A stretch of DNA of 54,360 bases, from UHGV virus genome UHGV-1841366, one strand, 5' to 3'. The notes under the pieces were generated by a model that did no database searches, was not told the origin of the DNA, and saw only the letters and a list, made by a program, of their open reading frames with translations. Positions within the stretch are counted from its first letter, which is position 1. The number at the start of each line of letters is the position of its first letter. The DNA comes from a virus. Below, piece by piece: positions 1-54,360 of the stretch. The position numbers were made by a program, and so were the translations under genes.

Positions 1-20
1 TTAAGCAACCATTCTTCACA

Positions 21-48
21 ATGCCCGGCAACACGCTGGGCATTTTTA
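21..48 (+). terminator. rho-independent terminator-like hairpin
   Basis: 9-bp stem (ATGCCCGGC / GCTGGGCAT, one G-U) with 5-nt loop followed by TTTTTA; read directly from sequence. Confidence 0.55.
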
Positions 49-84
49 TATAGACACAATCCCTTCTGACTTTAACAAACCCTA

Positions 85-97
85 AAACAATTTGTTT
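85..97. promoter_or_regulatory. palindromic motif AAACAA-N-TTGTTT (copy 1)
   Basis: Perfect 6-1-6 inverted repeat; same motif recurs at 136-148, 2561-2573, 19186-19198, 46517-46529, 48549-48561 and degenerate copies elsewhere. Confidence 0.5.
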
Positions 98-135
98 TCT
101 GCCTTTTGTTAATTGAGATAATAAGCCACATAAGA

Positions 136-148
136 AAACAAATTGTTT
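136..148. promoter_or_regulatory. palindromic motif AAACAA-N-TTGTTT (copy 2)
   Basis: Perfect inverted repeat, immediately upstream of GGAG and the ATG at 162. Confidence 0.5.
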
Positions 149-161
149 CGGAGTGGTTGAA

Positions 162-461
162 ATGTTGAACATTACCCAAGCCTACCAGGTGGCATTGATC
201 AGTTCATCTCATACATCAGAGGAAGATGCTCGCCGATTCATGATCGCAAGCAATGAGCTGGATTGGGTTTCGCAAATTGACGGCGGTTGTATTGTCCACG
301 CCGGGTTACAGGATGATGTCTGGAAAGACGACTTGCGTCGATATGGTATATCCGAAGGCGCGATTGCTAACATTCAGAAAGTACTTGATGTAGGCTTTGA
401 CTCTGTACATTTTGATTGTGGTGCGCCGGTCGTTGAAGGGCTTGAGTGCTGGAACTGGTAA
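162..461 (+). CDS. hypothetical protein
   Basis: ORF-track frame 153..461; ATG at 162 lies 9 nt after GGAG. No recognisable domain. Confidence 0.5.
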   Translation: MLNITQAYQVALISSSHTSEEDARRFMIASNELDWVSQIDGGCIVHAGLQDDVWKDDLRRYGISEGAIANIQKVLDVGFDSVHFDCGAPVVEGLECWNW

Positions 462-589
462 ATCTGCAAACAGATTCAAACCGTTGATAATGGCGGTCAC
501 AATTTGATTCTTTTCTATAAGAATCCGTTGATCGCCACTACTCCCCTTCCATATCTGCAATCACATCCTTAAATATCAATAAGTTATAG

Positions 590-1330
590 TTGTTTATACA
601 AACCAGAAAACAACTGAATAACAGATCAATGAAACCTCAACACTTTCACCCGATTTGGTCTAAAAAATTGACGTTTTCACACATCACTTCTTATACCCGC
701 AATTCTACGCAGCAGACAGCGCCACAGCGTCCAATTTTCACCACAGACGACTCAACACACTACCAACAAAAACACACGCTCAAAATCGCTCCCGTTGCGT
801 TACACAACCATATAAACAACTTATTTTCAGGAATAACAAAACAACTAAATAACACATGCGCCATTCCCAAAAACAACCAACCTCTTTATGGCAGGCTACC
901 GAAAAGACCCACCTCTTCTTCCCAGGCTACCGGACAACCAACCTAACTTTCACAGGCAATACGAAAACATTCATGCGCGCGATACCCACGACACGCCATT
1001 CCCCAAACAGCGAAGAAACACCAGAATCACTGAAACCCCAACGAAGCCTGTTACCGCAAGGATTCTCTCAATCCCAAAAGACACGAAACATAACAATCAC
1101 GGGAAACGCCATTACCCAATACACGAATAACCACAAAAGCCTTTCACACACTCCAGACAAACAACTCAAACACAATAACGAAAGGAATCGCCCACCTGCC
1201 ATTACTCCATACACGGAGAAAAACAATCACCAAAACGACGAGAACACCCCATAGAAGAACCACCGCAAAACGAACGAAACCATTTACACCGACAGAGAGA
1301 ACAACACACCCAATTCACCAACAGAATTAG
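590..1330. other. A+C-rich (G- and T-poor on + strand) non-coding region
   Basis: Hand counts on 60-nt lines give about 68-77 percent A+C. The three overlapping + strand ORFs here are explained by stop-codon depletion in AC-rich sequence. Confidence 0.6.
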
Positions 1331-1454
1331 TCGCCGTATAGAACGTTCTGGAAGGAGTGAGCATTAACGTCCATAGAGAGGTTGAGACAGATAAAACACG
1401 AAGAAAACACAACATGTATAGCGAAGAAGCCAGGTATGTATAAGTGGGGAGGGA

Positions 1455-1478
1455 AGGAGGGGTGTCGCCTCCTTTTTC
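1455..1478 (+). terminator. rho-independent terminator-like hairpin
   Basis: Stem AGGAGG / CCTCCT with 7-nt loop followed by TTTT; lies just after the A+C-rich region. Confidence 0.5.
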
Positions 1479-1545
1479 GTATTTATTCAACTCCTGATTT
1501 TATCCCCCGTAACACCCCTACGGTCAGCCTTCGGTCCATACAGGG

Positions 1546-1675
1546 GAAAGGCTGCATCCCGCTACAGAAACGGCTGGATTGCCTTCGGGGAACGGCTGGA
1601 GGCTTTCAGGGAGACGGTCGAGTTGCCTTTGTGGGTTTCGGGAAAAGGCTCGATGCCGGTTCAGGAACGGCGGCG
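1546..1675. repeat. iteron-like array, six imperfect GRAAMGGCYG repeats
   Basis: Copies start near 1546, 1567, 1589, 1610, 1642 and 1664; spacing 21-22 bp with one 32-bp step. Confidence 0.6.
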
Positions 1676-2039
1676 TACAGGTATAGCGAGAGGGAGAGTT
1701 GCGGCTACCCACCTGTAATGTGCGGGAAGAAGAGAGACGCTCACGTGCAGGTGAACTTACTTACCGCTGGATTCCCTCTGAATGCCCAGCTACAGCGTAA
1801 TTGTGCCAGACAGTCAGCGGGTCACAATCGATTTCAGTAGGTTTTCGGGGAGAGGATTATTCTGTCCACCAGCCACCTTCGGCCACTAAATCAGAATAAT
1901 GTAAAAAGTGTACTCGGTACTGAACCTGAAAAATCACTGCCAAAACCACATTCACCGGAATAAAATCCTTTTTCGCCTTTGCGTTATTGCGATAATAACA
2001 CCAACAAGAAAACAACGTGTTTAGGCAAAGGAGAAATAC

Positions 2040-2216
2040 ATGTACAGGCATCTGAATGTCAGTATCACCCTCGATGACGTTATCCACTCTCAGGATGTAG
2101 CTGGTCGCGTGGTGACGCTCATCTCTGAAGGATACAGAGAAGGGATGTTTGATTTCCATATCGAGGACAACCCAATGTCCGTCGCGTGGAACTGCACGAC
2201 GTCAGAAACAAAGTGA
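2040..2216 (+). CDS. hypothetical small protein (58 aa)
   Basis: Not in the ORF track (under 60 aa). ATG at 2040 is 6 nt after AAAGGAG; translated by hand to a TGA stop at 2214-2216; a degenerate palindromic motif lies upstream at 2010-2022. Confidence 0.4.
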   Translation: MYRHLNVSITLDDVIHSQDVAGRVVTLISEGYREGMFDFHIEDNPMSVAWNCTTSETK

Positions 2217-2226
2217 GGGTGAATAG

Positions 2227-2445
2227 ATGATTAAGATGCCTGTGATGGTTGAGGTGTGGAACGTGGATTCCCTGGCCGAGTGCCTGGATGCAGTGGGGCC
2301 GGAGCTGTATCGCAAATTGTGGTCGTTCGTCCCGGCTGAAGGGGAATCACCCAAAGGGAAGGAGATCTGGCACCTGCTCAGTGAAGATGAACAGCGGGAG
2401 CTGGTGGACGCGGTACACATTGAGTTCCCGGACGACGAAGATTAA
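2227..2445 (+). CDS. hypothetical acidic protein
   Basis: ORF track; GAGGGTG precedes the ATG; acidic C-terminus (FPDDED). Confidence 0.45.
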   Translation: MIKMPVMVEVWNVDSLAECLDAVGPELYRKLWSFVPAEGESPKGKEIWHLLSEDEQRELVDAVHIEFPDDED

Positions 2446-2560
2446 GAGTGAGGCCACCAGCACGGTGGCTTTTTGCTGTTTGCAACCTCCGGGGCAGCGC
2501 AGCGCCGTAACGCTATGCTTTGTAGCCTTTTTCTTACTGGTATTATTTACGCCATTGAGA

Positions 2561-2573
2561 AAACAAGTTGTTT
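2561..2573. promoter_or_regulatory. palindromic motif AAACAA-N-TTGTTT (copy 3)
   Basis: Perfect inverted repeat followed by ACGGAG and the ATG at 2585. Confidence 0.5.
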
Positions 2574-2584
2574 ACGGAGTTGTG

Positions 2585-2899
2585 ATGAAAAAATCATTGG
2601 TTCTTGGTCTGGACAAAGACCAGAAGAGAAAAGAGAAGCCTGCACTGGTTGCTCAATTAACTTTGCTGGACATCGTTGCCAATGGAACCTCTATTCGTCT
2701 GTTCCGTGAAACAGCGGTGTCTTTCGATAAAAACACCTTTACTCGTTATGTAATGAATGTTCGTCGCCAGCGTGGAAAAGGCTGGGTGGCATTTCAAAGA
2801 ATGTGGCCTGCACATCAGCTCGAGCTGGCTTTGATGGAAGTAAACCGCGTGGCCCAGCAAGAAATTCAGAGAGCATCAGTGATGGCAACAGCCTGGTAA
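2585..2899 (+). CDS. hypothetical protein
   Basis: In-frame internal start of ORF 2249..2899 (begins MKKSLVLGL); chosen because motif plus GGAG sit directly upstream and the longer N-terminus overlaps gene 2227..2445. Terminator follows. Confidence 0.55.
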   Translation: MKKSLVLGLDKDQKRKEKPALVAQLTLLDIVANGTSIRLFRETAVSFDKNTFTRYVMNVRRQRGKGWVAFQRMWPAHQLELALMEVNRVAQQEIQRASVMATAW

Positions 2900-2931
2900 T
2901 GTGCAAGTGGTAATTAGTCGACAGTACGACA

Positions 2932-2958
2932 GCCCCGACGTCCTTACGGGGCTTTTTT
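2932..2958 (+). terminator. rho-independent terminator
   Basis: GCCCCG / CGGGGC stem with 9-nt loop followed by TTTTTT. Confidence 0.7.
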
Positions 2959-3022
2959 GTATTGTAAGCACATACCTACGATCATAGAATAGAAAAATAA
3001 CTAATACACTACGGAGAGTGAA

Positions 3023-3418
3023 ATGACCGTTAAACGCGAAAAACTGACAGTTGATGTTTACTATGCCTCTGAAACCGCCGAAGGTAAGAATGTGGCAAAA
3101 ATTACCGTTGTTACGTACAACACCGAAACTGGTGCCGAAGTACAGGCCAGTACGATCGTGCGTAAAGGTGATGCCTCCGGCGGCGAGTACGCGACTCAAT
3201 ACCAGTCCATTCTCGATGCAACTGACCCGCTGCTGCTGAAAATCGAGAACTACTTCCGCCAGGTTGATGAAGAGGTGTTTGAAACCATGATGAATATGGT
3301 TAATTCCGTATTCACCTCCAGCCTGAACACCCGCACTACCTGGATTGGTCAGTACGGTCTGCGTATTACCTCCGGCATTCCTGCTGACACCTTAATCCCT
3401 GAAAGCGTATTCGCTTAA
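3023..3418 (+). CDS. hypothetical protein
   Basis: ORF track; ACGGAGAG upstream of the ATG; terminator downstream. Confidence 0.55.
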   Translation: MTVKREKLTVDVYYASETAEGKNVAKITVVTYNTETGAEVQASTIVRKGDASGGEYATQYQSILDATDPLLLKIENYFRQVDEEVFETMMNMVNSVFTSSLNTRTTWIGQYGLRITSGIPADTLIPESVFA

Positions 3419-3427
3419 TCCTCTTTA

Positions 3428-3455
3428 AATGGCGCGTAAACCTCGCCATTTTCTT
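3428..3455 (+). terminator. rho-independent terminator-like hairpin
   Basis: AATGGCG / CGCCATT stem followed by a T-rich run. Confidence 0.55.
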
Positions 3456-3535
3456 ATACCCGATAATAATTTGTTTTCTACCTTATCTGATTTGTGAAAA
3501 TGATTTCACTGAAGCAACTTAATAAGGAAAAAATC

Positions 3536-3910
3536 ATGGGACTTGATATCTACATCGAGACGCAGCCAAAAAACGATCTGAATAACGATACATCCAGATG
3601 GCAGGTTGGCTACTTCCGCAAGTTCAATGCGCTTGTATCGTGGGTGGAGAATAACGTTGGTATGGTTGAGAACTGTGAACTTGTGGAGCTTAACCGTGAG
3701 CATTTGCTGAAGCTGAAAGCAGACCTGGATTGTCTCAATAAAGAAAATTGCAGTGAAATAATGCCCACAATGGAAGGATTCTTTTTCGGCAGTCAGGAGT
3801 ACGACGACTTCTACTGGAGAGACGTGGATGAACTGAGAGAACTCACGGAACAGCTGATAGAGAATCACGATTTCGACAATAACAGACTGACGTTCTGCGC
3901 CTGGTGGTAA
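3536..3910 (+). CDS. hypothetical protein
   Basis: In-frame ATG (MGLDIYIE) of ORF 3494..3910 preceded by AAGGAAAAAA; the start at 3494 has no ribosome-binding site. Confidence 0.5.
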   Translation: MGLDIYIETQPKNDLNNDTSRWQVGYFRKFNALVSWVENNVGMVENCELVELNREHLLKLKADLDCLNKENCSEIMPTMEGFFFGSQEYDDFYWRDVDELRELTEQLIENHDFDNNRLTFCAWW

Positions 3911-3912
3911 AT

Positions 3913-4056
3913 ATGGGCGATTTCAAGAAAACCCTGAAGGAAAGAACCGAAATGGTCAGAAAGCAAAACGCCTCTTCTGTCATCAGATACGCAAGGCAGT
4001 TCAGCAAAAACAACAGACAGATTGAAGAGCAAATCAAATCAGTCATAGTCAGATAA
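3913..4056 (+). CDS. hypothetical small protein (47 aa)
   Basis: Not in the ORF track; ATG 3 nt after the previous stop, hand-translated to TAA at 4054-4056, followed by a strong terminator. Confidence 0.4.
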   Translation: MGDFKKTLKERTEMVRKQNASSVIRYARQFSKNNRQIEEQIKSVIVR

Positions 4057-4061
4057 GAAAC

Positions 4062-4104
4062 AGCGCCAGAAAAGCCAACGGGAGCGATTCTGGCGCTTTT
4101 TTTG
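4062..4104 (+). terminator. rho-independent terminator
   Basis: 9-bp stem AGCGCCAGA / TCTGGCGCT followed by TTTTTTT. Confidence 0.7.
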
Positions 4105-4221
4105 TTCTGGTGACAGGATTACTCCTGTCAGGGCTGTTTCTTTTGTTACAGACGCTATCATGAAGACAAAAAGAGAAGGAAGATCACTGATAGGTCTGGG
4201 AGTTACTTCAGTTTTAAAAAT

Positions 4222-4278
4222 GCCTGCTTCCGTATATATAAATAATAAGTAACTTAATAAATATATACGGAAGCAGGC
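4222..4278. repeat. long AT-rich-loop hairpin, copy A of three
   Basis: GCCTGCTTCCGTATATAT ... ATATATACGGAAGCAGGC; near-identical copies at 19067-19122 and 47623-47669. Confidence 0.7.
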
Positions 4279-4530
4279 ACTGTTAAGACTCCAGAAGTGA
4301 GCAAAAATCAACCTAAAAAGACACTGAACTCACCAGAATAAACTTAACCAGCCAGTACAGGCGCTGAAGTCTTCCGTAGCAGGCATCAAAGGGAATTTCG
4401 TTAAGGTACTTCAGCATAGGGTGGATGGATATCAAACCGTATGTGTATTGCCTCTCGTTTGATGCCTCCTGAAGCACCTTTAAAAGTTTTTTAAAAGCGC
4501 TACAATGACTATCAGATAAGAGGAGGTTTT

Positions 4531-4782
4531 ATGAGCTATCAAATTCTGACGACGACAGCAGCCAGCATTACTGAGCTGAAAAGAAACCCTATGGGCACTG
4601 TAGCTGAAGGTGAGGGGGAGGCCGTCGCAATCCTGAACCGGAATGAACCCGCGTTTTACTGTGTCCCACCAGAACTTTATGCCTACTATCGGGAACTCGC
4701 CGAGGACGCTGAACTTAACGCGATTGCAGATGAAAGAATGAAAGAACCGGACATTGTGAAGGTTAACCTGAATGACCTATGA
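4531..4782 (+). CDS. type II antitoxin, RelB/StbD-like
   Basis: 83 aa; overlaps the downstream RelE-like gene by 11 nt; C-terminus (DAEL...VKVNLNDL) resembles the RelB C-terminus as I remember it; GAGGAGG ribosome-binding site. Confidence 0.6.
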   Translation: MSYQILTTTAASITELKRNPMGTVAEGEGEAVAILNRNEPAFYCVPPELYAYYRELAEDAELNAIADERMKEPDIVKVNLNDL

Positions 4783-5053
4783 GCTGGCATTTGAACGCAG
4801 GGCACTGAAAGAATGGCAGAAGCTCGGCCACACTGTTCGTGAACAATTCAAAAAGAAGCTGTCAGAGCGCCTGAAAAATCCACATGTCCCCGCAGCCAGG
4901 CTATATGGTCATACTGACCGTTACAAAATTAAGCTTCGCGCATCCGGTTACAGGCTCGTTTATCAGGTAATTGATGAGAAGGTTGTTTTGCTTGTCATTG
5001 CTGTAGGAAAAAGGGAAAGCAGCGAAGTCTATCACACGGCTGATACTCGTTAG
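4772..5053 (+). CDS. relE: type II toxin, RelE/ParE superfamily
   Basis: 93 aa; the stretch YKIKLRASGYRLVYQVIDEKVVLLVIAVGKRESSEVY closely matches the E. coli RelE sequence as I recall it (not database-checked). Confidence 0.7.
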   Translation: MTYELAFERRALKEWQKLGHTVREQFKKKLSERLKNPHVPAARLYGHTDRYKIKLRASGYRLVYQVIDEKVVLLVIAVGKRESSEVYHTADTR

Positions 5054-5100
5054 CAAAGTGCGCCTTATATCCTCGCCTGTTGACTAAATCTCATAATAAC

Positions 5101-5314
5101 CTGAGGTCAATTTCTTCTGTTTGTGACCTCAGGTTAATTTCCTTTATTTATAACCTTAACTTATTAGGCTGCATTTTATTCCGCGTCATCGCTTCATTAT
5201 TTATGTATATGGCGACCTTATTTAATTACGCCCACCTGAACTTACTTCTTTTCCGCCTGTTTCATTCAGCGATAATTAACGCATCGAAACGAAACTAAAC
5301 GAAAGGAGTTAAAA
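5101..5314 (+). promoter_or_regulatory. leader region duplicated upstream of 6217 (copy 1)
   Basis: Perfect inverted repeat CCTGAGGTCA/TGACCTCAGG at 5101-5134, then a block about 85 percent identical to 6143-6216 ending in the ribosome-binding site and ATG. Confidence 0.55.
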
Positions 5315-6034
5315 ATGAGTGCGCGTCTTAAGAAGCTTATCAAAAAGCGTAAATCTCTTAAAGAACATGCAGAATTGATAAATTTAATTGAAAAACGTTT
5401 TCCAGTCATTTCGGATATTGAGGACTTCTATTGGGTGGAGAAATGTAAAGTTTGGGATGGCATTGATGATGTAAAAGATGTGGATGATTTTGTCAGCAAG
5501 TACAACCCAGACATTAACTACAAACTAGCTGATGATTTTGCTGGCTCGTCTAAAGATGATCCGCTTCCTGATTGGTTTAACATTGATGATTATCCTAGTT
5601 GCATGTGTACCACCTACACCAACAAAGATTTTAGTAAAGCGTGGTTTGCTATTGCTTATGGCTGTTATTTCAATAAGTCCGACGGAAGCAAAAGACCATA
5701 TTTTCTCGCTGAAATAGACTTAACCAGCGGAGAGATTACAGTACACGAAAACCACAGGAATCTAATGAAGCTTGTTGATAGCGTTCGCGTACTGGATACA
5801 GACGCCCAGCAATTAACGAACAATGCATGGTTCGGACTTGATGGAGTAAAAGGGGGTATCGAACTGATAATGGGTCATCTTTTAAATGAATACTCGGACT
5901 GGTATCATCCGCCACACAATCCGCTTGAGTCATTTGACGATCCGCTTGAGCCATTTGACGATCCGCTGAAGGACTACATCGATGAACCAATATATATGAT
6001 GGAATCTTTTCAATTAGATATGATTCCAGCATGA
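5315..6034 (+). CDS. hypothetical acidic protein, paralog of 8730..9377
   Basis: 239 aa, very D/E-rich; shares the block AWF..(16-18 aa)..LAEIDL(T/L)SG(E/K)ITV and a C-terminal LEPLESF/PLESFDD motif with the minus-strand protein at 8730..9377. Confidence 0.55.
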   Translation: MSARLKKLIKKRKSLKEHAELINLIEKRFPVISDIEDFYWVEKCKVWDGIDDVKDVDDFVSKYNPDINYKLADDFAGSSKDDPLPDWFNIDDYPSCMCTTYTNKDFSKAWFAIAYGCYFNKSDGSKRPYFLAEIDLTSGEITVHENHRNLMKLVDSVRVLDTDAQQLTNNAWFGLDGVKGGIELIMGHLLNEYSDWYHPPHNPLESFDDPLEPFDDPLKDYIDEPIYMMESFQLDMIPA

Positions 6035-6039
6035 CAAAC

Positions 6040-6070
6040 GCCACCAGTTAACGCTGGTGGCTTCAAGTTT
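6040..6070 (+). terminator. hairpin containing a Chi octamer
   Basis: GCCACCAG / CTGGTGGC stem, then TTCAAGTTTT; GCTGGTGG at 6053-6060. Confidence 0.45.
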
Positions 6071-6077
6071 TGCTCTC

Positions 6078-6216
6078 ATCACCTCAGGTCAAATTTCCTC
6101 GTTTGCAACCTCAGGTCAATTTAAGAATGATATCACCTGTATCCCTGAACTTACTTCTTTTCTGCCTGTTTCATTCAGCGATGATTATTACATCGAAAAC
6201 AAACGAGGAATTAAAA
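6078..6216 (+). promoter_or_regulatory. leader region duplicated upstream of 5315 (copy 2)
   Basis: Direct repeats ACCTCAGGTCAA at 6081-6092 and 6107-6118; block homologous to 5236-5314. Confidence 0.55.
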
Positions 6217-7143
6217 ATGAAACCAGTATTTTTGGGGCGAATTGATATTAGTGAATTGTTTTCAGTTAGAGATGGGTTCCAATATGACTGTGATTGCCTT
6301 GAACTTAATGGTCTTGAACGTGAATACAGATTGGCTATTGTGAATGATGGTAAGAAGACATTTTCTGTCGAATGTTTTGAAAATACTTACTTTAAGCAGG
6401 TGTTGAGAATAAGACAGCATGTGGAGATGTCAATTCGGGAAAACATCAAAAATAAATGTGAGTTTCTTGTGGTTAAAAATGAAGCAGATGAAATAAACTT
6501 TGTTACGTTCACTGATAGTGGTCGATTGGCTATGCTGGAGCTATTTCAGCTGATCGTTTCTAATAACAGTATAACAGAAGCCTTGAACAGTCTTTCAACT
6601 ATAGTATCAAGAGAAAGAGAAAACACTGGCGCTTTAATTGTAGAGGAGCTAGATGGAATACTCGAGAAGATCAAGAATAAAGAGCTGATTATAGAATATG
6701 GCAAGGAAAGTAGGAAAAATAATTTACATTCAGCTTTTCACTCCCCATATGTTGAGCGTTTGAATGGTTTGGCTGCTTTTGTTAATTTGGACTTTAATAG
6801 ATTTTTTAGTTCTTTTTTTACAGAGTGTGGGCTTGTTATTGTTGAGGTAAATAATGAGAACGATGTCCCCAAAATTATAGTACATTCGATGCCTGATATA
6901 TCTCTCAATGAAATTGGGGACAAACTGGAGAATTTATACGATGTAAAAAGCATGGAAGAACTCATAGAGTATCTGGCCATAAATGCGGTAGCCATGGCTG
7001 ATAATGATGTGTTTGGGGTTGGTGCACTGCATGAAGGTTTTCTTGACGCCCTTGAGCTTTACGGGACTGCTCGCTGGTTTCTGTCAGGATTAGTGGATGA
7101 TGCACCTTTACTCATCAATACAGATTATTTTTATTCCAGTTGA
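6217..7143 (+). CDS. hypothetical protein
   Basis: In-frame ATG (MKPVFLGRI) of ORF 6070..7143 preceded by GAGGAATTAAAA; the upstream part of the ORF lies in the duplicated leader. AT-rich. Confidence 0.5.
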   Translation: MKPVFLGRIDISELFSVRDGFQYDCDCLELNGLEREYRLAIVNDGKKTFSVECFENTYFKQVLRIRQHVEMSIRENIKNKCEFLVVKNEADEINFVTFTDSGRLAMLELFQLIVSNNSITEALNSLSTIVSRERENTGALIVEELDGILEKIKNKELIIEYGKESRKNNLHSAFHSPYVERLNGLAAFVNLDFNRFFSSFFTECGLVIVEVNNENDVPKIIVHSMPDISLNEIGDKLENLYDVKSMEELIEYLAINAVAMADNDVFGVGALHEGFLDALELYGTARWFLSGLVDDAPLLINTDYFYSS

Positions 7144-7346
7144 AAACAAGGCCACCACTGCTGGTGGCCTTAAATGACCATCCTGTCTCCCGCAGGCTAA
7201 AAACACCAACCTCTTACCTCCAGGCAACCGACAAACCCACCTGTTCCCGTCCGGCTACCGCAACTTTCCACTTTGACGCCTTATTCGTACAACCATAATT
7301 AACACCAACAAGAGAACAATTTGTTATTTAGAATAAGGAATCAATC

Positions 7347-7829
7347 ATGAATTTTATCGCTACTGTAAACGCACCCGCACATGGCAATATCGCTGTAACG
7401 TTCTCTGACACTGAAAAACGAGTACTTGGTGCATGGCGCGACAATGAGACGGTAGAACTGTCAGCACAAGAAAAATGCATTATTGCACGCGACATCATTG
7501 GCAATCGTCGTTACTCGCGGGTATTTGAGAAAGCGTATGTGGTAAATTCTGGGTTCGGAACGTTCGTCTTTCCGGTGCGCTCCGGGCGATTCTGCCAGTC
7601 CAAGCTGATTGAGTTCGCTACGCAGATTTCTGTCTGGATTAAAACTCAATCGTCGTTCAAATTTTCCGACGATGAAGCAGTATCGCAGGGGATGCGGATC
7701 GCCAACAATGCAATTAAATGCAAAAACATTACGTATACCGCTGGCGTTGACACATGGAGACTGTTTTGCGCTAACTTTATGCTGAATGTATACGCAAGCA
7801 ACCGCATCCACATCCTTGATGGCGTGTAA
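7347..7829 (+). CDS. hypothetical protein
   Basis: ORF track; AAGGAA ribosome-binding site; variant palindromic motif at 7314-7326 upstream; terminator downstream. Confidence 0.55.
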   Translation: MNFIATVNAPAHGNIAVTFSDTEKRVLGAWRDNETVELSAQEKCIIARDIIGNRRYSRVFEKAYVVNSGFGTFVFPVRSGRFCQSKLIEFATQISVWIKTQSSFKFSDDEAVSQGMRIANNAIKCKNITYTAGVDTWRLFCANFMLNVYASNRIHILDGV

Positions 7830-7838
7830 CTGAGAAGA

Positions 7839-7860
7839 GGGCCAGAAACGGCCCTTTCTC
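7839..7860 (+). terminator. rho-independent terminator
   Basis: GGGCC / GGCCC stem with AGAAAC loop followed by TTTCTCT. Confidence 0.6.
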
Positions 7861-7955
7861 TATAGCCACCAGCTGCCGCAGGGAAATTTTCAGAAACGGC
7901 TAGGAACGCATTCATGAGCCGACGGGAAACGGCCAGGATTTTTTCGGGAAACGGC
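7845..7955. repeat. cluster of four GAAACGGC repeats
   Basis: GAAACGGC at 7845, 7893, 7926 and 7948 (last two 22 bp apart), flanked by a 9-bp inverted repeat CCACCAGCT (7866-7874) / AGCTGGTGG (7989-7997). Confidence 0.5.
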
Positions 7956-8365
7956 TACATTTGCCTTTATGTAGAAAAAACATCGGGAAGCTGGTGGAAT
8001 CCAATCAGCGGTTGTCGGACAGGTGAGCGGGGAAAATCATTATGACTCTCGTCACCTGAGACATCCAGATTTCTTTCATAGCGTAATCACATACGTGATT
8101 AAGTGGTGTGATTATGTGAAAAATCACGCGCACATAATACGCGAGCGGATACGGAACAAAACAAAATGCAGATTCGCGCCGACAAATAAACGCGGATCAT
8201 AAAGCAAGACTAAAAGCCAATGATTAACTATGCGCTATAGCGCAATATAACGCATTTTAAGCGCGTTAATGTGTTAAGTAATGGGTATGTACTGGCAAGG
8301 ATATAAAAGCGCGTCCATGGCGTTATTTTGGCGCTTATTTTTATGTTGTTGGAGTGAGTTAAAGA

Positions 8366-8391
8366 CAATAAAAAAGCGCCATCATTGGCGC
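8366..8391 (-). terminator. rho-independent terminator (minus strand)
   Basis: GCGCCA / TGGCGC stem with 4-nt loop; on the minus strand it is followed by a T-run (complement of AAAAA at 8371-8375). Confidence 0.55.
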
Positions 8392-8414
8392 GTTATGGTG
8401 GGAGTATTGGAAAC

Positions 8415-8439
8415 GAAAAAAGCGCCCATAGTGGGCGCT
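8415..8439 (-). terminator. rho-independent terminator (minus strand, possibly bidirectional)
   Basis: AGCGCCCA / TGGGCGCT stem; T-run on the minus strand; just downstream of the stop of the minus-strand gene 8445..8675. Confidence 0.6.
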
Positions 8440-8444
8440 CGATT

Positions 8445-8675
8445 TTATTTATGTAAACTGATTTCAAATCCCATTTCTACAAACGCTTTTAACATTAAAA
8501 ATATATCAGCGTCGTTCACGTCTGCTTTTTTCCGCTCCTGGTCGCTCAATAAGTCAATTTTGCGCGTCGTTTCGTCTATAAGCTCGACTGCGCGCCCAGC
8601 GTAACCAGCGATCCCAGCGATGCGATTAACATAATATTCATTATGGACGTTAACGCCAGCGATTAAAATAATCAT
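8445..8675 (-). CDS. hypothetical protein
   Basis: ORF track; AAGGAG about 10 nt upstream of the ATG on the minus strand. Confidence 0.5.
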   Translation of the reverse strand: MIILIAGVNVHNEYYVNRIAGIAGYAGRAVELIDETTRKIDLLSDQERKKADVNDADIFLMLKAFVEMGFEISLHK

Positions 8676-8696
8676 GCTTTAAAAACTCCTTTAAAT

Positions 8697-8714
8697 GCGC
8701 CCATATTTGGGCGC
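8697..8714. repeat. 18-bp palindrome GCGCCCATATTTGGGCGC (copy 1)
   Basis: Identical 18-mer at 9451-9468; each lies just downstream of a minus-strand gene stop. Confidence 0.6.
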
Positions 8715-8729
8715 ATGATTTATATGGTA

Positions 8730-9377
8730 TTATTCAAAATATGGAAATGCAGAATTTTCTTCATGATCTAATACGAAAGTTTTTTCATTAATATAATTTG
8801 GCGCATTATCGCCAAATGATTCTAGTGGTTCGAGATGATTGAAATCATCTTTTTTAATAAAGTAGGATATATAATAGATACCATCGTGTAAATCAGCCAA
8901 ACCACACCAAATATAATAGCCAATAGGATAACATGCAGGACCACGATTCACATAAACTGTAATTTTTCCGCTTAATAAATCCATCTCAGCAAAAAAAGCT
9001 AATCCGCTTTTTTCCTCTTCTCCTTCTTTTTCTCTGATTTTTCCGTTTAGAACGTCAGCACTTTGAATAAACCACGCTCTAGTAAAATCCGCGTTAACAT
9101 ATGTAGCAAATTCGCCAAAGTCGCAATTTTTGCGCAAGTTGGGTAAATCCTCGATTAAATCGAGATTGATATTTAATTGCGCTGTATTTTCAGCAATAAT
9201 TAGCTCTGCTTTCGTTAATTCCGTGTTATTAAATTCTGGCTTTTTTTCTGGTAATTTGTGCACTACTTCTTTGATTTTGTCAGCGAATTTAATTTTTGAT
9301 TTAATCAATGGAAGACGAGATTCAGCCATCTCTACGAAAGCAGAGATAAAAGATTCGCAAACAGTAAAAGTTTTCAT
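8730..9377 (-). CDS. hypothetical acidic protein, paralog of 5315..6034
   Basis: 215 aa; shared sequence blocks with 5315..6034 (see there); AT-rich. Confidence 0.55.
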   Translation of the reverse strand: MKTFTVCESFISAFVEMAESRLPLIKSKIKFADKIKEVVHKLPEKKPEFNNTELTKAELIIAENTAQLNINLDLIEDLPNLRKNCDFGEFATYVNADFTRAWFIQSADVLNGKIREKEGEEEKSGLAFFAEMDLLSGKITVYVNRGPACYPIGYYIWCGLADLHDGIYYISYFIKKDDFNHLEPLESFGDNAPNYINEKTFVLDHEENSAFPYFE

Positions 9378-9450
9378 ATTAAATTCCTCAATTAAAATCT
9401 GAACCAGATGAATAAAGCTAATATTAGCTTTATTCCGAGTTTTATCTCAT

Positions 9451-9468
9451 GCGCCCATATTTGGGCGC
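9451..9468. repeat. 18-bp palindrome GCGCCCATATTTGGGCGC (copy 2)
   Basis: Identical to 8697-8714; a 24-bp perfect palindrome AATAAAGCTAATATTAGCTTTATT lies next to it at 9409-9432. Confidence 0.6.
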
Positions 9469-9481
9469 TTGATTCCATTAA

Positions 9482-10132
9482 TTACGCTTTAAAAGCATCA
9501 GCTAGATAATTGTAGAAATCTTTTTTAATGAAGCGATATTGTTGAGTACCAGCTTTGGCGCTTCCCATTCCTTTGACTTTCTCAACAAGTCCGAGACGTT
9601 CGCAAAGATTGATTAGCTGGTTAGCTTGAGTATAGCCAGCGTCTAAGCGTAAATCATTTGCTCGCTTAACTTCATTCATTAAATCAAAAACAGCGCCATT
9701 AGTAAAAACTTCTACTTCGTCTTTGATCATGTGAACAAGTGCAAACACGCGTGATCCGCTCATATCGTCTTTGGAGTACTCGCATTTACCAGCTTTGATA
9801 GATTTAACCAGATAAACTAATTTTTCCAGTGAGTAACTGTTAGTCATCGCTTCGCGGAAAAACACTTCTGGTGCTTGTTTGCTTGCTTTAATCGCAAAGT
9901 AAAACACAGCAGACAATTTTTCGTCGTTAACAGCAGACAAAATGTTATTAGAGAAATATTTTAACTTTGTAGAAGCAGCGCGAAGATTATCTTTATCGTT
10001 TTTGGTCAGCGCGCCAGTGCTATTAAGAAGTTCATTCTTTTGCCCCAAGTCGTTAGCTTTTGCACCCAGCTCAGCAGCAACAATATTAGCAGCTTCAACG
10101 ATGTTTTTTTTAGATAATATAATGTTGGTCAT
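9482..10132 (-). CDS. hypothetical protein
   Basis: ORF track, 216 aa; no confident domain. Confidence 0.5.
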   Translation of the reverse strand: MTNIILSKKNIVEAANIVAAELGAKANDLGQKNELLNSTGALTKNDKDNLRAASTKLKYFSNNILSAVNDEKLSAVFYFAIKASKQAPEVFFREAMTNSYSLEKLVYLVKSIKAGKCEYSKDDMSGSRVFALVHMIKDEVEVFTNGAVFDLMNEVKRANDLRLDAGYTQANQLINLCERLGLVEKVKGMGSAKAGTQQYRFIKKDFYNYLADAFKA

Positions 10133-10423
10133 GATTTCAATCCTTAGATCAAATTAGAAAATTTATTTCGTTCTATCGTTAGCGTGTTCGCTTTCGACGA
10201 GTTCAATTATCGATACGCAAAAAAAGATTGCAAGTGTTTTTTCTTAGTTTTTTACAGGGACGAAAGTCCTAGAAATAAAAGCGAGATCGTCGAAGGTGTT
10301 CCCTAAATAAATAATCTACTCCGGCTTTTAACCTTATATATTTATACGGAGTGGAATAGGGGGTATTAAATGAATGGCGTGTAAAATAATAACCGGACTT
10401 AGCCGGTTATTACCCTTATAGAT

Positions 10424-10987
10424 TTAAAATGGAAGGATTCGGTCAACCCAATCGAAGAGAACAATCATTCTTGCATGTTCCCTGATTTTCATCGTCACCT
10501 GACAAGCATCAACGCCTAACGACACTCCCTCTATTTCACGGCCATCCGCCATGTAGACCCTTATAGATCTGCCGTTTTGATGAGCTTTGCGACATATCTT
10601 AAAAAAGTCACGACGTGATGGCTGGTTGTTCACGTAGTCAGGATGTACGGTAAGCCTGTCCGCAAAGTCCCCATCTACTTCTGGAGGTATAATCGTTTCT
10701 ATAGAGCTAACTTTCCCAAGAGGAAGACGAACTCGACGCTCTTTGCTTCTTGGAACGGGTGATAGATCAAGTTTGTTGCGTGATGGTAGTGTTCCCTGTA
10801 CATACATGTTGAATACCTGTCCATCTTCCATCGTGACTTTTACAGGAACAGAGTGTGCCCTCCAGAACATCAAGGTATGTTCCACATTAGAATAGTCTCG
10901 CGGCCATACTTCAGCCGGTATGCCGTATGTAATATCTTTCGTCGTCATATCATTATAAAGTGGTTGGCAATATGTCCATTGTACCAT
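10424..10987 (-). CDS. hypothetical protein
   Basis: ORF track, 187 aa; overlaps the upstream lipoprotein gene by 35 nt, so the true start may be the internal ATG at 10948; no clear ribosome-binding site for either. Confidence 0.4.
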   Translation of the reverse strand: MVQWTYCQPLYNDMTTKDITYGIPAEVWPRDYSNVEHTLMFWRAHSVPVKVTMEDGQVFNMYVQGTLPSRNKLDLSPVPRSKERRVRLPLGKVSSIETIIPPEVDGDFADRLTVHPDYVNNQPSRRDFFKICRKAHQNGRSIRVYMADGREIEGVSLGVDACQVTMKIREHARMIVLFDWVDRILPF

Positions 10988-11372
10988 CCCAGGTAGTGAA
11001 AACCCGATATGTTTTCGAGTCGCCCTGCTTTAGCTTTATTTCTCGTTCCATCCTGGAGGGGTTAAATGCGCAAAGACCTGAACTTTCAATTGATGTCCCA
11101 ACGATCCACTCTCCTTCGTTAAGGTAGAAAGTTGCTTTTTCACCAGGTTCTAGCTTTGCAACCGTTTCTCCATTGATGAAAATGGAAGCGTTACATGCAG
11201 AACCAACCAGCCCTTTGTCTCGAACTATTGTTAAACTAGACTCATGTGGTGTTTGATATTTAAATATTCTGCTTTGAGGTGCATCCTTTGCCTTTGAAAC
11301 AGATATAGACGAAGACGAACATCCAATTAGTGATGTGGTTAGTGTTAGAATAATTAGGTTTGTTACTTTCAT
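10953..11372 (-). CDS. putative lipoprotein
   Basis: N-terminus MKVTNLIILTLTTSLIGCSSSS: hydrophobic signal plus lipobox-like LIGC. Confidence 0.55.
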   Translation of the reverse strand: MKVTNLIILTLTTSLIGCSSSSISVSKAKDAPQSRIFKYQTPHESSLTIVRDKGLVGSACNASIFINGETVAKLEPGEKATFYLNEGEWIVGTSIESSGLCAFNPSRMEREIKLKQGDSKTYRVFTTWDGTMDILPTTL

Positions 11373-11388
11373 ATTTGTCTGACTATGA

Positions 11389-11940
11389 TTAATAGTTAAC
11401 TTGGGTTCTGTTGTAAATGTCTATTAAGAAATCGTCCTGCTTTATGTTTTTACAGGTTTTGTCGAAGGTTAATTCACCTGATAATATGCAGGCGTTGTAT
11501 TTTTCGATAAAAATATTTAATGCCTGCCAATTTTTGAAAAGAAAAGAGAAACCATATGACGACTCGCTGCCGTTTATCAACCCTCGTGCGCTGGGATATT
11601 TGTATAAATTTGAATGTAGCTCTAATTTACCAGGGGCAACGTCGCCACAGGAATTCATAATGACGAACATTTTGGATATATCAAAAGGATAAAAAACTAT
11701 GCCGCAATTTGTCCTGTTGCCTTTAATATCCTTCACGTAAATATAGTGCTCGTAACAATCTTTACGCGAGGCATTTAACCTGTATTGTATTAGTTTGTGC
11801 TCTCCTTTTTGAGAGGGTATTAGGTATCGTGTACGCTTGTCTAAGCAGGATTTCGTCTTTGTACGGTATTGCGACATACTGCTCTTTATTTCCGCTGCAC
11901 TTAGAAAGTTCTCATTAAAAGGCAAATGTCCCATTTGCAC
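11389..11940 (-). CDS. hypothetical protein, homologous to the N-terminal domain of the HNH protein
   Basis: 183 aa; SYGFSFLFKNWQALNIFIEKYNACILSGELT aligns with GYSFAFKNRLSIEMFLITLIDYIDSGKIS of 12186..13166, and GIVFYPFDISK with GICVTPQKIEK. Confidence 0.5.
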   Translation of the reverse strand: MQMGHLPFNENFLSAAEIKSSMSQYRTKTKSCLDKRTRYLIPSQKGEHKLIQYRLNASRKDCYEHYIYVKDIKGNRTNCGIVFYPFDISKMFVIMNSCGDVAPGKLELHSNLYKYPSARGLINGSESSYGFSFLFKNWQALNIFIEKYNACILSGELTFDKTCKNIKQDDFLIDIYNRTQVNY

Positions 11941-11978
11941 CTCCGGTTCTTAAGCATAGATAAGCCTACAAAATTAAT

Positions 11979-12045
11979 TCAGTCGATCAAGATCTTTTTT
12001 CAGCCGGAAGTTTATGTATCAAGAAGTGTGATCAAGTTCACATAC
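11979..12045. repeat. intergenic repeat R2 containing TGTGA-N6-TCACA
   Basis: About 80 percent identical to 13217-13285; palindrome TGTGATCAAGTTCACA at 12027-12042. Confidence 0.55.
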
Positions 12046-12185
12046 TGCTTTGCCAGAAGAATACCATATGCAAAACATTCTATTGCTGTTAAAATTTAAT
12101 CGTTCAGACATAAGGAAGCCCTATACCCTCGACAAATCTTTCTGGTATTGTCGAGGGCATGTTTCACATTTATAGGTAGATAGCG

Positions 12186-13166
12186 TTAATTGGTGTTTTT
12201 GTTCTTCTCTTTTTTGCTAATTTCATCACATGTAAGGTTCATTATGTCTATGTTTTCTTGCTTTTGAAGGTTGCCGACAATTTTTTTGCGCAATTCATAA
12301 AATCGCTCGCGTGGTATAGCTTCCTTGTTGCCGTTGATGTGAAGTATTGCGTGACAGCTAGGGCAGACGGCAATCAGATCTGTTTTTGGGTTCACGCTTC
12401 GTGCATCTTCGCCTTGTGAAAGTGGGACGATGTGGTGAGCGTGTAGCAGCGTTTTCGTTTCTTTGCCGTCAATTTCCTTGCCGTATATTTCCGACATCGT
12501 TCTGCAACATAATTGACACCTGTAGTCTGCGTTTGCCAGAACGTCATTCCTTAACCCGGATACGCGGCTACGATGTTGCGACTGGATTAATCTTGTTTCG
12601 CCCTCTATATATTCCTCAACTTCTTCTTTCTGGAGGTCGTAGCTGATTTCTTCTTGAGTCGGATGGACTTTTTTGTATAGAAGATCAAGATATTTAATGT
12701 CCTCTGTTATATATTTGGAATCCTCTAGCGAGGATATTTTTCCTGAGTCTATGTAGTCAATTAATGTAATAAGGAACATCTCTATCGATAGCCTGTTTTT
12801 AAAGGCAAACGAATATCCAAGATGTCTTCTATCTCCTGAATGAATTGGCGTCCAATGAGATTTCTCAATTTTTTGTGGTGTTACGCAGATACCTTTGCCG
12901 ATATTGTTTACATGTTCCAATAATTGATAAACAGAATTAATGCGGTAAGCATGTGTTACTAAAGAATTTATTTTTCTTGTGCCGACGGAGGATTTTGTCA
13001 TAACAACATGATGAGATATTTGTTTTTTTAAAATCAAATCATACGATGTAGCTTTTTGGTTTTCGCCTTTGTCGGTTTTTTTTATTAAATTTAGTTTTTT
13101 ATTAGAGGCTATTTTCTCTATTTCTTCTCTAACTTCTTTTATCGTCATGTAAGTTTCTTTTGTCAT
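12186..13166 (-). CDS. HNH endonuclease with N-terminal domain of unknown function
   Basis: 326 aa; C-terminal HNH-type motif (CQLCC ... HAHHIVPLSQGEDARSVNPKTDLIAVCPSCHAILH); AT-rich. Confidence 0.6.
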   Translation of the reverse strand: MTKETYMTIKEVREEIEKIASNKKLNLIKKTDKGENQKATSYDLILKKQISHHVVMTKSSVGTRKINSLVTHAYRINSVYQLLEHVNNIGKGICVTPQKIEKSHWTPIHSGDRRHLGYSFAFKNRLSIEMFLITLIDYIDSGKISSLEDSKYITEDIKYLDLLYKKVHPTQEEISYDLQKEEVEEYIEGETRLIQSQHRSRVSGLRNDVLANADYRCQLCCRTMSEIYGKEIDGKETKTLLHAHHIVPLSQGEDARSVNPKTDLIAVCPSCHAILHINGNKEAIPRERFYELRKKIVGNLQKQENIDIMNLTCDEISKKEKNKNTN

Positions 13167-13216
13167 TATAATTCGACCTACTGGAATATCTTGATTTAAG
13201 AGGCTACAAATATCGT

Positions 13217-13285
13217 TCAGCCAATCAAGAAATTTTTTCAGCCGGAGGTTTGTACTTCAAAAAATGTGATGAATGTCACATGCAG
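13217..13285. repeat. intergenic repeat R1 containing TGTGA-N6-TCACA
   Basis: Palindrome TGTGATGAATGTCACA at 13265-13280; adjacent 10-bp perfect inverted repeat CATGCAGGTG/CACCTGCATG at 13279-13306. Confidence 0.55.
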
Positions 13286-13313
13286 GTGCGCTCATACACC
13301 TGCATGTAGACTA

Positions 13314-13913
13314 TTAATCATTCAATAATCTATATTTGCTTTTGATTAAATCTTCACCTTTTCTGGTGAACACAAAACCAAATTGCGATTTTTTGTTCAG
13401 TCGAAGAACTCTGTTATCCAGTGCATCGGTTGACGGAATTAGTGTCTGATCATCTATCCAATTTAGTAGCGTAAGAAAGTTCAGCAACCTCAACGTTGTT
13501 GTGCGAAGCTCTTTCGATATATTTTCAATGCTGGCAATTCGTCTTTCTTTTTTCTTTGGCGTTTCGATTAACTTCGCTTGAGAGGTGGACAATGAATAGA
13601 TATTTTCATTGTCCTCATCAAACAACAGATGTTGGGTAAGTTTGCTAAAAAAACCTCGTGCGGATTCGCTTGATAACACTCCCTCTTTATTCATATCATT
13701 AGTTATTCTGTACAAGAGTGGACCGTACTTCATTTCAGGATAACGTTGATAAAAGTTAAGTAATTCAAAAGCAGCATTAGCACCAACAAGAAAATCAGAA
13801 GGATCGCTGACCTTCCAGAAAGAATGATTTTTCTTAGCGCCTGTGGTGTCAACAAATGATAATTCTTTTAAACAACTCATGATGTACTCCTTTCTAACAA
13901 GTGAGCACATCAT
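13314..13913 (-). CDS. hypothetical protein
   Basis: ORF track, 199 aa (an internal ATG at 13881 is an alternative start); no confident domain. Confidence 0.45.
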   Translation of the reverse strand: MMCSLVRKEYIMSCLKELSFVDTTGAKKNHSFWKVSDPSDFLVGANAAFELLNFYQRYPEMKYGPLLYRITNDMNKEGVLSSESARGFFSKLTQHLLFDEDNENIYSLSTSQAKLIETPKKKERRIASIENISKELRTTTLRLLNFLTLLNWIDDQTLIPSTDALDNRVLRLNKKSQFGFVFTRKGEDLIKSKYRLLND

Positions 13914-13945
13914 AGAATTGGTGGATAGGGGGTAAATATGGAACG

Positions 13946-14224
13946 TTACGGCAACCTGCTCAGTATTTCCTCCAGATCTTCTTTGGTCATATTAGAGTTC
14001 TCATAAATACGCATAATTTTCTCACGAGTCTTAGCAGAGACTCCAACGGCAGATGAAACTTTGTCAAATTCAGCCATTGTCATTGTCTCCAGAATGGCAT
14101 TGATAACTTCAGCCTTAGACATTTTGATATTTTTTTCTTTTAGTTTCACTTGAAACTTTCCAAGTTTGTCATTGGCCTTATCCGACAATGACACCTGACA
14201 ATAAGTTGTTTTCTTTTCGCTCAT
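13946..14224 (-). CDS. hypothetical small protein
   Basis: ORF track, 92 aa; stop-start tightly coupled to the helicase gene (2-nt gap). Confidence 0.45.
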   Translation of the reverse strand: MSEKKTTYCQVSLSDKANDKLGKFQVKLKEKNIKMSKAEVINAILETMTMAEFDKVSSAVGVSAKTREKIMRIYENSNMTKEDLEEILSRLP

Positions 14225-14226
14225 AA

Positions 14227-15786
14227 CTAATCTCGTTTCAGAACTCCAAAATCGAATGTGCCATCAATTGGCAATACACCTTCTGCAAAGCCAGGTGTGG
14301 TGTCGATGATGTGTTTTCGCTCATAAGAGTGAGACAACAGGTATTTGTTGCTAATGTCAATGAAATCAGTGATAAAACACACGTTTGCCTGATTTTTTTT
14401 TGCTCGTAAGCCACGACCGACACGCTGTCTCATTTCAACTTCTGCTTTCCCACCACCAGCAAGAATGACCGCGCCCACGCTTGGCACATCAACACCGACA
14501 TCCAGAATAGTCGAGCCTATTAAAACATCTATTTCGCCAGACGCTAAACTGTTCAGCTTTGCTTGCCTTGTCGTCTGGTTCGATTCCCCATAGATGAAGT
14601 CAACTCTAAGGCCGGACTCTTTCATCATCTCCATCAGGATTTGCCCGTGGCGTTTAAGACGAACCAGAGTCATGCAGTTGAGAGAATGTTGCTTATAGAG
14701 CAATGCTTCTCGTACTATGGCCTCGTTTCGTCCCAAATTATACACGATCCCCAACTGATAAGCTTTTTGGTAGGCAGTGCTCATACCTACCCTAAAATTG
14801 AGGTGTTTGTTGGCAAGTTCTGCCTTGATTCTGACCTCGTCTGGTTTGTAGGCAACTTTATGATAAAGGAAATATGGCTTTGCCAGAATACCTCTATCAA
14901 TCAGGTATTTTTCTGTAACTTTAATTTCAATTCGCCCGGCCACAGCCATCAGACGCATGTTGGCTTCTGTAGAAGCCTTCATGAACGGCGTTGCCGTAAG
15001 CGCCAGGCGATAGTCTGCGTTCGTACATAATCTGGCAATGTCATAGAAATTAGAGCCTGAAGACTCATGCGCCTCTTCCAGAATAAGAAGAGAGACACTT
15101 GAAAGGAAGCGCTTCACTAACTCCTGACGTTTGAGGTGGTAGCTCTTCTTATCTGGTGTTGCATCGCGTGGTGGTTCTTCGAGGAAACTTGCAATAGTTT
15201 GAACTGTAGCGACGTTGATATGTCGTGATACCTGAAACTCACCCGAGCCAATGATTCCAACCTTTTGGTCTTTTAACCACGGTTCGCCATTTTTGGCGCG
15301 GTAGTCGATGGATCTCTGGAAGTTTTCGGCCATCTGAAACATCAGAACAGATCGGGTTGTTAAAAATAATGTCATTCGACCGATACGTGCAGCTGCTTTG
15401 CAGGCAACGTTAGATTTCCCACCACCAGTAGCGATCTGCGCAATCATCATTCCCTCGCGAACCAGTGTTTCCACAGTCTGATCCTGATACGCATAATCAG
15501 GATTGTATGGGAATGGGTTAACCGCCGGATTTGGCTTTCCAAGCGCCGGGGCTTTGTCTTTGCGGATATGAACACATTTGATGCCCGCCTTGTTCAAGTT
15601 CGCCGCTACAGGCTTGGCAAAGCCAGCAGGGAACGAGTTTTTACTCCAGTGGAACATCGTGCTTGTGCCCTTCCAGTCGCCAGTGTCGACTTCGTAGCTC
15701 AACATCTGTTGCACCAGTTGCTTTACCTTGTCATCTGCGCCAGAAATAAGCGCATTTACTGCGTTAGATACAATCCGAACAGTCAT
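14227..15786 (-). CDS. SF2 DEAD/DEAH-type helicase
   Basis: 519 aa; Walker A ATGGGKS, motif II LEEAH, motif III LTATP, motif VI QRVGRGLR. Confidence 0.65.
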   Translation of the reverse strand: MTVRIVSNAVNALISGADDKVKQLVQQMLSYEVDTGDWKGTSTMFHWSKNSFPAGFAKPVAANLNKAGIKCVHIRKDKAPALGKPNPAVNPFPYNPDYAYQDQTVETLVREGMMIAQIATGGGKSNVACKAAARIGRMTLFLTTRSVLMFQMAENFQRSIDYRAKNGEPWLKDQKVGIIGSGEFQVSRHINVATVQTIASFLEEPPRDATPDKKSYHLKRQELVKRFLSSVSLLILEEAHESSGSNFYDIARLCTNADYRLALTATPFMKASTEANMRLMAVAGRIEIKVTEKYLIDRGILAKPYFLYHKVAYKPDEVRIKAELANKHLNFRVGMSTAYQKAYQLGIVYNLGRNEAIVREALLYKQHSLNCMTLVRLKRHGQILMEMMKESGLRVDFIYGESNQTTRQAKLNSLASGEIDVLIGSTILDVGVDVPSVGAVILAGGGKAEVEMRQRVGRGLRAKKNQANVCFITDFIDISNKYLLSHSYERKHIIDTTPGFAEGVLPIDGTFDFGVLKRD

Positions 15787-15868
15787 AAACCTCTTTCCTT
15801 AGTGCCTTTTGTATGTTATTTGGCTATTATAATAAGTAAGCAATTACTTAGTGGATTGTAGCAATAAA

Positions 15869-16549
15869 ATGGATGTAAAAATTACGATTTTGCAGGTTGA
15901 TGTTGCCAACCTTCGCCCGAATACCTGGAACACCAATTCGGTTGGTGCGCAGAATTTTGAAAAACTGAAAGGTTCTATCGAAAAATTAGGCTTTTTTAAA
16001 CCAATTTTGGCTCGTGAAATTGAAGATGGATTTTTTGAAATCCTCGGTGGCGAACATCGCTGGCGTGCCGCTATTGAGCAAGGAATTTCAACGGTTCCAG
16101 TGCTTTCTGTGGGCAAAATTAGCGATGTCGTAGCTAAACAGATGTCACTGGTGGACAACGAGCGATATGGTGAAGACGACCAAATCGCATTGCAACGCTT
16201 CATTGAAGAAATTCAGTCAGAACTTGACTATCAACTGTCTGAAATCGCCCCGTATGACGACGAAATCTCGATGGTTTTAGCAAAAGAGGCGGCAATCGAC
16301 CTTGAAGCACTGGAGGCGTTGTCTCGTGGTAGTGATGAGCCTGTCGATACCGACAAACGAGAGAAAACCGAACGTGTGGGGGCGGAACATCAGACCATGC
16401 GCTTCAAAGTAACTTTCGATGCGTCAGATCGTGTTGCAGAAACCATAAAAAACATCATCAAAGAGCAGGCTATTAACACCGGTAATGAAATGGAGAACGC
16501 TGGTGAGGCTCTGGTGTGGCTGGTCGACTACTACAAGGAGCGTATGTAA
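15869..16549 (+). CDS. ParB/Srx-like nuclease-domain protein 1
   Basis: GGEHRWRAA resembles the ParB GxxRxxA box; start taken at the first in-frame ATG (15851 is GTG); neither start has a strong ribosome-binding site. Confidence 0.55.
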   Translation: MDVKITILQVDVANLRPNTWNTNSVGAQNFEKLKGSIEKLGFFKPILAREIEDGFFEILGGEHRWRAAIEQGISTVPVLSVGKISDVVAKQMSLVDNERYGEDDQIALQRFIEEIQSELDYQLSEIAPYDDEISMVLAKEAAIDLEALEALSRGSDEPVDTDKREKTERVGAEHQTMRFKVTFDASDRVAETIKNIIKEQAINTGNEMENAGEALVWLVDYYKERM

Positions 16550-17217
16550 TGACCAAAAAGTTTGAAATCGTATATCGCGACCCGGCAGATCTTATTCCCT
16601 ATGAGATGAATGCCAAAAAGCATGATGAACAGCAGATCCGAGATCTGGCCGCAGCCATTAAAAAGCGCGGATTTGACCAGCCAATTACGGTCGATAAGAA
16701 CGACGTAATTATTACTGGCCACGGCCGCCGTGAGGCTGCAATTTTTGCTGGACTTGAGCGCGTACCGGTTATTGTTCGCGATGATCTCAGTGATGACGAG
16801 GTTCGTGCGAAGCGCCTTGAAGATAACCGACTTGCCAGCATTGATTACGATGCAATTAAGCTACAGAAAGAGCTTGAGTCGCTTGTTCTGGACGATATCG
16901 AGGTTTTCGGCTTTGAAGAGCGTGAGTTGAATGTTCTCGTTGGCAGCATGACAGAAGAAATGGACACCGACTCGCTAGTTATCGATCTGGGCGAAGAAAC
17001 TAAACGACAGAAGGATGAACACACCGAGATCAGTCGTGAAGTTGCAGCGGAAGAAGTACGTGTTGTCGACGTATTGGGCTTTAAAACGCTCCCTGCTGGC
17101 TCTGCCATTGTTGTTGGTGATTTGCTTGCCCACATGGAAGAAATGACGAGAGAAAGCGGGGTAGACGCATTTGTGGCATATGCGGAGAAGATCTCTTCCG
17201 GGGAGATGGCTGCATGA
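16550..17217 (+). CDS. ParB/Srx-like nuclease-domain protein 2
   Basis: ITGHGRREAA motif; ATG directly after the upstream TAA, with AGGAGCG ribosome-binding site. Confidence 0.55.
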
Positions 17218-17879
17218 GCAAATACATCATCAACGTATCGTTTCAGACACGCGTAAATAAAACCACGCGCACGTTGGAAATCGCTGAGTCGTTCGGGCTT
17301 GGCCTGGACGAAAAAGAGTGGACGCTTTACGACAATCTGGAGCTGGAAGTGAAGCAGGGCGATGTGGTGTACATCACCGGCCAATCCGGTTCAGGTAAAT
17401 CCGTTGTGTTGCGCGAGCTGCAACGCCAGATGAAGGATGAAGGGCTTTCTGTAGCTTCTATTGATGACTTTACCTTCGATAATGAGGTTAACGTCATTGA
17501 CCAACTGGGCAAAACTACCAGTGATGCGCTTGGGTTGTTATCTATGGCAGGTCTGAACGATGCATATCTGTTTGTTCGCAAGCCTTCTGAAATGTCAGAC
17601 GGTCAGAAATATCGTCTCAAGATTGCCAAACTGATTGAGTCAGGCGCTAAAGTGTGGGCTGCTGACGAGTTCGGTGCTGTTCTCGATCGTGTAACCGCTC
17701 AGGTTGTGGCATCTAACCTCCAGCGTGCCGCTCGAAAGGTTGGTGCGACGGTAATGGTGGCGACGACTCACGAAGACTTGAAGAACGCGCTGCGCCCGGA
17801 TATGCAGATCACCAAGCACTACAAAGAACGCGTGAAGGTGGAGTATCACAATGGTAGTCATGATGAGGCTCATTCATGA
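17214..17879 (+). CDS. small soluble ABC-type ATPase
   Basis: Walker A GQSGSGKS, signature-like SDGQKY, Walker B VWAADE, H-loop TTHED; ATGA overlap with the upstream gene. Confidence 0.55.
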   Translation: MSKYIINVSFQTRVNKTTRTLEIAESFGLGLDEKEWTLYDNLELEVKQGDVVYITGQSGSGKSVVLRELQRQMKDEGLSVASIDDFTFDNEVNVIDQLGKTTSDALGLLSMAGLNDAYLFVRKPSEMSDGQKYRLKIAKLIESGAKVWAADEFGAVLDRVTAQVVASNLQRAARKVGATVMVATTHEDLKNALRPDMQITKHYKERVKVEYHNGSHDEAHS

Positions 17880-18766
17880 CGGACATCATCATTAAACGCT
17901 ACCGCCCTGAAGAGTTTCCGCGTCATCTGGACTTTCTGGAGCGAATGACAGTCACAAAGGGAACTGTAGAGGACTGGCACGCTCTTAAGTCGCTTCACTA
18001 CAAAACAGACGGCAAACCTTTCGCGCCAACTTACTATCGCTGCGAACTTGACGACCGTCTGGTGGGCGTCGTGGTTATGGCTTACCCGAAACTACTGCTG
18101 GCACCTCGCCACCGCATGTTTCCTAAGTTGAAACCAACCACCAATACCACCGTGGCTAACCAGTACTGGGGTCGGTACGTGAATAACAACTTTGCGGTGA
18201 TCAGTCGCTCAGTTGTGGATACTCAGTATCGTGGCGTAGGCGTCTCTTATCGAATGATTAACCTGGTTAGCAGGATGCATGACCGGCCAATCATTGAGAT
18301 CCAGTCCTCGATGAGCAAATACAATCCCTTCGCCATGAAAGCAGGGTTTAAGTTCATCCGCCCTGAGCGACCGAAGAGCTATGAAAGTGCACTGCGTGTT
18401 TTCCAGCGTCATTTTCGCTCCGACCCGGGTGATAACGAGGCGATCGTCAAAGAGTTGTTCGCAATGAGCGAGTCACGTCGTCGCCGTGCACTGCGTGATA
18501 TGGTGGCGGACTACCACAAGAACAGTTCCCTGGCAAAAGCTGGGCGGAATCGTGGCACGACGATTCAGGACATTGCCGACAGTCTGGTGGACGAGGCCAG
18601 CATTGTGAAGCTGCTCAAGGACATTCACAACCTGAGCTTTACGTCTCCGCTGTATGGTGTGTACCGAAACCCTGACTTTGGTCGTCGACTGCCTGACACG
18701 CTGCCACTGCTGGCATTCGACAAACAACCTTTGGATAAACCGTTAGAAATTGCTTTACCGGCATAA
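17876..18766 (+). CDS. protein with N-terminal GNAT-like motif
   Basis: 296 aa; QYRGVG matches the GNAT Q/R-x-x-G-x-G/A acetyl-CoA motif preceded by a beta-strand-like stretch; ATGA overlap with the ATPase gene. Confidence 0.4.
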   Translation: MTDIIIKRYRPEEFPRHLDFLERMTVTKGTVEDWHALKSLHYKTDGKPFAPTYYRCELDDRLVGVVVMAYPKLLLAPRHRMFPKLKPTTNTTVANQYWGRYVNNNFAVISRSVVDTQYRGVGVSYRMINLVSRMHDRPIIEIQSSMSKYNPFAMKAGFKFIRPERPKSYESALRVFQRHFRSDPGDNEAIVKELFAMSESRRRRALRDMVADYHKNSSLAKAGRNRGTTIQDIADSLVDEASIVKLLKDIHNLSFTSPLYGVYRNPDFGRRLPDTLPLLAFDKQPLDKPLEIALPA

Positions 18767-18775
18767 GGATTTGCC

Positions 18776-19042
18776 ATGACGTTAACCGACAAACAAAAGG
18801 ACATAATCAAAACGCTCAATCTCGGTTATGAGCGAGGTCATCTACTTGATCTGGACGAATTGCTTGAAGTTTTGCCGTACAAGACAACCAAGCAAAGTAT
18901 CCAGTTCTCAATTCGCGCTCTGATAAAAAAGGGGCTGGTGGAGAAAGGGCATACGCGTCAACGCAGTGACAATCGCTATCACCGCCGGACTCTTGGGTTA
19001 ACCACTTTAGGTCGAGCCAAAGCGAAGTTACTGGTGATGTAA
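18776..19042 (+). CDS. small putative DNA-binding protein
   Basis: 88 aa, basic; carries a Chi octamer at 18934-18941; followed by hairpin repeat copy B. Confidence 0.35.
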   Translation: MTLTDKQKDIIKTLNLGYERGHLLDLDELLEVLPYKTTKQSIQFSIRALIKKGLVEKGHTRQRSDNRYHRRTLGLTTLGRAKAKLLVM

Positions 19043-19066
19043 TCGGTCTGGGAGCTTATTTAAAGA

Positions 19067-19122
19067 CCTGCTTCTGTATATATAAATAATAAGTAACTTA
19101 ATAAATATATACGGAAGCAGGC
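19067..19122. repeat. long AT-rich-loop hairpin, copy B
   Basis: CCTGCTTCTGTATATATAAATAATAAGTAACTTAATAAATATATACGGAAGCAGG; one stem mismatch relative to copy A. Confidence 0.7.
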
Positions 19123-19185
19123 TTAATAAGACATGCCCAGATTCAATTAAACACACCAGTAAACAAGTTGGTTAATAGATGCAGT

Positions 19186-19198
19186 AAACAAGTTGTTT
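19186..19198. promoter_or_regulatory. palindromic motif AAACAA-N-TTGTTT (copy upstream of terS)
   Basis: Perfect copy; variant copy at 19161-19173; followed by palindrome GAGCGC-ATGGAC-GCGCTC and the ATG at 19239. Confidence 0.5.
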
Positions 19199-19238
19199 TA
19201 GAGCGCATGGACGCGCTCTATGTGTTTTAGAGGGATCT

Positions 19239-19871
19239 ATGACTGTCGAAAAAGACGAGGTGAAAACTCGCCTGACACCAGCGGAGTGGGCCGAAGCTGA
19301 AGCCAAATGGACGTCAGGCGAATATACACTCTCAAAGCTGGAGGAAGAGTACGGCATTCGTCGTGAAACACTCTCCAGACATTTCAAAAAGCGAGGATTA
19401 GAGAAAGGCGCGGACTCTGTTGGGAAGATGGTTCGTGAGTCTCTTAAATCTGACGCAGAGCTTCGCGCTAAAGCCCGTGCGGAAAAGATAGAAGAACGTC
19501 GTACACGTTATGACGGCTGGGCGTATGCGTTGGGGCAGATGGTGATGGTCGAAGTCACTACGGCCAAGCGTGAGGGTAAGCCTTTAGGGGCGATTGAGGA
19601 TTCTCTCAAGAGCTTACAGAGAGCAAGTAATACCCTTGCAAAATGCTTTGAAGTTTCGTCCAAAGCATTGGGTATGGATCATGCGGAAAATGACGAGGAA
19701 GAAATTCCGAACCTGGTATTTGGTGAGCTTACGCCTTCCCAGGTGGCGAAATTACGTCAGGAAGACGACGAGCCTGAAATCATCGATGACGAATTGCTTG
19801 AGACGTTGGAAGAAGAAGCTCTAAGCGAATTTGATGCGACAGATGATGGAAGTGAAGGGGAGGACGAATAA
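19239..19871 (+). CDS. terminase small subunit (putative)
   Basis: 210 aa directly upstream of TerL with a 1-nt overlap; basic N-terminal region, very acidic C-terminus. Confidence 0.55.
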   Translation: MTVEKDEVKTRLTPAEWAEAEAKWTSGEYTLSKLEEEYGIRRETLSRHFKKRGLEKGADSVGKMVRESLKSDAELRAKARAEKIEERRTRYDGWAYALGQMVMVEVTTAKREGKPLGAIEDSLKSLQRASNTLAKCFEVSSKALGMDHAENDEEEIPNLVFGELTPSQVAKLRQEDDEPEIIDDELLETLEEEALSEFDATDDGSEGEDE

Positions 19872-21127
19872 TGGCAATCCCGTCCTCGCTCAGTCTTGTG
19901 CAACTGCATTCTGGACAGATGAAAGTCTTCCAGTCTCCGCATCGATTTAAAGTTGTTTGTGCTGGTCGACGCTGGGGAAAATCCCGGTTGTCGATCTCCA
20001 CTATTATTCGTGCGGCGGCAAAGGAAAAAAAGCAAAGGGTCTGGTATGTCGCTCCTACTTACCAGATGGCTCGCCAGATTTTGTGGGACGATCTACAGGA
20101 AATTCTGCCCCGTAAGTGGGTTAGGAAAAAGAACGACACCACGATGACAATCGTGTTGAAGAACGGTTCGGAGATCGCCCTCAAAGGTGCTGATAAGCCT
20201 GACACTCTGCGCGGCGTAGCGTTGCATTTTGTAGTGCTTGATGAATTTCAGGATATGAAGGCTGACACCTGGTACAAGGTGTTACGACCTACTCTTTCAT
20301 CGACACGCGGCGGTGCACTGATTATTGGTACGCCAAAAGGCTTCTCGGAATTTCACAAACTGTGGACTATAGGCCAGAACGTAGAGCTGCAAAGAAAGGG
20401 ACAGTGGAAGAGCTGGCAGTTTGTAACTGCTGATTCTCCGTTTGTGCCTACGGCGGAAATTGAAGCTGCTAAGAACGATATGGACCCTAAATCGTTCGCT
20501 CAGGAGTACCTGGCCAGCTTTGAAAATATGTCCGGGCGCGTTTACTACCCGTTCGATCGAAACGTGCATGTTAAACCGCTTCAGTTCAACCCTCGGTTGC
20601 CTATATGGGTAGGACAGGACTTTAACATTGACCCGATGTCTTCCGTAATTTTGCAACCTCAGCCAAATGGTGAGCTATGGGCAATTGATGAATTGGTGCT
20701 CTTTTCTTCTAACACGGCAGAAGTTTGTGATGAGCTTGAGAGGCGCTTCTGGCGCTGGAAATCACAGGTAACGGTATTTCCAGATCCGGCAGGTGCTTAT
20801 CGCCAACATGCTCGCGGGGAGTCTGACGTAGACATATTCAAAGAGAAGGGATTCTTACGTGTCGATTATTCGAAAAAGCACCCGCCAATTGCGGATCGTG
20901 TTAATGCTGTTAACCGAATGCTGATGACCGCATCTGGAGATATCCGGCTGTATATCGATCCGAAGTGCAAGCATTTGATTGATTCACTGGAAAAGGTCAT
21001 CTACAAGCCTGGAACACGAGATATGGATAAGACAGGTGGCATTGAGCATAGTGCAGACGCATTGGGCTATCCAGTACATCGTAGGTATCCAGTCAAAAAC
21101 CGTGTTATTCTTGGTGGTTCTCGATAG
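19871..21127 (+). CDS. terminase large subunit
   Basis: 418 aa; Walker A-like VVCAGRRWGKS near the N-terminus, acidic nuclease-like C-terminal half; position ahead of portal. Confidence 0.75.
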   Translation: MAIPSSLSLVQLHSGQMKVFQSPHRFKVVCAGRRWGKSRLSISTIIRAAAKEKKQRVWYVAPTYQMARQILWDDLQEILPRKWVRKKNDTTMTIVLKNGSEIALKGADKPDTLRGVALHFVVLDEFQDMKADTWYKVLRPTLSSTRGGALIIGTPKGFSEFHKLWTIGQNVELQRKGQWKSWQFVTADSPFVPTAEIEAAKNDMDPKSFAQEYLASFENMSGRVYYPFDRNVHVKPLQFNPRLPIWVGQDFNIDPMSSVILQPQPNGELWAIDELVLFSSNTAEVCDELERRFWRWKSQVTVFPDPAGAYRQHARGESDVDIFKEKGFLRVDYSKKHPPIADRVNAVNRMLMTASGDIRLYIDPKCKHLIDSLEKVIYKPGTRDMDKTGGIEHSADALGYPVHRRYPVKNRVILGGSR

Positions 21128-21144
21128 GTAAGTAATTATCTAGG
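21123..21144. promoter_or_regulatory. GATAGGTAAGTAATTATCTAGG motif
   Basis: Member of the TAGGTAA-N4-TTACCTA-like family; 10 nt upstream of the portal start. Confidence 0.45.
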
Positions 21145-21153
21145 GTTATTCAA

Positions 21154-22728
21154 ATGGAATTGAACGACAAACAAATTAAGGATCTGGTGGCGCGACGCCA
21201 CCCGGAATACGAAAAGAAAAAAGAACATTGGGACTTCCTCGCCAGCACTTACGCTGGCGGGCGTGGTTGGTTTACAGACAATATCTTTCGTTACTTTAAA
21301 GAGGGAGATCAGGAGTTTAAGGAGAGAGTTGAGCGTGCTTATCGCTTCAACCACACTCGTGAGGTGGTAAACCTCATCAACAAATATCTCTTTAAAGAAG
21401 ACATTCATAGAAATATCGAAGAGGCACCAGAGCAGATCCGCAATTTCTGGAAACGTGCGACTCGCCAGAATGCCTCTATTGACTCATTTATGGCCGCTAT
21501 TGATTTGCAGTCGTCTATTTACGGTCGCATATGGGTTGTTGTCGATAGCACGATGAGTGGTGATGTTGAGTCAGTAGCTGACGAGAAAAAGAAAGATGCT
21601 CGCGCCTACGCCTACTGGATTTCACCTCAGCAAATGCTGGATGTGGCATGGGACGACGACGGGAATATGTTGTGGGCGTTAATTGTGGAAGTCGCTCGTG
21701 ATGACGCAGATCCTTTTACTTCTACAGGTCAGGAATACCAACGTTATCGTCTGTGGACACAAAATACGTGGTATCTGTTCCGTGAGGAAGTGAAGAAGGG
21801 CGCTGGTGGAGCAGGTCGTCGTCAGGCAAAAGTTATTTTAGAGGATAGCGGTGCGCATAATCTCGGCGTAGTTCCGGTGTTTCCTGTTGATTGTATTGGA
21901 GAAAGTGAATCACCGTATTTCAGCCCATCGTTGATCGATGATATCGCTTATCTTGATCGTGCGGTTGCAAACTATCTGTCAAACCTTGATGCCATTATTC
22001 AGGATCAGACATTTAGCCAGTTGGCTATACCGGTACAGTCGCTTTTACCTGGTGATGAAAACCACACTAAAGTGCTTGAAATGGGCACAAAGCGAGTCTT
22101 CACCTACGATTCTGAAGGTGGAAACCAGCCGTTTTATCTGTCACCAGACCCGAAACAAGCTCAGATGATCATCACTACGATTAAGACGGTGATTAACGAA
22201 ATCTACCATTCAGTTGGTGTAGCTGGTGAGCGAACGAAGCAGGACAACGCACAGGGAATAGATAATTCATCTGGTGCCGCAAAAATGTATGACTTCCAGC
22301 GTGTAAATAGCTTACTCGTCACAAAAGCAGAACGTCTGGAAAGGGCTGAGCGTCAAATCATGCAACTGGTTGCGAAATGGATGGGGGTAGATCTGGACGA
22401 AGATCACTCATTAATTGCGTATCCAGAAAGTTTCGATATTCGTGGCCTTACTGATGAATTTTCTGTTGCCGAGAAACTGTCGTTACTTCAGGCACCGGAC
22501 TCTGTACGTCGTCACCAGATGGAAATGCTGATTGAGAAGATTTTCCCGAACATCACTGAGGCGATGAAGAAGGAATTTGATAAAGATCTCTTGAATTTTC
22601 CGCCAAAAAATGATCTAAATACCCTTGAAAATAAGTCAGCACTTACTTATGATCAAGGCGCAGCCCAAGAAAGCGGGCAAGATCAACCCCGAGGGAATGG
22701 GGACTCATCTACTCAAGAGAACGAGTGA
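21154..22728 (+). CDS. portal protein (putative)
   Basis: 524 aa immediately after TerL; size and position typical; no motif-level confirmation. Confidence 0.6.
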   Translation: MELNDKQIKDLVARRHPEYEKKKEHWDFLASTYAGGRGWFTDNIFRYFKEGDQEFKERVERAYRFNHTREVVNLINKYLFKEDIHRNIEEAPEQIRNFWKRATRQNASIDSFMAAIDLQSSIYGRIWVVVDSTMSGDVESVADEKKKDARAYAYWISPQQMLDVAWDDDGNMLWALIVEVARDDADPFTSTGQEYQRYRLWTQNTWYLFREEVKKGAGGAGRRQAKVILEDSGAHNLGVVPVFPVDCIGESESPYFSPSLIDDIAYLDRAVANYLSNLDAIIQDQTFSQLAIPVQSLLPGDENHTKVLEMGTKRVFTYDSEGGNQPFYLSPDPKQAQMIITTIKTVINEIYHSVGVAGERTKQDNAQGIDNSSGAAKMYDFQRVNSLLVTKAERLERAERQIMQLVAKWMGVDLDEDHSLIAYPESFDIRGLTDEFSVAEKLSLLQAPDSVRRHQMEMLIEKIFPNITEAMKKEFDKDLLNFPPKNDLNTLENKSALTYDQGAAQESGQDQPRGNGDSSTQENE

Positions 22729-22749
22729 TAAGTAACAAAGGGAATTTTT

Positions 22750-23637
22750 ATGAAACTGTGGCAAATGCTTTTGGCCCGTCGTGGTCTGATGGATGTTGCT
22801 GAAGCGCATGAGCGTGGAGGCGCTGGCGGTGTAGCTGCTGATAATGAGCAGAGTACACAAGATCCTGACAAACAGGGTGAACAAAAAGAGCAGCCGAAGG
22901 GTGATGACGAATACGCTGGCATGACTCATGAAGAGTTACTGGCCGAACTTCGTAAAACCAAGAAAGCTGGTGCTGAACTGCTGAAAGAGAACATGAAGCG
23001 CAAAGAGAAAGAGCGCACATTGGCCGATCAGCTTGCTCAGTACGGTGATATCGACCCGACGCGTGCTCGCCAGCTTTTAGAAGCTGAACAGGCCGCAGAA
23101 AATGCACGTCGTGAGGCGGAGCAAGCTGAACTGGAGCGTCGTGGTGAGTTCGATGCTGTAAAAAAACAGATGGTCGAAGCACACCAGGCAGAGCTGGCAC
23201 AGCGTGACGAACGTTATGTTGCTCTGGAAAGTGAAAACGCATCACTGAAATCTCAATTAGTCGAGATGACTGTGGGCGCTTCCTTCAGTAACTCTCTCTT
23301 CCTACGTGACAAAGTTCTGATGACTCCGGCAAAAGCCCGCGTGATCTACGGCTCTCATTTTGAAGTGGGTGAAGACGGTAGCGTAGTGGGTTATGACAAA
23401 CCGGCAGGTCATAAAGAACGAGCTGTTCTGGTTGACGGTGAAGGTAAGCCGTTGCCGTTTGAATCCGCGATTGAACGCATTGTGCGGGCAGATCCGGAAG
23501 CTGACGCATTGATGCGTAGCGAAGCCAAGCAGGGTGTAGGCTCACATTCCAAATCGACCTACACAATATCCCGACCGAAGAACAAGTCGACTATGGATAA
23601 GTTGGCCTCCGGTCTGGGGAAAATTGGACTTAAGTAA
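22750..23637 (+). CDS. scaffolding protein (putative)
   Basis: 295 aa, highly charged with coiled-coil-like E/A/R/Q-rich stretches; between portal and capsid genes. Confidence 0.5.
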   Translation: MKLWQMLLARRGLMDVAEAHERGGAGGVAADNEQSTQDPDKQGEQKEQPKGDDEYAGMTHEELLAELRKTKKAGAELLKENMKRKEKERTLADQLAQYGDIDPTRARQLLEAEQAAENARREAEQAELERRGEFDAVKKQMVEAHQAELAQRDERYVALESENASLKSQLVEMTVGASFSNSLFLRDKVLMTPAKARVIYGSHFEVGEDGSVVGYDKPAGHKERAVLVDGEGKPLPFESAIERIVRADPEADALMRSEAKQGVGSHSKSTYTISRPKNKSTMDKLASGLGKIGLK

Positions 23638-23662
23638 CATCTAAATCAAAGGGAATTGGTAG

Positions 23663-24544
23663 ATGCCATTACTGCGTGAAGAAGCTGAAAAGCTGTCTAA
23701 CAACGAACTCGAACAGGGTGTGATCGAAACTATCATCGATCGCGATGACCTGTTTGCCATCCTGCCGTTCATGAAGATTAACTCTAAGGCGTATCTGTAC
23801 AATCGCGAGGCTACCCTGAGTGAAGCAGAGTTTATTGACGTGAACGATACCATCACGGAAGGCGCAGCAACCTTCACAGAACATGTAGCGAAGCTGCGTA
23901 TTCTGGCTGGTGACGTAGACGTTGATAAATTCCTGGCAACCACGATGGCCGACACTAACAACCAGTTGGCCATTCAGGTTCGTCAGAAAGTTAAAGGTCT
24001 GGCTCGTGCATTCCGCCGTAATCTGATTTTGGGGGATTCCAGCACCAATGCTAAGGCTTTTGATGGTATTCCACGTCTGATGCATAACGACCAGAAGATC
24101 GATATCGCTAAAGCCTCTATGACTTTCTCTATGTTTGATGAGTTGGTGGATGCAGTGAAAGATCTGGGCGCGGACTGCATTATGATGCGTTCAGAACATC
24201 TTCGTGCTTACCGTGCGCTGCTGCGTACCGTCAACATCGGACCGTCAGAAATTATGATAGAGAATTTTGGGCGTCCTATGCTGTGTCACAACGGAATTCC
24301 GTTTATTGTTAATGACTTTATTCCGTTGACAACCGAAAAGGATGCAGCGGATATTTACTGTTTGCATTTATCGGAAGAGAACGGTTTGACTGGCCTGTAT
24401 GGCGGCGACAATGCTGGTATTGTCGTTGAAAACATTGGTACGGTTCAGAATAAAGATGCAACCCGTACTCGTGTAAAATGGTACTGCTCTCTAGCGAATA
24501 AGCACGATAAGGCTATCGCTGCACTGACTAATGTAAAAATTTAA
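23663..24544 (+). CDS. major capsid protein (putative)
   Basis: 293 aa after the scaffold; followed by a strong terminator, typical for an abundantly expressed capsid gene. Confidence 0.6.
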   Translation: MPLLREEAEKLSNNELEQGVIETIIDRDDLFAILPFMKINSKAYLYNREATLSEAEFIDVNDTITEGAATFTEHVAKLRILAGDVDVDKFLATTMADTNNQLAIQVRQKVKGLARAFRRNLILGDSSTNAKAFDGIPRLMHNDQKIDIAKASMTFSMFDELVDAVKDLGADCIMMRSEHLRAYRALLRTVNIGPSEIMIENFGRPMLCHNGIPFIVNDFIPLTTEKDAADIYCLHLSEENGLTGLYGGDNAGIVVENIGTVQNKDATRTRVKWYCSLANKHDKAIAALTNVKI

Positions 24545-24553
24545 TCAATGTGG

Positions 24554-24572
24554 TAGGTAAGTAATTACCTAT
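24554..24572. promoter_or_regulatory. near-palindrome TAGGTAA-GTAA-TTACCTA
   Basis: 7-bp perfectly inverted arms with 4-bp spacer, between the capsid stop and the terminator. Confidence 0.45.
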
Positions 24573-24576
24573 GTTA

Positions 24577-24606
24577 AAGGGTGGGCTATACGCCCACCCT
24601 TTTTGT
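24577..24606 (+). terminator. rho-independent terminator
   Basis: 8-bp stem GGGTGGGC / GCCCACCC with 5-nt loop followed by TTTTTGT. Confidence 0.75.
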
Positions 24607-24617
24607 AGGAATGAGAA

Positions 24618-25277
24618 ATGCCAGAACAAAAGATGATGATTACCGAAGAGGCCTTTTCGGATTTCACGGGGCATATGTGCCGTGTCGGATTTACCAATTC
24701 TATCTCCGATGAACCTTTAACCGAGCGACAACAAAGTCAGCTATCAGCTTGTTTGCAGGCGACTTCCTTCACCCAATCCGTAAACATAACCCCTGCTTCA
24801 GCGTCAGTTTTGGTGGGGAAAAGCGTTCAACTAAGTGCAGGTATCAGTATGGGTAAGAGTGCCGGTTTATTCACCTGGAATTCAGCCAATGATCAAACTG
24901 CAACCGTTAACAGCAATGGGTTAGTAACTGGCGTAGCCCCTGGCAAAGTAAAAATTACTGCAACTGATCAGGAAACCCAGCTTTCCGCGTCAGCTGAAGT
25001 GACTGTAAATCCGGTAGCTGTTCAATCTGTAACTATAACGCCAGACTCAACCTCTGTTGAGAAAGGGAAATCAGTCAATCTGAAAGCGAATATCCAGCCG
25101 TCAAATGCGACGAATAAAGCAGTTACCTGGTCTTCCAAAAATGAAGATAAGGCAACGGTAAACCAGAGCGGTAACGTTACTGGTGTTGCTGCTGGTACTG
25201 CCACGATTGAGGTAACTACTCATGATGGTAGCCACAAAGCAACAGCGATCGTAGAGGTTACTGGCGCACAGGAATAA
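24618..25277 (+). CDS. Ig-like (Big_2-type) domain protein, possible capsid decoration
   Basis: Two repeats of the bacterial Ig-like pattern (for example SVTITPDSTSVEKGKSVNLKANIQPSNATNKAVTWSSKNEDKATVNQSGNVTGVAAGTATIEV). Confidence 0.5.
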   Translation: MPEQKMMITEEAFSDFTGHMCRVGFTNSISDEPLTERQQSQLSACLQATSFTQSVNITPASASVLVGKSVQLSAGISMGKSAGLFTWNSANDQTATVNSNGLVTGVAPGKVKITATDQETQLSASAEVTVNPVAVQSVTITPDSTSVEKGKSVNLKANIQPSNATNKAVTWSSKNEDKATVNQSGNVTGVAAGTATIEVTTHDGSHKATAIVEVTGAQE

Positions 25278-25321
25278 TCAGTATTGGGCGGCGAAAGCTG
25301 CCCATGTAGAGAGAAAGCGTA

Positions 25322-25756
25322 ATGAAACCTGCAAAAATTGTTCTATTAGAACCACAATTTTCCAGTTATTCGGGAATGCTGTGCGGTGTTCAGTTCGAGA
25401 ATGGTGTGTCCATCGCAGAGTTGCCTTTTGTCGATCAGCAGAGAATTTGTGCCTCAATGCGAGCTTCAACAGTAGAGGGCAAAAATGTTTCTCCATCTGC
25501 CGCATACAGTGATCGTGGTGAATTGACCGCAGACCTGATTACAGAGCCAGTAGCGCCTGACATTGTACCAATGAAACGTGGGATGCCAGATGGACCGACC
25601 AAACAGATCCAGACTTTCACACGAGAAGAGCTGGAGTCAATTGCAGACAATGAAGGCATTGCCGGTCTACGTGTAATTGGGAATCAGATGGGTGTTAAAG
25701 CGAAAGGAATTGTCGAGATGATTGAAGGTATCCTGAAAGCACAAGGCGGTGAGTAA
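25322..25756 (+). CDS. hypothetical head/connector-region protein
   Basis: ORF track; GAGAGAAAG ribosome-binding site; position only. Confidence 0.45.
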   Translation: MKPAKIVLLEPQFSSYSGMLCGVQFENGVSIAELPFVDQQRICASMRASTVEGKNVSPSAAYSDRGELTADLITEPVAPDIVPMKRGMPDGPTKQIQTFTREELESIADNEGIAGLRVIGNQMGVKAKGIVEMIEGILKAQGGE

Positions 25757-26589
25757 TGGCGCAGATCGACTCGTATCGTAGCGGTGAAGCTGTTTCCCTT
25801 TCATTTGCCTTCAACGTGCTGGATATCGAATCTGCTACCTACACAGTAAAGGACAGCACCGGGGGTATTCTCGTTGATGGCGAACTGCTAGAAATTGCCA
25901 GCGGGCAAATGTCGATTCCGGTTGTTGTTCCGGCTGAATACAACCAGCTTTCTGAGAAAGAACGAGATCTGCGGTACGTCATTGTGAAAGCTGTTGCATC
26001 GGGTCTGACGCATGAAGAGCGGCAAATGTATGTTCTGCTGAATAGTTTTGAATTGTCGATACCGGAACAGTCGTTTGCAACTGTCGCTGATGCTCAAATG
26101 CAGGCGATCGATATGCTGAATGGGGACACTTTGCTGTCGGATGGTGAAGGCTTAATGCGCAAGCGTCTCATTGAGGCTACCAGACGAATTAAAACTTTAC
26201 CGTTCTCAATCCGCAAAATTCTACGTATCGACTTTGACCGATACGATCGCCCTCAAAATATGCTGAATGTGTATGACATTCCGTGGGGGGCAGATGGAGC
26301 GTACCGGCATGATTTAGTCGATTGGGAAAAGATGACGCAGGAGAAGTTTGAAGAGTTCCCTGACTATTTCAAAGAAGCGTTGATGCTTGCCGTTGTCAAC
26401 GAAGCGTGTGAGATCGCAAATGGCAATGATGTAGCCGCAGCACGAGAGGATGGCATTTTGTCAGAGTCCATCGGTGAAACAACCAACATGTACCGTACCG
26501 GTAAAGCTGCAAACGTGCATGTGGCTCGCAGTACCTGGCGCTTGCTGGTCAGTTACATCAACAACCGTATGATTGTTCGCCGTGCGTAA
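25756..26589 (+). CDS. hypothetical head/connector-region protein
   Basis: ORF track; start overlaps the previous stop (TAATG). Confidence 0.45.
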   Translation: MAQIDSYRSGEAVSLSFAFNVLDIESATYTVKDSTGGILVDGELLEIASGQMSIPVVVPAEYNQLSEKERDLRYVIVKAVASGLTHEERQMYVLLNSFELSIPEQSFATVADAQMQAIDMLNGDTLLSDGEGLMRKRLIEATRRIKTLPFSIRKILRIDFDRYDRPQNMLNVYDIPWGADGAYRHDLVDWEKMTQEKFEEFPDYFKEALMLAVVNEACEIANGNDVAAAREDGILSESIGETTNMYRTGKAANVHVARSTWRLLVSYINNRMIVRRA

Positions 26590-26668
26590 CGCCAGTCGCA
26601 TTATTTACTTTTGGTCGAAAGGGTTTTTGGCCAGTAATGAGAGCGACCGACAACAACAGGGAGAGTGC

Positions 26669-27013
26669 ATGAATATTTCATGGCAAACAGAAATTGCGAT
26701 CTACCGCTTTGGCGTAAAGAACGTTTACGGCGAGGCGCAATTGCAATTCGTCAGGAAGACGAATGTCGGCGTGGTTAAGTTCGAACAGAGTAATGAGAAA
26801 TCGTCAGTTCGTGCTGATAGCTCTGGTAGTCGTGGTAAGGCGAGTCTGGAGCTGTTTGATGCTGTGTTAATTGTCCCTTTGGAAGCGGCTGTACAACTTG
26901 ATGATGTGCTGATCCTTGAAGGTCAAAAATTAAAGGTGTCCAGTGTTCATCGCCGCTGGGGGCTACGAGGAAGACCAGGGCATCTTGAAGTGGGGGCGAA
27001 TATATGGGTCTGA
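26669..27013 (+). CDS. putative head-tail joining protein
   Basis: In-frame ATG (MNISWQTE) of ORF 26573..27013 preceded by GGGAGAG; position only. Confidence 0.4.
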   Translation: MNISWQTEIAIYRFGVKNVYGEAQLQFVRKTNVGVVKFEQSNEKSSVRADSSGSRGKASLELFDAVLIVPLEAAVQLDDVLILEGQKLKVSSVHRRWGLRGRPGHLEVGANIWV

Positions 27014-27477
27014 AATACGATGCGCATCAGTTCAAACGTGCGGGGAATAGACTCAACAACAGCCAGAAAGCATTTAAGCGATATCTTATTCGGGACATGG
27101 AAAAGCTGGCGCGTTTGGTTGAGCGTCTCAGCCGTGCAATGGATCCGCTGGAAACCGGATCTCTGGAGACAGCTATCTTTGCCAGGGTGATTAAAGAAGG
27201 TTATTCAGGGCTGCGCATTGAGCTTTCTGTGTCTGGAGCAAAACCACGTCAGGGGCATCCGGGCGTAGAAGTAGGTGACTATGCTAAGTACATGGAGCTG
27301 GGTAAATATCGACTCGGTTATCTTTCTCGAATGAAGAACGTGACAAACCCACCAATTGCCGGTGTTAAACCTCGTGTTGGGCCACACTTTCTGGAAAGAG
27401 CGGTGGAAATTAGCGAGAAGCAGTTCTCAGAAGCGATTCTTGAGGCTGCCAGAAAAGCCGGTTTTACGAGAGGTTAA
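27004..27477 (+). CDS. putative head-tail/tail completion protein
   Basis: 157 aa; position only. Confidence 0.4.
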   Translation: MGLKYDAHQFKRAGNRLNNSQKAFKRYLIRDMEKLARLVERLSRAMDPLETGSLETAIFARVIKEGYSGLRIELSVSGAKPRQGHPGVEVGDYAKYMELGKYRLGYLSRMKNVTNPPIAGVKPRVGPHFLERAVEISEKQFSEAILEAARKAGFTRG

Positions 27478-27478
27478 T

Positions 27479-27862
27479 GTGTTTATCGAAGCGTTTGCAA
27501 GTTTGATGCAGAAGGCAAAGATTGGCACGGTCGGGACTGACATTTTCTGTCACTACTTGCCTGCCAATGTGAAATCTGGCGTCCTGCTTATTAACCCAAA
27601 TACCGGCATCAGCATCGATCATGAGCTACAGGGCTTTTATCACGAATCATTCACAATCATTGTGCGTGGTTCATCAGTAACCACGACGGTTGATAAGGCC
27701 AATAAAATCATTGAGATGTTTCCAGTAGAGGAAACGGAATCTGGTGGTGTTTATTTTCGACTTGTACGACCGATGGCGATGCCAATCATTTATCCCAAAA
27801 ATGATGGGGCATTAATAGAAGCAGGCATTCCTGTTGAATTTGCTGGCTATTTATTGAATTAA
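27479..27862 (+). CDS. putative tail-associated protein
   Basis: GTG start directly after the upstream TAA, with GAGAGG ribosome-binding site; in frame with ORF 27356..27862. Confidence 0.4.
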   Translation: MFIEAFASLMQKAKIGTVGTDIFCHYLPANVKSGVLLINPNTGISIDHELQGFYHESFTIIVRGSSVTTTVDKANKIIEMFPVEETESGGVYFRLVRPMAMPIIYPKNDGALIEAGIPVEFAGYLLN

Positions 27863-27936
27863 GTCAATTGGTAAGTATATACTTACTGTTAGCGCAATAA
27901 ATGCGTAGAATTAAAGGAAAAAGGAGTTTTCCATCA

Positions 27937-28683
27937 ATGTCTAATACCCATGTAAAAAACATCAAACTTGGTGCCTGTAAGGTGTCGTTTGGTGGTGTGG
28001 ATTTGGGGTACACCAAAGGTGGTGTTCAGGTTGAAGTTGCCACTGAAACGCTGAAAGTCACCGTCGACCAGCACGGTCAGACAATTATGTCCGAGCTGGT
28101 GCAGGGTCGTAACATTACCATTACTGCGCCGCTGGCCGAGTCTGTATTGAAAAATATGGTCGATCTGATGCCGGGGTCTACTCTGAGCGAAGACGACAAC
28201 GCTGTGACCATTACTTCCGCACAGGGCGTCAATCTGATCGATGTGGCGAAGGAGCTGGTTCTGACTCCGCAGGACACCACCGACTATGTGTTGACCATCC
28301 CAAAAGCGGCAACCGCGGGCAACTTCACGATGACCTACCAGTCTGATGATATCCGTGTGTTCTCTGTTCAATTCAGCGCATACCCAGATGACGCGGGTGT
28401 GTTGGGGAAAATGGGAATGCACAAGCCTGTTGAGAGTATCGCGATTAATTCAGCTACCCAAACAGTCAAAGTGGGGGCAAAACTCCAGTTAAGTGCGGCT
28501 TTCACTCCAGCGGATGCAAGTAATAAATCTGGGGTATGGGAGTCTAATGCCCCAGATAAGGCTGTTGTAGATCAAAATGGGGTTGTTTCGGGCAAGGCGG
28601 TTGGCTCAGTCGAGATTACTTTCACCGCCGATGACAGCGGAAAAAAAGCAACTAAATCAATTTCGGTAACAGCAGCAGGCTAA
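27937..28683 (+). CDS. major tail protein with C-terminal Ig-like domain
   Basis: In-frame ATG (MSNTHVK) after AGGAG; C-terminal 80 aa show the Big_2-like pattern; gene order matches lambda V, whose product also carries a C-terminal Ig-like domain. Confidence 0.6.
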   Translation: MSNTHVKNIKLGACKVSFGGVDLGYTKGGVQVEVATETLKVTVDQHGQTIMSELVQGRNITITAPLAESVLKNMVDLMPGSTLSEDDNAVTITSAQGVNLIDVAKELVLTPQDTTDYVLTIPKAATAGNFTMTYQSDDIRVFSVQFSAYPDDAGVLGKMGMHKPVESIAINSATQTVKVGAKLQLSAAFTPADASNKSGVWESNAPDKAVVDQNGVVSGKAVGSVEITFTADDSGKKATKSISVTAAG

Positions 28684-28737
28684 ACGTCATACGAGGCTTA
28701 ATTAGGCCTCGTATCTTGTATAAAAGGATTTTAACAA

Positions 28738-29055
28738 ATGACCAAATTACTCGATCTCGATTCCATTCTGCCTCCGAAGAAAAGTATCAAATTTGGCGGT
28801 CAGGAATATCCCATCGTTGAAATGACGGTAGGTCTGTTCGTTTCCATCAAGCAGATGGAAGGTAAAGATCTCATGAACATGTCTCCTGTTGAGCAGGTGA
28901 CAGCTTATGCAGATCTGGTTCGTAAGGTTATCCCTTCTGTACCTGACGAAGTTCTTGAAAAACTGACTGTTCCGCAACTCCAGCAGATCTTCAACTTCGC
29001 TATGGAAGTGATTGATGAAGAAAACGAAAAAGCGGCTGGCGAAGGGGCAAAGTAA
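28738..29055 (+). CDS. tail assembly chaperone (lambda G-like)
   Basis: 105 aa between major tail and tape measure genes; acidic C-terminus. Confidence 0.55.
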   Translation: MTKLLDLDSILPPKKSIKFGGQEYPIVEMTVGLFVSIKQMEGKDLMNMSPVEQVTAYADLVRKVIPSVPDEVLEKLTVPQLQQIFNFAMEVIDEENEKAAGEGAK

Positions 29056-29135
29056 TTTCCCGCGATGAATCCGGGACAAGGACCGTCTCAATAGATCTCG
29101 GATTCTATTTCAGTCGTGTAGTTGCTCACTACGCC

Positions 29136-29405
29136 GTGTCGCCATTAGAGCTATTGAACATCCCTCTCACGATGTTCTGGATGCTCAGCCGTAATATAGA
29201 CCGTCTGCGTGCGGAAGAAGATGTCCGCAACTTACAAGTCGCTCGTGTATCCCAGGCGAATGGCGAGGCTGTAAAGGCGTTCATGGAGGGGTTGCAACTC
29301 AGGATTGGAAGACCAGTCGTTACAGATAAAGTCTACGATCCAAGCCAGGATAAGGCAGACCCTGACGCCAAAGAGCAACTGATGCAAATATTTGGCAGAG
29401 GATGA
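29136..29405 (+). CDS. tail assembly chaperone T-like segment (possible frameshift extension)
   Basis: The -1 frame relative to the G-like gene is open from 29019 to 29405, with no ATG until a GTG at 29136; arrangement mirrors lambda G/GT. Confidence 0.4.
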   Translation: MSPLELLNIPLTMFWMLSRNIDRLRAEEDVRNLQVARVSQANGEAVKAFMEGLQLRIGRPVVTDKVYDPSQDKADPDAKEQLMQIFGRG

Positions 29406-29412
29406 CAAGGGA

Positions 29413-32400
29413 ATGTCACAAAACGTAGAGTTTATCCTGTCGCTGGAAGACAAACAGTTTACAGCGACAATCGATCGTGCGGGGAAACTGCTTACTCGAT
29501 TTGGTGAGCAGGTAACAAAGCCTGCTCAAAAAATCCAAACCTTTGAACGCTCTTTGGGTTCGGTCGCCCGTATCATTGGCGTTCTGGAAAGCAAGCTCGA
29601 TTCTACGGCAGACAAACTACAGGATGTAGCTGCCGGTTTTGAGCTTGCTTCAGATGCTACGCGTAAAATGCGTGGCAACATCACCAGCCTCAATTCTGGT
29701 CTTAAAGCCCTGATTGAGCGCGTCGATACGACAACTTCTTCAGTAGATAAACTCACCGCGTCATTACGTAAAGTGCAATCAGAGCTAAATGATTTCTCTG
29801 ATTGGGCGACCTATGCAAGCAAAAGCGCAAGCCGCTTTGGTACGGAGGTAAAAGAAGCCTCTGCGTCCGTGAGTGGTATGAATACGCGCCTTAATACCAC
29901 GACGAAGCGACTCAGTAATTGGGGCGTCACAACGAGCCAGGCTGCCGAGGGGCTGAAAAAGGTTCGTGAGCAGATGGACGAAGTTATCGGACGTCAGCAA
30001 CTGATTAGCAAGCCGGTACGCGTTCGTACATCTGGAAATGGCGATGGTGGTAGCGGTAGCGGTAGCGGGCAGCGTAGCGGCGCTTCTGGCCATAGAGGTA
30101 AAAGTAACGAAGGAGGTATGTTCTCTGGTCTTCGTGGCAACATTTTCCTGCTTGGCGAGATCGGAGATGCAGCCAGAACGGTTACTGACATCATGTTTGG
30201 GTGGCAGAAACCTATTGTTGAAGCTGCGGCCGAAATGGAACGTATGCGGGTGATGCTTCGAGGGTTGAATAAGGAGAAGTCCAACCCTGGCCAGGCTGCT
30301 GCTGATGATATGAAGTACATCGTAGACATGGCTCAAAATGCGCCGTTCGCGATGCAGGCGTTAACAGACTCCTTCGTGAAGTTTCGTTCTGCTGGCTTAG
30401 ATCCAACCGATGGTTCTCTAAAGGCGCTGGTGGACTCCGTTGCTCGTTTTGGTGGGGATAGCGAACTTCTGAAGCGTGCATCCATTGCTATTCAGCAAAT
30501 GTCCGGTAAGGGCGTCGTGTCAATGGAAGAGCTACGTCAGCAATTAGGTGAGGCGATTCCGACAGCAATGAACGCAATGGCCAAGGCTGCTGGTCTGACA
30601 ATGGGCGAGTTAACTAAAGCTGTAGCATCTGGAACGGTAGAAGCCAAAAACGCACTGGCACTTATGTTCAAAGAGTTGAAGATGCAGAACGAGGGAGCTG
30701 CGTCCGAAATGATGAACACATTTACCGGTACGTTGGCGCAAATGAAGACAGCCTTTACGCTGTTCGCGGACAAAGTAGGCCAGACTGGTTATTTGTCTTC
30801 TTTAAGAGAGGGAATGAAAGAACTCACCTCCCTGATGAATAGCGCAGGGGGTACATCTTTTGCTCACTCGTTGGGAAGTGGATTGACAACGGCTGTGGAT
30901 GGCTTGCGTGACCTGGCGAAATGGCTGATTAAAAACCAGGAGCTTGTTGTCACTTTCGGCAAAGCCGTCGCTGTAACGATGGCCTTCAGACTCCTCAAAT
31001 CGGGGATTTCTGGTGTCATCGGCACTGCTAATAGCATGATCAGCACCTTTGCTACGGTATCCACCACAATACAGGGGACATTTGATCTTGCGACGACAGC
31101 CGTTAAACGCTTCAATCGAGCCTCGCGCATGGGACTATCTACCATCCCAGCATTGATTTTTGCTATTCGCAATGCATTTGCTGGCTTGACTGCGTTCATG
31201 GCTGCAAACCCTATAGGATTCTTCTTTACTGCTGCGGTAACGGCGGTTTCGACGCTGATCTGGCACATGAGCAGTCTGAGGAAGAAAGTCGAAGACGTTG
31301 TAAACAAAGTCAGAGAAATCCCTGAAGCGATGACGCAGGCAGATCGCGCGATACTGGAAAGCGAACTGAGCAAGAAAGATCGAGAGATCGCCAGACTGGA
31401 AAAAGAAGTCGAGACTGGCAAAACCTTGCATTTTTCAGCATACACGGGACCGTACGAAGTTGGTGTCGATGTTGACGACAGCAAAAAGAAACTGGAAAAA
31501 ACGCGAAAAGAAAGAGAGGAAGTCGCCAAAGCTCTTGATGGCGGCATAGCCGAAACCACCAAACAAAGCATTACTAAGAAATATAGAGAGGATATTGATG
31601 CGGTCAACCAGAAAGGGAATGCATTAATAGCCTCACTCGCCAAAGAGATAGAAAGACTCACCAAAAGCAATGAGAAAATTGCCGCGCGGTCGGACTTGTC
31701 CGACCACGAAAAAAGCAAATTAAGGGCAGAAAACAACGCAGAACTTGGACGTTTGTACGCCCAGGCCGACGAGCAAAAACTCAAAGGGTATAAAGCTCGT
31801 TATGAGAAGGGGCTTGGTGAACTCGCCACATACTCAGAGGCGCTCAAAAAGGCCCAAGAGTCGAACGATATGCAGGGGCAAAAAGAAGCCCAGACAAAGA
31901 TAGACTCCACCACCGAGGCTTTGAAGATTGTAAAAGAGGGGATGGAGAACCTTGAAATCAGTCTTAGCGTGAAAGCTGGGGACGGCTTGGTTTCTATTAA
32001 TGGCGGTAAAATTGGTGAGTTTTCAAGCACACCAGTTGATGCTAATTCCAAAACTATGACTGGTTTTTGGAAACAGCAGATGGACTCTAAAAGGTATCAA
32101 AGAGTCAATCTCGATGGTTCCGCATTATACGACTTACAAGGTCAACCTGTTGTTGGGCCTCGACAACTCAAGGAGCAATTAAGACAGAAGAAAATTTACG
32201 GTGATGTGAAATTAGAGCAGTTGTCAGAAAATGACCGCATCGCAGTAATTAAGACTCTGACAAAAGCTCGTGAACTTGATGCTGAAGCAGCGGATAAGGC
32301 AGCAAACCGTACCGCAAAAGCAGCCGAGAGAGCAGCCAAGAAAGAACAGGCAGCGCAACAGAAACTGGCAGCCGGATACCAGAAGGCTCTGGACAAAGCC

Positions 32401-33987
32401 GATCAGCTTATGGGGCAAATGGGGGAAAGCTCTAAGGCTACGGTATCGTTTGATCAGTCTCTTCGCGATACAACGAAATCGCTGACAGATTTGGCTAATG
32501 CGGTTCCTAACGAGTTCATCACTCAAGAGATGATCGACAAGGCGAAAAAACGTCTTGAAGACCTCAAAAATGCGACACCTGAATATCGCGAGATGTTTAA
32601 TCGCCGCAATGTTGAGCAGATGATCTCCACTTGGGCACCGGAGGCGGATTCCATTATTAGTGCTGGCTATACGCCGTCTCGTGAAGAGAAAGTTGCTGAT
32701 TTCGAAGACACCTACAACCGTAATCTTAAAGCATTGATTGATTTACGGAAAGCTGCGATTGAGTCAGGCACAGCATCACAAAGCCAGATTGAGTTGTTCG
32801 GTAAAAAGATCAATCAACTTATTGCTGCTGGCAATACCGCGCTTATTAAAGAGACGGGGACTGCGACGCAGAAGTTGGCACTGGAATACGAAAACCTGGC
32901 AGAGCAGATCGAAAGCACCTGGACGGATTTGTTTAGTGGCTTAACTGATGTCCTGACTGATTTCGTTATTAACGGGAAGATGAGCTTCTCCAGCCTGTCT
33001 CAGTCCATTTTGAAAGATATCACCAATATGGTCGTGAAGTCGCAGATCACGCTACCTCTGATGAACATGTTGGGGATGGGAACCACCGCAGCTGGTAGTT
33101 CGCAGAGTGGTAATTTGCTGACCGGGGTTGCTTCCGCCGTTGCCAATCAAGGGGTACGAATGGGCAACACTGTTAATGGTGACAAGTCGGTAGGAGAAGC
33201 CACGAAGGAGACGTCCAGTTCGGTAACTGGATTGGGGCAAACGACACAGCAGACCACCAGCGCAATTGGTACTGCAACAAATGCGATTGGTAGCTGGGTA
33301 TCAGGGCTATTTGATAGCACTGAAGCCAAAGATACCGAGACAAAAGCCGTGAAGGACTCCATCTTCTCGATGCAGAACCTCAGCTCTGTTACCGGAGCGC
33401 TATCTGCCGCTTTTGCAATGCTTGGGGCTAACGCTTCCGGCTCTGGTAATAAGTGGTTGAATTTTGGAGCAACGGTTGCAACTGGCCTTGTTTCCGTCTG
33501 GGCTGGTGGTGGTTTTGATAAACTACTGTCAAGCTCTTCGAGAACAACTTCCGGCTTTAATAATCTGACCGGCCCAGCTGCTGACGGCACGAATGGCATC
33601 CCTGCAATTCCGAAGTTCGCAAATGGTGGCATATTCGGAAAAGACGGTGTGATTCCGCTTCGAGCGTATCAGAAAGGTGGTATTGCCAACTCTCCCCAAT
33701 TGGCGTTGTTTGGAGAAGGTTCTATGAATGAGGCGTATGTTCCATTGCCTGATGGTCGAACGATCCCCGTAACGCTCAGTACCGATGGTATGAGTGGAAA
33801 CGGAAACGTTCTTTCTCCGGTATCAATTGAGATCAACGTCCATAGTGACGGCAGCACAACTGAATCCGGTGATAAAGAAAGCATATGGAACAATGCCGCT
33901 CAACGGGTGAAAGCTGTCGTGCTTGAGACTATCGCTCAAGAGAAACGCCCTGGCGGATCACTCAATCCAAACACTCAACGTAACTAA
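29413..33987 (+). CDS. tail tape measure protein
   Basis: About 1524 aa, alpha-helical/coiled-coil rich with a Gly-rich segment; ATG at 29413 chosen for the AGAGGA ribosome-binding site (ORF track starts at TTG 29392). Confidence 0.8.
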   Translation: MSQNVEFILSLEDKQFTATIDRAGKLLTRFGEQVTKPAQKIQTFERSLGSVARIIGVLESKLDSTADKLQDVAAGFELASDATRKMRGNITSLNSGLKALIERVDTTTSSVDKLTASLRKVQSELNDFSDWATYASKSASRFGTEVKEASASVSGMNTRLNTTTKRLSNWGVTTSQAAEGLKKVREQMDEVIGRQQLISKPVRVRTSGNGDGGSGSGSGQRSGASGHRGKSNEGGMFSGLRGNIFLLGEIGDAARTVTDIMFGWQKPIVEAAAEMERMRVMLRGLNKEKSNPGQAAADDMKYIVDMAQNAPFAMQALTDSFVKFRSAGLDPTDGSLKALVDSVARFGGDSELLKRASIAIQQMSGKGVVSMEELRQQLGEAIPTAMNAMAKAAGLTMGELTKAVASGTVEAKNALALMFKELKMQNEGAASEMMNTFTGTLAQMKTAFTLFADKVGQTGYLSSLREGMKELTSLMNSAGGTSFAHSLGSGLTTAVDGLRDLAKWLIKNQELVVTFGKAVAVTMAFRLLKSGISGVIGTANSMISTFATVSTTIQGTFDLATTAVKRFNRASRMGLSTIPALIFAIRNAFAGLTAFMAANPIGFFFTAAVTAVSTLIWHMSSLRKKVEDVVNKVREIPEAMTQADRAILESELSKKDREIARLEKEVETGKTLHFSAYTGPYEVGVDVDDSKKKLEKTRKEREEVAKALDGGIAETTKQSITKKYREDIDAVNQKGNALIASLAKEIERLTKSNEKIAARSDLSDHEKSKLRAENNAELGRLYAQADEQKLKGYKARYEKGLGELATYSEALKKAQESNDMQGQKEAQTKIDSTTEALKIVKEGMENLEISLSVKAGDGLVSINGGKIGEFSSTPVDANSKTMTGFWKQQMDSKRYQRVNLDGSALYDLQGQPVVGPRQLKEQLRQKKIYGDVKLEQLSENDRIAVIKTLTKARELDAEAADKAANRTAKAAERAAKKEQAAQQKLAAGYQKALDKADQLMGQMGESSKATVSFDQSLRDTTKSLTDLANAVPNEFITQEMIDKAKKRLEDLKNATPEYREMFNRRNVEQMISTWAPEADSIISAGYTPSREEKVADFEDTYNRNLKALIDLRKAAIESGTASQSQIELFGKKINQLIAAGNTALIKETGTATQKLALEYENLAEQIESTWTDLFSGLTDVLTDFVINGKMSFSSLSQSILKDITNMVVKSQITLPLMNMLGMGTTAAGSSQSGNLLTGVASAVANQGVRMGNTVNGDKSVGEATKETSSSVTGLGQTTQQTTSAIGTATNAIGSWVSGLFDSTEAKDTETKAVKDSIFSMQNLSSVTGALSAAFAMLGANASGSGNKWLNFGATVATGLVSVWAGGGFDKLLSSSSRTTSGFNNLTGPAADGTNGIPAIPKFANGGIFGKDGVIPLRAYQKGGIANSPQLALFGEGSMNEAYVPLPDGRTIPVTLSTDGMSGNGNVLSPVSIEINVHSDGSTTESGDKESIWNNAAQRVKAVVLETIAQEKRPGGSLNPNTQRN

Positions 33988-34029
33988 CTATCGACTGCCC
34001 CAGACGGGGCAGTCTCACAAGGATGTGAG

Positions 34030-34365
34030 ATGGAAAGACAAACGTTTAATTGGTATCCAGATTACGAATCTGAAAAAAGCGTAAAACCGAATGTAACGGT
34101 ACTTAATTTTGGTGATGACTACGAGCAGCGACAGGCTCAAGGTCTTAATCGTATTAAAGAAGAATGGTCGTTAACCTTTTCCAGACTATACAACGAAATT
34201 AATGCAATCGATGACTTCCTGACAGAGCGAGCAGGCGTTGAGTCGTTCTATTGGGTTAATCCAAGAGGCAAGCAGATTGTAGTTGCATGTGACAGTCATA
34301 CGATCAAGCGATATCGAGGGTACGCTGTATTAACAGCATCATTCAGACAAGTATTTGAGACTTAA
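34030..34365 (+). CDS. minor tail protein (lambda M-like)
   Basis: 111 aa first gene after tape measure; size and order match lambda M. Confidence 0.55.
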   Translation: MERQTFNWYPDYESEKSVKPNVTVLNFGDDYEQRQAQGLNRIKEEWSLTFSRLYNEINAIDDFLTERAGVESFYWVNPRGKQIVVACDSHTIKRYRGYAVLTASFRQVFET

Positions 34366-34447
34366 CTATCTGGATAAGTAAGTTCTAATTTACTATTATT
34401 ATGGCGCTGACAGGATGTTAGCGCCTACTTATTTCAAGGATGAAACA

Positions 34448-35146
34448 ATGGGAATTAAAGCTGATATTCAGAGCTTATCTCCCTCAGCACTCATTGAGTT
34501 GTTCGTACTGGATATGTCGAATACAACTTCAGGGGGGGAACTATTCTTCCACGCCGGAACAAACGAACTAATGCAACCGGTCGTCTGGCAAGGAGTGACA
34601 TATGAGCCGTGGCCAATCAAAGCATCAGGCTTTGACAAAACGGGCCAGGGAACGTTGCCACGTCCAAAAATTCAGGTATCGAACTTTGCCGGAACCGTCT
34701 CTGCGGAAGTTCAGGCAAACGACGATCTTGTTGGCTGCCGCGTTATTCGTAAGATGACGCTGGCTCGCTTCCTCGATGCCGTTAATTTTAAAGACGGCAA
34801 CCCAACAGCAGATCCAAACCAACATTTCCCGGATGAAATGTGGTTTATCGAACAGAAAACTCTCGAAACTCATCAGGTTGTCGAGTTTGAATTGTCCAGT
34901 GTGTTCGATTTGATGGGAGTGCAACTGCCGTATCGTCAGATCATTAAAAATACCTGCCCGTGGAAATACCGAGGAGCAGAATGCGGCTATACCGGTCCAT
35001 ATTTCGACAAAAATAACCAGCAGACGTCTATGGCTGGTGCGGATTACTGCACAAAACGTTATGACGCTTGTAATGCACGTCGGAATTATTTTGCCGACGG
35101 TGTGATCCATTTTGGCGGATTTATTGGAGCTACGCGGTATGGGTAA
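34448..35146 (+). CDS. minor tail protein (lambda L-like)
   Basis: In-frame ATG after AAGGA gives 232 aa; C-terminal cysteine cluster consistent with the Fe-S site known in lambda L. Confidence 0.6.
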   Translation: MGIKADIQSLSPSALIELFVLDMSNTTSGGELFFHAGTNELMQPVVWQGVTYEPWPIKASGFDKTGQGTLPRPKIQVSNFAGTVSAEVQANDDLVGCRVIRKMTLARFLDAVNFKDGNPTADPNQHFPDEMWFIEQKTLETHQVVEFELSSVFDLMGVQLPYRQIIKNTCPWKYRGAECGYTGPYFDKNNQQTSMAGADYCTKRYDACNARRNYFADGVIHFGGFIGATRYG

Positions 35147-35936
35147 TAAAGCAATCCCTGAGCTTGGCTCTGACGTTATGCAGCAAATCTATCTCTGTGC
35201 CATAAATCACTACCCTAATGAAGCGTGTGGCTTTCTGGTAAGAACTAATGGCGATAAATATCGCTTTATGGAAGCGCGAAATGTTTCGGAGAACCCGCAG
35301 AACACTTTTGTAATGCACGTTGACGACATTATGGCGGCAGAGGATGCAGGTGATGTTATCGCAATCTGGCATTCACATACTGATGAATCAGCAGAAGCAT
35401 CTGATGCCGATCGTGCAGGCTGCGAAGCAACGGAAGTTCCGTGGATGATTCTGGCTATTCGCAAGAATGTTGAGGGAGATGCGCCTTTCCATTTTAGCGA
35501 GATGAATGTGATCACACCTGATGGTTTCGAAATGCCATACCTGGGCAGACCTTATGTCTTTGGTGTGTTCGATTGCTGGATGTTGTGTCGGGACTATTTG
35601 AAGCGTGAGTTTGATATTGGGGTTAACTCCAATCCACATCTGCATATTCCATCGTGGTACACAGGCGATAACGATATTCTAGGCCAGAACTACCACAATG
35701 AGAGATTGGTGCGTCTGAAACCTGGAACGGAACCTCAGCGTGGAGACATTTTTCTCATTCAATACGGGAAAATGCCCGATCACTGTGTGGTTTATATTGG
35801 CGATGGGATGATTTTACATCACCAAATTGATCGCCTTAGTTGTCGTGCTTATTACGGCGGGATGTATCAGAAACATACGACGCATCACTTGCGTCACAGA
35901 GACTTGCTCAAGGGAGATGAGACGTGTCTGAGTTAG
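35139..35936 (+). CDS. tail assembly protein K-like (JAB/MPN plus NlpC/P60)
   Basis: JAMM-like HSHTDESAEASD motif and NlpC/P60-like Cys/His (FDCWMLCRDY); start overlaps the L-like gene. Confidence 0.6.
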   Translation: MGNKAIPELGSDVMQQIYLCAINHYPNEACGFLVRTNGDKYRFMEARNVSENPQNTFVMHVDDIMAAEDAGDVIAIWHSHTDESAEASDADRAGCEATEVPWMILAIRKNVEGDAPFHFSEMNVITPDGFEMPYLGRPYVFGVFDCWMLCRDYLKREFDIGVNSNPHLHIPSWYTGDNDILGQNYHNERLVRLKPGTEPQRGDIFLIQYGKMPDHCVVYIGDGMILHHQIDRLSCRAYYGGMYQKHTTHHLRHRDLLKGDETCLS

Positions 35937-36517
35937 TTCATGTGCAGCTTGGCGGCCCTATGGCCAAACATTTTGGCCGCCACTGGCATCTAAAGGTACG
36001 CAATACAAAACAGGCTCTGGATTTAATTGAGGCCAACAAGCCTGGGTTTAAGGCATGGATGAAGCGCAATATCAAAACCTATGACAGATACCACATCCAG
36101 ATCACCAATAAACAGGGCCACAAGTGGTCTGTGGACGAGAGTGAATATCAGATGATGGGGCAGTCTGACAACATTGCCAAAATCCGCATTACCCCTGTTC
36201 CGCGAGGAAGTGGTGGATCTGCCTTTGGGTGGTTTCAGACGATTGTGGGGGCCACTTTATTGGTGGCATCTTTTTTTGGCTTGCCCGCTCTTGCGCCTCT
36301 CGGTTTGTCACTGATGATGGGCGGTATAGCGCAAATCATATCTCCGCAAGCCACTAACGAAAGTGTGAGGCAGGCGGATAACTCGAACTCTTATTACTTC
36401 GATGGGCCTCAAAACACAACAAACCAGGGGAACCCTGTACAGCTTATCTATGGCGAGGAAATTTTAGTTGGCTCACAGGTCGTGAGTTCTTCTATCACCA
36501 TCGACCAGCTAATGTAA
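35924..36517 (+). CDS. tail assembly protein I-like
   Basis: GTG start after GGGAG; hydrophobic central segment; position between K-like and J-like genes. Confidence 0.5.
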   Translation: MSELVHVQLGGPMAKHFGRHWHLKVRNTKQALDLIEANKPGFKAWMKRNIKTYDRYHIQITNKQGHKWSVDESEYQMMGQSDNIAKIRITPVPRGSGGSAFGWFQTIVGATLLVASFFGLPALAPLGLSLMMGGIAQIISPQATNESVRQADNSNSYYFDGPQNTTNQGNPVQLIYGEEILVGSQVVSSSITIDQLM

Positions 36518-36534
36518 TCAAGGATTTTTTGGAC

Positions 36535-39500
36535 ATGGAACAGTTCAAGCAAAAAAAATTACCGCTTCTTATTGGCGGCGCTGGTGGTAAAAAAAGTAGC
36601 AAAAGCTCCAGCCGTACTCCGGTTGAAGCTGACGATACCGTGAATTCTCGTGCAATGGCCGCTATCCTCGATCTTCTTGGGGAAGGGGTAATTGGCGGCT
36701 TAGTAAATGGCGCAAGATCTATTTTTGTCGACGATTTACCGATTGTAAATGAAGACGGCTCCTCCAATTTTAGCGGAATTACTTGGGATTTTCGCGACGG
36801 TTCACAAGACCAGACTCCAATGTCCGGCTTTGATTTCGTTGAAACACCCAAATCCGTCAATATTCAATTAAAAAAAACACATTATGTAACGGTTTCAATC
36901 GATAACGATGAAGCTGATCGTGTTCGTGTCATCATGAAGTTTCCTTCTTTGCGAAGCGTAGATAAAAAAACTGGTGACACGAACGGCACGACTGTTGAGT
37001 ACAAGTTCCAGATAGCGAATGGCGACTCAACATTTGTAGATGTGGTTGCAGAAGGTGAAAAAAGCGTTGGCATTAAGCTAACTGCAAAGAAGACAGGTGT
37101 TTATTACCGTAGTTATGAACTGAAGTTACCTAAGCCTGGGCGCGCGTATAAGGTGCGTGTTGTCCGTATTACCGATGACAACAACAGTCAGTATCTCTAT
37201 AACGACACATGGGTAGACTCAATAGGTGAGATTGTTGATACACCGATGAACTACCCAAACTCTGTGCTGGTGGGGTTGAAGGTTAATTCTGAGCAGTTTG
37301 GCAACTCTATGCCATCTCGTTCGTATTTGGTGCGAGGATTAAAAATTCGTGTGCCGTCAAACTACAACGAATCCAGCAACACTTATGTGGGCGTATGGGA
37401 TGGCACTTTTAAGCTGCTGTCTTCTTCGAACCCTGCGTGGATTCTCTTTGATTTGCTTACCAATGCTCGATATGGTCTTGGGCAATTCGTGTCGGAATCC
37501 ATGATTGACCTTGGCCAACTGTACCAGATTGGTCGATATTGTGACGAAGAGGTCGATGATGGCTTTGGGGGTAAAGAGAAACGCTTTGCAATCAATACGC
37601 AGATCACCAGTCGACAGGACGCATACCGATTAATTCAGGATATTGCCGGTGCATTCCGCGGCATGGTGTTTTGGGCTGGTGGCATGGTTAACATCATGCA
37701 GGATAGCCCATCAGATCCGGTAATGATGTTTACTAACTCCAACGTCAAAGATGGATTGTTTTCCTATAAAGGTTCTGCACGTAAAGATCGTCCATCAGTT
37801 GCGCTCGTGACTTATAACAACAAGGAGGACGGTTATAAGCAAAATATCGAGTACGTCGAAGATCAGGAAGCAATGCGCCGTTATGGTGAGCGCAAAACAG
37901 AAGTCGTAGCATTTGGCTGTACAAGTCGAGGACAGGCTCACCGAGTTGGTTTGTGGCTTTTGTATACCGCCAGAATGGAGTCGGATGTAATTACATTTAC
38001 TGCCGGTTTAGACGCCTCATTTCTGATGCCTGGTGAAACCGTTCTGATTCAGAATAAATATCGCGCGGACAAACGTAACTCCGGTCGAATTATGGAGTTT
38101 ACCAAAAACAGCATCACTCTCGATGCGCCTGTGTCGTTAACTAAAAGCGGCAGCTTTATTCGGATACTGAATCAGGAAGGCAAAATCGTTGAACGCGATG
38201 TTCTTGAAACTGGCGAAAACATAACAAAGGTTACGTTTTCAAAAGCCCTGACGTCAGCGGAAACGCCTGTTTTGAGCGGTGTCTGGACAATTACAGAACC
38301 AGATCTCGAACCTATGCGCGTTCGCATCGTTAACATCGCGCAGGGGGAAACGCCGGGTAGCTTTGACATCACCGCTGTTGAGAACAATCCGACTAAATAT
38401 GAGGCGATCGACAATGGTGCAACGCTTATCCCGCAGAATACGACGGTATTGGACCCGACTTACTCGAAGCCGTCTAATTTGCAAATCACTGAAGGGACTT
38501 ATCTCTCAAGTCCGGGCAACCTGTCAGTAAAATTGACTGCAACATGGGAAGGAAAATCTCCAGAATATTGGATCAGCTGGCGACGTTCAGATGAAAGCAA
38601 TGTATCGAACTGGCAATCGGCGCGTGTAACCGAAGAGCAATACGAAATCGTTAATGTTGCGGAGAATGGACGCTACGACTTCCAGCTGTATGCGGTTTCA
38701 TTCAACGGTAAAAAAACAGAGATCATCAGCACCGTTTATCAGGTGCAGGGCACAATGACTCCACCTGATTCGCCAACGTCATTAACGGCAGTTGGGGACT
38801 ATCGAAATGTGATACTGAATTGGATTAATCCAGATTCGGTGGACCTTGATCATATTAATGTTTACGCATCCAAGGTTAACAATCTGGATACAGCGAAACT
38901 GATCGCAGAGTCTGCAAGCACCACCTTTACACATGCTGGTCTTGGGGATAACGAAACGTGGTATTACTGGGTGCGAGCATCGAACAAGCGCGGCATGTTA
39001 AGCCCTCCGAACTCAAACTTGGGTACAGAGGCGACAACTCGCGATGTATTGTCGTTCCTGACTGGCAAAATTACATCTTCCGAGCTTGGTCAGGCCTTGA
39101 CTGAGGAAATTAGCTCAAAAGCCTCTCAGGAGGCGGTGAACTCCATCTATGAACAGATTGATGAAAGCCTGAAGAACCTTGATGGCAAGTTTTCAGAGAC
39201 AGATCGGCGGCTTGAAGAAGCTCAAAACGATCTTAAAACGGAGGTTTCCAGCACCGTCAGCAAGGTAGAAGACGCTCTTAAAGAGGTTGAAGACTCTAAC
39301 GCTGCTTTAATTCAGCTACAGGAGACTGTCTCCGAGCAGGGCAAGGCTGTGGCTGGTGCAGTCGAAGCGGCCCATGCTGCGTTCGAAAATGCTTCTGCAT
39401 TGATTGCCGAAGAACGTGAGGCTCGAGTAGAAGGAGATATGGCTAACGCTAAACAGATTGAGACAATGAAATCTTCTGTTGACGATAGTGTTGCGGCAGT

Positions 39501-40695
39501 TGAAGAGATGAAGAAAACTGTGGCCGAAGTCGGGCGAGTCAGTGCTGAAACGACCACTAATATTGAAGCGTTGGCAAAAACTAATATTGATCTCGCATTA
39601 CGCCAGGATGAAGAACAACACAAGCAGTTAATGAATAACGCTAAGATAGCTACCACTCAGAAGACATTTGCTGATGATTTGTCAGCGATGGCGTCGAAAG
39701 TGGAAGAGATCCGTGCTGAAATTGGTGAAGATATTCGCGCCTCTATCACGGAGGAAACGACAGCTCGGGTTGAGGCTGATAAGGCTATTGCAACCCAAAT
39801 TGACAAGCTTGAAGCTCAGATTAACGACGATATTGCTGCGGCGATTGTGCTTGAACAAGAGGCTCGCGTCACAGCCGACGAATCATTGTCAAAACAAATT
39901 ACTACATTACAAGCCAAGGTTGAAGGCGACATCAGTGCGGCGTTGACCGAAGAGCAAATTGCCAGAGCGAGCGCTGATGAATCGTTGGCGCAACAAATCA
40001 CAACACTAAAGACCCAAACAGGTGTTGATATCAAGGCGGCTGTTGCGGAAGAAACGAAAGCCAGAACTGATGTTGACTCTGCGCTGGCTGGGCAGATCAC
40101 TAATTTGCAGGCTCAGACAGAAAAAGATATCAGCGCCGCAATTACGTCTGAATCTACCGCACGCGCAGAAGCTGATAAAGCACTAAGTGGTCGTATTGAT
40201 ACGATAAGGACTGAAGTAGAAGGCAACTCAGCAACTATCCAGCAGCAATCCCAAGCCATTGCCGACACCAACAAAAAAATCTCAACGGCGTGGACGTTGA
40301 AAATGGAGACTTCAACGAGTGGGGGGCAGAAGTATATTGCCGGTATTGCGCTTGGTATCGACACAACTGGTCTTTCTCAGTTTTTGGTGCAAGCGGACAG
40401 GTTTGGTTTGGTCAACTCTGTGAACGGGAAGATCACCACACCATTTGTTATCGAAAACAGCGTCGCCTATATGAATGGTGCGTATATCAAGGATGGCACA
40501 ATCACCAATGCAAAAGTTGGTGATCTGCAATCTACCGATTTTGTCTCCGGTAGATCTGGATGGCGATTCGGTAAAAATGGAACGCTTGAGATCAACGGTA
40601 ATAGCGGCGGCAATGGGCGATTGGTCATAAATGGTCAGCGGATTGATGTTTATGACGATAACAACGTCCTACGAGTAAGAATTGGCCTTCTGTGA
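36535..40695 (+). CDS. central tail fibre / host specificity protein (lambda J-like)
   Basis: About 1386 aa; N-terminal Gly/Lys-rich region resembles lambda J; five tandem ~33-aa repeats near the C-terminus (DNA 39745-40240). Confidence 0.75.
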   Translation: MEQFKQKKLPLLIGGAGGKKSSKSSSRTPVEADDTVNSRAMAAILDLLGEGVIGGLVNGARSIFVDDLPIVNEDGSSNFSGITWDFRDGSQDQTPMSGFDFVETPKSVNIQLKKTHYVTVSIDNDEADRVRVIMKFPSLRSVDKKTGDTNGTTVEYKFQIANGDSTFVDVVAEGEKSVGIKLTAKKTGVYYRSYELKLPKPGRAYKVRVVRITDDNNSQYLYNDTWVDSIGEIVDTPMNYPNSVLVGLKVNSEQFGNSMPSRSYLVRGLKIRVPSNYNESSNTYVGVWDGTFKLLSSSNPAWILFDLLTNARYGLGQFVSESMIDLGQLYQIGRYCDEEVDDGFGGKEKRFAINTQITSRQDAYRLIQDIAGAFRGMVFWAGGMVNIMQDSPSDPVMMFTNSNVKDGLFSYKGSARKDRPSVALVTYNNKEDGYKQNIEYVEDQEAMRRYGERKTEVVAFGCTSRGQAHRVGLWLLYTARMESDVITFTAGLDASFLMPGETVLIQNKYRADKRNSGRIMEFTKNSITLDAPVSLTKSGSFIRILNQEGKIVERDVLETGENITKVTFSKALTSAETPVLSGVWTITEPDLEPMRVRIVNIAQGETPGSFDITAVENNPTKYEAIDNGATLIPQNTTVLDPTYSKPSNLQITEGTYLSSPGNLSVKLTATWEGKSPEYWISWRRSDESNVSNWQSARVTEEQYEIVNVAENGRYDFQLYAVSFNGKKTEIISTVYQVQGTMTPPDSPTSLTAVGDYRNVILNWINPDSVDLDHINVYASKVNNLDTAKLIAESASTTFTHAGLGDNETWYYWVRASNKRGMLSPPNSNLGTEATTRDVLSFLTGKITSSELGQALTEEISSKASQEAVNSIYEQIDESLKNLDGKFSETDRRLEEAQNDLKTEVSSTVSKVEDALKEVEDSNAALIQLQETVSEQGKAVAGAVEAAHAAFENASALIAEEREARVEGDMANAKQIETMKSSVDDSVAAVEEMKKTVAEVGRVSAETTTNIEALAKTNIDLALRQDEEQHKQLMNNAKIATTQKTFADDLSAMASKVEEIRAEIGEDIRASITEETTARVEADKAIATQIDKLEAQINDDIAAAIVLEQEARVTADESLSKQITTLQAKVEGDISAALTEEQIARASADESLAQQITTLKTQTGVDIKAAVAEETKARTDVDSALAGQITNLQAQTEKDISAAITSESTARAEADKALSGRIDTIRTEVEGNSATIQQQSQAIADTNKKISTAWTLKMETSTSGGQKYIAGIALGIDTTGLSQFLVQADRFGLVNSVNGKITTPFVIENSVAYMNGAYIKDGTITNAKVGDLQSTDFVSGRSGWRFGKNGTLEINGNSGGNGRLVINGQRIDVYDDNNVLRVRIGLL

Positions 40696-40788
40696 TAGTA
40701 GAAAAAAAAATTTATATCGGTAAAAATAAGTAGGTATTTACTTTGTGGTGGGCAAGAATAGCCCACCAAAACAAGGAGCATATTCAAC

Positions 40789-43323
40789 ATGTGGTACAGG
40801 GAAGGTACTATCACATTTACACAGGGTAGCAATACTCTGGTTGGGGCAGGGACAGCCTGGAACGTAACCGCTAATGGTGTGTTGCCGGGTATGATCGTCG
40901 TTGGCCCCGATAATAAACTGTATGAGATCAAGCGCGTAACCAGTGACACGAATATTGTTCTCTCAGAACCTTATACCGGTGAAACTCAGTCTGAAGTTCC
41001 GTGCCGAATCATTACGACCTATGAGGGCGACTTAACGCAGTTTAGCGCACGCTTTACTGCACTAATGTCGCGTATGTCGGCTGATTCCAAGTCCATGCGT
41101 AGTTGGCTGACTGCCGTGGATGAAATCACAATTGAACGTGAAGATGGTACGGAATTAACCATAAAATCCCTTACTCAGATCGTTAATGAGCACAACAAAA
41201 ACGTAGAGTGGTATAAAAATAACACTGATGAAATTGATTCCGCTGGCACCTATGCGCGTGAGGCCGCGAGTAGCGCGACAACTGCTGCGCAAAACGCTGA
41301 GCGCGTTGAACAGATCGCGCAAAATATTGCTAACAGTATAAGTACGGCCCAGCAGGCTGCCACAGATGCTGCAAATAGTGCCGGTGCCGCGAAAACGTCA
41401 GAAACGAATGCGGCAGCGTCACAACAATCAGCAGCCACTTCTGCATCCACCGCGACCACGAAAGCGTCAGAAGCAGCCTCCTTAGCCAGGGATGCGTCGG
41501 CTTCAAAAGAGGCGGCAAAATCATCAGAAGCGAACGCGAAAGCGTCGGAAACCAGTGCCGAATCCTCAAAAACGGCAGCCGCATCGTCAGCCAGTTCGGC
41601 AGCGTCATCGGCATCGTCTGCGTCGGCTTCAAAAGATGAAGCGACTAAACAGGCGTCAGCCGCAAAAGATAGTGCTATGACTGCATCCTCGAAAGCAACA
41701 GAGGCGACAGGCAGTGCAACGGCTGCCTCTCAGAGCAAAACTGCTGCTGAATCCGCTGCGACCCGTGCGGAAGCTGCTGCTGCTCGTGCTGAAGAGATTG
41801 CCGGTGCAGTTGCGATGGAAGACGCAAGCCTTACAACTAAAGGTGTTGTGAAACTTAGCAGTGCGACCAACAGCACTTCAGAGTCACTGGCTGCAACCCC
41901 AAAAGCGGTAAAAGCTGCATATGACCTGGCTGACGGGAAATACACTGCGCAGGATGCAACGACAACCCAGAAAGGGATAATCCAGCTAAGTAGCGCCATC
42001 AATGACGAATCTGAAACGCTTGCTGCAACGCCAAAAGCGGTAAAAGTCGCCTATGACAATGCCGAAAACCGCCTGCAGAAAGATCAGAATGGCGCTGATA
42101 TCCCTGACAAGAACGCATTCAGGGAAAGTCTTGGGCTGGGGGATGCCGCCACCAAAAATATCGGTACTACAGCCGGCACCGTAGCGGCAGGAAACGACTC
42201 CAGACTGGTTAACGCACTGCAAAAATCCACTTCAGCCCTGGCCGTGGACCTGAATACACTGGGGAGTCTGGAAGTCCAGGGAACTTATTATCAGCCAGCG
42301 GATAAAGGGGCAACAGCTGCGCATCATTACCCGGTGCTCCGGTCCGGGACATTGCAGGTTCTGCCTGGTGTCTGGGGAGGCTGCCAACAGGAATATACGA
42401 GCTGGAATCCACCGAGAAAATTTGTGAGAACACTGACAGGCTATTTCAAAGGTAATGGCCCGTGGTCGCCGTGGGTGGAGGTGGCGTTTACCGACAGTAC
42501 AGTGGCTGTTGCGACCGCAGCGACAAAATTGCAGACGACCAGAAGAGTTGGTGGTGTGGATTTTGACGGGACATCAGATATCAGCCTCCCCGGAGTGGAT
42601 GCGCCAGGCGATCAGGATACGACAGGTAATGCGGCTACTGCGACCAAATTGCAGACGCCAGTGAATATTAACGGTACAGCGTTTGATGGTAGCCACGATA
42701 TCACGATCCGGGATGAAGGTGCATTTCAGAAGCCTGCGCTCTTTATACATTCCTCTGTAGATTTGAACACGCTAGGTGGTCCAGGTAGCGAAGGTTTTTA
42801 TTTTCAGAAATACGGGAGTGTGGCGACAGTTGATCATCATTACCCAACCAACAGACCAGGCACGCTGACTGTACTGCGTGGTGGATTTGACGGATGCCAG
42901 CAGGAATATTTTAGTGTTAATCCTCCAAGGAAATTTTTCAGGGCATTAACAGGAGCCTGGAACGGACAGGATGGCCCATGGTCAGACTGGTTTGAGATTC
43001 AGACTCTGGGAGGTGGAAGTGGAGGTACGCAGGTTTTTGGAACCGAATATCAAAATAAATCATCAGAACGCGGTCCGGGTGTTACATACACTAATAGTCG
43101 ATCGTATCCGATTATGGTGATCATTGATGGATACTACGGAGGTGGTGACGGTTTTCATCTTTTTATAAACGATGAAATATTGATATCCCCATCTACATCT
43201 TCAGGACAAAATGACGACCAATTTCAGTTTACTTTCATCGTTCCGGCAGGCGCAACGTACATGATCTTTGAAAAAACTTTCGGTACGAATTTCCGTATTC
43301 ACACCTGGTTGGAGTTTTGTTAA
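40789..43323 (+). CDS. side tail fibre protein
   Basis: 844 aa; phage tail-fibre repeat pattern (KGIIQLSSAINDESETLAATPKAVKVAYD, twice), long Ala/Ser-rich low-complexity region, internally duplicated C-terminal blocks. Confidence 0.7.
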   Translation: MWYREGTITFTQGSNTLVGAGTAWNVTANGVLPGMIVVGPDNKLYEIKRVTSDTNIVLSEPYTGETQSEVPCRIITTYEGDLTQFSARFTALMSRMSADSKSMRSWLTAVDEITIEREDGTELTIKSLTQIVNEHNKNVEWYKNNTDEIDSAGTYAREAASSATTAAQNAERVEQIAQNIANSISTAQQAATDAANSAGAAKTSETNAAASQQSAATSASTATTKASEAASLARDASASKEAAKSSEANAKASETSAESSKTAAASSASSAASSASSASASKDEATKQASAAKDSAMTASSKATEATGSATAASQSKTAAESAATRAEAAAARAEEIAGAVAMEDASLTTKGVVKLSSATNSTSESLAATPKAVKAAYDLADGKYTAQDATTTQKGIIQLSSAINDESETLAATPKAVKVAYDNAENRLQKDQNGADIPDKNAFRESLGLGDAATKNIGTTAGTVAAGNDSRLVNALQKSTSALAVDLNTLGSLEVQGTYYQPADKGATAAHHYPVLRSGTLQVLPGVWGGCQQEYTSWNPPRKFVRTLTGYFKGNGPWSPWVEVAFTDSTVAVATAATKLQTTRRVGGVDFDGTSDISLPGVDAPGDQDTTGNAATATKLQTPVNINGTAFDGSHDITIRDEGAFQKPALFIHSSVDLNTLGGPGSEGFYFQKYGSVATVDHHYPTNRPGTLTVLRGGFDGCQQEYFSVNPPRKFFRALTGAWNGQDGPWSDWFEIQTLGGGSGGTQVFGTEYQNKSSERGPGVTYTNSRSYPIMVIIDGYYGGGDGFHLFINDEILISPSTSSGQNDDQFQFTFIVPAGATYMIFEKTFGTNFRIHTWLEFC

Positions 43324-43325
43324 GA

Positions 43326-43691
43326 ATGAAATATTTTGTCGATGCGAAAGGTACTATTTATGCCTACGAGTCTGACGGTTCGCAGGATGAGTTCATTAAA
43401 GAGGGACTGACGCCAGTAACGGAAGCGGAGGTGAAAGAACGCCTGAAACCATCAGCAGAATGCTGGCAACGACGAGCGGAGAGCAAGAGAGAGTCGTTGA
43501 TATCTGAAGCTGGTCGCAATTTGTCCGTCAATCAGGTTCGATTGCTTTCGGGGCGTGTGTTATCAGAACGTGAGAGTCAGTCGCTGAATGCCTGGCTGGA
43601 TTACGTAGACGCACTGGAGGCGATGACGTTTGCTGCTGTTGTTGATGAGGAAAGCTATCTCAGCATCAAGTGGCCGGAAAAACCCGCGTGA
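43326..43691 (+). CDS. tail fibre assembly protein (putative)
   Basis: About 121 aa immediately after the fibre gene; ATG at 43326 (ORF track starts at TTG 43317). Confidence 0.5.
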   Translation: MKYFVDAKGTIYAYESDGSQDEFIKEGLTPVTEAEVKERLKPSAECWQRRAESKRESLISEAGRNLSVNQVRLLSGRVLSERESQSLNAWLDYVDALEAMTFAAVVDEESYLSIKWPEKPA

Positions 43692-43997
43692 TAAAAAGGC
43701 CCGCACACAAGGTGCGGGCAAATGATCGCGTAATATACTCAACAATTAGCTCTGTAATTATACAGATTCTTAATAGCGACAGAACTATTTAATGCGCTCG
43801 GATTCGTTTTTAGTTGAAGTAATATTAAACACCCTGAAATATCGTATAAGTTACTCGAAGGGGTTCATTAGAATCCATTCAATGCTTTCTCGGCAGTGCT
43901 TTGAAACGATAATGGATAAGTAAGCACATACCTACAATGAAAGTGTGATATGTGATATAAATCCGCCATCCCGATTTGACTTTTCATGGAGGAAAAC

Positions 43998-44321
43998 ATG
44001 TCGAACGAGATGGCGGGCGTTACAACAGATCAAGTTGAGCGTATTGCCGCAATCGTTGCTCGGGAGGTTGTTGGCAAATTGGGTAAAGAGCTACGTGAAG
44101 AAATTGGCCAGGAGGTCAACGATCAGCTGAAAACCTACTTTGGTGATATGACCCCGGCGCAACATAGTATTCAACACTCCAACCTGGACAAACTCCTTAA
44201 CCGGTTAGATTCCATCTCAAGTGGGTTCTTTGGCGGCATTGTTTCTAAAATAACGTCGTTCATTATTACCGCACTGCTTTTGGGGTTAGCCGCGTATGGC
44301 GTAAAAAACGGGCTGCAATAA
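43998..44321 (+). CDS. putative lysis-cassette membrane protein (holin candidate)
   Basis: ATG after GGAGG; single C-terminal hydrophobic helix (ITSFIITALLLGLAAYGV); first gene of the block ending in spanins. Topology is atypical for holins. Confidence 0.3.
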   Translation: MSNEMAGVTTDQVERIAAIVAREVVGKLGKELREEIGQEVNDQLKTYFGDMTPAQHSIQHSNLDKLLNRLDSISSGFFGGIVSKITSFIITALLLGLAAYGVKNGLQ

Positions 44322-44334
44322 CAGGAGATCAAGG

Positions 44335-45027
44335 ATGAAAACTCCGAGAGGCATTCGTAATAATAACCCCGGTAATCTTGATAAAGGATCACCGTGGCAA
44401 GGTCTGGTTGCGAATCCAGACGAACCGCGCTTTTGCACGTTTAAAGACCCTGTTTGGGGGATTCGTGCGCTGGCGGTGACTCTAATTACCTACCACGATA
44501 AACGTCGCGCAAAAGACGGCTCAAGTATCGATACCATTCGTGAAGTTATTGAACGCTGGGCACCGCCGAATGAAAACAATACTGACGCCTACATTAATGA
44601 GGTGTCTAAAGCCGTTGGTGTAACCGCAGACATGATCATCGATCTGCATGATTACGACATCCTTCGACCTTTGGTTGAGGCAATCATTCGCCACGAGAAT
44701 GGTCGAGGTCCACTCAAAACGCTGAACACCTGGTATGCGGCAGAAGTTATTGAGGAAGGTCTGCGTCGAGCTGGCGTCGTTAAGCCGGTGAAAACCGTGA
44801 AGGCTGTTCCTGTAACTAAAGAAACCGCAGGCGCAACTGTTACAGCAGGTATTGGTCTGGCGCAGCTGGCCGATGTTATGCCGCAGGTTTCCGCTGCTAT
44901 GGATAAGGCACAAGGTCATATCTCTAGCGGGGATACAGTACGCATCATCTTCGGTATTGCCACTATTGTTGTGGCAGGATTCATTGCCTGGTCGCAGGTA
45001 AGAAAACATCAGAAAGGGATGGTCTAA
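44335..45027 (+). CDS. putative endolysin-position protein with C-terminal membrane anchor
   Basis: 230 aa between holin candidate and spanins; C-terminal hydrophobic helix; I could not assign a hydrolase family. Confidence 0.3.
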   Translation: MKTPRGIRNNNPGNLDKGSPWQGLVANPDEPRFCTFKDPVWGIRALAVTLITYHDKRRAKDGSSIDTIREVIERWAPPNENNTDAYINEVSKAVGVTADMIIDLHDYDILRPLVEAIIRHENGRGPLKTLNTWYAAEVIEEGLRRAGVVKPVKTVKAVPVTKETAGATVTAGIGLAQLADVMPQVSAAMDKAQGHISSGDTVRIIFGIATIVVAGFIAWSQVRKHQKGMV

Positions 45028-45028
45028 T

Positions 45029-45280
45029 ATGCTAGGCAGCCTGATGACAAAGCTAAAAGTTGCTTTGATTACGCTGGCTGCCGTTCTTTTCGTTCTGGTC
45101 GGCGCTTACACGATGGGCGGAAATGCGGCGCGACGAGCAATGGAAGAGAAGGCAAAACAGGAAGACAGAAAACGACTTCAAAACACAGTGGAAGTGGTAA
45201 ATGAGACGAGCAATAAAATACGTCAGAAAGATGCTTCTGCCATTCATCGTGAGTTGTATGATAAGTGGGTGCGTCATTAA
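45029..45280 (+). CDS. i-spanin (Rz-like)
   Basis: 83 aa with N-terminal transmembrane helix followed by a charged helical region; o-spanin ORF embedded in another frame. Confidence 0.55.
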   Translation: MLGSLMTKLKVALITLAAVLFVLVGAYTMGGNAARRAMEEKAKQEDRKRLQNTVEVVNETSNKIRQKDASAIHRELYDKWVRH

Positions 45281-45416
45281 ACCACAAACCGCCAGCGTAT
45301 TGTTCTGCGATGGAGCTGAGCCTATCTATATCAGCAATAATGATGTAATGACCGAAGAAACCGAACGCCAAATCCTTTTTCACAATACGATGGGAGAGAG
45401 AGTTTGCGGTTGGTGA
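45201..45416 (+). CDS. o-spanin (Rz1-like lipoprotein)
   Basis: Overlaps the i-spanin in a different frame; signal-like segment with lipobox-like ISGC; true start may be the internal ATG at 45231. Confidence 0.5.
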   Translation: MRRAIKYVRKMLLPFIVSCMISGCVIKPQTASVLFCDGAEPIYISNNDVMTEETERQILFHNTMGERVCGW

Positions 45417-45424
45417 TACGAAGT

Positions 45425-45442
45425 TCCCCTCATTTGAGGGGA
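45425..45442. terminator. hairpin between convergent genes
   Basis: TCCCCTCA / TGAGGGGA stem between the + strand spanins and the minus-strand toxin gene. Confidence 0.45.
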
Positions 45443-45447
45443 GTACA

Positions 45448-45969
45448 TTATTCTTCGAACAATTTTTCGATAGATTTTGTTGGATAGAACAAAGATCGCT
45501 CGTTGTTTCCAATCAACTGGATAAAGCCCAGGCTTTTATAAAACGCCTTAGCCTTATCATTCAACGCCTCAACGAAGAGTCCATGAATACCAACAGCAAG
45601 AGAGGCGTTATACACAACACGCATAGCGTGTGTTACAAGCATTGAGCCAAACCCTTGACTTTGAAGAGGTTTGTCCAAAGCCAGTCTGCCCAAAGTAACA
45701 CTTGGCACATTCCGATAAGGCACCTTCTTTTGCTGGCTTCTTGAAGGTAAGGACTCCTTTTCAAAGCAGCTGCCTGACAAAGTGTAATACCCTAACACTT
45801 TGGGTCTGTCTTCTTTAGTGCAAAGCACATAAGCGCGAAGAATTTTTCCCTCATGCTGTCTTTTTAAGTGGTTGATTAAAAAGGAGTTTAGAGATTCTTC
45901 ACCGCAATCAAAGCCATTCAAATCATAATCTTTCTCTCCAGAGAAAATTTCTATCTTTATATTATCCAC
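45448..45969 (-). CDS. ataT: GNAT-family toxin of a type II toxin-antitoxin pair (AtaT/TacT/KacT-like)
   Basis: 173 aa; near-collinear match to the AtaT sequence as I recall it (DYDL..FDCGEE, VLGYYTL.GSCFE, IPSVTLGRLA, GIHGLFVEALN, FYKSLGF); 7-nt gap to the upstream antitoxin. Confidence 0.7.
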   Translation of the reverse strand: MDNIKIEIFSGEKDYDLNGFDCGEESLNSFLINHLKRQHEGKILRAYVLCTKEDRPKVLGYYTLSGSCFEKESLPSRSQQKKVPYRNVPSVTLGRLALDKPLQSQGFGSMLVTHAMRVVYNASLAVGIHGLFVEALNDKAKAFYKSLGFIQLIGNNERSLFYPTKSIEKLFEE

Positions 45970-45976
45970 GAGTAAA

Positions 45977-46246
45977 CTATTCCATGCTTTTCAGACGATC
46001 AGCAGCTCGTTTCAGCTTGTCGTTCGGTGCCGGAGGATTGCTTATAGCGTCCATAACCAGATTCCAGGATTCCTCATTCAGAACCAGTCTACGGTGTTGC
46101 TCTATAACTTTCACGGCACGTTCAGATGCACTGCTAACCATAAACTGAGTAATGCTCTGGTTAGACATTGCGGCAGCTTCCTCGATGATGCTTTTATCGT
46201 CATCGGTTAATCTCAAATCGATGCGCTGCTTTTTTAGTGCTGACAT
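45977..46246 (-). CDS. ataR: DUF1778-type antitoxin (AtaR/TacA-like)
   Basis: ATG at 46246 preceded by AGGAGG (ORF track begins upstream at 46285); MSALKKQRIDLRLTDDDKS...NEESW closely resembles AtaR as recalled. Confidence 0.7.
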   Translation of the reverse strand: MSALKKQRIDLRLTDDDKSIIEEAAAMSNQSITQFMVSSASERAVKVIEQHRRLVLNEESWNLVMDAISNPPAPNDKLKRAADRLKSME

Positions 46247-46434
46247 GTATTCCTCCTGATGGCCGTGATGTAGGAAGGCCATCAATCTCCTCTGTTCAAA
46301 CTGAGGTTTCGACTCAAAAATTACTTTAAAAGGCTATAGCCCATTACGTGTGCATTATCAAATTGTGTACGGCATATCACCGTACTTGTAATATAGAGGT
46401 CATTGTTACTTTTTTCAACAGACAAATACAAGCT

Positions 46435-46456
46435 GTGATTGCCAATTGTTAATCAC
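46435..46456. promoter_or_regulatory. operator-like inverted repeat GTGATT-N10-AATCAC
   Basis: In the 318-bp divergent region between ataR and parA; a second inverted repeat GTACGG-N8-CCGTAC lies at 46369-46390. Confidence 0.35.
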
Positions 46457-46516
46457 AACCTACCATTTAACCTTTACACCGCAGCCGTAGGCATTTAGGC
46501 TATATCACATATAAGA

Positions 46517-46529
46517 AAACAAGTTGTTT
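46517..46529. promoter_or_regulatory. palindromic motif AAACAA-N-TTGTTT (copy upstream of parA)
   Basis: Perfect copy 36 nt upstream of the parA start. Confidence 0.5.
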
Positions 46530-46564
46530 CAGACGATAATTATATACGCAAAGGGAACTCTCCA

Positions 46565-47233
46565 ATGACCAAGATCTTTGTGGTTGGCGGCACAAAGGGC
46601 GGGCCTGGCAAATCCACCGTTGCCCAGCAAATTGCCGTTTGCCTGAAAGTCAAAAAGAAGAAGAAGGTTTATATCACTGATATAGATATTCAGCGCACGA
46701 CAACAAGCTGGTGTGAAGACCGTCGACAGAACGAAGACCTTGAGCTGATTCCTTTTGCATACGTTCAGGATGACATCATTAAGCACCTAAAATCACTTCA
46801 GGGTAGAGCTGAGTTTGTAGTGGTAGATGCTGGTGGCTTTGACTCCGAAATTCAGCGACAAGCGATGCTGATGGCTGACGTTATCATTATCCCGCTTCGT
46901 CCTAAGCGTCGTGATTTGAAATCTCTGCGTGACATCGATCCTATTATCGACAATGTTCGTAATGTAAACGATAAAGTGAAGGTCCGCGCGGTCATGAACC
47001 AGTGCCCGGCTTTGCCATCACAAGTGTCTCGCATTCTGGCGGCTAAAGAGATTGTCGAGACGTTTGGCATCGAGTCTGCGCCTGTCAATCTATATAACCG
47101 CAACGTCTACGATGATGCGGAAGAGTCTGGTCGTTCTATCTTTGAAATGACCGGTAGCGAGCGCGACAAAAAGGCGGAAGCCGAGTTTGAAGAATTTGTA
47201 GATTATCTGTTGAGTCTGGAGGAAGAAGAATAA
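46565..47233 (+). CDS. parA: ParA-family partition ATPase (small, type Ib-like)
   Basis: 222 aa; deviant Walker A GGTKGGPGKST; no N-terminal DNA-binding extension. Confidence 0.75.
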   Translation: MTKIFVVGGTKGGPGKSTVAQQIAVCLKVKKKKKVYITDIDIQRTTTSWCEDRRQNEDLELIPFAYVQDDIIKHLKSLQGRAEFVVVDAGGFDSEIQRQAMLMADVIIIPLRPKRRDLKSLRDIDPIIDNVRNVNDKVKVRAVMNQCPALPSQVSRILAAKEIVETFGIESAPVNLYNRNVYDDAEESGRSIFEMTGSERDKKAEAEFEEFVDYLLSLEEEE

Positions 47234-47592
47234 TGTCCATGAAAATGGGTGACCTAGCAAAGCGCAAAGAGCCTGATGCACCGGCTAAGAACACAACTCC
47301 TTTGCGCCAACCAGTCAGACCACAGGGACGCCCGACTCGTGGCAAAGAGAAAATTAAAAGCCGCACAATGTCACTGGAAGACGAATACTTCGAACTGCTG
47401 GAGATGATGAAGTTCATCCCTCGTTTCGAGAAGTTCACCCGTTCTGACGTGATTCGAGCAGCTATTTTCCATCTGGCAGAGAAGTCACCGCAGGAAATCG
47501 AGGACATCGTGAAACTTAACGAGGCGATCACAGCTGCCGACGTTACTATGCGTACCGATGAAATCAAGCGAGAACTCATGAAAAAAGGCTGA
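47233..47592 (+). CDS. ParG-like small centromere-binding protein (putative)
   Basis: 119 aa translationally coupled to parA (TAATG); basic disordered N-terminus and short C-terminal helical region. Confidence 0.5.
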   Translation: MSMKMGDLAKRKEPDAPAKNTTPLRQPVRPQGRPTRGKEKIKSRTMSLEDEYFELLEMMKFIPRFEKFTRSDVIRAAIFHLAEKSPQEIEDIVKLNEAITAADVTMRTDEIKRELMKKG

Positions 47593-47622
47593 CAACTTCC
47601 GGTCTGGCAGCTTCAATCAGAA

Positions 47623-47669
47623 CCTGTTTCTGTATATAAATAATAAGTAACTTATTAAATATATATATA
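47623..47669. repeat. long AT-rich-loop hairpin, copy C
   Basis: CCTGTTTCTGTATATAAATAATAAGTAACTTATTAAATATATATATACGGAAGCAGG; shorter and more diverged than A and B. Confidence 0.65.
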
Positions 47670-47763
47670 CGGAAGCAGGTCTTTTAAAAGACACCCACCA
47701 GAACAACTCCCTTCCGTTTTCACTTCCAAAAACTGACACCAGTCGCTATCATCTGCTCATTGT

Positions 47764-47785
47764 GATAAGTAAGTAACTACCTACC
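47764..47785. promoter_or_regulatory. GATAAGTAAGTAACTACCTACC motif
   Basis: Member of the TAAGTAA/TACCTA motif family; 12 nt upstream of the ATG at 47797. Confidence 0.45.
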
Positions 47786-47796
47786 AGGTGAGCCAC

Positions 47797-48537
47797 ATGA
47801 GCCAAATCTTTTTCGACACAATCGACAACGACCAGTACGACTTCATGACAGAGTGGAATACCGCTGTTATGGACAAGTGGGTTGCTGAAAACATTGGTTT
47901 GTCGCGCTGCAAAGACGAGGCTGAACTCTTCTATACGAAGTGGTTTGATTACCGCGACATGCATCCTCTTATGGCTACCTGTCTGTTTACGGAGGCATAC
48001 AAACGTCAGTACTCAAATATCATGCTGACGCACGGTCGCGAACACTTTGAAACAGCTCCGTTTACCACCGGGTTAAAACGCCTGCCTTATCAGGAGTTGT
48101 CGACTGCCAATAAAACGTCGCTATGGAAAGCACGCCAGTTTGCTGACCGCTATTGCTGCTCATACGACTACTTTATCTCCACCGTGCTTTCCGCAGCTGC
48201 ACGACGTCTGTGGGACAAGCTGCCTCGCCCACAACATTTGTGGCAGCCAGAACTGATTGAGATATTTGAAGAGAAATTAGCCAGGCGCGCAACAACCCGT
48301 CTGGATGACTCTCTGGTTAGCTTTAAGCATATGGGAGACATGCAGTTCAACCCGATCCAGGAAAGCTATTTTGAGTGGATTCTGGAGCGTTTACGCACCA
48401 TCCCCCGCAGCAAGCGCATACGCGCAATTTTCTCCGCTATCTGGCTAATGGAAATCGTTCCAGAGCGCCTTATTTCCGCCCACTTTCCAGAAGAACTGGA
48501 AGAAGCACGGCGGTTTATTGATCCCCTATCTAATTAA
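47797..48537 (+). CDS. hypothetical protein (replication-module position)
   Basis: In-frame ATG after AGGTGAG; 246 aa; upstream of the helicase; no motif recognised. Confidence 0.5.
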   Translation: MSQIFFDTIDNDQYDFMTEWNTAVMDKWVAENIGLSRCKDEAELFYTKWFDYRDMHPLMATCLFTEAYKRQYSNIMLTHGREHFETAPFTTGLKRLPYQELSTANKTSLWKARQFADRYCCSYDYFISTVLSAAARRLWDKLPRPQHLWQPELIEIFEEKLARRATTRLDDSLVSFKHMGDMQFNPIQESYFEWILERLRTIPRSKRIRAIFSAIWLMEIVPERLISAHFPEELEEARRFIDPLSN

Positions 48538-48548
48538 CTAATACTAGA

Positions 48549-48561
48549 AAACAATTTGTTT
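48549..48561. promoter_or_regulatory. palindromic motif AAACAA-N-TTGTTT (copy upstream of helicase)
   Basis: Perfect copy 20 nt upstream of the ATG at 48581. Confidence 0.5.
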
Positions 48562-48580
48562 AAAAAACAAAGGAAAGCAC

Positions 48581-49921
48581 ATGACCGAACTTTGCCATAC
48601 AGGACGCGGGCTGTCCGAAGAGTTTGATGAAGATTTCCAGAACAGATTGACGGCATATTTTTGTCGTGATCACGAGTTTCTTACTCGTGCGGGAGATCTG
48701 GTTGTGCCTAGCCAATTTGCCAATGCGGCCAATGCCATATTGGTTAATATGGTTTCGGGCTATTACCGTATGTACAAGAGCGCGCCCTCTTCATCTGCGA
48801 TTCTGGATCTGCTTAAGCGTGCGAAACGCGATAAGACTATCCGTGAGGAACTATTCGCGGATGTTGTTGCTGCGTTTAAGCGCATCCTTGCAGAAAAATT
48901 GTCCGATACCTCGTACATGGTTGACCAGGTATCAACCTTCGCAAAAAGCGTAGCGTTTGATGATGCTCTGATTAAGGCTGCTGAACTTAAAGAGAAAGGC
49001 GACTTTCAGGGGGCGATGGCAATCATGGCCAAGGTTCAGCAGATTGGATCGAACGAAGCGGCCGGAATCTATGACTACTACACTTCCGCAAGTGAGCGAT
49101 TGAAAGCGCGTGAATATGAGGCTTCAGAGGAGTATGTGCCAAACAGCATTACAACTGGACTCCCTCTGCTCGATAGGTTGCTGTACCAAAAAGGCTGGGC
49201 GAAGCGTGAAATGGTGCTCTTCATGGGGTTCGCTAAATCCGGTAAATCGACCGCAATGGGTGAGTTTTCGGTAAACGCAACGCTTGCTGGCTACAATGTT
49301 CTGTATCTCTCGCTGGAGGTTCACACCACCATTTTATCCGACCGTTTTGATGCAAGATTGTCGGAGACGGAAATGTCCAGACTGGTGGAACGGCGCGATG
49401 AAGTTCATCGTAAGTTGGCAGAGTTGGGAGCCACTAAGGGGATTGGTAGTTTGTGGGTTGTTGAGCGTCCGTCAGGAAGTATGTCACCGGCAGATCTGGA
49501 CCGTATGCTTAACAGTATGAAAGCCAATGGCATGGTGCCTGACATGGTTGTTGTCGACTACGCAGATTTGATGCGTGCCAGTTATGACCTTCGTGATGAT
49601 CGCGCCAATATTCGTAGTATCTACACAGATTTACGTGCTCTTTATGACAAACATAACGTTGCTGGAATCACGGCATCGCAGACAAACCGTGAAGGTGGCG
49701 CGTCAGAAGTTGCCACAATGATGCACGCTGCCGACAACATCGAAAAAGTACGTATTGCTGACCTGGTAATAACGATCAACAAAACCGAAGAAGAAGAAGC
49801 GAAAGGAGAGGCTCGTCTCTACTTTGCTGGTTCACGTAACCAGCAAGGAGGGATCAGCATTCGTGTTAAACAAAACCTCGAACAAATGCGCTTCATTGAG
49901 CGGATCTTAGACGTTACCTAA
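48581..49921 (+). CDS. DnaB-like replicative helicase
   Basis: 446 aa; Walker A GFAKSGKST in a RecA-like C-terminal domain with long N-terminal helical domain. Confidence 0.65.
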   Translation: MTELCHTGRGLSEEFDEDFQNRLTAYFCRDHEFLTRAGDLVVPSQFANAANAILVNMVSGYYRMYKSAPSSSAILDLLKRAKRDKTIREELFADVVAAFKRILAEKLSDTSYMVDQVSTFAKSVAFDDALIKAAELKEKGDFQGAMAIMAKVQQIGSNEAAGIYDYYTSASERLKAREYEASEEYVPNSITTGLPLLDRLLYQKGWAKREMVLFMGFAKSGKSTAMGEFSVNATLAGYNVLYLSLEVHTTILSDRFDARLSETEMSRLVERRDEVHRKLAELGATKGIGSLWVVERPSGSMSPADLDRMLNSMKANGMVPDMVVVDYADLMRASYDLRDDRANIRSIYTDLRALYDKHNVAGITASQTNREGGASEVATMMHAADNIEKVRIADLVITINKTEEEEAKGEARLYFAGSRNQQGGISIRVKQNLEQMRFIERILDVT

Positions 49922-50002
49922 AAAATAAGCGTGGAGAACACCTCCACGCTTGATTCATTGGTGAAACAACTTTTCTTTTGCCAAACCACAAAAGAAAAAC
50001 AC

Positions 50003-51184
50003 ATGAACCTTTATGTTATATCAACATTTAGGTTGGTCACAATATTGCCTGTTAAAAGTGGAATTATCGTGAGCGAGCTGAAAGAGCTAATTACCGAATT
50101 AGATTTTGAACAATGGTTGGACACTGAAGGTATCGTTTATCGACGTGGAGGTGTGAGTACTCGCGGTCGTGAAGTGAATATCAAGGAGTGTCCGGTATGC
50201 GGCAGCTCCAACTGGAAGGTATATTTCAATCTGACCAGCGGCGTCGGTAAATGCTTCGCTGGTGATCATCCCGAAGAGATTCAGTTCAATAAGCTGGTCT
50301 TCCTCAAGCACTACAGCGGTAAATCACGACGACAGTTCGAGGAATATGTGCAGAACGCTCTTCTTTCCCAGGGGTGGGCACCAAAGAAAGAAGAGATAGT
50401 GCTTGCAAGCACAGTCGAGTTAGAGGGACCACTTGCACTCCCTCGTCATTACGAACTTCCTATAGATGGCCGTCTTCCAGACTATCTGGTTGAACGAAAC
50501 ATATCGCCTGAAATGGCAAAGTATTTTGACCTACGATACTGCGTCGAAGGTAAGCACGCCTATGTAGATCCGTATACAGATCAGGTTAAAGGACAGATAT
50601 TCGATATGCGAATACTGATACCGGTTTACGATCTGGATGGGGTAATGAAGACATTTCAGGGGCGAGACATTACCGGTACAGCTGAACGTCGCTACCTCTT
50701 TCCTATGCAGCTTCCAGCTTCAGGTAAGTTCCTCTACAACGGCCATAATGCAGTCGGCAAACAAACTGTTGTTGTCTGTGAGGGGGCGTTCGATGTTATG
50801 GGAGTCAAACGAGCTATTTTTGACGAAGAAACATTACGTGATTACGTGGAACCGATAGGAACGTTCGGGATGCATCTATCTGGTAACACTACTCAGGATG
50901 CAGAAGATCAGTTAGGCGCGTTCCTGACGCTCAAGGCGCGTGGATTACGTAATGTGATCATGATGTGGGATAGTGAAAAGCAAGCTATACGAAACACTAT
51001 GGCCGCAGCCAGGCGACTGACCAGTATCGGTCTTAATGTCAAAGTTGCGTGTTTGGGTGAGGAAGGACTCGACCCGGGCGGTGCAACGCCAGAACAAATT
51101 ATCAAAGCCTATTATCGGGCAAAACCGTATACCAAACAGTTGGAGTTGCAAAGCAAGGTTTTGGGCATTAAGGCTCTCTCATAA
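50003..51184 (+). CDS. DNA primase (zinc-binding plus TOPRIM)
   Basis: CPVCGSS...KCFAGDH zinc-finger-like segment and TOPRIM-like VVVCEGAFDVMG. Start uncertain: ORF track 49931, ATG 50003, or GTG 50069. Confidence 0.6.
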   Translation: MNLYVISTFRLVTILPVKSGIIVSELKELITELDFEQWLDTEGIVYRRGGVSTRGREVNIKECPVCGSSNWKVYFNLTSGVGKCFAGDHPEEIQFNKLVFLKHYSGKSRRQFEEYVQNALLSQGWAPKKEEIVLASTVELEGPLALPRHYELPIDGRLPDYLVERNISPEMAKYFDLRYCVEGKHAYVDPYTDQVKGQIFDMRILIPVYDLDGVMKTFQGRDITGTAERRYLFPMQLPASGKFLYNGHNAVGKQTVVVCEGAFDVMGVKRAIFDEETLRDYVEPIGTFGMHLSGNTTQDAEDQLGAFLTLKARGLRNVIMMWDSEKQAIRNTMAAARRLTSIGLNVKVACLGEEGLDPGGATPEQIIKAYYRAKPYTKQLELQSKVLGIKALS

Positions 51185-51260
51185 AATCGCACCTTTAAAA
51201 TAAGTAGATAGTCACTTATCTTTCTGTAAGAATAGTTTCATCTGTTAGCTAGGAGTTGGT

Positions 51261-52043
51261 ATGAAAGACGAAATTCAGAAATTAGCTTGCGACATCATTG
51301 ATAAAACTGGTTTAGAAATCAGCGAGAGTAACCGGCTAGACATTATTGAAAAAGCCGTCAATACAGCAATGGATCATATTGCCACTCGTTTAGTCGATAT
51401 CCCGCTACCAGGACTACCTTATCTGAAAGTTGAGTTACGCGTATGGGGCGAATCTTCTGATGCACGGCGTTCTGCATTGGTTGTTTTTATTAGCAAAGAA
51501 AACATACAAGCTCTAAAAGTGCAGGTTGGGGCATGGTTTGATGGTAGGGTTATCTACACTGATACTCTCATTTGTCCTTCAGGTGATGAGCATATTGAAG
51601 CCACTATTCGAGAATCAATTCGGGCTATGCGCAACTTGTCTTTGCTGAAAGACAAGCCTAACTATGAAAATTACTTGCTATCAACAAAATCTGAACCAGC
51701 ATTGTCGCTGAAAGCCGATTTTGTGACCCCGGCTAACTTGCTAGAAGTTTTGATCAATAAAGGGGCGAAGAATGCCGTAAATGTAATCAGAGAGAGTGAA
51801 TATGCATCTCTTTGCGACATGTGCAAAAGCCAGTTGGATCTGGTGCATATCGTTATTGATGCTGGGAAGGCATGTGATGGCGTAATGGCGGAATTTGCTG
51901 GGAAGATGGTCAGGATTGCTAACGAATTACCGATGATAGAGCAAGAGGCTAAATCATACGCCACCAATCATGTCACAGAGCTTCTTGTCCCCTATCGCTT
52001 AGAAAGCAATCAGCGCAAGATGATTAGCTGGGGAAGTTGGTAA
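51261..52043 (+). CDS. hypothetical protein
   Basis: ORF track, 260 aa; AGGAG ribosome-binding site. Confidence 0.5.
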   Translation: MKDEIQKLACDIIDKTGLEISESNRLDIIEKAVNTAMDHIATRLVDIPLPGLPYLKVELRVWGESSDARRSALVVFISKENIQALKVQVGAWFDGRVIYTDTLICPSGDEHIEATIRESIRAMRNLSLLKDKPNYENYLLSTKSEPALSLKADFVTPANLLEVLINKGAKNAVNVIRESEYASLCDMCKSQLDLVHIVIDAGKACDGVMAEFAGKMVRIANELPMIEQEAKSYATNHVTELLVPYRLESNQRKMISWGSW

Positions 52044-52100
52044 TCTCTCCGAGCGTCGTTTCTTTTACGCAAACAATGATAGGTAAGTACAAGGTTATTT

Positions 52101-52583
52101 ATGGCGATAGTTGTGAAAGCTGATTTGTCAAAAATCCCCTCTATTTCAGGAAATAATGGTTATTCACTTCGTTGTGAGGAAGTAAAGATAAACGGTGAGT
52201 CGGCATATTGCAGTTACTCCGTTTGCCAGCATACCATTCTTGCCTTCAAAGAAAACCGTCTTCCTCGAACTTCATTCCAGTCGTGCGCAACCGCTATCAA
52301 AGCAGGCAAATGCAAGGCGTTAAAAATGATGGTTGGAGAGATTCGTAAAGGAGAATCTCTGTATTTCGAAGATATGACCGCGCTCATTAAGGAGGTTGAA
52401 GAACGGAATAAACAAGCCAGAACTATAAAACGAAAACGTGACAGTGTAACGATTAATAGCATGGTTAAGAAGAGCACCACATCACAAACAGCGATCACTG
52501 ACGTGTATGCGGCGTTGCTTGAAGAAACAACAAAAGAAACACATGAGCAAATCGATCAACATATGGAGGCAAAACAACAATGA
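52101..52583 (+). CDS. hypothetical protein
   Basis: ORF track, 160 aa; four cysteines (C25, C37, C42, C62) could form a metal site. Confidence 0.45.
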   Translation: MAIVVKADLSKIPSISGNNGYSLRCEEVKINGESAYCSYSVCQHTILAFKENRLPRTSFQSCATAIKAGKCKALKMMVGEIRKGESLYFEDMTALIKEVEERNKQARTIKRKRDSVTINSMVKKSTTSQTAITDVYAALLEETTKETHEQIDQHMEAKQQ

Positions 52584-52756
52584 AAAAGTTGATCGCACTT
52601 AAGCATAAGCTGGACGAAATGAAAGCTATGGGAACCAATGCAAAAAAAGAGGCATTGGCCAACATGGATGACTTCGAGCAAAGCATGGTTTCATTGATGC
52701 TCAACCCTTTCATTCGTTTTGGGGTAAAGAAATACAAAGTGACCGGAGTTCCCTGA
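52580..52756 (+). CDS. hypothetical small protein (58 aa)
   Basis: Not in the ORF track; ATGA overlap with the upstream stop; hand-translated to TGA at 52754-52756. Confidence 0.35.
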   Translation: MKKLIALKHKLDEMKAMGTNAKKEALANMDDFEQSMVSLMLNPFIRFGVKKYKVTGVP

Positions 52757-52900
52757 GTACTGGAAGCCTAAAACGCGAGCTAAGTTAGAGCGTTTAGGGT
52801 TGGTTGCAAACGTTTCTGAAACGAAGTGTTCGGCCAACTACCAGTTAACTGATAAAGGGAAAGTATTGCTACAGCAATTAGTAGAATCAGGAGTGTTAAA

Positions 52901-53053
52901 ATGATTCCATACATCTCATTAGCTTTTATGGCGGGCTTCCTTATCGGCTTCGGCATCTGTCGTGACTTAATTAAGCAGGAACTTAAAACCAAAACACTGT
53001 GCATCGGAAAGCGTGTGTATCGAGTAGTTCATGAAACAAAGGTTAGAAAATGA
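52901..53053 (+). CDS. hypothetical small membrane protein (50 aa)
   Basis: Not in the ORF track; CAGGAGTG ribosome-binding site; hydrophobic N-terminus; stop overlaps the next start. Confidence 0.4.
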   Translation: MIPYISLAFMAGFLIGFGICRDLIKQELKTKTLCIGKRVYRVVHETKVRK

Positions 53054-53340
53054 GCAATTTAACTTCTTGGGAATGGTGGTTGGTCACCTATTTCTTAGCG
53101 GCCGGAGTCGCATTCGCCTTTTACGTAGGTCAGTTAGTCGTAAAACTGCTGCTGATGAAATTTGCCAGTCATAAACGTATCGATGATGGTCTGTGGCGTC
53201 TTGGCACCCTGGTGGAAACTCGCTACGGGCAACTTAAGGAGAACGAAACCATTACTATCCAAGCGAAACGATTCACTGCCACCATCACAAGAACACCTGA
53301 TCGTAGAGTGGCCTTGATCAAAAAAGTCACAACCGAATAA
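53050..53340 (+). CDS. hypothetical membrane protein
   Basis: ORF track, 96 aa; N-terminal hydrophobic helix (WWLVTYFLAAGVAFAFYVGQLVV). Confidence 0.45.
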   Translation: MSNLTSWEWWLVTYFLAAGVAFAFYVGQLVVKLLLMKFASHKRIDDGLWRLGTLVETRYGQLKENETITIQAKRFTATITRTPDRRVALIKKVTTE

Positions 53341-53349
53341 AAACACGAC

Positions 53350-53372
53350 GATAAGTATTTACTTACCTATCC
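53350..53372. promoter_or_regulatory. GATAAGTATTTACTTACCTATCC motif
   Basis: Member of the TAAGTA/TACCTA motif family at the start of the long non-coding stretch before the tRNAs. Confidence 0.4.
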
Positions 53373-53577
53373 TTTGTGTATAAGATGACTTTGTTTTCGT
53401 TGAGACGCGACTGTTTGAACTTAAATACAAGTGCAAACGAAGAAGTCTATCTGGCAGTAGCCTAATAAGCCAAACACCAGCGAGGTCAGTTTCCAGCCTC
53501 GTTACCGAAATGGAACACACTGAGCGAGTGTGATTGCAGAACGCAGGAGGGAACATGAGTGTTCCCTCCGATGAAGT

Positions 53578-53649
53578 AACAGGATGGGCGGTTGGTATTT
53601 CAACTCCATATGACTCCCGGATTCTTAGCCTCTGACCGCCCATCCTGTT
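53578..53649. repeat. 15-bp perfect inverted repeat enclosing a 42-nt spacer
   Basis: AACAGGATGGGCGGT (53578-53592) / ACCGCCCATCCTGTT (53635-53649), followed by a T-rich run; preceded by a 9-bp-stem hairpin at 53547-53570. Confidence 0.6.
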
Positions 53650-53727
53650 ACGTCATTTTGTTCAATTATGTCGTTTATACTGGGTTAAAAAGCGGCGACG
53701 TAGCCCGGCTGGTATGGTTAGCCAGCA

Positions 53728-53849
53728 CACAACGTTGAGGCCATTACATTTTTATCAATTCTAAGGTTCTGTTCACAGAGATACCGGCGAGCGTTGATAT
53801 GTAACATGTTGGGCAAACATTCAATCGGAGTAGTGGCCTCAACGTTGTG
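53728..53849. repeat. 16-bp perfect inverted repeat enclosing a ~90-nt spacer
   Basis: CACAACGTTGAGGCCA (53728-53743) / TGGCCTCAACGTTGTG (53834-53849). Confidence 0.6.
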
Positions 53850-54113
53850 AAGACAGGATAGTTGTGTAGGTTTAACCACTGTTGCCATTGGTGCCTGTTT
53901 TCACAACAAATGATTCCATACATCACATTGTATAAATTATAAAGTAGGTGCTGTCCTCAGAAACATCATCTACTTAAAGATTTAGCCTTCTATTGAGCGA
54001 AGTCGAAAGCGTCTGGCACTAACGTAAAGTGCAAGTAGCGGTGCGTTTCCTGGCAGAAACTAACACCGCCGCGATTGGCACTGTTGAGTAATAAATACTG
54101 TCAGTGCTGAATT

Positions 54114-54188
54114 GATGGTGTAGCTCAGCGGCAGAGCAGTTGGCTGTTAACCAACTGGTCGGTGGTTCGAATCCACCCACCATCGCCA
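54114..54188 (+). tRNA. tRNA-Asn (anticodon GTT)
   Basis: Hand-folded cloverleaf: acceptor GATGGTG/CACCATC, D-stem GCTC/GAGC, anticodon stem GTTGG/CCAAC with loop CTGTTAA, T-arm GGTGG-TTCGAAT-CCACC, discriminator G, encoded CCA; 75 nt. Confidence 0.8.
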
Positions 54189-54193
54189 ATTTA

Positions 54194-54280
54194 GGGGAGT
54201 TAGTCCGTAGGGGTAGCGGGGTAGACTGTAAATCTACTGTCATTGCGACTCGGGTGGTTCGACTCCATCACTCCCCACCA
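54194..54280 (+). tRNA. tRNA-Tyr (anticodon GTA), long variable arm
   Basis: Acceptor GGGGAGT/ACTCCCC, anticodon stem GTAGA/TCTAC with loop CTGTAAA, 15-nt variable arm, T-loop TTCGACT, encoded CCA; 87 nt. Confidence 0.75.
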
Positions 54281-54284
54281 AATT

Positions 54285-54360
54285 GCCGGTTTAGCTCAGT
54301 TGGTAGAGCAGTCGCTTTGTAAGCGAATGGCCAGCGGTTCAAGTCCGTTAACCGGCACCA
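54285..54360 (+). tRNA. tRNA-Thr (anticodon TGT)
   Basis: Acceptor GCCGGTT/AACCGGC, D-arm TAGCTCAGTTGGTAGAGC, anticodon loop TTTGTAA, T-loop TTCAAGT, encoded CCA; 76 nt fits standard numbering; ends exactly at the window edge. Confidence 0.7.

Follow-up and report, generated by a model that had tools for sequence, protein, structure and literature searches.

A terminase-adjoining cassette of ParB-like and ABC–GNAT genes in an SSU5-lineage phage-plasmid: a candidate system for acylation of phage DNA

Introduction

The closest described relative of the locus considered here is the combination of an ABC ATPase with a GNAT domain, predicted to be a DNA nucleobase acylation system (Iyer, Zhang, Burroughs and Aravind, 2013); the passage on this system in Iyer et al. 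(2021; PMC7824862) restates the prediction and names Tenacibaculum phage pT24 as an exemplar. The fused architecture has already been labeled by depositors and by JGI (COG2401/MK0520). A comparable combination is found in TmcA/NAT10, the ATP-dependent RNA cytidine N4-acetyltransferase, in which a P-loop ATPase module is coupled to a GNAT and an exocyclic base amine is acetylated with acetyl-CoA. Mom of phage Mu is a GNAT-superfamily enzyme for acyl-modification of adenine N6. Among ParB/Srx-fold partners of DNA-modifying enzymes, DpdB is a further example beside DndB. Fusions of the ParB fold with acetyltransferases also exist, and bind GTP (PMC12704722).

A literature search found no experimental characterization or functional study of the module, and neither a 2024 Dnd paper nor a 2025 restriction-modification review discusses it. 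The cassette had been put forward as an undescribed module matching no named system. This was too strong: its third and fourth genes correspond to the known fused architecture, and since the Aravind laboratory had earlier predicted ABC–GNAT to be a DNA-base acylation system, the module is not undescribed. Here we report the domain identities, split-gene relationship, motif conservation and neighborhood statistics of the cassette, which is the SSU5-lineage version of a widespread tailed-virus module adjoining the terminase gene.

Organization of the Cassette

The window, meaning the whole stretch of 54,360 nucleotides that was analyzed (UHGV virus genome UHGV-1841366), carries the cassette in an E. 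coli phage-plasmid. An ORF check recovered the four co-directional genes of the original prediction (g1 to g4), all on the + strand, with every motif that had been quoted for them (GGEHRWRAA, ITGHGRREAA, GQSGSGKS, SDGQKY, VWAADE, TTHED and QYRGVG). Its domain assignments, ParB_N for g1 and g2, ABC_tran for g3 and a GNAT fold for g4, are all supported. The first two genes encode ParB/Srx N-domain proteins: protein 1 is the product of g1 (15869..16549; 226 aa, pI 4.55; ParB_N 1.8e-13; phrog_723) and protein 2 that of g2 (16549..17217; 222 aa, pI 4.57; ParB_N 1.3e-8; phrog_930). They are followed by g3 (17214..17879; 221 aa; ABC_tran 5.7e-13; phrog_293 and phrog_11143), a soluble ABC-type nucleotide-binding domain, and by g4 (17876..18766; 296 aa, pI 9.8), a GNAT-fold acyltransferase with a helical C-terminal elaboration. 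Full-length PHROG families exist for the cassette genes. Of the junctions claimed to couple translation, the ATGA overlaps at 17214 (g2/g3) and 17876 (g3/g4) are as described, but the g1/g2 junction, given as TAA-ATG at 16547-16552, is actually TAATG at 16547-16551, a 1-nt overlap preceded by an AAGGAG Shine-Dalgarno sequence at 16535.

The tightly spaced unit has a fifth and last member, g5 (18776..19042, + strand), which starts 10 nt past the end of g4 and encodes a basic winged-helix protein of 88 aa (pI 10.2; phrog_900, 1.9e-45; weak Sta1/Lrs14/LexA wHTH matches), probably a DNA-binding or regulatory subunit. As originally stated, the unit lies upstream of the packaging genes, from which it is separated by a 196-nt intergenic region (19043..19238). 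The next gene, g6 (19239..19871, + strand; 210 aa, acidic; phrog_867, 'DNA binding domain'), is judged from its position and size to be probably the small terminase subunit, and overlaps the start of the large terminase subunit gene, TerL (19871..21127, + strand; Terminase_6N 2e-9, Terminase_6C).

The intergenic region is AT-rich and contains a near-palindrome, also AT-rich, the sequence CAGTAAACAAGTTG in two copies and, at 19199-19230, a GC-rich hairpin with a T-run. Both SSU5 and Cyrano have GenBank records that start and end inside this region. It is a candidate operon terminator, late promoter or pac/cos site. A promoter and terminator scan of the cassette found no more sites than in shuffled sequences, and the hairpin was the sole well-placed one. 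On the other side of the cassette, a DEAD/ResIII-type helicase gene of 519 aa (14227..15786, - strand) is divergently transcribed. It is co-conserved with the cassette in its own lineage only, and was rejected as a part of the module, being absent beside it in Jace, Pmp13, LE4 and 315.4.

The ABC–GNAT Core

Sequence comparison identifies g3 and g4 as the split form of one ABC ATPase–GNAT protein of the COG2401 architecture. Distant homologs of g4 are 440-500 aa long and contain the g4-like part at about residues 200-480 (g4 profile A1, E 1e-15 to 1e-27); an ABC_tran domain lies N-terminal of this part in all ten homologs checked. The fused proteins align with both g3 and g4, and have the GNAT motif and a C-terminal Y.W.NP in common with them. 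By these alignments, g3 is the ortholog of the N-terminal half of the fused proteins, and g4 of their C-terminal half. The COG2401 architecture is a single polypeptide, whereas the window has two genes with an ATGA overlap; some relatives have inserted genes between the ABC and GNAT genes. The exemplar pT24 belongs to the same family, its gp038 being matched by the g3 family HMM at 9.6e-25, and its ABC genes were matched in tblastn by P0184 and by Pmp13 gp48.

The Walker A, signature, Walker B and H-loop motifs of g3 are all intact and invariant in 25 orthologs. Together, the ABC and GNAT motifs are invariant over 24-25 divergent orthologs at about 40% identity, with R111, D115, T116, R119 and G122 as the invariant residues of g4. 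This invariance and the GNAT fold predict an active enzyme. By sequence, the ABC domain is nearest to the nucleotide-binding domains of transporters and ABC-F proteins, not to DNA-binding ABC ATPases.

The GNAT call made for g4 was upheld, the GNAT/acyl-CoA N-acyltransferase fold being confirmed. Its structural neighbors are mainly protein and small-molecule acetyltransferases, one polyamine N-acetyltransferase included, and in the model the C-terminal region looks like an addition to the GNAT fold, placed within or after it. The g4 sequence profile found no match among PDB sequences, and in Pfam the GNAT part matches only Acetyltransf_1, _7 and _10, and nothing of TmcA type. Against Mu Mom, hhalign gave g4 (A1) a probability of 0.2% over 18 aligned columns, at motif A, and this profile comparison excludes membership in the Mom family. 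DNA modification, for which Mom had been the suggested parallel, remains the leading candidate role, with kinship to Mom at the level of the superfamily only. The g4 protein is strongly basic (pI 9.8), in contrast to the acidic g1 and g2.

The ParB-like Proteins

The description of g1 and g2 as paralogs applies to their N-terminal ParB domain, ParB_N being present in both, and does not extend to the rest of the proteins: the similarity is confined to 116 aa (33% identity, E 4e-10). In g1 the GGxHR and DN.R(Y)G motifs are invariant in the family; in g2 the GHGR motif is invariant and the C-terminal half is acidic. The ABC–GNAT enzyme has g2 as its core partner; g1 is a lineage-specific extra paralog, kept in 25 of the 25 genome loci long enough to cover it. 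Pmp13 gp47 matches the g2 family at 5.9e-43, and g2 is closest to the ParB part of phage ParB–methyltransferase fusions (phrog_498, 1.7e-31; PADLOC MTase_II, 2.6e-17).

Both proteins have the N-terminal NTP-binding domain of canonical ParB. The canonical GERRxR arginine patch is absent, with GGxHR in g1 and GHGR in g2 instead. Neither motif inspection nor comparison of the family profile with solved ParB structures, in which matches were restricted to positions up to 95, revealed a recognizable HTH. Direct DNA binding by g1 and g2 would be hypothetical, since both are acidic and lack a recognizable HTH.

Distribution and Gene Neighborhoods

Co-conservation had been set beforehand as a test of the cassette, and in the 26 genome loci compared the block is collinear without exception, with g4 identity of 37-99%; g5 was detected in 20 of 24 aligned divergent loci. 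The translational coupling does not hold throughout, since genes are inserted in other sublineages. The combination of four genes is thus borne out as a conserved block, but its core is a two-part unit, ParB-like plus ABC–GNAT, present in many unrelated phages, to which g1 is an extra paralog and g5 a fifth gene. The fused ABC–GNAT form comprises more than 2,100 protein clusters, and all seven genomic contexts sampled are tailed (pro)viruses, bacterial and archaeal. Confirmed stretches in IMG/VR number at least 585 for the short form and at least 429 for the long form. Carriers include S. pyogenes prophages, Lactococcus P335, and Leptospira, Burkholderia, Gordonia and archaeal proviruses; the module occurs in integrated prophages, phages deposited as linear genomes and archaeal proviruses. 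In E. coli, 244 of 5,426 complete genomes were positive, always on phage-plasmids of about 108 kb.

In the short-form loci of bacterial phages (74 loci, or 42 clusters at 70% identity), a ParB-like gene immediately precedes the fused gene in 60, usually with an overlap of 4-22 nt. Archaeal-type loci have ParB in one case out of 80, which means that the enzyme does not depend on it. The terminase linkage is found in both forms. Among the genes at +1 and +2 in 76 short-form loci, terminase subunits are the most frequent, and represent at least four Pfam families; of 75 archaeal-type viral loci, 51 have TerL directly upstream. Terminase adjacency is seen also in Pmp13, LE4 and 315.4, and in one archaeal provirus the ABC–GNAT gene is flanked by the major capsid gene on one side and the tail genes on the other. 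In phiE255 and Gordonia phages the gene is away from terminase on the deposited linear record; in the Mu-like phiE255 it follows the tail-fiber genes, which is the com-mom position of Mu.

Other neighbors bear on chemistry. Jace and five contigs have operons in which ParB and ABC–GNAT genes are followed by genes for aspartate decarboxylase (PanD) and a CoA-transferase-III-like protein, which we read as acyl-donor synthesis. ASCH/DUF3850 genes lie beside the module in seven of 91 neighbors and five of 143 neighbors, and in prophage 315.4. ASCH proteins bind or hydrolyze N4-acylcytosines (PMC6972931). Tad2-like genes are inserted in or beside the module.

Proposed Function

We tentatively favor, at slightly below an even chance, late, ATP-dependent and ParB-assisted acylation of the phage's own DNA. 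We infer that DNA is the substrate, and likewise infer the chemistry and timing and the parts played by the ParB-like proteins and g5. The enzyme would move an acyl group from a CoA thioester to the exocyclic amine of a base in phage DNA, an N4-acyl-cytosine-type mark being the leading guess. In the SSU5 lineage the donor would probably be acetyl-CoA or another host acyl-CoA, and in other lineages a dedicated one such as beta-alanyl-CoA. Through ATP binding and hydrolysis, the dimerizing ABC domains may clamp or remodel DNA in the manner of the TmcA/NAT10 ATPase module, with g2 (core) and g1 (extra) as NTP-dependent targeting or regulatory subunits and the g5 wHTH supplying DNA binding or regulation. 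Marking just before or during packaging would let the injected DNA evade restriction in the next host.

DNA acylation is supported by the acyl-donor genes, the ASCH neighbors, the ParB coupling, the terminase linkage, the mom-like position in phiE255, the Tad2-like neighbors, the contrast of basic g4 with acidic g1 and g2, and the independent prior prediction of DNA-base acylation. Against it stand the affinity of the ABC domain to transporter and ABC-F types and the predominance of protein and small-molecule acetyltransferases among the GNAT neighbors; moreover, ASCH genes are modestly frequent beside the module, and the ASCH enzymes known so far have nucleosides or tRNA as substrates. SSU5-like genomes are often sequenced, and a literature search found no report of unusual virion DNA. 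A more specific form of the proposal, which we consider rather unlikely, is packaging-coupled self-marking: ParB/Srx would load NTP-dependently near the pac-proximal end and recruit ABC–GNAT, so that only capsid-entering DNA would receive a new acyl base (for example, N4-acetyl- or N4-beta-alanyl-deoxycytidine), in an ancient system that travels with terminase in bacterial and archaeal tailed viruses.

The very strong terminase adjacency could instead mean a role in packaging itself, by acylation of terminase, portal or a head protein, by neutralization or modification of a polyamine-type cofactor, or by ParB-like marking of pac-proximal DNA. That the adjacency persists in viruses of bacteria as well as archaea and with at least four families of terminase, that one archaeal provirus has the gene between capsid and tail genes, that the cassette adjoins the intergenic region in which the records of SSU5 and Cyrano begin, and that protein and polyamine N-acetyltransferases are among the structural neighbors of the GNAT domain all fit such an accessory. 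We nevertheless give it a minor share of the probability: it leaves the PanD and CoA-transferase-like donor genes and the ASCH neighbors unexplained, phiE255 and Gordonia phages have the gene apart from terminase on the linear record, and most tailed phages package their DNA with no gene of this kind. DNA methylase genes, moreover, are also common upstream of terminase. The acylated target could instead be a host protein or small molecule (an immune nucleotide, a defense protein or RNA polymerase), with ParB/Srx as the nucleotide-binding or -hydrolyzing partner. Modification of host RNA polymerase by phage GNATs has precedent, as in Rac of phiKMV-like phages (PMC7824862); proteins of the ParB fold, which bind a variety of NTPs, occur in bacteria as fusions with acetyltransferases (PMC12704722); and Tad2-like anti-Thoeris domains and other accessory genes lie inside or beside the module. 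Host take-over or anti-defence of this kind seems doubtful, however, for a module that persists as a core component throughout a phage lineage, at identities of about 40%, when counter-defense genes are usually variable, and that is located with packaging rather than early genes. PADLOC gave only generic matches on the cassette (the MTase_II ParB part, and mad3/mad8 or PtuA-type ATPases), and a known defense or anti-defense system was dropped on that ground.

A role in RNA is improbable, in our estimate, though the ATPase and GNAT follow the logic of TmcA/NAT10, tRNA genes are present in phages of the SSU5 lineage, and tRNA ac4C erasers are reported among ASCH proteins (bioRxiv 10.64898/2026.02.27.708502). 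Here ac4C-like marks on phage or host tRNA or mRNA would tune late translation; the ParB/Srx partner and the terminase linkage indicate DNA, the ATPase is of ABC and not TmcA helicase type, and tRNA genes are scarce or absent around the module in many carriers (Pmp13, 315.4). Taken at face value, the annotations of relatives ('chromosome partitioning protein ParB', 'ABC transporter ATP-binding protein') would make the cassette a plasmid partition gene with a transporter ATPase, and the element is indeed a phage-plasmid. This is scarcely credible. The unit has no ParA/CbiA-type gene, the neighbors of the ParB-like genes being the helicase, the ABC domain and the GNAT; its ParB-like proteins lack an HTH and GERRxR; and the module occurs in integrated prophages, phages with linear deposited genomes and archaeal proviruses. 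A transporter was rejected because no permease or substrate-binding gene occurs in the unit or the related loci inspected, and because the ABC domain is fused to GNAT in most relatives.

Significance

Acylation of phage DNA, if true, would add an acyl base modification, as distinct from methyl, glycosyl or deazapurine, to a class otherwise demonstrated only for Mom. The mark would be relevant to restriction evasion, host range in phage therapy, nanopore base-calling and biotechnology. Phage-plasmids are an element type known to spread resistance genes. The analysis also corrects a pervasive mis-annotation of these genes as "ABC transporter", "partition protein" or "DNA modification methylase". 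Since SSU5-lineage phages bearing the split version grow on E. coli K-12 and Salmonella LT2, a thirteen-year-old prediction is testable in standard hosts.

Comparison with Known Systems

The likeness to Mom is one of GNAT superfamily and fold only; Mom has neither an ATPase nor a ParB partner, and no Com-like regulator was seen with the cassette. TmcA/NAT10 has the same ATPase and GNAT logic, and ASCH proteins acting on N4-acylcytosine recur beside the phage module, but its ATPase is of helicase type (DUF1726/TmcA helicase) rather than ABC type and is fused to a TmcA-type GNAT and a tRNA-binding domain, and the genomic associations of the module indicate DNA. In DndB and in ParB–methyltransferase and ParB–acetyltransferase fusions, a ParB N-domain is likewise coupled to a nucleic-acid-modifying enzyme; the ParB of the module differs in that it stands alone as a protein, is acidic, measures about 180-220 aa and lacks an HTH. 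The predicted ABC–GNAT system has the same two catalytic domains, with homology over both halves, and is likewise virus-borne. The cassette departs from it in splitting the enzyme into two overlapping genes and in adding two ParB paralogs and a wHTH gene. Its GNAT extends at the C terminus into the long elaboration that characterizes the archaeal-virus form, yet it has ParB partners, as the bacterial short form does.

Organization of the Cassette

The window represents an SSU5-like phage-plasmid, with 97-98% identity to the Escherichia phages CMS-2020a, PhiR41_1 and Cyrano and 80-85% to Salmonella phage SSU5 and phage-plasmids of Klebsiella. As the original prediction of a four-gene cassette stated, it contains four adjacent open reading frames on the plus strand, and every motif quoted for them was found: two genes for ParB/Srx-domain proteins (g1, 15869-16549; g2, 16549-17217), one for an ABC ATPase (g3, 17214-17879) and one for a GNAT protein (g4, 17876-18766). 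The ATGA overlaps described for the g2/g3 and g3/g4 junctions are present; the g1/g2 junction, given as TAA-ATG, is actually TAATG, an overlap of 1 nt. The next gene, g5 (18776-19042), is spaced 10 nt from g4, encodes a basic 88-aa winged-helix protein and is a member of the same unit. A divergent DEAD/ResIII helicase gene lies 82 nt upstream of g1. On the other side, a 196-nt AT-rich intergenic region that includes two direct repeats separates g5 from the probable small terminase gene (g6), which is followed by the large terminase (TerL) and then the portal genes.

The products of g1 and g2 are acidic (pI ~4.6) and share 33% identity, confined to the ParB N-domain; their GxHR/GHGR and DN.R motifs are invariant. 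Compared with solved ParB, Noc, KorB and sulfiredoxin structures, they match over the NTP-binding domain only, and no HTH was found in this comparison. The g4 product is strongly basic (pI 9.8).

The intergenic region (19043-19238) contains a near-palindrome, two copies of CAGTAAACAAGTTG (at 19157 and 19182) and a hairpin with a T-run (19199-19230). In GenBank, the SSU5 and Cyrano records both start and finish at about window position 19100-19104. The region is a candidate genome end (pac/cos), late promoter or operon terminator.

Other features of the window were also recorded. A 187-aa minus-strand product (10424-10987) matches Flag1_repress (PF03614, 1.2e-70), an FljA-like repressor of phase-1 flagellin; carried on a phage-plasmid, it could alter host flagellar antigen expression. 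A 326-aa protein (12186-13166, minus strand) carries an HNH nuclease motif at its C-terminus (PF01844, 1e-4). The GC content is 0.35-0.41 around 9-14 kb versus 0.45-0.51 for the cassette and the structural genes, and this low-GC stretch with its HNH gene has the appearance of an accessory island acquired recently. The window ends with a plus-strand cluster of tRNA-Asn(GTT), tRNA-Tyr(GTA) and tRNA-Thr(TGT) genes (54114-54360); in the relative nickie, tRNA-Met and tRNA-Asn genes adjoin the helicase gene.

Conservation within the Phage Lineage

The cassette genes proved to be co-conserved in related phages. A scan with one genome per species gave 26 loci from Gamma- and Alphaproteobacteria; their g4 identities range over 37-99%. 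Of these loci, 22 extend over the whole block, and all 22 have the order helicase (minus strand), ParB1, ParB2, ABC, g4, winged helix, g6, TerL, portal, g5 being undetected in four of them; the matching part is present in all four shorter loci. The same block was seen in three distant relatives that were examined (nickie, BUCTxx99 and JGB6) and in a Klebsiella relative, and the ATPase and GNAT motifs do not vary among the orthologues compared. A g4 gene was present in 31 of 50,697 deposited phage genomes, those of SSU5-like, Rhizobium RHEph10-like and Pseudomonas nickie-like phages and of Stenotrophomonas and Xanthomonas phages; these genomes measure 103-122 kb, except for one incomplete record of 84 kb.

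Translational coupling of the cassette genes is not universal, small inserts occurring by sublineage between g1 and g2, g2 and g3, or g3 and g4. Among them are a Tad2-like (anti-Thoeris) domain, a protein of the N4-gp49/Sf6-gp66 family (Phage_gp49_66) and a PNKP-type phosphatase (HAD_PNKP), at L100 6976-7284, L105 7406-7708, L091 7652-8002 and L095 7112-7573; the Tad2-like match in locus L100 has an E-value of 5e-22, with a homologue in L105. In the unrelated phage Pmp13 (L124 2817-3374), a gp49_66–Tad2-like fusion is encoded two genes upstream of the ParB–ABC–GNAT unit. Eight loci (L092, L094-L100) carry between g1 and g2 a conserved acidic, Cys-rich protein of 48-72 aa with a zinc-ribbon-like CxxC…CxxC pattern, and five alphaproteobacterial loci carry a protein of ~120-140 aa between g2 and g3; neither has a Pfam match.

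Some loci are unusual in other ways. On the Halomonas sulfidaeris chromosome (AP019514.1; L108) the helicase-to-portal block is present with helicase, g4, TerL and portal in fragments, and appears to be an integrated relative of the SSU5-type lineage that is decaying. The TerL frames of L087 (9944-12193) and L094 (10024-12540) encode ~750-840 aa versus the normal 418 aa, and may be intein-containing terminases. A 108-kb contig labelled Yersinia pestis NCTC5923 (L083) has a g4 99% identical to that of the window and, inserted between ABC and g4, one additional gene of 84 aa; either Yersinia harbours a phage-plasmid of the pHCM2/SSU5 type here, or the label of the contig is at fault.

A Split Form of a Widespread ABC–GNAT Enzyme

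A search of 1.84 billion representative proteins with the g4 profile found 905 relatives. Outside the phage lineage these are mostly 440-500 aa long; the g4-like part occupies about residues 200-480, and an ABC domain lies upstream of it in all 10 relatives tested. The fused proteins align to g3 plus g4, including the distinctive N-terminal motif of g3 and the C-terminal Y.W.NP of g4. Judged by sequence, g3 and g4 together make up one enzyme and are a split form of the fused ABC–GNAT protein. The architecture is that of COG2401, a name already used by JGI and some depositors. The fused form comprises >2,100 clusters, the named ones being mostly archaeal MAGs with some Firmicutes. Among the matches P0166, P0177, P0204 and P0156, one contains, within its ABC domain, an intein with a LAGLIDADG endonuclease; in two, a family-B DNA polymerase precedes ABC–GNAT in a single frame; and one has a C-terminal TFIIB repeat.

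Tailed (pro)viruses account for all seven genomic contexts sampled for the fused form. Three Firmicutes prophages have the order ABC–GNAT, Amidoligase_2, (GGACT), TerL, portal, and in archaeal proviruses the fused gene adjoins connector, tail or capsid genes. Neighbourhoods were compared in the best 80 IMG/VR loci each of a long, archaeal-type form and a short, bacterial-phage form. In these loci, TerL is immediately upstream of the long form in 51 of 75, the commonest downstream domain is ASCH (7 of 91 neighbours), and ParB occurs in just 1 of 80. The viral contig ends ≤300 nt past the ABC–GNAT gene in 23 of 76 long-form loci (L126-L205), and in predicted archaeal-type proviruses TerL and ABC–GNAT are often the terminal gene pair.

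The short fused form (~365 aa) is spread over many unrelated bacterial phages, such as Pasteurella Pmp13, Gordonia/Rhodococcus Jace and Arthrobacter EastWest, with an hhalign probability of 99.9% for Pmp13 and Jace. Further carriers are S. pyogenes prophages, Lactococcus P335, Leptospira LE3/LE4, Burkholderia phiE255 and Tenacibaculum pT24. Among its best 80 IMG/VR loci, whose targets form 42 clusters at 70% identity, a ParB-like gene directly precedes the short form in 60 of 74, typically with an overlap of 4-22 nt. The following two genes mostly encode terminase subunits, which belong to at least four Pfam families, with aspartate decarboxylase, CoA-transferase-III-like and ASCH/DUF3850 genes recurring (five each). 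Because the Pmp13 ParB matches the g2 family (5.9e-43), g2 is the core ParB partner and g1 an added paralogue.

Individual operons vary in composition. Jace and five contigs have a translationally coupled operon of ParB, ABC–GNAT, PanD and a CoA-transferase-like gene; prophage 315.4 has the order ParB, ABC, GNAT piece, ASCH, a small gene, TerL, portal. In the Mu-like phiE255 (L289), the gene and a formyltransferase-family gene following it stand after the tail-fibre genes, the position of com-mom in Mu. Amidoligase_2 and GGACT/AIG2 genes follow ABC–GNAT in Firmicutes prophages L112, L113 and L118. These neighbours hint at variable acyl or aminoacyl chemistry tied to the module.

Proposed Function

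In the best-supported reading, which we hold tentatively, the ABC–GNAT enzyme would be a late-acting, ATP-dependent acyltransferase on a base in phage DNA, acting before or during packaging, and the ParB/Srx proteins would be NTP-dependent targeting or regulatory partners. Substrate, chemistry, timing and ParB role are here what we infer. The main rival, a direct role in packaging, fits the terminase linkage too; we consider it unlikely. Acyl-nucleobase chemistry on DNA is favoured because some variants carry dedicated acyl-donor genes, because anti-defence genes nest inside the module, because the gene occupies the mom-equivalent position in a Mu-like phage, and because ASCH genes are neighbours. 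N4-acylcytosines are hydrolysed or erased by ASCH proteins (PMC6972931; 2026 preprint). Acylation of a host target seems rather doubtful, and acylation of RNA improbable. Plasmid partition and transport are effectively excluded as functions.

Relation to Known Systems

The observations behind the original prediction were confirmed; support for its interpretation, a possibly undescribed modification module, is partial. Rather than something categorically new, the module is a variant, split and with a duplicated ParB, within a computationally predicted family. Iyer et al. (PMC7824862), citing a 2013 NAR paper, present ABC–GNAT as a predicted system for acylating DNA bases and give phage pT24 as an example; this exemplar is matched by the ABC–GNAT family of g3 and g4. 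A 2025 survey of the ParB-CTPase fold (PMC12704722) describes ParB–acetyltransferase and ParB–methyltransferase fusions, not the ParB–ABC–GNAT cassette. No experiment on any module member was found in the literature.

The interest of the family is that it is very widespread, with a computationally predicted chemistry. The variant in the window is carried by phages that infect E. coli K-12 and Salmonella LT2 and, among 5,426 complete E. coli genomes, by plasmids in 244; it is therefore directly testable. TmcA/NAT10 combines an ATPase with a GNAT domain, and this logic is common to it and the module.

Follow-up and report, generated by a model that had tools for sequence, protein, structure and literature searches.

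A predicted Enc34/M4Lys-type endolysin and a putative timing factor in the lysis cassette of an SSU5-like phage-plasmid

Four consecutive genes were analysed in a 54,360-nucleotide stretch of the virus genome UHGV-1841366 (hereafter the window). We consider it likely, with a probability of roughly 0.7, that they form an SSU5-like lysis operon made up of a membrane-inserting endolysin of the Enc34/M4Lys type, a 107-aa timing factor and a pair of overlapped spanins. In the proposed mechanism, the endolysin would enter the inner membrane and reach the wall by means of its C-terminal module, as judged by homology with M4Lys and Enc34 ORF39, and could do without an N-terminal signal or a canonical, hole-forming holin. 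Its helical lysozyme-like domain (Glu121) would cleave the glycan strands of peptidoglycan. The 107-aa protein, predicted to be tail-anchored with an acidic helical domain of about 80 residues facing the cytoplasm, most likely does not export a soluble enzyme but governs when lysis occurs or makes its onset sharper; it would do so as a co-holin or regulator that acts on the endolysin's module. The i-spanin/o-spanin pair would then disrupt the outer membrane.

Table 1. Positions of the cassette features in the window, with the evidence for each
Feature	Position	Strand	Evidence
Tail-anchored membrane protein, 107 aa	43998..44321	+	phrog_5093 'unknown function', E=2.8e-68; hydropathy
Enc34/M4Lys-type endolysin (predicted), 230 aa	44335..45027	+	PDB 7q47, phrog_873 (E=3.4e-88) and Chi gp38 matches; AF2 model
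Catalytic domain, residues 1-150, PHA02564 family	44335..44784	+	Alignment to 7q47
Weak hydrophobic helix, residues 164-182, Gly/Ala/Ser/Thr-rich	44824..44880	+	KD 1.11
Strong transmembrane helix, residues 204-222	44944..45000	+	KD 2.07; homologue mean 2.2
i-spanin, 83 aa	45029..45280	+	phrog_1026 Rz-like spanin, E=2.7e-24
o-spanin lipoprotein, 71 aa	45201..45416	+	phrog_1275, E=1.2e-24; lipobox
Terminator-like hairpin	45423..45444	+	Directly after o-spanin stop; consensus scan, number of hits not above shuffle expectation

The cassette, its element and its spanins

The element that carries the cassette is an SSU5-like phage-plasmid, with 97% nucleotide identity to phage Cyrano and 82% to SSU5. 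It matched 403 plasmid records, and the cassette was conserved across all of them. The four open reading frames of the preliminary description were recovered with unchanged boundaries (Table 1), and their PHROG matches identify them as real genes. As a group they shared 97% nucleotide identity with the Holin, Endolysin, Rz and Rz1 genes of Cyrano, and their products were 99-100% identical to counterparts in the isolated phages Cyrano and PhiR41_1. The SSU5 and Cyrano records already annotate the same genes as holin, endolysin and spanins. The original view of the block as a lysis cassette is supported. The block is flanked by tail-fibre genes on one side and by a toxin-antitoxin/partition block on the other.

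In the plasmid records, PGAP names every cassette gene 'hypothetical protein', as might be expected if the reading frames had arisen by chance or were the remains of decayed genes in a defective prophage carried by a plasmid. We assign this explanation a negligible probability, as the frames were intact, showing neither frameshifts nor premature stops when compared with Cyrano, and the near-identity to Cyrano and PhiR41_1 proteins, the strong PHROG matches and the presence on 403 plasmids all argue against it.

Searches of Pfam and NCBIfam with all four proteins returned nothing above noise, and the two antisense reading frames in the block (44521-45009 and 45069-45512, both on the minus strand) were without any family match. 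A promoter scan found no sigma-70-like promoter upstream of the cassette; the terminator-like hairpin probably marks the end of the lysis operon. A locus search of genome contigs gave one marginal match, and the contigs returned by a metagenome scan were almost all SSU5-like.

Membrane segments were called with a Kyte-Doolittle (KD) hydropathy window. The i-spanin had an N-terminal transmembrane (TM) helix at residues 11-29 (KD 2.38) and a short periplasmic domain terminating in a KWVR motif; it matched BUCT551 with E=4e-7 and the Chi i-spanin weakly (E=0.025). The o-spanin carried the lipobox M-I-S-G-C24 (Cys codon 45270-45272) and was 51% identical to Chi gp40 (E=6e-16). The preliminary description had proposed an i-spanin with an embedded o-spanin lipoprotein gene. 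Both protein assignments held, but the embedding did not: the o-spanin is read in the +1 frame, overlaps the final 80 nt of the i-spanin gene and extends 136 nt beyond its stop, and the architecture is therefore overlapped. An embedded arrangement of the lambda Rz/Rz1 type was excluded by the coordinates of the two genes.

The endolysin and its C-terminal membrane module

On homology, the 230-aa protein is a putative Enc34/M4Lys-type endolysin, a hydrolase predicted to be anchored in the membrane. A linker joins its N-terminal catalytic domain, which is all-helical and lysozyme-like, to a membrane module at the C-terminus. Residues 3-151 matched PDB 7q47 by phmmer with E=2.6e-54 and 59% identity, and Chi gp38 was 56% identical over the full length, C-terminal module included. 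The AF2 model, with pLDDT above 90 over residues ~40-150, had an all-helical fold resembling the alpha-lobe of lysozyme and superimposed on 7q47 with a TM score of 0.82 and a probability of 1.0.

Residues E121 (codon 44695-44697), Y86 and W75 aligned with Enc34 Glu131, Tyr95 and Trp79 and were invariant in 33 aligned homologues. In the Enc34 structure the Glu is catalytic and the Trp and Tyr position the substrate (PMC8943055). No catalytic motif had been assignable in the preliminary description, because Pfam and NCBIfam contain no model for this family; the three residues can now be assigned by homology to Enc34. The description had also called for topology prediction and a search of hydrolase families. 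The first, performed as KD hydropathy, confirmed the membrane features; the second was null in Pfam and NCBIfam and yielded the phrog_873 endolysin match. Its suggestion of a non-canonical system or membrane-tethered hydrolase proved apt, although an endolysin type with its own C-terminal anchor has already been described (Siskin 2019, M4Lys 2020, Enc34 2022).

PHROG places phrog_873 in the functional category 'head and packaging'. This category would fit a virion-associated peptidoglycan hydrolase that serves infection, with the true endolysin encoded elsewhere. The catalytic domain does occur in virion proteins: in T7-like internal core proteins such as Gp29 of phage E1004 (PDB 9vvp; homologous N-terminal catalytic domain, E=5.6e-22), in head and tape-measure proteins (phrog_2276, phrog_992, phrog_7182), and in further proteins annotated as 'virion protein'. 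In Gp29-type virion lysins, however, the domain lies within ejection proteins of more than 1000 aa that have no C-terminal membrane module and are encoded outside lysis cassettes, whereas the window gene is flanked by the holin-position gene and the spanins and its product carries the C-terminal module of the endolysin subgroup. Its identity to Chi gp38/M4Lys, which lyses from within, also argues against a virion role, as does the complete Cyrano genome, in which no other lysin is annotated. We therefore regard a virion hydrolase as very improbable; the 230-aa protein is here the only lysin candidate, and membership of a non-lytic structural family was not found.

The C-terminal anchor claimed for the protein was confirmed as the strong helix at residues 204-222, and a weaker one precedes it (Table 1). 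Equivalents of the weak helix in the 33 homologues had a mean KD of 1.25 and consisted to 53% of G/A/S/T; whether residues 164-182 cross the membrane is uncertain. Their composition resembles that of a SAR (signal-arrest-release) domain. Identity as a SAR endolysin was nevertheless ruled out, since there is no N-terminal SAR domain and the N-terminus is hydrophilic: the first 30 residues had KD values of -1.6 to -0.8 and no N-terminal signal. The strong helix is followed by the basic tail RKHQKGMV. Among homologues, the C-tail averaged 2.5 positive charges compared with 0.76 in the preceding loop, and from this excess we infer that the C-terminus lies in the cytoplasm.

The two-helix module was conserved across homologues, as were a VPVTKET motif and Q177, and the conserved motifs exceed what a plain anchor would need. 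A PHROG comparison of the modules from three endolysins (window, Chi and BUCT551) returned their own endolysin family alone, with no match to a holin; the sequence therefore gives no sign that the module was derived from a stand-alone holin.

The upstream 107-aa protein

Within the cassette, only the 107-aa upstream protein belongs to an uncharacterised small family. Its start at 43998 was favoured because of a GGAGG at 43988-43992; an in-frame ATG at 43986 would yield 111 aa. A gap of 13 nt separates the gene from that of the endolysin. As originally reported, the protein had one C-terminal TM helix, which was strong (KD window maximum 2.02) and ended about 8 residues before the terminus. The AF2 model (pLDDT 87) consisted of two long helices, the second continuing into a single TM helix at about residues 81-99. 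The family has 62 representatives; G49, H56 and H60 were invariant in it, forming the pattern G-x6-H-x3-H within YFGDMTxxQHxIQH.

Neither Pfam nor NCBIfam gave a match for the 107-aa protein, and Pfam searches with 34 family members gave scattered single weak matches only. A fold search of the AF2 model against BFVD found no match. Alignment of the family profile with Chi gp37/ORF_37 (hhalign) gave a probability of 0.4%, indicating unrelated proteins, and results for the tested Chi-type ORF_37 therefore do not transfer. The protein has both M1 and M5 (MSNEM), as a holin/antiholin dual start would, but relatives do not conserve the second Met, and the pair was set aside as evidence for such a motif.

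The protein is labelled 'Holin' or 'putative holin' in Cyrano, SSU5 and pJN2-26, a name that is purely positional. It could be a true holin that represents a new topological class and whose triggered holes or depolarisation would release or activate the tethered endolysin in a pinholin/SAR-like manner. It shares with holins a small size, one TM domain (TMD) and a gene beside that of the endolysin; it is encoded by the first gene of the cassette, and its family stands invariably at the head of lysis cassettes. The authors of the Enc34 study speculated on a pinholin-type partner (PMC8943055), and in Acidovorax phage AP1, HolAP arrests growth and its co-expression with LysAP enhanced lysis (PMC8879335). 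Even so, we judge a genuine holin unlikely. No homology to a described holin family was found by Pfam, NCBIfam, PHROG, fold or comparison with Chi gp37, and the protein does not have the charged C-terminal domain usual among holins, as the tail beyond the TM helix has 8 residues with one Lys (family means, 9.6 residues and 1.3 positive charges). Moreover, the homologous Chi-type endolysin lyses cells without an upstream partner (PMC7143992), and other holin-like proteins accompany the family in nine cassettes.

These nine came from a comparison of metagenomic-phage cassettes headed by the 107-aa family, which contained Enc34-type, Peptidase_M15_3, SLT-like and SAR-GH24-like endolysins. In each of the nine, the endolysin lacked a C-terminal TMD and an extra protein of 46+ to 107 aa with one to three hydrophobic helices was encoded; the endolysin was of the M15_3 type in L108, L092, L112, L114 and L116, SLT-like in L091, L111 and L115, and SAR-like in L113. 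One of the extra proteins matched the phrog_8226 holin (E=4e-10). An extra small hydrophobic protein was present in none of the three Enc34-type cassettes. The sample comprised about 13 cassettes, several of which are related, and TM helices were called with a simple hydropathy window. In SE1 and BcepGomr, the endolysin has the same catalytic domain but no anchor, and separate holins are present. The complete genome annotation of Cyrano contains no other lysin or holin, and a KD scan of the window for small proteins with at least two strong TM helices found none; a canonical holin-endolysin pair elsewhere was thus not found. This distribution suggests that the endolysin's own module performs the task of the holin, leaving the upstream protein as a timing factor, the role that we infer for it.

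A broader proposal, which we offer tentatively and consider somewhat doubtful, is that the Enc34-type endolysin is a natural endolysin-holin fusion and the 107-aa family a new and widespread class of lysis-timing factor. If so, the timing factor would serve any permeabilising element, be it the module of the endolysin or, in cassettes with M15, SLT-like and SAR-type endolysins, a stand-alone holin. A recurring tail-anchored family that heads diverse lysis cassettes is a candidate new lysis regulator.

Comparison with known lysis systems

SSU5-like phage-plasmids occur commonly among Enterobacteriaceae from clinical and animal sources. As the NCBI pipeline calls all of the cassette genes hypothetical, the Enc34/M4Lys placement gives a usable annotation. 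It also extends C-terminally anchored endolysins beyond the Chi-like phages, and how the endolysin crosses the inner membrane could be studied in the SSU5-type cassette with a second partner protein that is independent of the first. PhiR41_1, which infects E. coli K-12, would be a test phage for this crossing.

SAR endolysins and pinholins (P1 Lyz, phage 21 R21/S21-68) are also membrane-tethered by a weak Gly/Ala-rich helix, and lysis in those systems is likewise partly independent of a large-hole holin. The SAR domain, however, is N-terminal and Sec-exported, whereas the hydrophobic segments of the window endolysin are C-terminal. With its hydrophilic N-terminus, this arrangement indicates an export route that would differ from that of SAR endolysins. 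LysAP resembles the window endolysin in architecture, having a C-terminal TMD followed by a basic cluster; this TMD is needed for membrane localisation and for lysis by LysAP alone (PMC8879335).

The overlapped spanin arrangement is likewise found in P2, Chi and Enc34. Kongari et al. (2018, PMC6139136) assigned the SSU5 o-spanin to the Chi o-spanin family and classed the SSU5 i-spanin as a singleton. As in the Chi family, the window i-spanin has an N-terminal TM helix and the o-spanin is homologous to Chi gp40, but the i-spanin is very short and highly diverged.

The closest parallels are those endolysins whose type was first noted in phage Siskin (2019, PMC6498227). M4Lys, the endolysin of Salmonella phage BSPM4 (Bai et al. 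2020, PMC7143992), has 97-99% sequence identity with Chi gp38. It has a measured N-acetylglucosaminidase activity and lyses E. coli alone, in a TMD-dependent and azide-insensitive manner, this holin-independent lysis being observed only at strong over-expression (PMC7143992). For Enc34 ORF39 (PDB 7Q47), toxicity came only from the full-length protein (Cernooka et al. 2022, PMC8943055). The window endolysin has the same length as these proteins and the same module of weak helix, strong helix and basic tail, and its gene stands in the same order of holin-position gene, endolysin, i-spanin and o-spanin, with homologous spanins. The systems differ in their upstream partner, whose TM helix is C-terminal in the window protein and N-terminal in the unrelated Chi/Siskin-type protein, and in the element that carries them, a temperate phage-plasmid of ~110 kb here and a flagellotropic siphovirus of ~60 kb among the Chi-like phages.

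Gene layout and identity of the element

The block at 43998-45416 contains four ORFs packed tightly head to tail (see table). Translation from an alternative in-frame ATG at 43986 would lengthen the first protein by four residues, but the start at 43998 chosen in the preliminary description is supported by a GGAGG at 43988-43992, 5 nt ahead of that ATG. Two long antisense ORFs within the block had no family matches. Downstream, ParA follows the toxin/antitoxin pair.

Features of the lysis block and its surroundings
Feature	Coordinates	Strand	Remarks
Tail fibre gene, 844 aa	40789-43323		Upstream of cassette
Tail-fibre assembly gene	43317-43691		Upstream of cassette; Caudo_TAP, E=5e-10
ORF 1, 107 aa	43998-44321	+	Holin position
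ORF 2, 230 aa	44335-45027	+	Endolysin
ORF 3, 83 aa	45029-45280	+	i-spanin
ORF 4, 71 aa	45201-45416	+	o-spanin; different frame, overlaps ORF 3
Terminator-like hairpin	45423-45444		After last stop
GNAT acetyltransferase toxin (KacT/TacT-like) and antitoxin	45448-46285	-	phrog_1758, E=1e-50; directly past lysis operon

The DNA of the block is 97% identical to that of Escherichia phage Cyrano, 92-93% to PhiR41_1 and CMS-2020a, and 82% to Salmonella phage SSU5. It was also found in 403 plasmid records from Escherichia, Enterobacter, Salmonella, Citrobacter and others, mostly non-mobilizable plasmids of ~110 kb. These phage identities and plasmid records identify the window, on sequence grounds, as an SSU5-like phage-plasmid. 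The Cyrano and SSU5 annotations name the four genes holin, endolysin, Rz and Rz1. On PGAP-annotated plasmids all four are labelled 'hypothetical protein', which fits with the absence of Pfam and NCBIfam models for all four proteins.

The window resembles Cyrano, SSU5 and the plasmids only from ~43884-43950 onwards, a mosaic boundary immediately upstream of the cassette, and the tail fibre and tail-fibre assembly genes (region 40789-43909) are unlike those of Cyrano. In SSU5, the fibre and holin genes are instead separated by genes for an adhesin, an outer-membrane protein, a membrane-associated protein and Cor exclusion. At the toxin/antitoxin position SSU5 has two unrelated hypothetical genes, which makes this a variable accessory slot. 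G+C content is 0.37-0.45 in window positions 1-16000 and 0.46-0.49 in the structural/lysis part, with a shift in AT skew as well.

The preliminary description had recognised a clear i-spanin with an embedded o-spanin lipoprotein gene. Both spanin assignments held: the i-spanin has an N-terminal transmembrane helix (hydropathy score, KD, 2.38) and matches phrog_1026, and the o-spanin has a lipobox (ISG-C24) and matches phrog_1275. The genes are overlapped rather than embedded, however, as the o-spanin gene starts 80 nt ahead of the i-spanin stop and runs 136 nt past it. The o-spanin shares 51% identity with Chi gp40 (E=6e-16), and the i-spanin is weakly but recognisably like those of BUCT551 and Chi, with the terminal motif KW(V/M)R in common. 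Kongari et al. assigned the SSU5 o-spanin to the Chi family and the SSU5 i-spanin apparently to the singletons (PMC6139136). At 83 aa, with ~54 residues in the periplasm and no Cys, the i-spanin is unusually short, and the mature o-spanin comprises ~48 aa with two extra Cys. The 'Rz1 spanin' of Cyrano (CYRAN_25, 4390-4509 of its locus) is annotated as a 39-aa ORF with a Val start and without signal peptide or lipobox. This is probably a mis-annotation, with the true o-spanin start further upstream within the Rz gene, as at window position 45201 or 45231.

Catalytic domain and membrane module of the endolysin

[quoted passage not shown] Its AlphaFold model (33 homologues) has a core pLDDT >90 and a TM-score of 0.82 on 7q47. 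The Enc34 endolysin belongs to family PHA02564, lacks sequence similarity to other lysin classes, and has an all-helical fold like the lysozyme alpha-lobe; Glu131 is designated as catalytic, Tyr95 and Trp79 match activity-important aromatics of related GH73/GH23 enzymes, and the enzyme is muralytic on sacculi of E. coli, Pseudomonas and Hafnia (PMC8943055). These three residues align with Glu121, Tyr86 and Trp75 of the 230-aa protein, which are invariant among the 33 homologues (56-90% identity). Catalytic residues are thus present by homology where the preliminary description could assign no motif; they were missed because the family indeed has no Pfam model. By analogy with its homologues, the protein would have peptidoglycan glycosidase activity. 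Nonagvirus and BcepGomr use the catalytic domain without an anchor as their endolysin, and in T7-like and other phages it forms the N-terminal part of virion proteins.

The C-terminal anchor noted earlier was borne out by hydropathy. A weakly hydrophobic stretch at 164-182 (KD 1.11) comes before a strong helix at 204-222 (KD 2.07), after which the tail RKHQKGMV follows. Across the 33 homologues, the weak segment has a mean KD of 1.25 and is 53% Gly/Ala/Ser/Thr, and the strong segment has a mean KD of 2.2. Positive charges average 2.5 in the C-tail versus 0.76 in the loop preceding the strong helix, and because of this excess the C-terminus should be cytoplasmic by the positive-inside rule. VPVTKET, G174, Q177, A188, S198 and Q221 show little or no variation in the alignment, and the module is conserved beyond the need of a plain anchor. 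No homology of the module to holins was detected.

Compared over its full length, module included, the 230-aa protein is 56% identical to the Chi endolysin gp38; for an Aeromonas Casjensviridae homologue the figure is 47%. M4Lys, from phage BSPM4, shares 97-99% identity with Chi gp38. Full-length M4Lys by itself lyses E. coli, azide does not block this lysis, and it is lost on deletion of the transmembrane domain or merely the last 13 residues; the soluble domain has N-acetylglucosaminidase activity, and the upstream 'lysis protein B' is non-toxic and dispensable (PMC7143992). The Enc34 endolysin is likewise toxic only as the full-length protein (PMC8943055). From these homologues, we infer that the 230-aa protein would insert into the membrane and cause anchor-dependent lysis from within. 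The hairpin topology (N-in, C-in) predicted for the Siskin endolysin (PMC6498227) would keep the enzyme in the cytoplasm, and the single-span N-out topology predicted for M4Lys (PMC7143992) would require the N-terminal domain to be exported by some route. The domain that would have to reach the periplasm comprises ~195 residues.

The holin-position protein and its cassettes

Hydropathy agreed with the earlier report of one C-terminal transmembrane helix in the 107-aa protein: one strong helix lies ~8 residues from the end, after an N-terminal domain of ~80 residues with a net charge of -4. The AlphaFold model (pLDDT 87) has two long helices, 10-48 and 53-103, interrupted at the conserved FGDMT, and a BFVD fold search with it returned nothing similar. 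The sole PHROG match was phrog_5093 'unknown function'. An exhaustive profile search yielded 62 representative clusters, mostly of 100-140 aa, all with a common architecture and invariant G49, H56 and H60 in YFGDMTxxQHxIQHxRxDxLL; tblastn with a distant member as query recovered SSU5 in return (E=2e-8). Close relatives occur in SSU5-like elements only. Among 50,697 GenBank phage records, the family was confined to the 12 SSU5-like ones, the other members being metagenomic. Distant relatives at L091, L094 and L115 lie on other contigs of ~109 kb (range 108-174 kb), which may represent other large phage or phage-plasmid lineages; the lysis cassette there is of another kind (3-TMD holin and SLT-like endolysin), and L091 has a radical-SAM gene upstream.

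Thirteen distinct cassettes with a family member were compared, a small and partly redundant sample with crude hydropathy-based transmembrane calls. The family member was the first gene of the lysis cassette in every case, mostly directly after tail-fibre genes. Cassettes with an anchored Enc34-type endolysin (window/SSU5-like, L008, L110) had no extra small hydrophobic protein besides the spanins. Such a protein was present with Peptidase_M15_3 endolysins (L108/109, L092, L112, L114, L116; 72-96 aa, directly behind the endolysin), with ~206-aa SLT-like endolysins (phrog_669; L091, L111, L115; 93-107 aa, three helices) and with a SAR-lysozyme-like one (L113; 62 aa). That of L112 is cut off at the contig end (46+ aa), that of L114 is homologous (84 aa) with helices under the KD threshold, and that of L111 matches the phrog_8226 holin (E=4e-10). 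L107 has a 72-aa two-helix protein and no recognised endolysin at the locus; the L106 sequence was too short for a call. In SE1 and BcepGomr, with the anchor-less domain as endolysin, separate PHROG-supported holins adjoin it.

The protein behind the Peptidase_M15_3 endolysins (L108 3791-4066, L092 3773-3991, L114 3339-3593; 72-91 aa) is conserved, with two hydrophobic helices and the motifs ARPY(V/L)T... and AVGP(T/I)NAxI(I/V)GFWFGE. It had no functional PHROG match (best phrog_6637 'unknown function', E=1e-4) and is likely an unannotated holin family.

A canonical holin-endolysin pair elsewhere, which would speak against a non-canonical system, did not come to light: no further lysin or holin is annotated in the complete Cyrano genome, and a hydropathy scan of the window gave no other small ORF with at least two strong helices, the remaining matches being single-helix and outside the cassette. 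We consider it less likely that the 107-aa protein, with its single helix in the holin position, is itself a true holin or pinholin of new topology; its relatives also head the cassettes that carry the extra hydrophobic protein. As Enc34-type cassettes go without that protein and other endolysin types have one, the membrane module of the endolysin would, on the simplest reading of this limited sample, itself replace a dedicated holin, and the tail-anchored 107-aa protein would be an accessory or timing component common to many cassette types.

Chi-like phages have the endolysin and spanins in common with the window, whereas their first gene is non-homologous: the Chi protein in the equivalent position is unrelated by BLAST and hhalign (probability 0.4%) and has an N-terminal rather than a C-terminal transmembrane helix. 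Relative to these phages, the first gene has thus been replaced. The preliminary description was right to suggest a non-canonical lysis system or membrane-tethered hydrolase, given the homology to the Enc34/M4Lys type and the conserved C-terminal module. This endolysin type has already been described (2019-2022), the Siskin genome note having proposed such endolysins as a new class (PMC6498227), and the same genes carry annotations in related phages.

Follow-up and report, generated by a model that had tools for sequence, protein, structure and literature searches.

Among the toxin-antitoxin modules that pair a GNAT acetyltransferase toxin with a DUF1778 antitoxin, the closest described systems to the one analysed here are AtaR-AtaT of E. 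coli O157:H7 (6GTS, 6AJM, 6AJN) and KacA-KacT of Klebsiella pneumoniae (5ZGN, 5XUN). The toxins AtaT and KacT, which belong to clade A, acetylate Gly- and hydrophobic aminoacyl-tRNAs and act at elongation (PMC9177977). KacAT, a chromosomal locus of a genus other than that of our element, assembles as a heterohexamer and is controlled through conditional cooperativity (PMC6698736). TacAT (Salmonella), ItaRT (E. coli) and GmvAT (Shigella pINV) share the superfamily, the GNAT toxin, the DUF1778 antitoxin and aminoacyl-tRNA acetylation, but fall into the distant clades B and D and have a narrow or different tRNA specificity (PMC9177977). GmvT sits in clade D with TacT (PMC9177977), and GmvAT stabilises the Shigella plasmid pINV in a Lon-dependent manner (PMC6519299).

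A near-identical cassette is already annotated in print, in the phage-plasmid Cyrano (pLF82, OV696614), and the module is thus already known (PMC9928086). The Cyrano pair, CYRAN_26/CYRAN_27, carries the annotation "KacT acetyltransferase-type toxin / putative antitoxin". In Cyrano/pLF82 lysogens, transcription exceeds the local prophage background 35-fold for the toxin gene and 60-fold for the antitoxin gene, at a copy number of about 5.5 per cell (PMC9928086). Here, we describe the corresponding locus of the viral genome UHGV-1841366, whose whole 54,360-nt stretch is referred to as the window, and compare it with these systems.

Results

The window is identified from its sequence as an SSU5-like phage-plasmid of Escherichia. 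Within it, the module occupies an exchangeable cargo cassette of 1057 bp (45401-46457) with a GC content of 41.6%, compared to 45.5% for the window, which is limited by the 3' end of Rz1 on one side and by the conserved region upstream of parA on the other. When the window was aligned by blastn to five relatives that carry other cargo, all breakpoints fell at 45398-45407 and 46455-46459. The lysis genes on the plus strand were assigned by PHROG matches to endolysin (44335-45027), Rz (45029-45280) and Rz1 (45201-45416), and the module is convergent with them, as an earlier note on this DNA had proposed, and divergent from parA (46565-47233). Between the Rz1 stop and the toxin stop, a terminator scan and an inverted repeat search located a GC-rich hairpin (45423-45444), which has no U-tract on the minus strand, looks like a terminator of the lysis operon and has a comparable counterpart at the equivalent position of a related Citrobacter cassette. 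The RelBE-like pair that the same note had placed at 4531-5053 does exist, as its toxin matches the ParE/RelE family PF05016 (E=8.6e-13).

The cassette was present in 137 of the 672 PLSDB records that matched the query region and in 152 of 5426 complete E. coli genomes. Its occurrence tracks the phage-plasmid backbone, in E. coli, E. albertii, E. fergusonii and E. marmotae and from a wide range of sources. In many SSU5-like phage-plasmids the module is missing and the slot is taken up by different cargo. Three such alternative cargos, SSU5_031/032, the pair of pG749_2 and a 185-aa ORF of Klebsiella, had no match in Pfam and none in PADLOC (E<=0.01).

The ORF list and the raw sequence show both genes on the minus strand, with the antitoxin gene leading and the toxin gene following 7 nt downstream; the interval 45448-46246 is delimited by the stop codon of the toxin and the start codon of the antitoxin. 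The antitoxin gene (45977-46246) is a 270-nt ORF of the DUF1778/TacA1 family that encodes 89 aa, starts with ATG at 46246 and ends with TAG at 45977-45979. An AGGAGG ribosome-binding site, read from the sequence, lies 5 nt upstream of its ATG (46252-46257, minus strand). The toxin gene (45448-45969) encodes a GNAT acetyltransferase of 173 aa in the AtaT/KacT clade. Translation begins at GTG (45969-45967) and ends at TAA (45448-45450), and the spacer that separates the gene from the antitoxin stop is exactly 7 nt (45970-45976, minus strand). Both the GTG start and the 7-nt spacing are kept in phage-plasmid relatives. Directly upstream of the spacer, within the last antitoxin codons, is a GGA(A/G) motif that may be a weak ribosome-binding site for the toxin and thereby hints at translational coupling. 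Both ORFs are far beyond what chance would predict.

Two in-frame antitoxin starts further upstream, TTG at 46285 and ATG at 46282, the latter being the start annotated in Cyrano, were considered and rejected. A 1-nt indel takes the upstream ATG out of frame in the relatives pHNAH968 and pRHB03, and the alignments to KacA and AtaR both begin with the ATG at 46246. In RefSeq relatives the antitoxin is annotated as the identical 270-nt ORF, which is also the ORF used by PGAP.

To place the two proteins among characterised relatives, we compared them with PDB sequences using phmmer. The toxin matched AtaT (6GTS) with 262 bits (E=2.9e-77), gapless over residues 1-172, and KacT (5ZGN_C) with 249 bits over its full length (E=1.9e-73). 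On the other hand, its matches to TacT3 (6G96; 71 bits), TacT (5FVJ; 45 bits) and ItaT (7BYY; 24 bits), whose codes we verified, were weak, and clades beyond AtaT/KacT reached at most 79 bits. The antitoxin, with KacA as its best PDB match, aligned from residue 1 to KacA (E=6.6e-42) and AtaR (E=1.3e-40). Identity was 67% between the toxin and AtaT, 76% between the antitoxin and AtaR, and about 80% between the antitoxin and KacA (70 of 87 positions in the alignment). Pfam assigned the antitoxin to TacA1/DUF1778 (PF08681, E=5.7e-26) and the toxin to GNAT (PF00583, E=9.3e-7), while NCBIfam had no specific model for either protein. Together, these comparisons indicate that the lineage is AtaRT/KacAT, clade A of PMC9177977, and that the TacAT, ItaRT and GmvAT lineages (clades D and B) are not the closest for the toxin, given 24-71 bits for those compared versus 262. 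The earlier note had described a DUF1778 antitoxin followed 7 nt later by a GNAT toxin, both AtaR/AtaT-like, and the Pfam matches, the exact gap, the scores against AtaT and KacT and the intact active-site and DNA-binding residues bear this out. Its label "AtaRT/TacAT-type" holds for the first half once AtaRT is joined with KacAT, but not for the TacAT lineage.

The residues on which activity would depend are conserved. In AtaT, Y144 and G108 are the critical residues. In a nine-sequence alignment, Y144, G108 and Q105 of the toxin were invariant; the acetyl-CoA loop Q/R-x-x-G-x-G/A is present as Q103-S-Q-G-F-G108, and Y144 was found in 35 of 35 loci scored, the window included. The Y145F form of KacT, altered at the equivalent of Y144, served for the AcCoA-bound structure and the DNA-binding assays (PMC6698736), and the same tyrosine is changed in TacT Y140F and TacT3 Y143F (PMC5959882). 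By homology, the N-terminal part of the antitoxin is a ribbon-helix-helix DNA-binding region and the C-terminal part is toxin-neutralising. Its N-terminus, MSALKKQRIDLRL, contains R8, D10 and R12; in KacA, R8A and R12A abolish operator binding and D10A weakens it (PMC6698736). Of the C-terminal neutralisation residues of KacA, M65, I68, Q70 and R77 (PMC6698736), the first two are identical in the antitoxin, and the other two are replaced conservatively by N and K, with K likewise found at position 77 of the functional AtaR.

Operator-like inverted repeats had also been noticed in the intergenic region between ataR and parA, and one of these now has a precise counterpart. The palindrome GTACGG-N7-CCGTAC (GTACGGCATATCACCGTAC, 46367-46385) is the sole match in the 54-kb window, where 0.06 would be expected by chance. 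Both its half-sites and its 7-bp spacing are identical to those of the DNA duplex crystallised with KacAT, AAATGTACGGTTATTAACCGTACATGA (PMC6698736), and to those of the motif preceding ataR in O157. The palindrome occurs once upstream of the antitoxin in 25 of 25 loci with an antitoxin gene, namely the window plus 24 relatives; its half-sites never vary but its spacers do. GTACGG-N7-CCGTAC is thus the predicted operator recognised by the toxin/antitoxin complex. A second palindrome of 24 nt at the right cassette edge (TGTGATTGCCAATTGTTAATCACA, 46434-46457) was not counted as an operator because its palindromy is not conserved in 88%-identical relatives.

Upstream of the operator, a consensus scan identified a sigma-70-type promoter on the minus strand (46390-46418) with a -35 TTGAAA, a 17-nt spacer and a -10 TATATT, scoring 10 of 12 consensus matches. 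TTGAA(A/T) and TAnnnT elements lie at a constant distance from the operator in distant relatives. The operator begins 4 nt downstream of the -10 hexamer, and transcription is predicted to start within the left operator half-site.

The 5' leader contains a stem-loop (46257-46284, minus strand) that was identified as an inverted repeat and in the MFE fold, with 8-bp arms (UGAUGGCC/GGCCAUCA) and a 12-nt loop, and its 3' arm abuts the antitoxin ribosome-binding site. The stem is kept, with differing sequences, in Enterobacter soli, Lelliottia, Huaxiibacter and a conjugative plasmid; five of its eight pairs show two-sided compensatory changes, while the loop length is unchanged. In 10 of 12 long-leader loci, the hairpin was more stable than at least 92% of shuffles. 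The fold of the whole leader RNA is unremarkable (z=-1.47), with only the local hairpin by the ribosome-binding site standing out, and Rfam returned no family in the leader. This pattern of covariation suggests that the stem-loop has a function.

Purifying selection acts on both genes, with dN/dS values of 0.06-0.12 for the toxin and 0.00-0.10 for the antitoxin. Among 34 related phage-plasmid loci compared, both ORFs were intact with Y144 and R8/D10/R12 in 33, the exception (L050) having a shorter toxin ORF.

Comparison with named relatives revealed how the locus is related to each. AtaRT has its genes in the same order and of matching size (88/89 and 173/175 aa), aligns without gaps, and shares Tyr144, Gly108, and the GTACGG/CCGTAC half-sites with their 7-bp spacing. 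However, it is a chromosomal locus between panM and livK with only about 65% DNA identity to the window module, an intergenic spacer of 6 nt rather than 7 nt, and an ATG rather than a GTG toxin start. The operator of AtaRT and its ATG are 26 nt apart, with no separate leader hairpin, whereas the gap in the window is 120 nt and holds the stem-loop. KacAT has R8/D10/R12, M65/I68 and the operator half-sites in common with the window module, while Q70 and R77 of KacA differ as described above. A contig scan for relatives returned only chromosomal ones, at 61-72% identity, and no Klebsiella kacAT locus.

Cyrano shares the cassette, the slot and the flanks, and its antitoxin protein is identical. 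The toxin gene segment, on the other hand, is only about 89% identical in DNA and 94% in protein, compared to 98-100% for the flanks, which points to replacement of the toxin allele by recombination. Citrobacter/Enterobacter SSU5-like phage-plasmids such as pCF20-4P-1-3 carry a divergent GNAT/DUF1778 cassette in the equal slot and orientation and with the same operator half-sites. Its antitoxin is 88% identical but its toxin, of 167 aa, only 62% identical, and its leader is 222 nt long with a hairpin of different sequence. By megablast, this cassette matched 76 PLSDB records, in 43 of which 80% or more of its length was covered, and the Citrobacter allele had no PADLOC match at E<=0.01. A conjugative-plasmid module (L029), found in 313 PLSDB records, is 71% identical and adjoins vapBC. 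We rejected its equation with GmvAT of Shigella pINV, as its protein is unlikely to be GmvT: GmvT falls in clade D (PMC9177977), while L029 is 71% identical to a clade-A toxin. GmvAT is therefore a precedent at the family level only.

Discussion

The locus is, as far as its sequence can tell, an intact, ordinary and functional-looking member of a well-studied toxin-antitoxin family. The explanation as a whole, a functional clade-A type II toxin-antitoxin operon that most likely serves as an addiction cassette, is one we consider very probable, and for the identity and molecular mechanism of the module we are close to certain. By analogy with its homologues, the toxin would transfer an acetyl group from acetyl-CoA to the alpha-amino group of aminoacyl-tRNAs, and the clade-A targets, Gly- and hydrophobic aminoacyl-tRNAs, would lead to stalled translation elongation; toxicity, neutralisation and target range are extrapolated here from homologues that are 67% identical. 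The C-terminal part of the antitoxin would wrap the toxin, thereby blocking both acetyl-CoA binding and toxin dimerisation. Given 67-80% identity to the crystallised 5ZGN and 6AJM, the complex is probably a T2A4 heterohexamer, in which the N-terminal ribbon-helix-helix dimers of a T-A2-A2-T arrangement would bind the GTACGG-N7-CCGTAC site overlapping the transcription start, and repression of the operon would depend on the toxin:antitoxin ratio. Upon loss of the phage-plasmid, a presumably labile antitoxin would not be replaced and the toxin would arrest the cell.

Whether such post-segregational killing is the main role of the module is a separate matter, and here we lean only slightly in favour, on the basis of genomic context and of the analogy to GmvAT of the distant clade D. 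The context is that of a low-copy extrachromosomal replicon, since the backbone is that of an SSU5-like phage-plasmid and the cassette adjoins parA. The absence of the module from many SSU5-like phage-plasmids means that it is not needed for maintenance, and because these elements also carry a partition system and at least one further toxin-antitoxin pair, any stabilising effect could be redundant.

An unlikely but coherent alternative is that the cassette is primarily anti-phage cargo, acting through abortive infection or superinfection exclusion, or a weapon against competing mobile elements. Infection or host shut-off would deplete the antitoxin, and the toxin would halt translation before the invader's cycle ends, a scheme that is compatible with addiction. 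The slot is sharply bounded and variable, and it holds several unrelated cargos in relatives, as accessory or defence hotspots typically do; the module is expressed in the lysogenic state (PMC9928086), and immune effectors are known among other tRNA-targeting toxins. However, neither protein matched a PADLOC model (PADLOC-DB 2.0, E<=0.001), nor did the alternative cargos of the slot, a literature search combining DUF1778/GNAT with phage defence returned no defence report for the GNAT/DUF1778 family, and the chromosomal and plasmid homologues studied to date are tied to persistence or plasmid stability. Since the alternative cargos lack Pfam and PADLOC matches, they do not help in choosing between addiction and defence. 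Nothing in the data points to counter-defence, which the earlier note had also suggested. We regard it as similarly doubtful that the lysis-parA slot of SSU5-like phage-plasmids is a hotspot of competition and defence, in which the cassette excludes phages or rival phage-plasmids, possibly with cross-talk to chromosomal ataRT. If this were true, identical half-sites and a 76%-identical antitoxin would allow an anti-addiction interplay with chromosomal ataRT, which is present in about 30% of E. coli, and the covarying stem-loop would set the antitoxin:toxin ratio post-transcriptionally.

It is quite improbable that the module is fitness cargo, useful to the host as a switch for stress or persistence instead of serving its own maintenance, for which Salmonella TacAT in macrophages is the precedent. 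In macrophages, related GNAT toxins favour the formation of non-growing persisters (PMC4942678, PMC5959882), and the Cyrano copy is expressed in LF82, a macrophage-surviving AIEC strain. Yet the TacAT clade is distant (45-71 bits, compared to 262 for AtaT), no phenotype is reported for the Cyrano module, and the distribution follows the phage-plasmid backbone across Escherichia species rather than any pathotype. We give very little credence to a decayed or domesticated remnant, in which the acetyltransferase is non-toxic or the antitoxin alone is kept as a transcriptional regulator. Although the toxin's GTG start and its weak ribosome-binding site point to a low level of translation, nothing specific speaks for decay, and the GTG start and the 7-nt spacing are themselves conserved. 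Moreover, strong purifying selection acts on the two intact ORFs (dN/dS 0.04-0.12), neither the catalytic Tyr nor the Gly of the AcCoA loop varies, and the ORFs are intact in 33 of 34 related phage-plasmid loci.

The module leaves knowledge of the GNAT/DUF1778 family unchanged, and the new details are minor, namely the covarying stem-loop by the antitoxin ribosome-binding site and the replacement of the toxin allele by recombination. The main value of our analysis lies in correct annotation, with start codon, promoter and operator placed for an AtaRT/KacAT-type module. In a sizeable proportion of SSU5-like plasmid records, the lysis genes are separated from the partition genes by a GNAT/DUF1778 pair: 137 of the 672 PLSDB records matching the region have this cassette, and 43 others have most of the divergent one. 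Since SSU5-like elements are common in clinical Enterobacteriaceae, the module probably helps them to persist, and curing these elements would require neutralising it.

Gene layout and family of the toxin-antitoxin module

Two genes on the minus strand make up the module: an antitoxin ORF at 45977-46246 (89 aa, ATG start, TAG stop), with the ribosome-binding site AGGAGG 5 nt upstream of its ATG, and a toxin ORF at 45448-45969 (173 aa, GTG start, TAA stop), separated by exactly 7 nt (45970-45976). The ORF list and the raw sequence bear out the coordinates, gene order, and spacing given in an earlier note. The lysis genes are on the plus strand, convergent with the module, and comprise a PHROG 5093 protein (43986-44321; holin by annotation in relatives) and, by PHROG, an endolysin (44335-45027), Rz (45029-45280), and an embedded Rz1 (45201-45416); a GC-rich hairpin (45423-45444) lies between the Rz1 and toxin stop codons. 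At its C-terminus the endolysin (PHROG 873, no Pfam match) has a hydrophobic segment, IIFGIATIVVAGFIAWSQV, with basic residues after it, and the protein may be anchored in the membrane through this end; some of its orthologues are named 'membrane protein' in RefSeq. The ParA-type ATPase gene (46565-47233) is divergent from the module.

The antitoxin matches Pfam TacA1/DUF1778 (PF08681, E=5.7e-26), while the toxin matches Pfam GNAT acetyltransferase families. When the toxin was searched against all PDB sequences, AtaT scored 262 bits (6GTS/6AJM; E=2.9e-77, gapless over residues 1-172) and KacT 249 bits (5ZGN/5XUN; E=1.9e-73), followed by TacT3 (6G96; 71 bits, E=1.1e-18), TacT (5FVJ; 45 bits, E=1.2e-10), and ItaT (7BYY; 24 bits, E=3.3e-4) (the last three structures from PMC5959882 and PMC7367177). 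The antitoxin aligns from residue 1 with KacA (6.6e-42, ~80% identity) and AtaR (1.3e-40), and the chromosomal ataRT of O157:H7 Sakai has 67% toxin and 76% antitoxin identity to the window's pair. Judged by these sequence similarities, the module belongs to the AtaRT/KacAT lineage, clade A of PMC9177977, and the AtaT and AtaR scores show that the earlier note was correct to read it as an AtaR/AtaT-type pair of DUF1778 antitoxin and GNAT toxin. The TacAT, GmvAT, and ItaRT lineages were ruled out by the PDB scores together with the published clades (PMC9177977).

Residues important in characterised relatives are largely retained. Alignment identifies toxin Tyr144 as the counterpart of KacT Y145, TacT Y140, and TacT3 Y143, which were mutated to Phe in the proteins that were crystallised (PMC6698736, PMC5959882). 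In an alignment of nine diverse relatives, neither Tyr144 nor Gly108, a residue of the Q-x-x-G-x-G acetyl-CoA loop, varies. The antitoxin carries the DNA-binding residues R8, D10, and R12; in KacA, operator binding is lost in R8A and R12A and weakened in D10A (PMC6698736). Of the KacA neutralisation residues (PMC6698736), M65 and I68 are identical in the window's antitoxin, whereas Q70 is replaced by N and R77 by K, which is also found in AtaR.

A predicted operator and a leader hairpin precede the antitoxin gene

The KacAT complex was crystallised on the DNA AAATGTACGGTTATTAACCGTACATGA (PMC6698736), and TGTACGGTGACATACCGTACA lies upstream of O157 ataR. We found a candidate operator with the same half-sites and 7-bp spacer length, GTACGG-CATATCA-CCGTAC, at 46367-46385; GTACGG-N7-CCGTAC has this single match in 54 kb, compared to 0.06 expected by chance. 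The operator-like inverted repeats that had been noted in the ataR-parA region thus resolve into one predicted operator. In every locus with an antitoxin gene (25, the window and 24 relatives), a scan of the 400 nt preceding that gene revealed exactly one motif, with invariant half-sites and variable spacers, the signature expected of half-sites recognised by a protein. A sigma-70-like promoter (TTGAAA-17 nt-TATATT, 46418-46390, minus strand; 10/12 consensus positions) lies 4 nt upstream of the motif, and the hexamer-to-operator spacing is retained in distant relatives. The predicted transcription start falls inside the left operator half-site, in agreement with kacAT, where the palindrome spans the start site (PMC6698736). 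Separately, a near-perfect 24-nt palindrome, TGTGATTGCCAATTGTTAATCACA, at 46434-46457 sits exactly at the cassette's right edge, in the interval separating the ataR and parA promoters, which are divergent; relatives of 88% identity do not retain its symmetry.

Escherichia phage Cyrano (pLF82), a close relative, is annotated with an antitoxin start at the in-frame ATG 46282. This start was ruled out by a 1-nt indel between it and ATG 46246 in relatives and by homologues, which begin at the downstream ATG (46246). The operator is 120 nt from the ATG in the window, compared to 26 nt in O157 ataRT, and the distances in the family cluster into groups of 21-26, 67, 81-94, 112-122, and 222 nt. Inverted-repeat and folding analysis identified a stem-loop at 46257-46284 on the minus strand, with arms UGAUGGCC and GGCCAUCA and a 12-nt loop. 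In long-leader loci (the window and related loci L009, L011, L014, L029, L005, L012, L015, and L019), the stem-loop ends directly at the antitoxin ribosome-binding site, and it is absent where the operator is 21-26 nt from the ATG. Homologous leaders in Enterobacter soli, Lelliottia, Huaxiibacter, and one conjugative plasmid keep the loop length, and in one case the loop sequence, but their stems differ (GACCGCCC/GGGUGGUC and GACCGUUC/GAGUGGUC), with both partners substituted in 5/8 stem pairs compared to the window. Some pairs are G-U, which argues for a structure formed in RNA rather than a palindrome in DNA. Unrelated hairpins occupy the same position in other lineages, and hairpin stability exceeded that of at least 92% of shuffles in 10/12 representatives. 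Folding of the whole leader was not unusually good (z=-1.47), Rfam gave no match in the leader, and we found no description of a stem-loop by the ribosome-binding site in the literature on the family that we searched. We regard the stem-loop, from its pattern of conservation, as a real conserved element, which may adjust antitoxin output through an effect on translation or mRNA stability.

The module occupies an exchangeable slot of SSU5-like phage-plasmids

The region matches SSU5-like phage-plasmids, including Cyrano (94% identity over 45300-46600), 2 records of Escherichia phage CMS-2020a, and hundreds of ~110-kb non-mobilizable plasmids of Escherichia, Klebsiella, Enterobacter, Salmonella, and Citrobacter. 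SSU5 itself is similar to the window only from 46458 on, and two unrelated ORFs on its plus strand separate Rz1 from parA. By blastn against five relatives with other cargo, all breakpoints fell at 45398-45407 and 46455-46459. The module is therefore a 1057-bp cassette (45401-46457; 41.6% GC vs 45.5% for the window) whose slot is exchangeable and has sharp boundaries.

In the window and in related loci (L002, L005, L006, L007, and L008), the cargos of this slot are of at least four unrelated kinds, and three of these consist of hypothetical proteins. Alternatives include two hypothetical ORFs (SSU5 and pG749_2 type) and one 185-aa ORF in Klebsiella, and the cargos other than toxin-antitoxins had no Pfam or PADLOC match. 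Citrobacter and Enterobacter elements carry a divergent GNAT/DUF1778 pair (62% toxin and 88% antitoxin identity) with the same operator half-sites as the window; by megablast this cassette matched 76 PLSDB records, and in 43 of these the match covered 80% or more of it. The window's own cassette was found in 137 of the 672 PLSDB records matching the query region. Of 5426 complete E. coli genomes, 152 have it, and ~1600 have chromosomal ataRT (~65% DNA identity).

Other toxin-antitoxin loci were also considered. At 4531-5053 on the plus strand, two overlapping ORFs (83 and 93 aa) form a second pair. The label 'RelBE-like' proposed for it is reasonable for the toxin, the downstream ORF, which matches Pfam ParE_toxin (PF05016, RelE/ParE superfamily; 8.6e-13); the upstream ORF had no Pfam match at E<=0.001. 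A 119-aa plus-strand ORF (47233-47592) starts with an ATG that shares one base, the last, with the parA stop codon. Cyrano's annotation calls it 'RelE/ParE putative toxin', a label that is probably wrong; the ORF matches no Pfam family and only a PHROG of unknown function, and its position by parA suggests a partition adaptor or centromere-binding protein. A third clade A GNAT/DUF1778 lineage is represented by L029 (E. coli plasmid NZ_CP159645.1, 2487-3290; toxin 71%, antitoxin 79% identical), where it adjoins vapBC and IS remnants. Conjugative plasmids commonly carry this lineage (313 PLSDB records, 251 conjugative), and its identification as GmvAT was rejected because GmvAT lies outside the AtaRT/KacAT lineage (PMC9177977).

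Selection, toxin exchange, and proposed role

We compared the module with copies in 34 related phage-plasmid loci from GenBank, RefSeq, and IMG/VR. Against relatives of 82-99% DNA identity, the toxin gave a dN/dS of 0.06-0.12 and the antitoxin one of 0-0.07; against a 76%-identical conjugative-plasmid copy, the antitoxin value was 0.10. Both ORFs, the GTG toxin start, Y144, and R8/D10/R12 are intact in 33/34 copies, the sole exception being L050, with a slightly shorter toxin ORF. Together, the low dN/dS and the intact ORFs and key residues rule out a decaying remnant. Cyrano and the window share 98-100% identity in the flanks, around the promoter, and over the greater part of the antitoxin gene, but only ~88% over 45414-46012 (the toxin gene and last dozen antitoxin codons), where synonymous divergence is 0.57 vs 0.055 in the antitoxin gene. 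Scoring 35 loci (the window, the 34 relatives, and a viral contig that is more distant) gave 17 distinct toxin proteins but only 5 distinct antitoxin proteins. Judging from this divergence and these variants, recombination has evidently substituted diverged toxin alleles next to an antitoxin whose protein sequence stayed the same.

The family is among the best-characterised of type II toxin-antitoxins. Clade A toxins AtaT and KacT modify Gly- and hydrophobic aminoacyl-tRNAs in vivo and block elongation, which peptidyl-tRNA hydrolase counteracts (PMC9177977). Following the KacAT precedent (PMC6698736), the antitoxin would hold the toxin in a T-A2-A2-T heterohexamer and neutralise it there by preventing it from binding acetyl-CoA and from dimerising, and this complex would bind the operator and repress the operon with conditional cooperativity. 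The module is real and was rightly interpreted in the earlier note, and it is already known, since RefSeq names its products 'GNAT family N-acetyltransferase' and 'type II toxin-antitoxin system TacA family antitoxin' and Cyrano's copy was published as a KacT-type toxin and antitoxin (PMC9928086). The exact cassette boundaries, the slot shared with alternative cargo, the toxin-allele replacement, and the covarying hairpin may be new, although all are incremental. A function in defence or exclusion is less probable, and nothing in this analysis supports one. The best-supported role would be post-segregational killing on a phage-plasmid of few copies per cell, because the cassette directly adjoins the partition genes, because it is transcribed in the lysogenic state of LF82 (35- and 60-fold above the local prophage background; PMC9928086), and because GmvAT, of the same family, provides Lon-dependent stabilisation of Shigella pINV (PMC6519299).

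Follow-up and report, generated by a model that had tools for sequence, protein, structure and literature searches.

A phage RNA gene that appears to copy the message half of tmRNA without its tRNA half

Analysis of the window, the complete 54,360-nt stretch of virus genome UHGV-1841366, indicates that a phage RNA gene occupies positions 53358 to 54113, its product being a copy of the tmRNA message half that lacks the tRNA half. The plus strand of this interval is probably a single transcription unit, giving an RNA of ~720 nt and reading on into a tRNA cluster (Table 1). The first 150 nt at the 5' end of this RNA appear to be a tmRNA-derived message module with resume context, 10-codon tag frame, helix 5, and pseudoknots. 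As an overall explanation, we propose a message-only tmRNA that is seeded on host SsrA and swaps the tag template, a reading whose probability we place a little below even. For the SSU5 type, which includes the window, the proposed pairing with host SsrA draws on homology with the lambdoid, Felix, and other types.

The same core was found in SSU5-like phage-plasmids, lambdoid/P22-like prophages, Felix O1-like phages, phiEcoM-GJ1-like phages, and others, amounting to at least five unrelated phage groups, and it is often embedded among tRNAs. In HK620, it sits between pR' and its terminator. Of 5426 complete E. coli genomes, 350 (~6%) contain the core, which is never annotated. The literature on tmRNA-like RNA in phages, or on tmRNA together with SSU5, HK620, or Felix O1, yielded the Moogle announcement only, in which an ssrA gene is credited to ARAGORN. 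Since ARAGORN, Rfam, and the PGAP annotation of RefSeq genomes miss the element, a new family of RNA genes would be added to genome annotation. A conserved protein-coding interval was ruled out: the longest stop-free stretches range from 65 to 97 amino acids among relatives, alignment indels are not multiples of three, and Cyrano has no annotated CDS at this place.

Table 1. Features of the tmRNA-like locus and its flank in the window
Feature	Positions	Strand	Details
Predicted sigma-70 promoter	53358-53386	+	TTTACT 53358-53363, 17-nt spacer, TAAGAT 53381-53386
Antisense 5' domain	53393-53416	+	GUUUUCGUUG 53393-53402 against SsrA nt 95-104; GCGACUGUUU 53407-53416 against nt 82-91
Linker	53417-53432	+	16 nt, A/U-rich; ends in resume context ACAAGU (-6 to -1)
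Tag frame	53433-53468	+	GCA AAC GAA GAA GTC TAT CTG GCA GTA GCC TAA TAA; ANEEVYLAVA and two stops
Helix-5-like hairpin	53451-53480	+	CUGG 53451-53454/CCAG 53477-53480; encloses tag end and stops
PK2	53481-53515	+	Stem 1 CGAGG 53481-53485/CCUCG 53497-53501; stem 2 UUCCA (loop) 53491-53495/UGGAA 53511-53515
PK3-equivalent	53516-53545	+	CACACU 53516-53521/AGUGUG 53527-53532, then AUUGCAGAACGCAGG
Hairpin I5	53546-53569	+	Arms 53546-53555/53560-53569; variable insertion module
Long hairpin I1	53571-53656	+	Arms 53571-53592/53635-53656, 22 nt at 95%, 42 nt between
PK4-like fold	53668-53706	+	AUGUCG 53668-53673/CGACGU 53696-53701; GGGUUA 53682-53687/UAGCCC 53701-53706
Hairpin after PK4-like fold	53708-53726	+	GCUGG 53708-53712/CCAGC 53722-53726
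Long hairpin I2	53728-53849	+	Arms 53728-53747/53830-53849, 20 nt at 95%, 82 nt between
Hairpin I3	53844-53907	+	Arms 53844-53857/53894-53907; GUUGUG 53844-53849 shared with I2
Hairpin GCACU/AGUGC	54016-54032	+	Loop AACGUAA; conserved
Hairpin GGCACUG/CAGUGCU	54077-54108	+	Conserved; ends 5 nt before tRNA-Asn
tRNA-Asn, tRNA-Tyr, tRNA-Thr	54114-54360	+	

Tag frame, resume context, and fold of the core

The tag frame has neither a start codon nor a Shine-Dalgarno sequence. The frame upstream of it is not conserved, and upstream indels of 1 to 2 nt among relatives shift any longer ORF. Across 133 unique cores, we distinguished 23 tag variants, every one of them 10 codons long. In these cores, the entropy at codons 3, 4, and 10 was much higher at the third position than at the first and second; Leu7 is encoded by CTG or TTG, Ala10 by all four Ala codons, and TAA, TAG, and TGA are all used as stops at the same site. 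This coding-type conservation points to protein-level selection, by which translation of the frame is implied. In the homologous frame of Moogle, ARAGORN reports a "Resume consensus" and a "Tag peptide." The four full tag strings had zero occurrences in the literature, and a 15-mer scan of genome contigs returned random matches only. We also considered whether GUAGUUUUCUGAGUC of phiEcoM-GJ1 tracks a host tag "DSENY"; this was ruled out, the host being E. coli.

The positions in front of the frame are conserved as well. Among the 133 cores, A at -4 and A at -3 are invariant, A at -6 is present in 130, and position -5 has U in 119 cores and C in the other 14. This context, A(-6) U/C(-5) A(-4), matches A84-U85-A86 of E. 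coli tmRNA, of which U85 and A86 set the frame (PMC2481249). The linker that carries it is 16 to 18 nt long across five independent types.

The tag end is followed by covarying structure. In the outer stem of helix 5, one pair changes as GC61/AU40 among 103 non-SSU5 cores and the rest are 100% paired. In the same cores, PK2 stem 1 has three covarying pairs that are 100% paired (CG55/UA48, GC62/AU40, and AU86/GC15), with two further pairs at 101/103 and the sixth at 88/103. PK2 stem 2 is paired in 103/103 cores at three positions and in 102/103 at the fourth, with the exchanges GC81/AU22 and AU87/GC15. The stem homologous to PK3 stem 1 is 100% paired in the other types (CG81/UA12/GC10), and their PK3 stem 2 is swapped wholesale among variants (GCCC/GGGC, CCCUGA/UCAGGG, and GGCGGGAG/CUCCCGCC); in the SSU5 type, a second stem of the PK3-equivalent is possible but weak. 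By the standard of covariation in aligned sequences, helix 5 is supported, and two pseudoknots, PK2 and PK3, are proven in the family. Candidate PK1 helices in cis (AGUUUU/AGAAACU and CUUUG/CAAAG) are invariant, without clear compensation, and the SSU5 type lacks 16 nt here.

The RNA thus has, in common with one-piece tmRNAs, a start-less tag frame that begins at GCN and has a hydrophobic/Ala end, the frame-setting context, and helix 5 with downstream pseudoknots. A tRNA-like domain (G3-U70 acceptor stem, T-arm, and 3' CCA) and a score at the Rfam gathering level were not found.

Transcription unit and downstream hairpin modules

The upstream CDS extends to 53340, and the predicted promoter follows directly. 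Among 16 diverged SSU5-type sequences, neither of its hexamers changes, and the spacer varies; the score of the promoter is under the threshold of a simple scan. Similar promoters (TTGACA-17-TAAGAT and TTGACA-17-TAGATT) are located at the same distance from GTTTTCG in the Felix-type and in one lambdoid subtype. In the promoter-driven subtypes of three lineages, the predicted RNA begins at GUUUUCG, and in the window we predict the start at about G53393. At the other end, RNase P cleavage at 54114 would set the 3' end of the RNA. The distance from tag to tRNA-Asn is ~670 to 690 nt in nearly all SSU5-type loci. A 15-nt direct repeat flanks a block of ~1 kb.

A preliminary description of the region had drawn attention to three inverted repeats, all of which are present in the sequence. 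The first, described as a 9-bp hairpin at 53547 to 53570, exists as a perfect 10-bp stem with a 4-nt loop, shifted as listed for I5 in Table 1. The 15-bp perfect repeat at 53578 to 53649 is the perfect core of I1, and the 16-bp perfect repeat enclosing 90 nt is that of I2. The T-rich run reported 3' of I1 is found in the window but is not conserved, relatives having TTTCC. The structure seen at that stage is genuine, whereas the features that identify the element were overlooked, namely tag frame, resume context, helix 5, and pseudoknots within 53393 to 53545, and the antisense 5' segment. From the alignments, the hairpins flagged there appear to be the most variable and partly dispensable parts of the element, downstream of its core. 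We regard I5, I1, I2, and I3 as putative structural or processing modules.

The RNA from 53391 to 54113 folds with a minimum free energy of -255.3 kcal/mol, compared with -200.9 +/- 7.5 kcal/mol in dinucleotide shuffles (z = -7.3); 0/20 shuffles folded as well. Conservation of the repeats and compensatory base changes, proposed earlier as checks, were both found. Indeed, I5 and I2 are 100% paired across 53 unique SSU5-type relatives (for I5, 51/52 at one position), and I1 is almost invariant in sequence. In I5, 5 of 10 positions show compensatory changes; this hairpin is deleted in relative L113. The I1 arms differ in three pairs that change from G-C to G-U and in one GC21/AU6 pair, and contain one constant A-G mismatch; the loop is variable in sequence and retains a small UGG/CCA hairpin and UCCCGG. 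I2 has four compensatory pairs (GC38/AU14, CG35/UG13/UA4, CG32/UG20, and GC30/AU20), is precisely deleted in L090, and stands where lambdoid relatives have the CACAAC-GGUAAGAGCA...UGCUCUUUCC-GUUGUG module. I3 covaries as well, with GAAGACAGG/CCUGUUUUC in some sequences and GGCCACGG/CGUGGCC in others. For I5, I2, and I3, the comparison shows structure at the level of the plus strand RNA.

The block from 53668 to 53726 is highly conserved. The stems of its PK4-like fold are invariant or change to G-U, so that conservation alone suggests them, and the GCUGG/CCAGC hairpin has one compensatory pair (GC49/AU4). Farther downstream, the hairpin at 54016 to 54032 has the compensatory pairs CG42/UA8 and AU43/GC8, and that at 54077 to 54108 is replaced in other lineages by other complementary sequences.

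The preliminary description had offered two interpretations. The structured RNA is borne out as conserved, covarying, and on the plus strand. The other, a recombination or packaging site, is unsupported, because covariation that tolerates G-U argues for RNA and not DNA: the G-U pairs, which are many, would turn into A-C mismatches if the other strand or a DNA cruciform were the selected form, and selection therefore acts on the plus strand RNA. Long perfect inverted repeats, the direct repeat around the ~1-kb block, and the shuffling, insertion, and deletion of modules between phages would suit such a DNA site, a terminator, or a functionless relic (a fragment once captured and now decaying in the leader of a tRNA operon). 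Against these stand the compensatory changes and a core conserved in the unrelated phage groups and E. coli genomes described above. A terminator signature is also missing: a scan detected no intrinsic terminator on the plus strand inside the region, and I1 with its T-run, having a 22-bp stem and a 42-nt loop, is not a short GC-rich stem with a small loop and a conserved U-tract. We consider a DNA site, terminator, or relic the least probable of the explanations, and extremely doubtful.

The 5' domain, host tmRNA, and the missing tRNA half

Within the 5' domain, GTTTTCG and GCGACT vary little or not at all across the 133 cores. The invariant motifs of the RNA, GUUUUCGU and GCGACU, correspond in reverse complement to nt 82 to 104 of host tmRNA, around the resume codon. 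In E. coli, nt 82 to 91 of SsrA include U85, A86, and the resume-codon bases G90 and C91. The target is the single-stranded stretch between PK1 and helix 5 and ranks among the most accessible SsrA windows. For the 5' domain of the window on SsrA 81 to 105, RNAduplex gave -26.3 kcal/mol, or about -10.8 kcal/mol net after opening energies.

The antisense alignment was then compared with shuffled sequences for nine 5' domains. For four of them, 0/2000 shuffles reached the observed value, and for two more it was 1/2000 and 3/2000; for three SSU5-type 5' domains, the alignment was not significant against 2000 shuffles. The window by itself offers complementarity of 2 x 10 bp, which is not significant against shuffles (alignment, 537/2000; RNAduplex, z = -0.2, the energy being a weak statistic against mononucleotide shuffles because A-rich SsrA is a good pairing partner for U-rich shuffles). 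Furthermore, in 90/90 members, the 5' motifs fitted host tmRNA more closely than the resume region of the same RNA. Part of the antisense signal could reflect PK1-like pairing in cis, given the homology between the 3' strand of the RNA itself and that of the host, and one variant, UUAUG/CAUAA, appears compensatory in cis. For the family, the comparison shows an antisense relation to host tmRNA.

We propose that the phage RNA would anneal to nt 82 to 104 of host SsrA via its 5' domain, which would sequester U85, A86, and the host resume codon. The phage resume codon would then be presented 16 nt past the duplex, beside host PK1. After rescue by host Ala-tmRNA/SmpB, the ribosome would continue translation on the phage template, and the tag added would be the one that the phage specifies. 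The phage tag resembles the host tag and would probably still be degradable. We suggest tentatively, again at slightly less than even odds, that the half tmRNA of these enterobacterial phages, which belong to at least five unrelated lineages, parasitizes host tmRNA, the seed silencing the host tag and the template replacing it in trans. The template-swap model does not account for the ~560 nt of additional conserved structure that the SSU5 type carries.

An RNA with a 5' domain antisense to accessible SsrA nt 82 to 104 and with no tRNA-like domain could also be a pure antisense inhibitor or sponge of trans-translation, which blocks the resume codon or triggers SsrA decay and in which the frame is an untranslated vestige or a decoy for SmpB or S1. 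However, the frame is selected as protein (10 codons fixed, synonymous third positions, and three stops at one site) and the frame-setting context at -6 to -4 is conserved, and a decoy would need neither tag features nor context. We consider inhibition without translation unlikely.

Returning to the template swap, it supposes that the tRNA half is supplied by the host. We observed no recognizable tRNA-like domain in the element. The preliminary description had noted that none of the structures folds as a tRNA cloverleaf; in agreement, ARAGORN found no tRNA or tmRNA before 54114 and Rfam RF00005 had no match in 53341 to 54113. An E-value scan with Rfam over all 54 kb did not detect a tRNA-like domain either. 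The domain is missing from 125/127 family loci. ARAGORN called a tmRNA in the other two, and both calls are artifacts; the "permuted tmRNA" of Moogle is spurious, its 5' domain lying inside the tRNA-Lys gene with three tRNA genes between. In the complete HK620 genome, we found zero tRNA or tmRNA.

An Rfam covariance search, named earlier as a check, returned for the noncoding stretch only a match to beta_tmRNA, which remained below threshold (19.6 bits against a gathering score of 84; E = 9e-4). GOLLD, ROOL, and the other Rfam families did not match this stretch. In relatives, RF00023 scored 11 to 15 bits and RF04321 20 to 30 bits, both subthreshold, the latter using unrelated tRNA 3' halves. 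All matches to tmRNA models were confined to the message part. An upstream acceptor piece with T-arm and CCA and a complementary 5' acceptor strand, as expected of a two-piece tmRNA, is lacking: the CDS reaches to 53340 and the promoter adjoins it.

In the I1 loop, TTCAACTCC is identical to a 9-mer of the E. coli T-loop. Inspection by eye of this loop, the I2 insert, and the hairpin GCUGG..GGU.A..CCAGC, which resembles a D-arm, revealed neither acceptor nor T-arm geometry. Short same-sense ssrA matches were each nonsignificant. We also rejected the idea that the UGCUCUUUCC/GGUAAGAGCA strands flanking lambdoid cores pair around the core as an acceptor stem with G3-U70: in three lineages, transcription is predicted to start at GUUUUCG, with no such strand; the CACAAC/GUUGUG extension favors local hairpins.

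Some lambdoid and Carvaje modules have a T-arm-like GGTTCGAnTCC by a long acceptor-like stem, the core is often located among tRNAs, and two-piece tmRNAs provide a precedent. The RNA might therefore be a self-sufficient tmRNA, in a new permutation or two-piece form, whose tRNA-like domain in cis is noncanonical, processed, or unrecognized in the long-hairpin modules or adjacent tRNA-like elements. However, the modules have ordinary tRNA strand order, and the message part would therefore be a 5' leader removed by RNase P. No G3-U70 was seen in the registers examined by eye. The inserts are hypervariable and often without a T-arm (HK620, Felix-type, and the window), L090 lacks I2 altogether, the HK620 genome has no tRNA or tmRNA-like acceptor, and the Moogle call borrows part of the tRNA-Lys gene as its 5' domain. 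Self-sufficiency is decidedly unlikely in our judgment.

Implied translation of the frame, yet without a tRNA-like domain, would also be accommodated if the RNA entered the empty mRNA channel alone or with SmpB or another factor, with GCA read by ordinary Ala-tRNA and the 5' domain serving fold or regulation in cis. This would leave unexplained why the 5' domain matches host SsrA over its own RNA and why the resume context is of the SmpB type. We know of no precedent for template loading independent of a tRNA-like domain, and hold it to be very unlikely.

Significance and comparison with known systems

Bacteria rely mainly on trans-translation for ribosome rescue and quality control, and several phages are known to depend on it. 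If the proposed template swap is true, the element would provide the first example from nature of a tmRNA message domain acting in trans, and likewise the first of trans-translation being reprogrammed by a virus. Phages may then steer the tag, and hence the fate, of rescued proteins; natural molecules may be able to divide the tRNA function of tmRNA and its mRNA function between them; and the family would offer a natural system for studying resume-codon selection. Tag-swapped proteomes might occur, in infected or lysogenic cells, in ~6% of sequenced E. coli and with SSU5/pMT1/pHCM2-type phage-plasmids of Salmonella, Klebsiella, and Yersinia.

Like bacterial tmRNA of the E. coli type (SsrA, RF00023), the phage RNA has a start-less frame opening with GCA AAC GA and a hydrophobic xAA/AVA end, stops in the helix-5 hairpin, the A-U-A resume context, and downstream H-type pseudoknots. 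Its tags are gammaproteobacterial in style (ANEEVYLAVA, ANDNYALAAA, and ANDDVVLMAA, compared with ANDENYALAA in E. coli). Unlike that tmRNA, it is without the G3-U70 acceptor stem, T-arm, and CCA and below all Rfam gathering scores, and a segment at its 5' end is antisense to genuine tmRNA. It is also phage borne, with its own predicted promoter or the pR' leader, and fused to variable hairpin modules and tRNAs.

With the two-piece tmRNAs of alpha- and betaproteobacteria and cyanobacteria (RF01849 to RF01851 and RF04321), the RNA would share the distribution of function over two base-paired chains. Both pieces of those tmRNAs come from one gene and pair via acceptor and P2 helices, the acceptor piece with CCA lying upstream. 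In contrast, the phage RNA has no acceptor piece, and its proposed partner is intact host tmRNA, paired at the message region.

Large or stable noncoding RNAs beside phage tRNA clusters include the T4 species 1 and 2 RNAs, GOLLD, and ROOL. The RNA resembles them as a structured, unannotated RNA beside phage tRNAs, for which cotranscription and processing by tRNA enzymes are probable, but none of those RNAs is known to carry a tag reading frame. Trans-acting base-pairing sRNAs with 5'-terminal seeds, some of them prophage encoded, likewise combine a short invariant 5' seed with an accessible host RNA target. Here, however, the target is a noncoding RNA template and not an mRNA, and the regulator would also bear the replacement template.

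In a 2014 survey, phage ssrA was limited to mycobacteriophages, Bacillus phage G, and DS6A (PMC4131195). The phage tmRNAs of the mycobacteriophage Bxz1 group and Bacillus phage G are complete, whereas only the message half is present here. Mycobacteriophage DS6A carries half a tmRNA, which may interfere with host trans-translation (PMC4131195). That gene, consisting of the tRNA-like domain only, is the tRNA half, and the RNA described here is its mirror image, the message half.

Distribution of the element

The window is an SSU5-like phage-plasmid. Its 773-bp interval 53341-54113, flanked by a 96-aa ORF (53050-53340) and tRNA-Asn (54114), is 96-98% identical to Escherichia phage Cyrano (where the counterpart lacks annotation), CMS-2020a and ~190 E. 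coli plasmids, and is recognisable in SSU5, Salmonella, Enterobacter, Citrobacter, Klebsiella and Yersinia pestis pMT1-type elements. Sensitive blastn matched window 53381-53535 to non-coding DNA of unrelated phages: Felix O1-like myoviruses (within tRNA arrays), P22-like HK620 and HK633 (between pR'/qut and the late terminator) and Klebsiella siphovirus Carvaje. The element is also found in phiEcoM-GJ1-like phages that come from E. coli, Yersinia, Erwinia and Pantoea. Of 5426 complete E. coli genomes, 350 carry it (141 chromosomal and 219 plasmid sites), in no case annotated.

Lambdoid members carry the element in the pR'-to-terminator leader (HK620, 15560-16267). The lambda counterpart of this leader is a short late leader transcript made constitutively from pR'. 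By analogy, the lambdoid element could be transcribed in lysogens in the absence of Q, with read-through in lytic growth.

A tag reading frame and a covarying core

The segment shared with every unrelated phage matched contains a frame lacking a start codon, which specifies ANEEVYLAVA in the window, compared with ANDENYALAA in E. coli tmRNA. The tag is ANDNVFLAVA in KPS64 and Moogle and ANEEMYLAVA in HK620 and Carvaje. The Rfam search proposed in the preliminary description gave one non-tRNA hint, a sub-threshold beta_tmRNA match (53414-53516; E = 9e-4, local search) covering exactly the tag segment, and ARAGORN assigned the Moogle copy a tmRNA tag and a resume consensus.

Two IMG/VR pattern scans, one tag-anchored and one anchored on the downstream pseudoknot only, together with database matches yielded 133 unique cores (the 5' tmRNA-like message part). 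The second scan, by its anchor, does not favour loci with a tag; all of its matches with recovered upstream sequence had a 10-codon tag frame, two chance matches excepted. The 133 cores hold 23 tags, all of 10 codons, among them ANDDVVLMAA, ANDDLMLMAA, ANDNYALAAA, ANDSEVLMAA and ANDTEFKAAA. At codons 3, 4 and 10, entropy is far higher at third than at first and second positions; Leu7 is CTG or TTG, Ala10 uses all four codons, and the stop is TAA, TAG or TGA. Upstream of the resume codon (first tag codon), A is invariant at -4 and -3, with A at -6 and U/C at -5, mirroring A84-U85-A86 of E. coli tmRNA, in which U85 and A86 set the frame (PMC2481249). Upstream indels in the SSU5-type alignment break any longer ORF. 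The frame is thus under protein-level selection and out of reach of normal initiation, a combination that marks a tmRNA message domain. A relic or a DNA site, the alternative closest to the recombination or packaging site proposed earlier, is judged very unlikely.

Covariation was counted over 103 non-SSU5 cores. One pair covaries (GC61/AU40) in the helix-5-like stem that encloses the stop codon. In stem 1 of pseudoknot PK2, three covarying pairs form in 103/103 cores (CG55/UA48, GC62/AU40, AU86/GC15), two others in 101/103 and the sixth in 88/103. Stem 2, which makes the pseudoknot, pairs at three positions in all 103 cores and at the fourth in 102 (GC81/AU22, AU87/GC15), and PK3 stem 1 is 100% paired (CG81/UA12/GC10). 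The candidate PK1-like cis helices upstream are conserved, with no compensation in these cores.

Features of the element in the window
Feature	Position	Strand	Sequence or remark
Predicted promoter	53358-86	+	TTTACT-17-TAAGAT; predicted start near G53393
Tag frame			GCA AAC GAA GAA GTC TAT CTG GCA GTA GCC TAA TAA
Helix-5-like stem	53451-80		
PK2	53481-515		
PK3 stem 1	53516-32		
Inverted repeat I5	53546-55/53560-69		
Inverted repeat I1	53571-92/53635-56		
Inverted repeat I2	53728-47/53830-49		
Fourth repeat, I3	53844-57/53894-907		overlaps I2

The downstream RNA and the missing tRNA-like domain

The 560 nt downstream are a conserved, covarying RNA that in the SSU5 type always ends at tRNA-Asn, in the order I5, I1, a PK4-like fold, I2, I3 and two terminal hairpins. 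I5, I1 and I2 are present as first described and exceed chance, and the fold of RNA 53391-54113 has z = -7.3 relative to dinucleotide shuffles. In the comparative alignment called for earlier (53 unique relatives of the SSU5 type), I5 and I2 stay fully paired, with compensatory and G-U substitutions, and I1 is nearly invariant in sequence; G-U pairs are meaningful solely for + strand RNA. The earlier interpretation was partly right, a structured RNA being present, with the tmRNA-type tag frame missed; the T-rich run noted after I1 is not conserved among relatives, and a scan of the region found no + strand terminator. The downstream elements probably shape stability or processing, with a putative RNase P cut at 54114.

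Long-hairpin modules beside the lambdoid core are the positional counterpart of I2. A recurrent one, CACAAC-GGTAAG(A/G)GCAT ... ATGC(T/C)CTT(T/A)CC-GTTGTG, with hypervariable inserts, directly follows tRNA-Asn in SSU5-type loci L090, L107, L110, L008 and L013, and occurs in lambdoid loci L004, L005, L010, L015, L021 and L035. It stands in tandem around the core and between tRNAs, and some inserts hold T-arm-like GGTTCGAnTCC. These modules look like a family of tRNA-like elements for punctuation or processing, or of decayed tRNAs, and are shuffled between phages.

A 15-nt direct repeat, ATGATTCCATACATC, lies at 52901-52915, starting a 50-aa ORF (MIPYISLAF...) with a Shine-Dalgarno, and at 53910-53924, without one and with an early stop. 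Both copies are kept ~1.0 kb apart in 10/10 SSU5-type loci checked, diverged lineages included, and enclose two small ORFs, the predicted promoter and the RNA as far as I3; the repeat could be a cassette recombination boundary or a shared binding site. Elsewhere in the window, an 85-nt segment (4208-4292) matches microRNA-precursor covariance models on both strands (E ~2e-3), which suggests a long, near-perfect palindrome or hairpin. On the - strand, 41567-41785 aligns over full model length to Rfam isrG below threshold (32.5 bits vs gathering score 100; E = 5.7e-5); isrG is a Salmonella island-encoded Hfq-binding sRNA.

In the whole 54-kb window, neither ARAGORN nor an E-value scan with Rfam found a tRNA-like domain, and the complete 38.3-kb HK620 genome has no tRNA, tmRNA or acceptor-like Rfam match. 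In three lineages, the window's among them, a conserved predicted promoter would set the RNA start within a few nt of invariant GUUUUCG, leaving no 5' acceptor strand. These results weigh against a cryptic cis tRNA-like domain, which is unlikely. Among 127 loci only two, both Moogle-like, gave tmRNA calls, whose "5' tRNA domain" falls within a tRNA-Lys gene. The long-hairpin modules include T-arm-like sequences in some cases; they keep their strands in the usual tRNA order, have hypervariable inserts, lack G3-U70 in the registers examined and are absent or deleted in some members. The spurious acceptor piece in ARAGORN's Moogle call stems from ~3480-3545 of locus L006 (Moogle), where a T-arm and ACCCTTC-G-CCA are followed 4 nt on by complementary GAAGGGT and D-arm-like GTGTAATGGCAGCAC; this is a permuted-tRNA-like arrangement or else a tandem pair of half-decayed tRNA copies.

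Complementarity to host tmRNA and relation to known systems

We compared the 5' domain with E. coli K-12 ssrA. In the window, GTTTTCGT (53393-400) is the reverse complement of ssrA 97-104; the antisense match is much longer in other types. The reverse complement of ssrA 68-105, AGTTTTCGT--CGTTTGCGACTATTTTTTGCGG-CTTTTTA, aligns with the lambdoid type 2 domain, AGTTTTCGTCACGTTAGCGAC-----TTTGCGGACTTTTTA, with a score of 36, reached by 0/2000 shuffles, as likewise for the Felix, lambdoid-3 and L078 types. In 90/90 unique members the 5' domain is closer to the host resume region, taken as reverse complement, than to the RNA's own resume region taken likewise (typically 20-29 vs 10-13), and GCGACU pairs with host AGUCGC (-4 to +2), which is absent from the phage RNA. 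The window duplex places GUUUUCGUUG on ssrA 95-104 and GCGACUGUUU on 82-91, among the most accessible stretches of SsrA (-26.3 kcal/mol, RNAduplex; net ~ -10.8 kcal/mol, opening costing 5.1 kcal/mol for host and 10.4 for phage RNA). The window's 2 x 10 bp alone are not statistically significant; its antisense case derives from homology with other types and the invariance of the two motifs. From duplex end to phage resume codon, the linker is 16-18 nt in five independent types.

Three same-sense ssrA matches were also seen: 53583-53595 GATGGGCGGTTGG (PK1 nt 50-62, 12/13), 53599-53607 TTCAACTCC (T-loop nt 341-349) and 53686-53693 TAAAAAGC (nt 68-75). Taken singly, none is significant; the blocks that contain the first and third are invariant among SSU5-type relatives.

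The element is very probably a message-domain RNA derived from tmRNA, carried by phages and lacking a tRNA-like domain. Three points make borrowing of host tmRNA the most economical reading: the frame is closed to initiation, the phage provides no tRNA-like domain, and the conserved 5' end matches host tmRNA exactly at the start of the host template. The phage RNA would anneal to SsrA, masking U85, A86 and the resume codon, and present its own resume codon beside host PK1. The phage tag would then be appended when host Ala-tmRNA/SmpB rescues a ribosome. We propose annealing with template swap tentatively. A pure antisense inhibitor, a less likely reading, would account for the complementarity and sits poorly with the selected tag frame; direct template loading, less likely still, would account for the frame and leaves the complementarity to SsrA unexplained. 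The proposed mechanism of borrowing is plausible, testable and unusual.

In the literature searchable without subscription, we found no paper on these tags or such a tmRNA-like phage RNA; the sole mention was the Moogle genome announcement, with an ssrA gene identified by ARAGORN. The 2014 tmRNA census lists phage ssrA only in mycobacteriophages, Bacillus phage G and DS6A, whose gene comprises only the tRNA-like domain (PMC4131195). The element described here is a new architectural variant of tmRNA.
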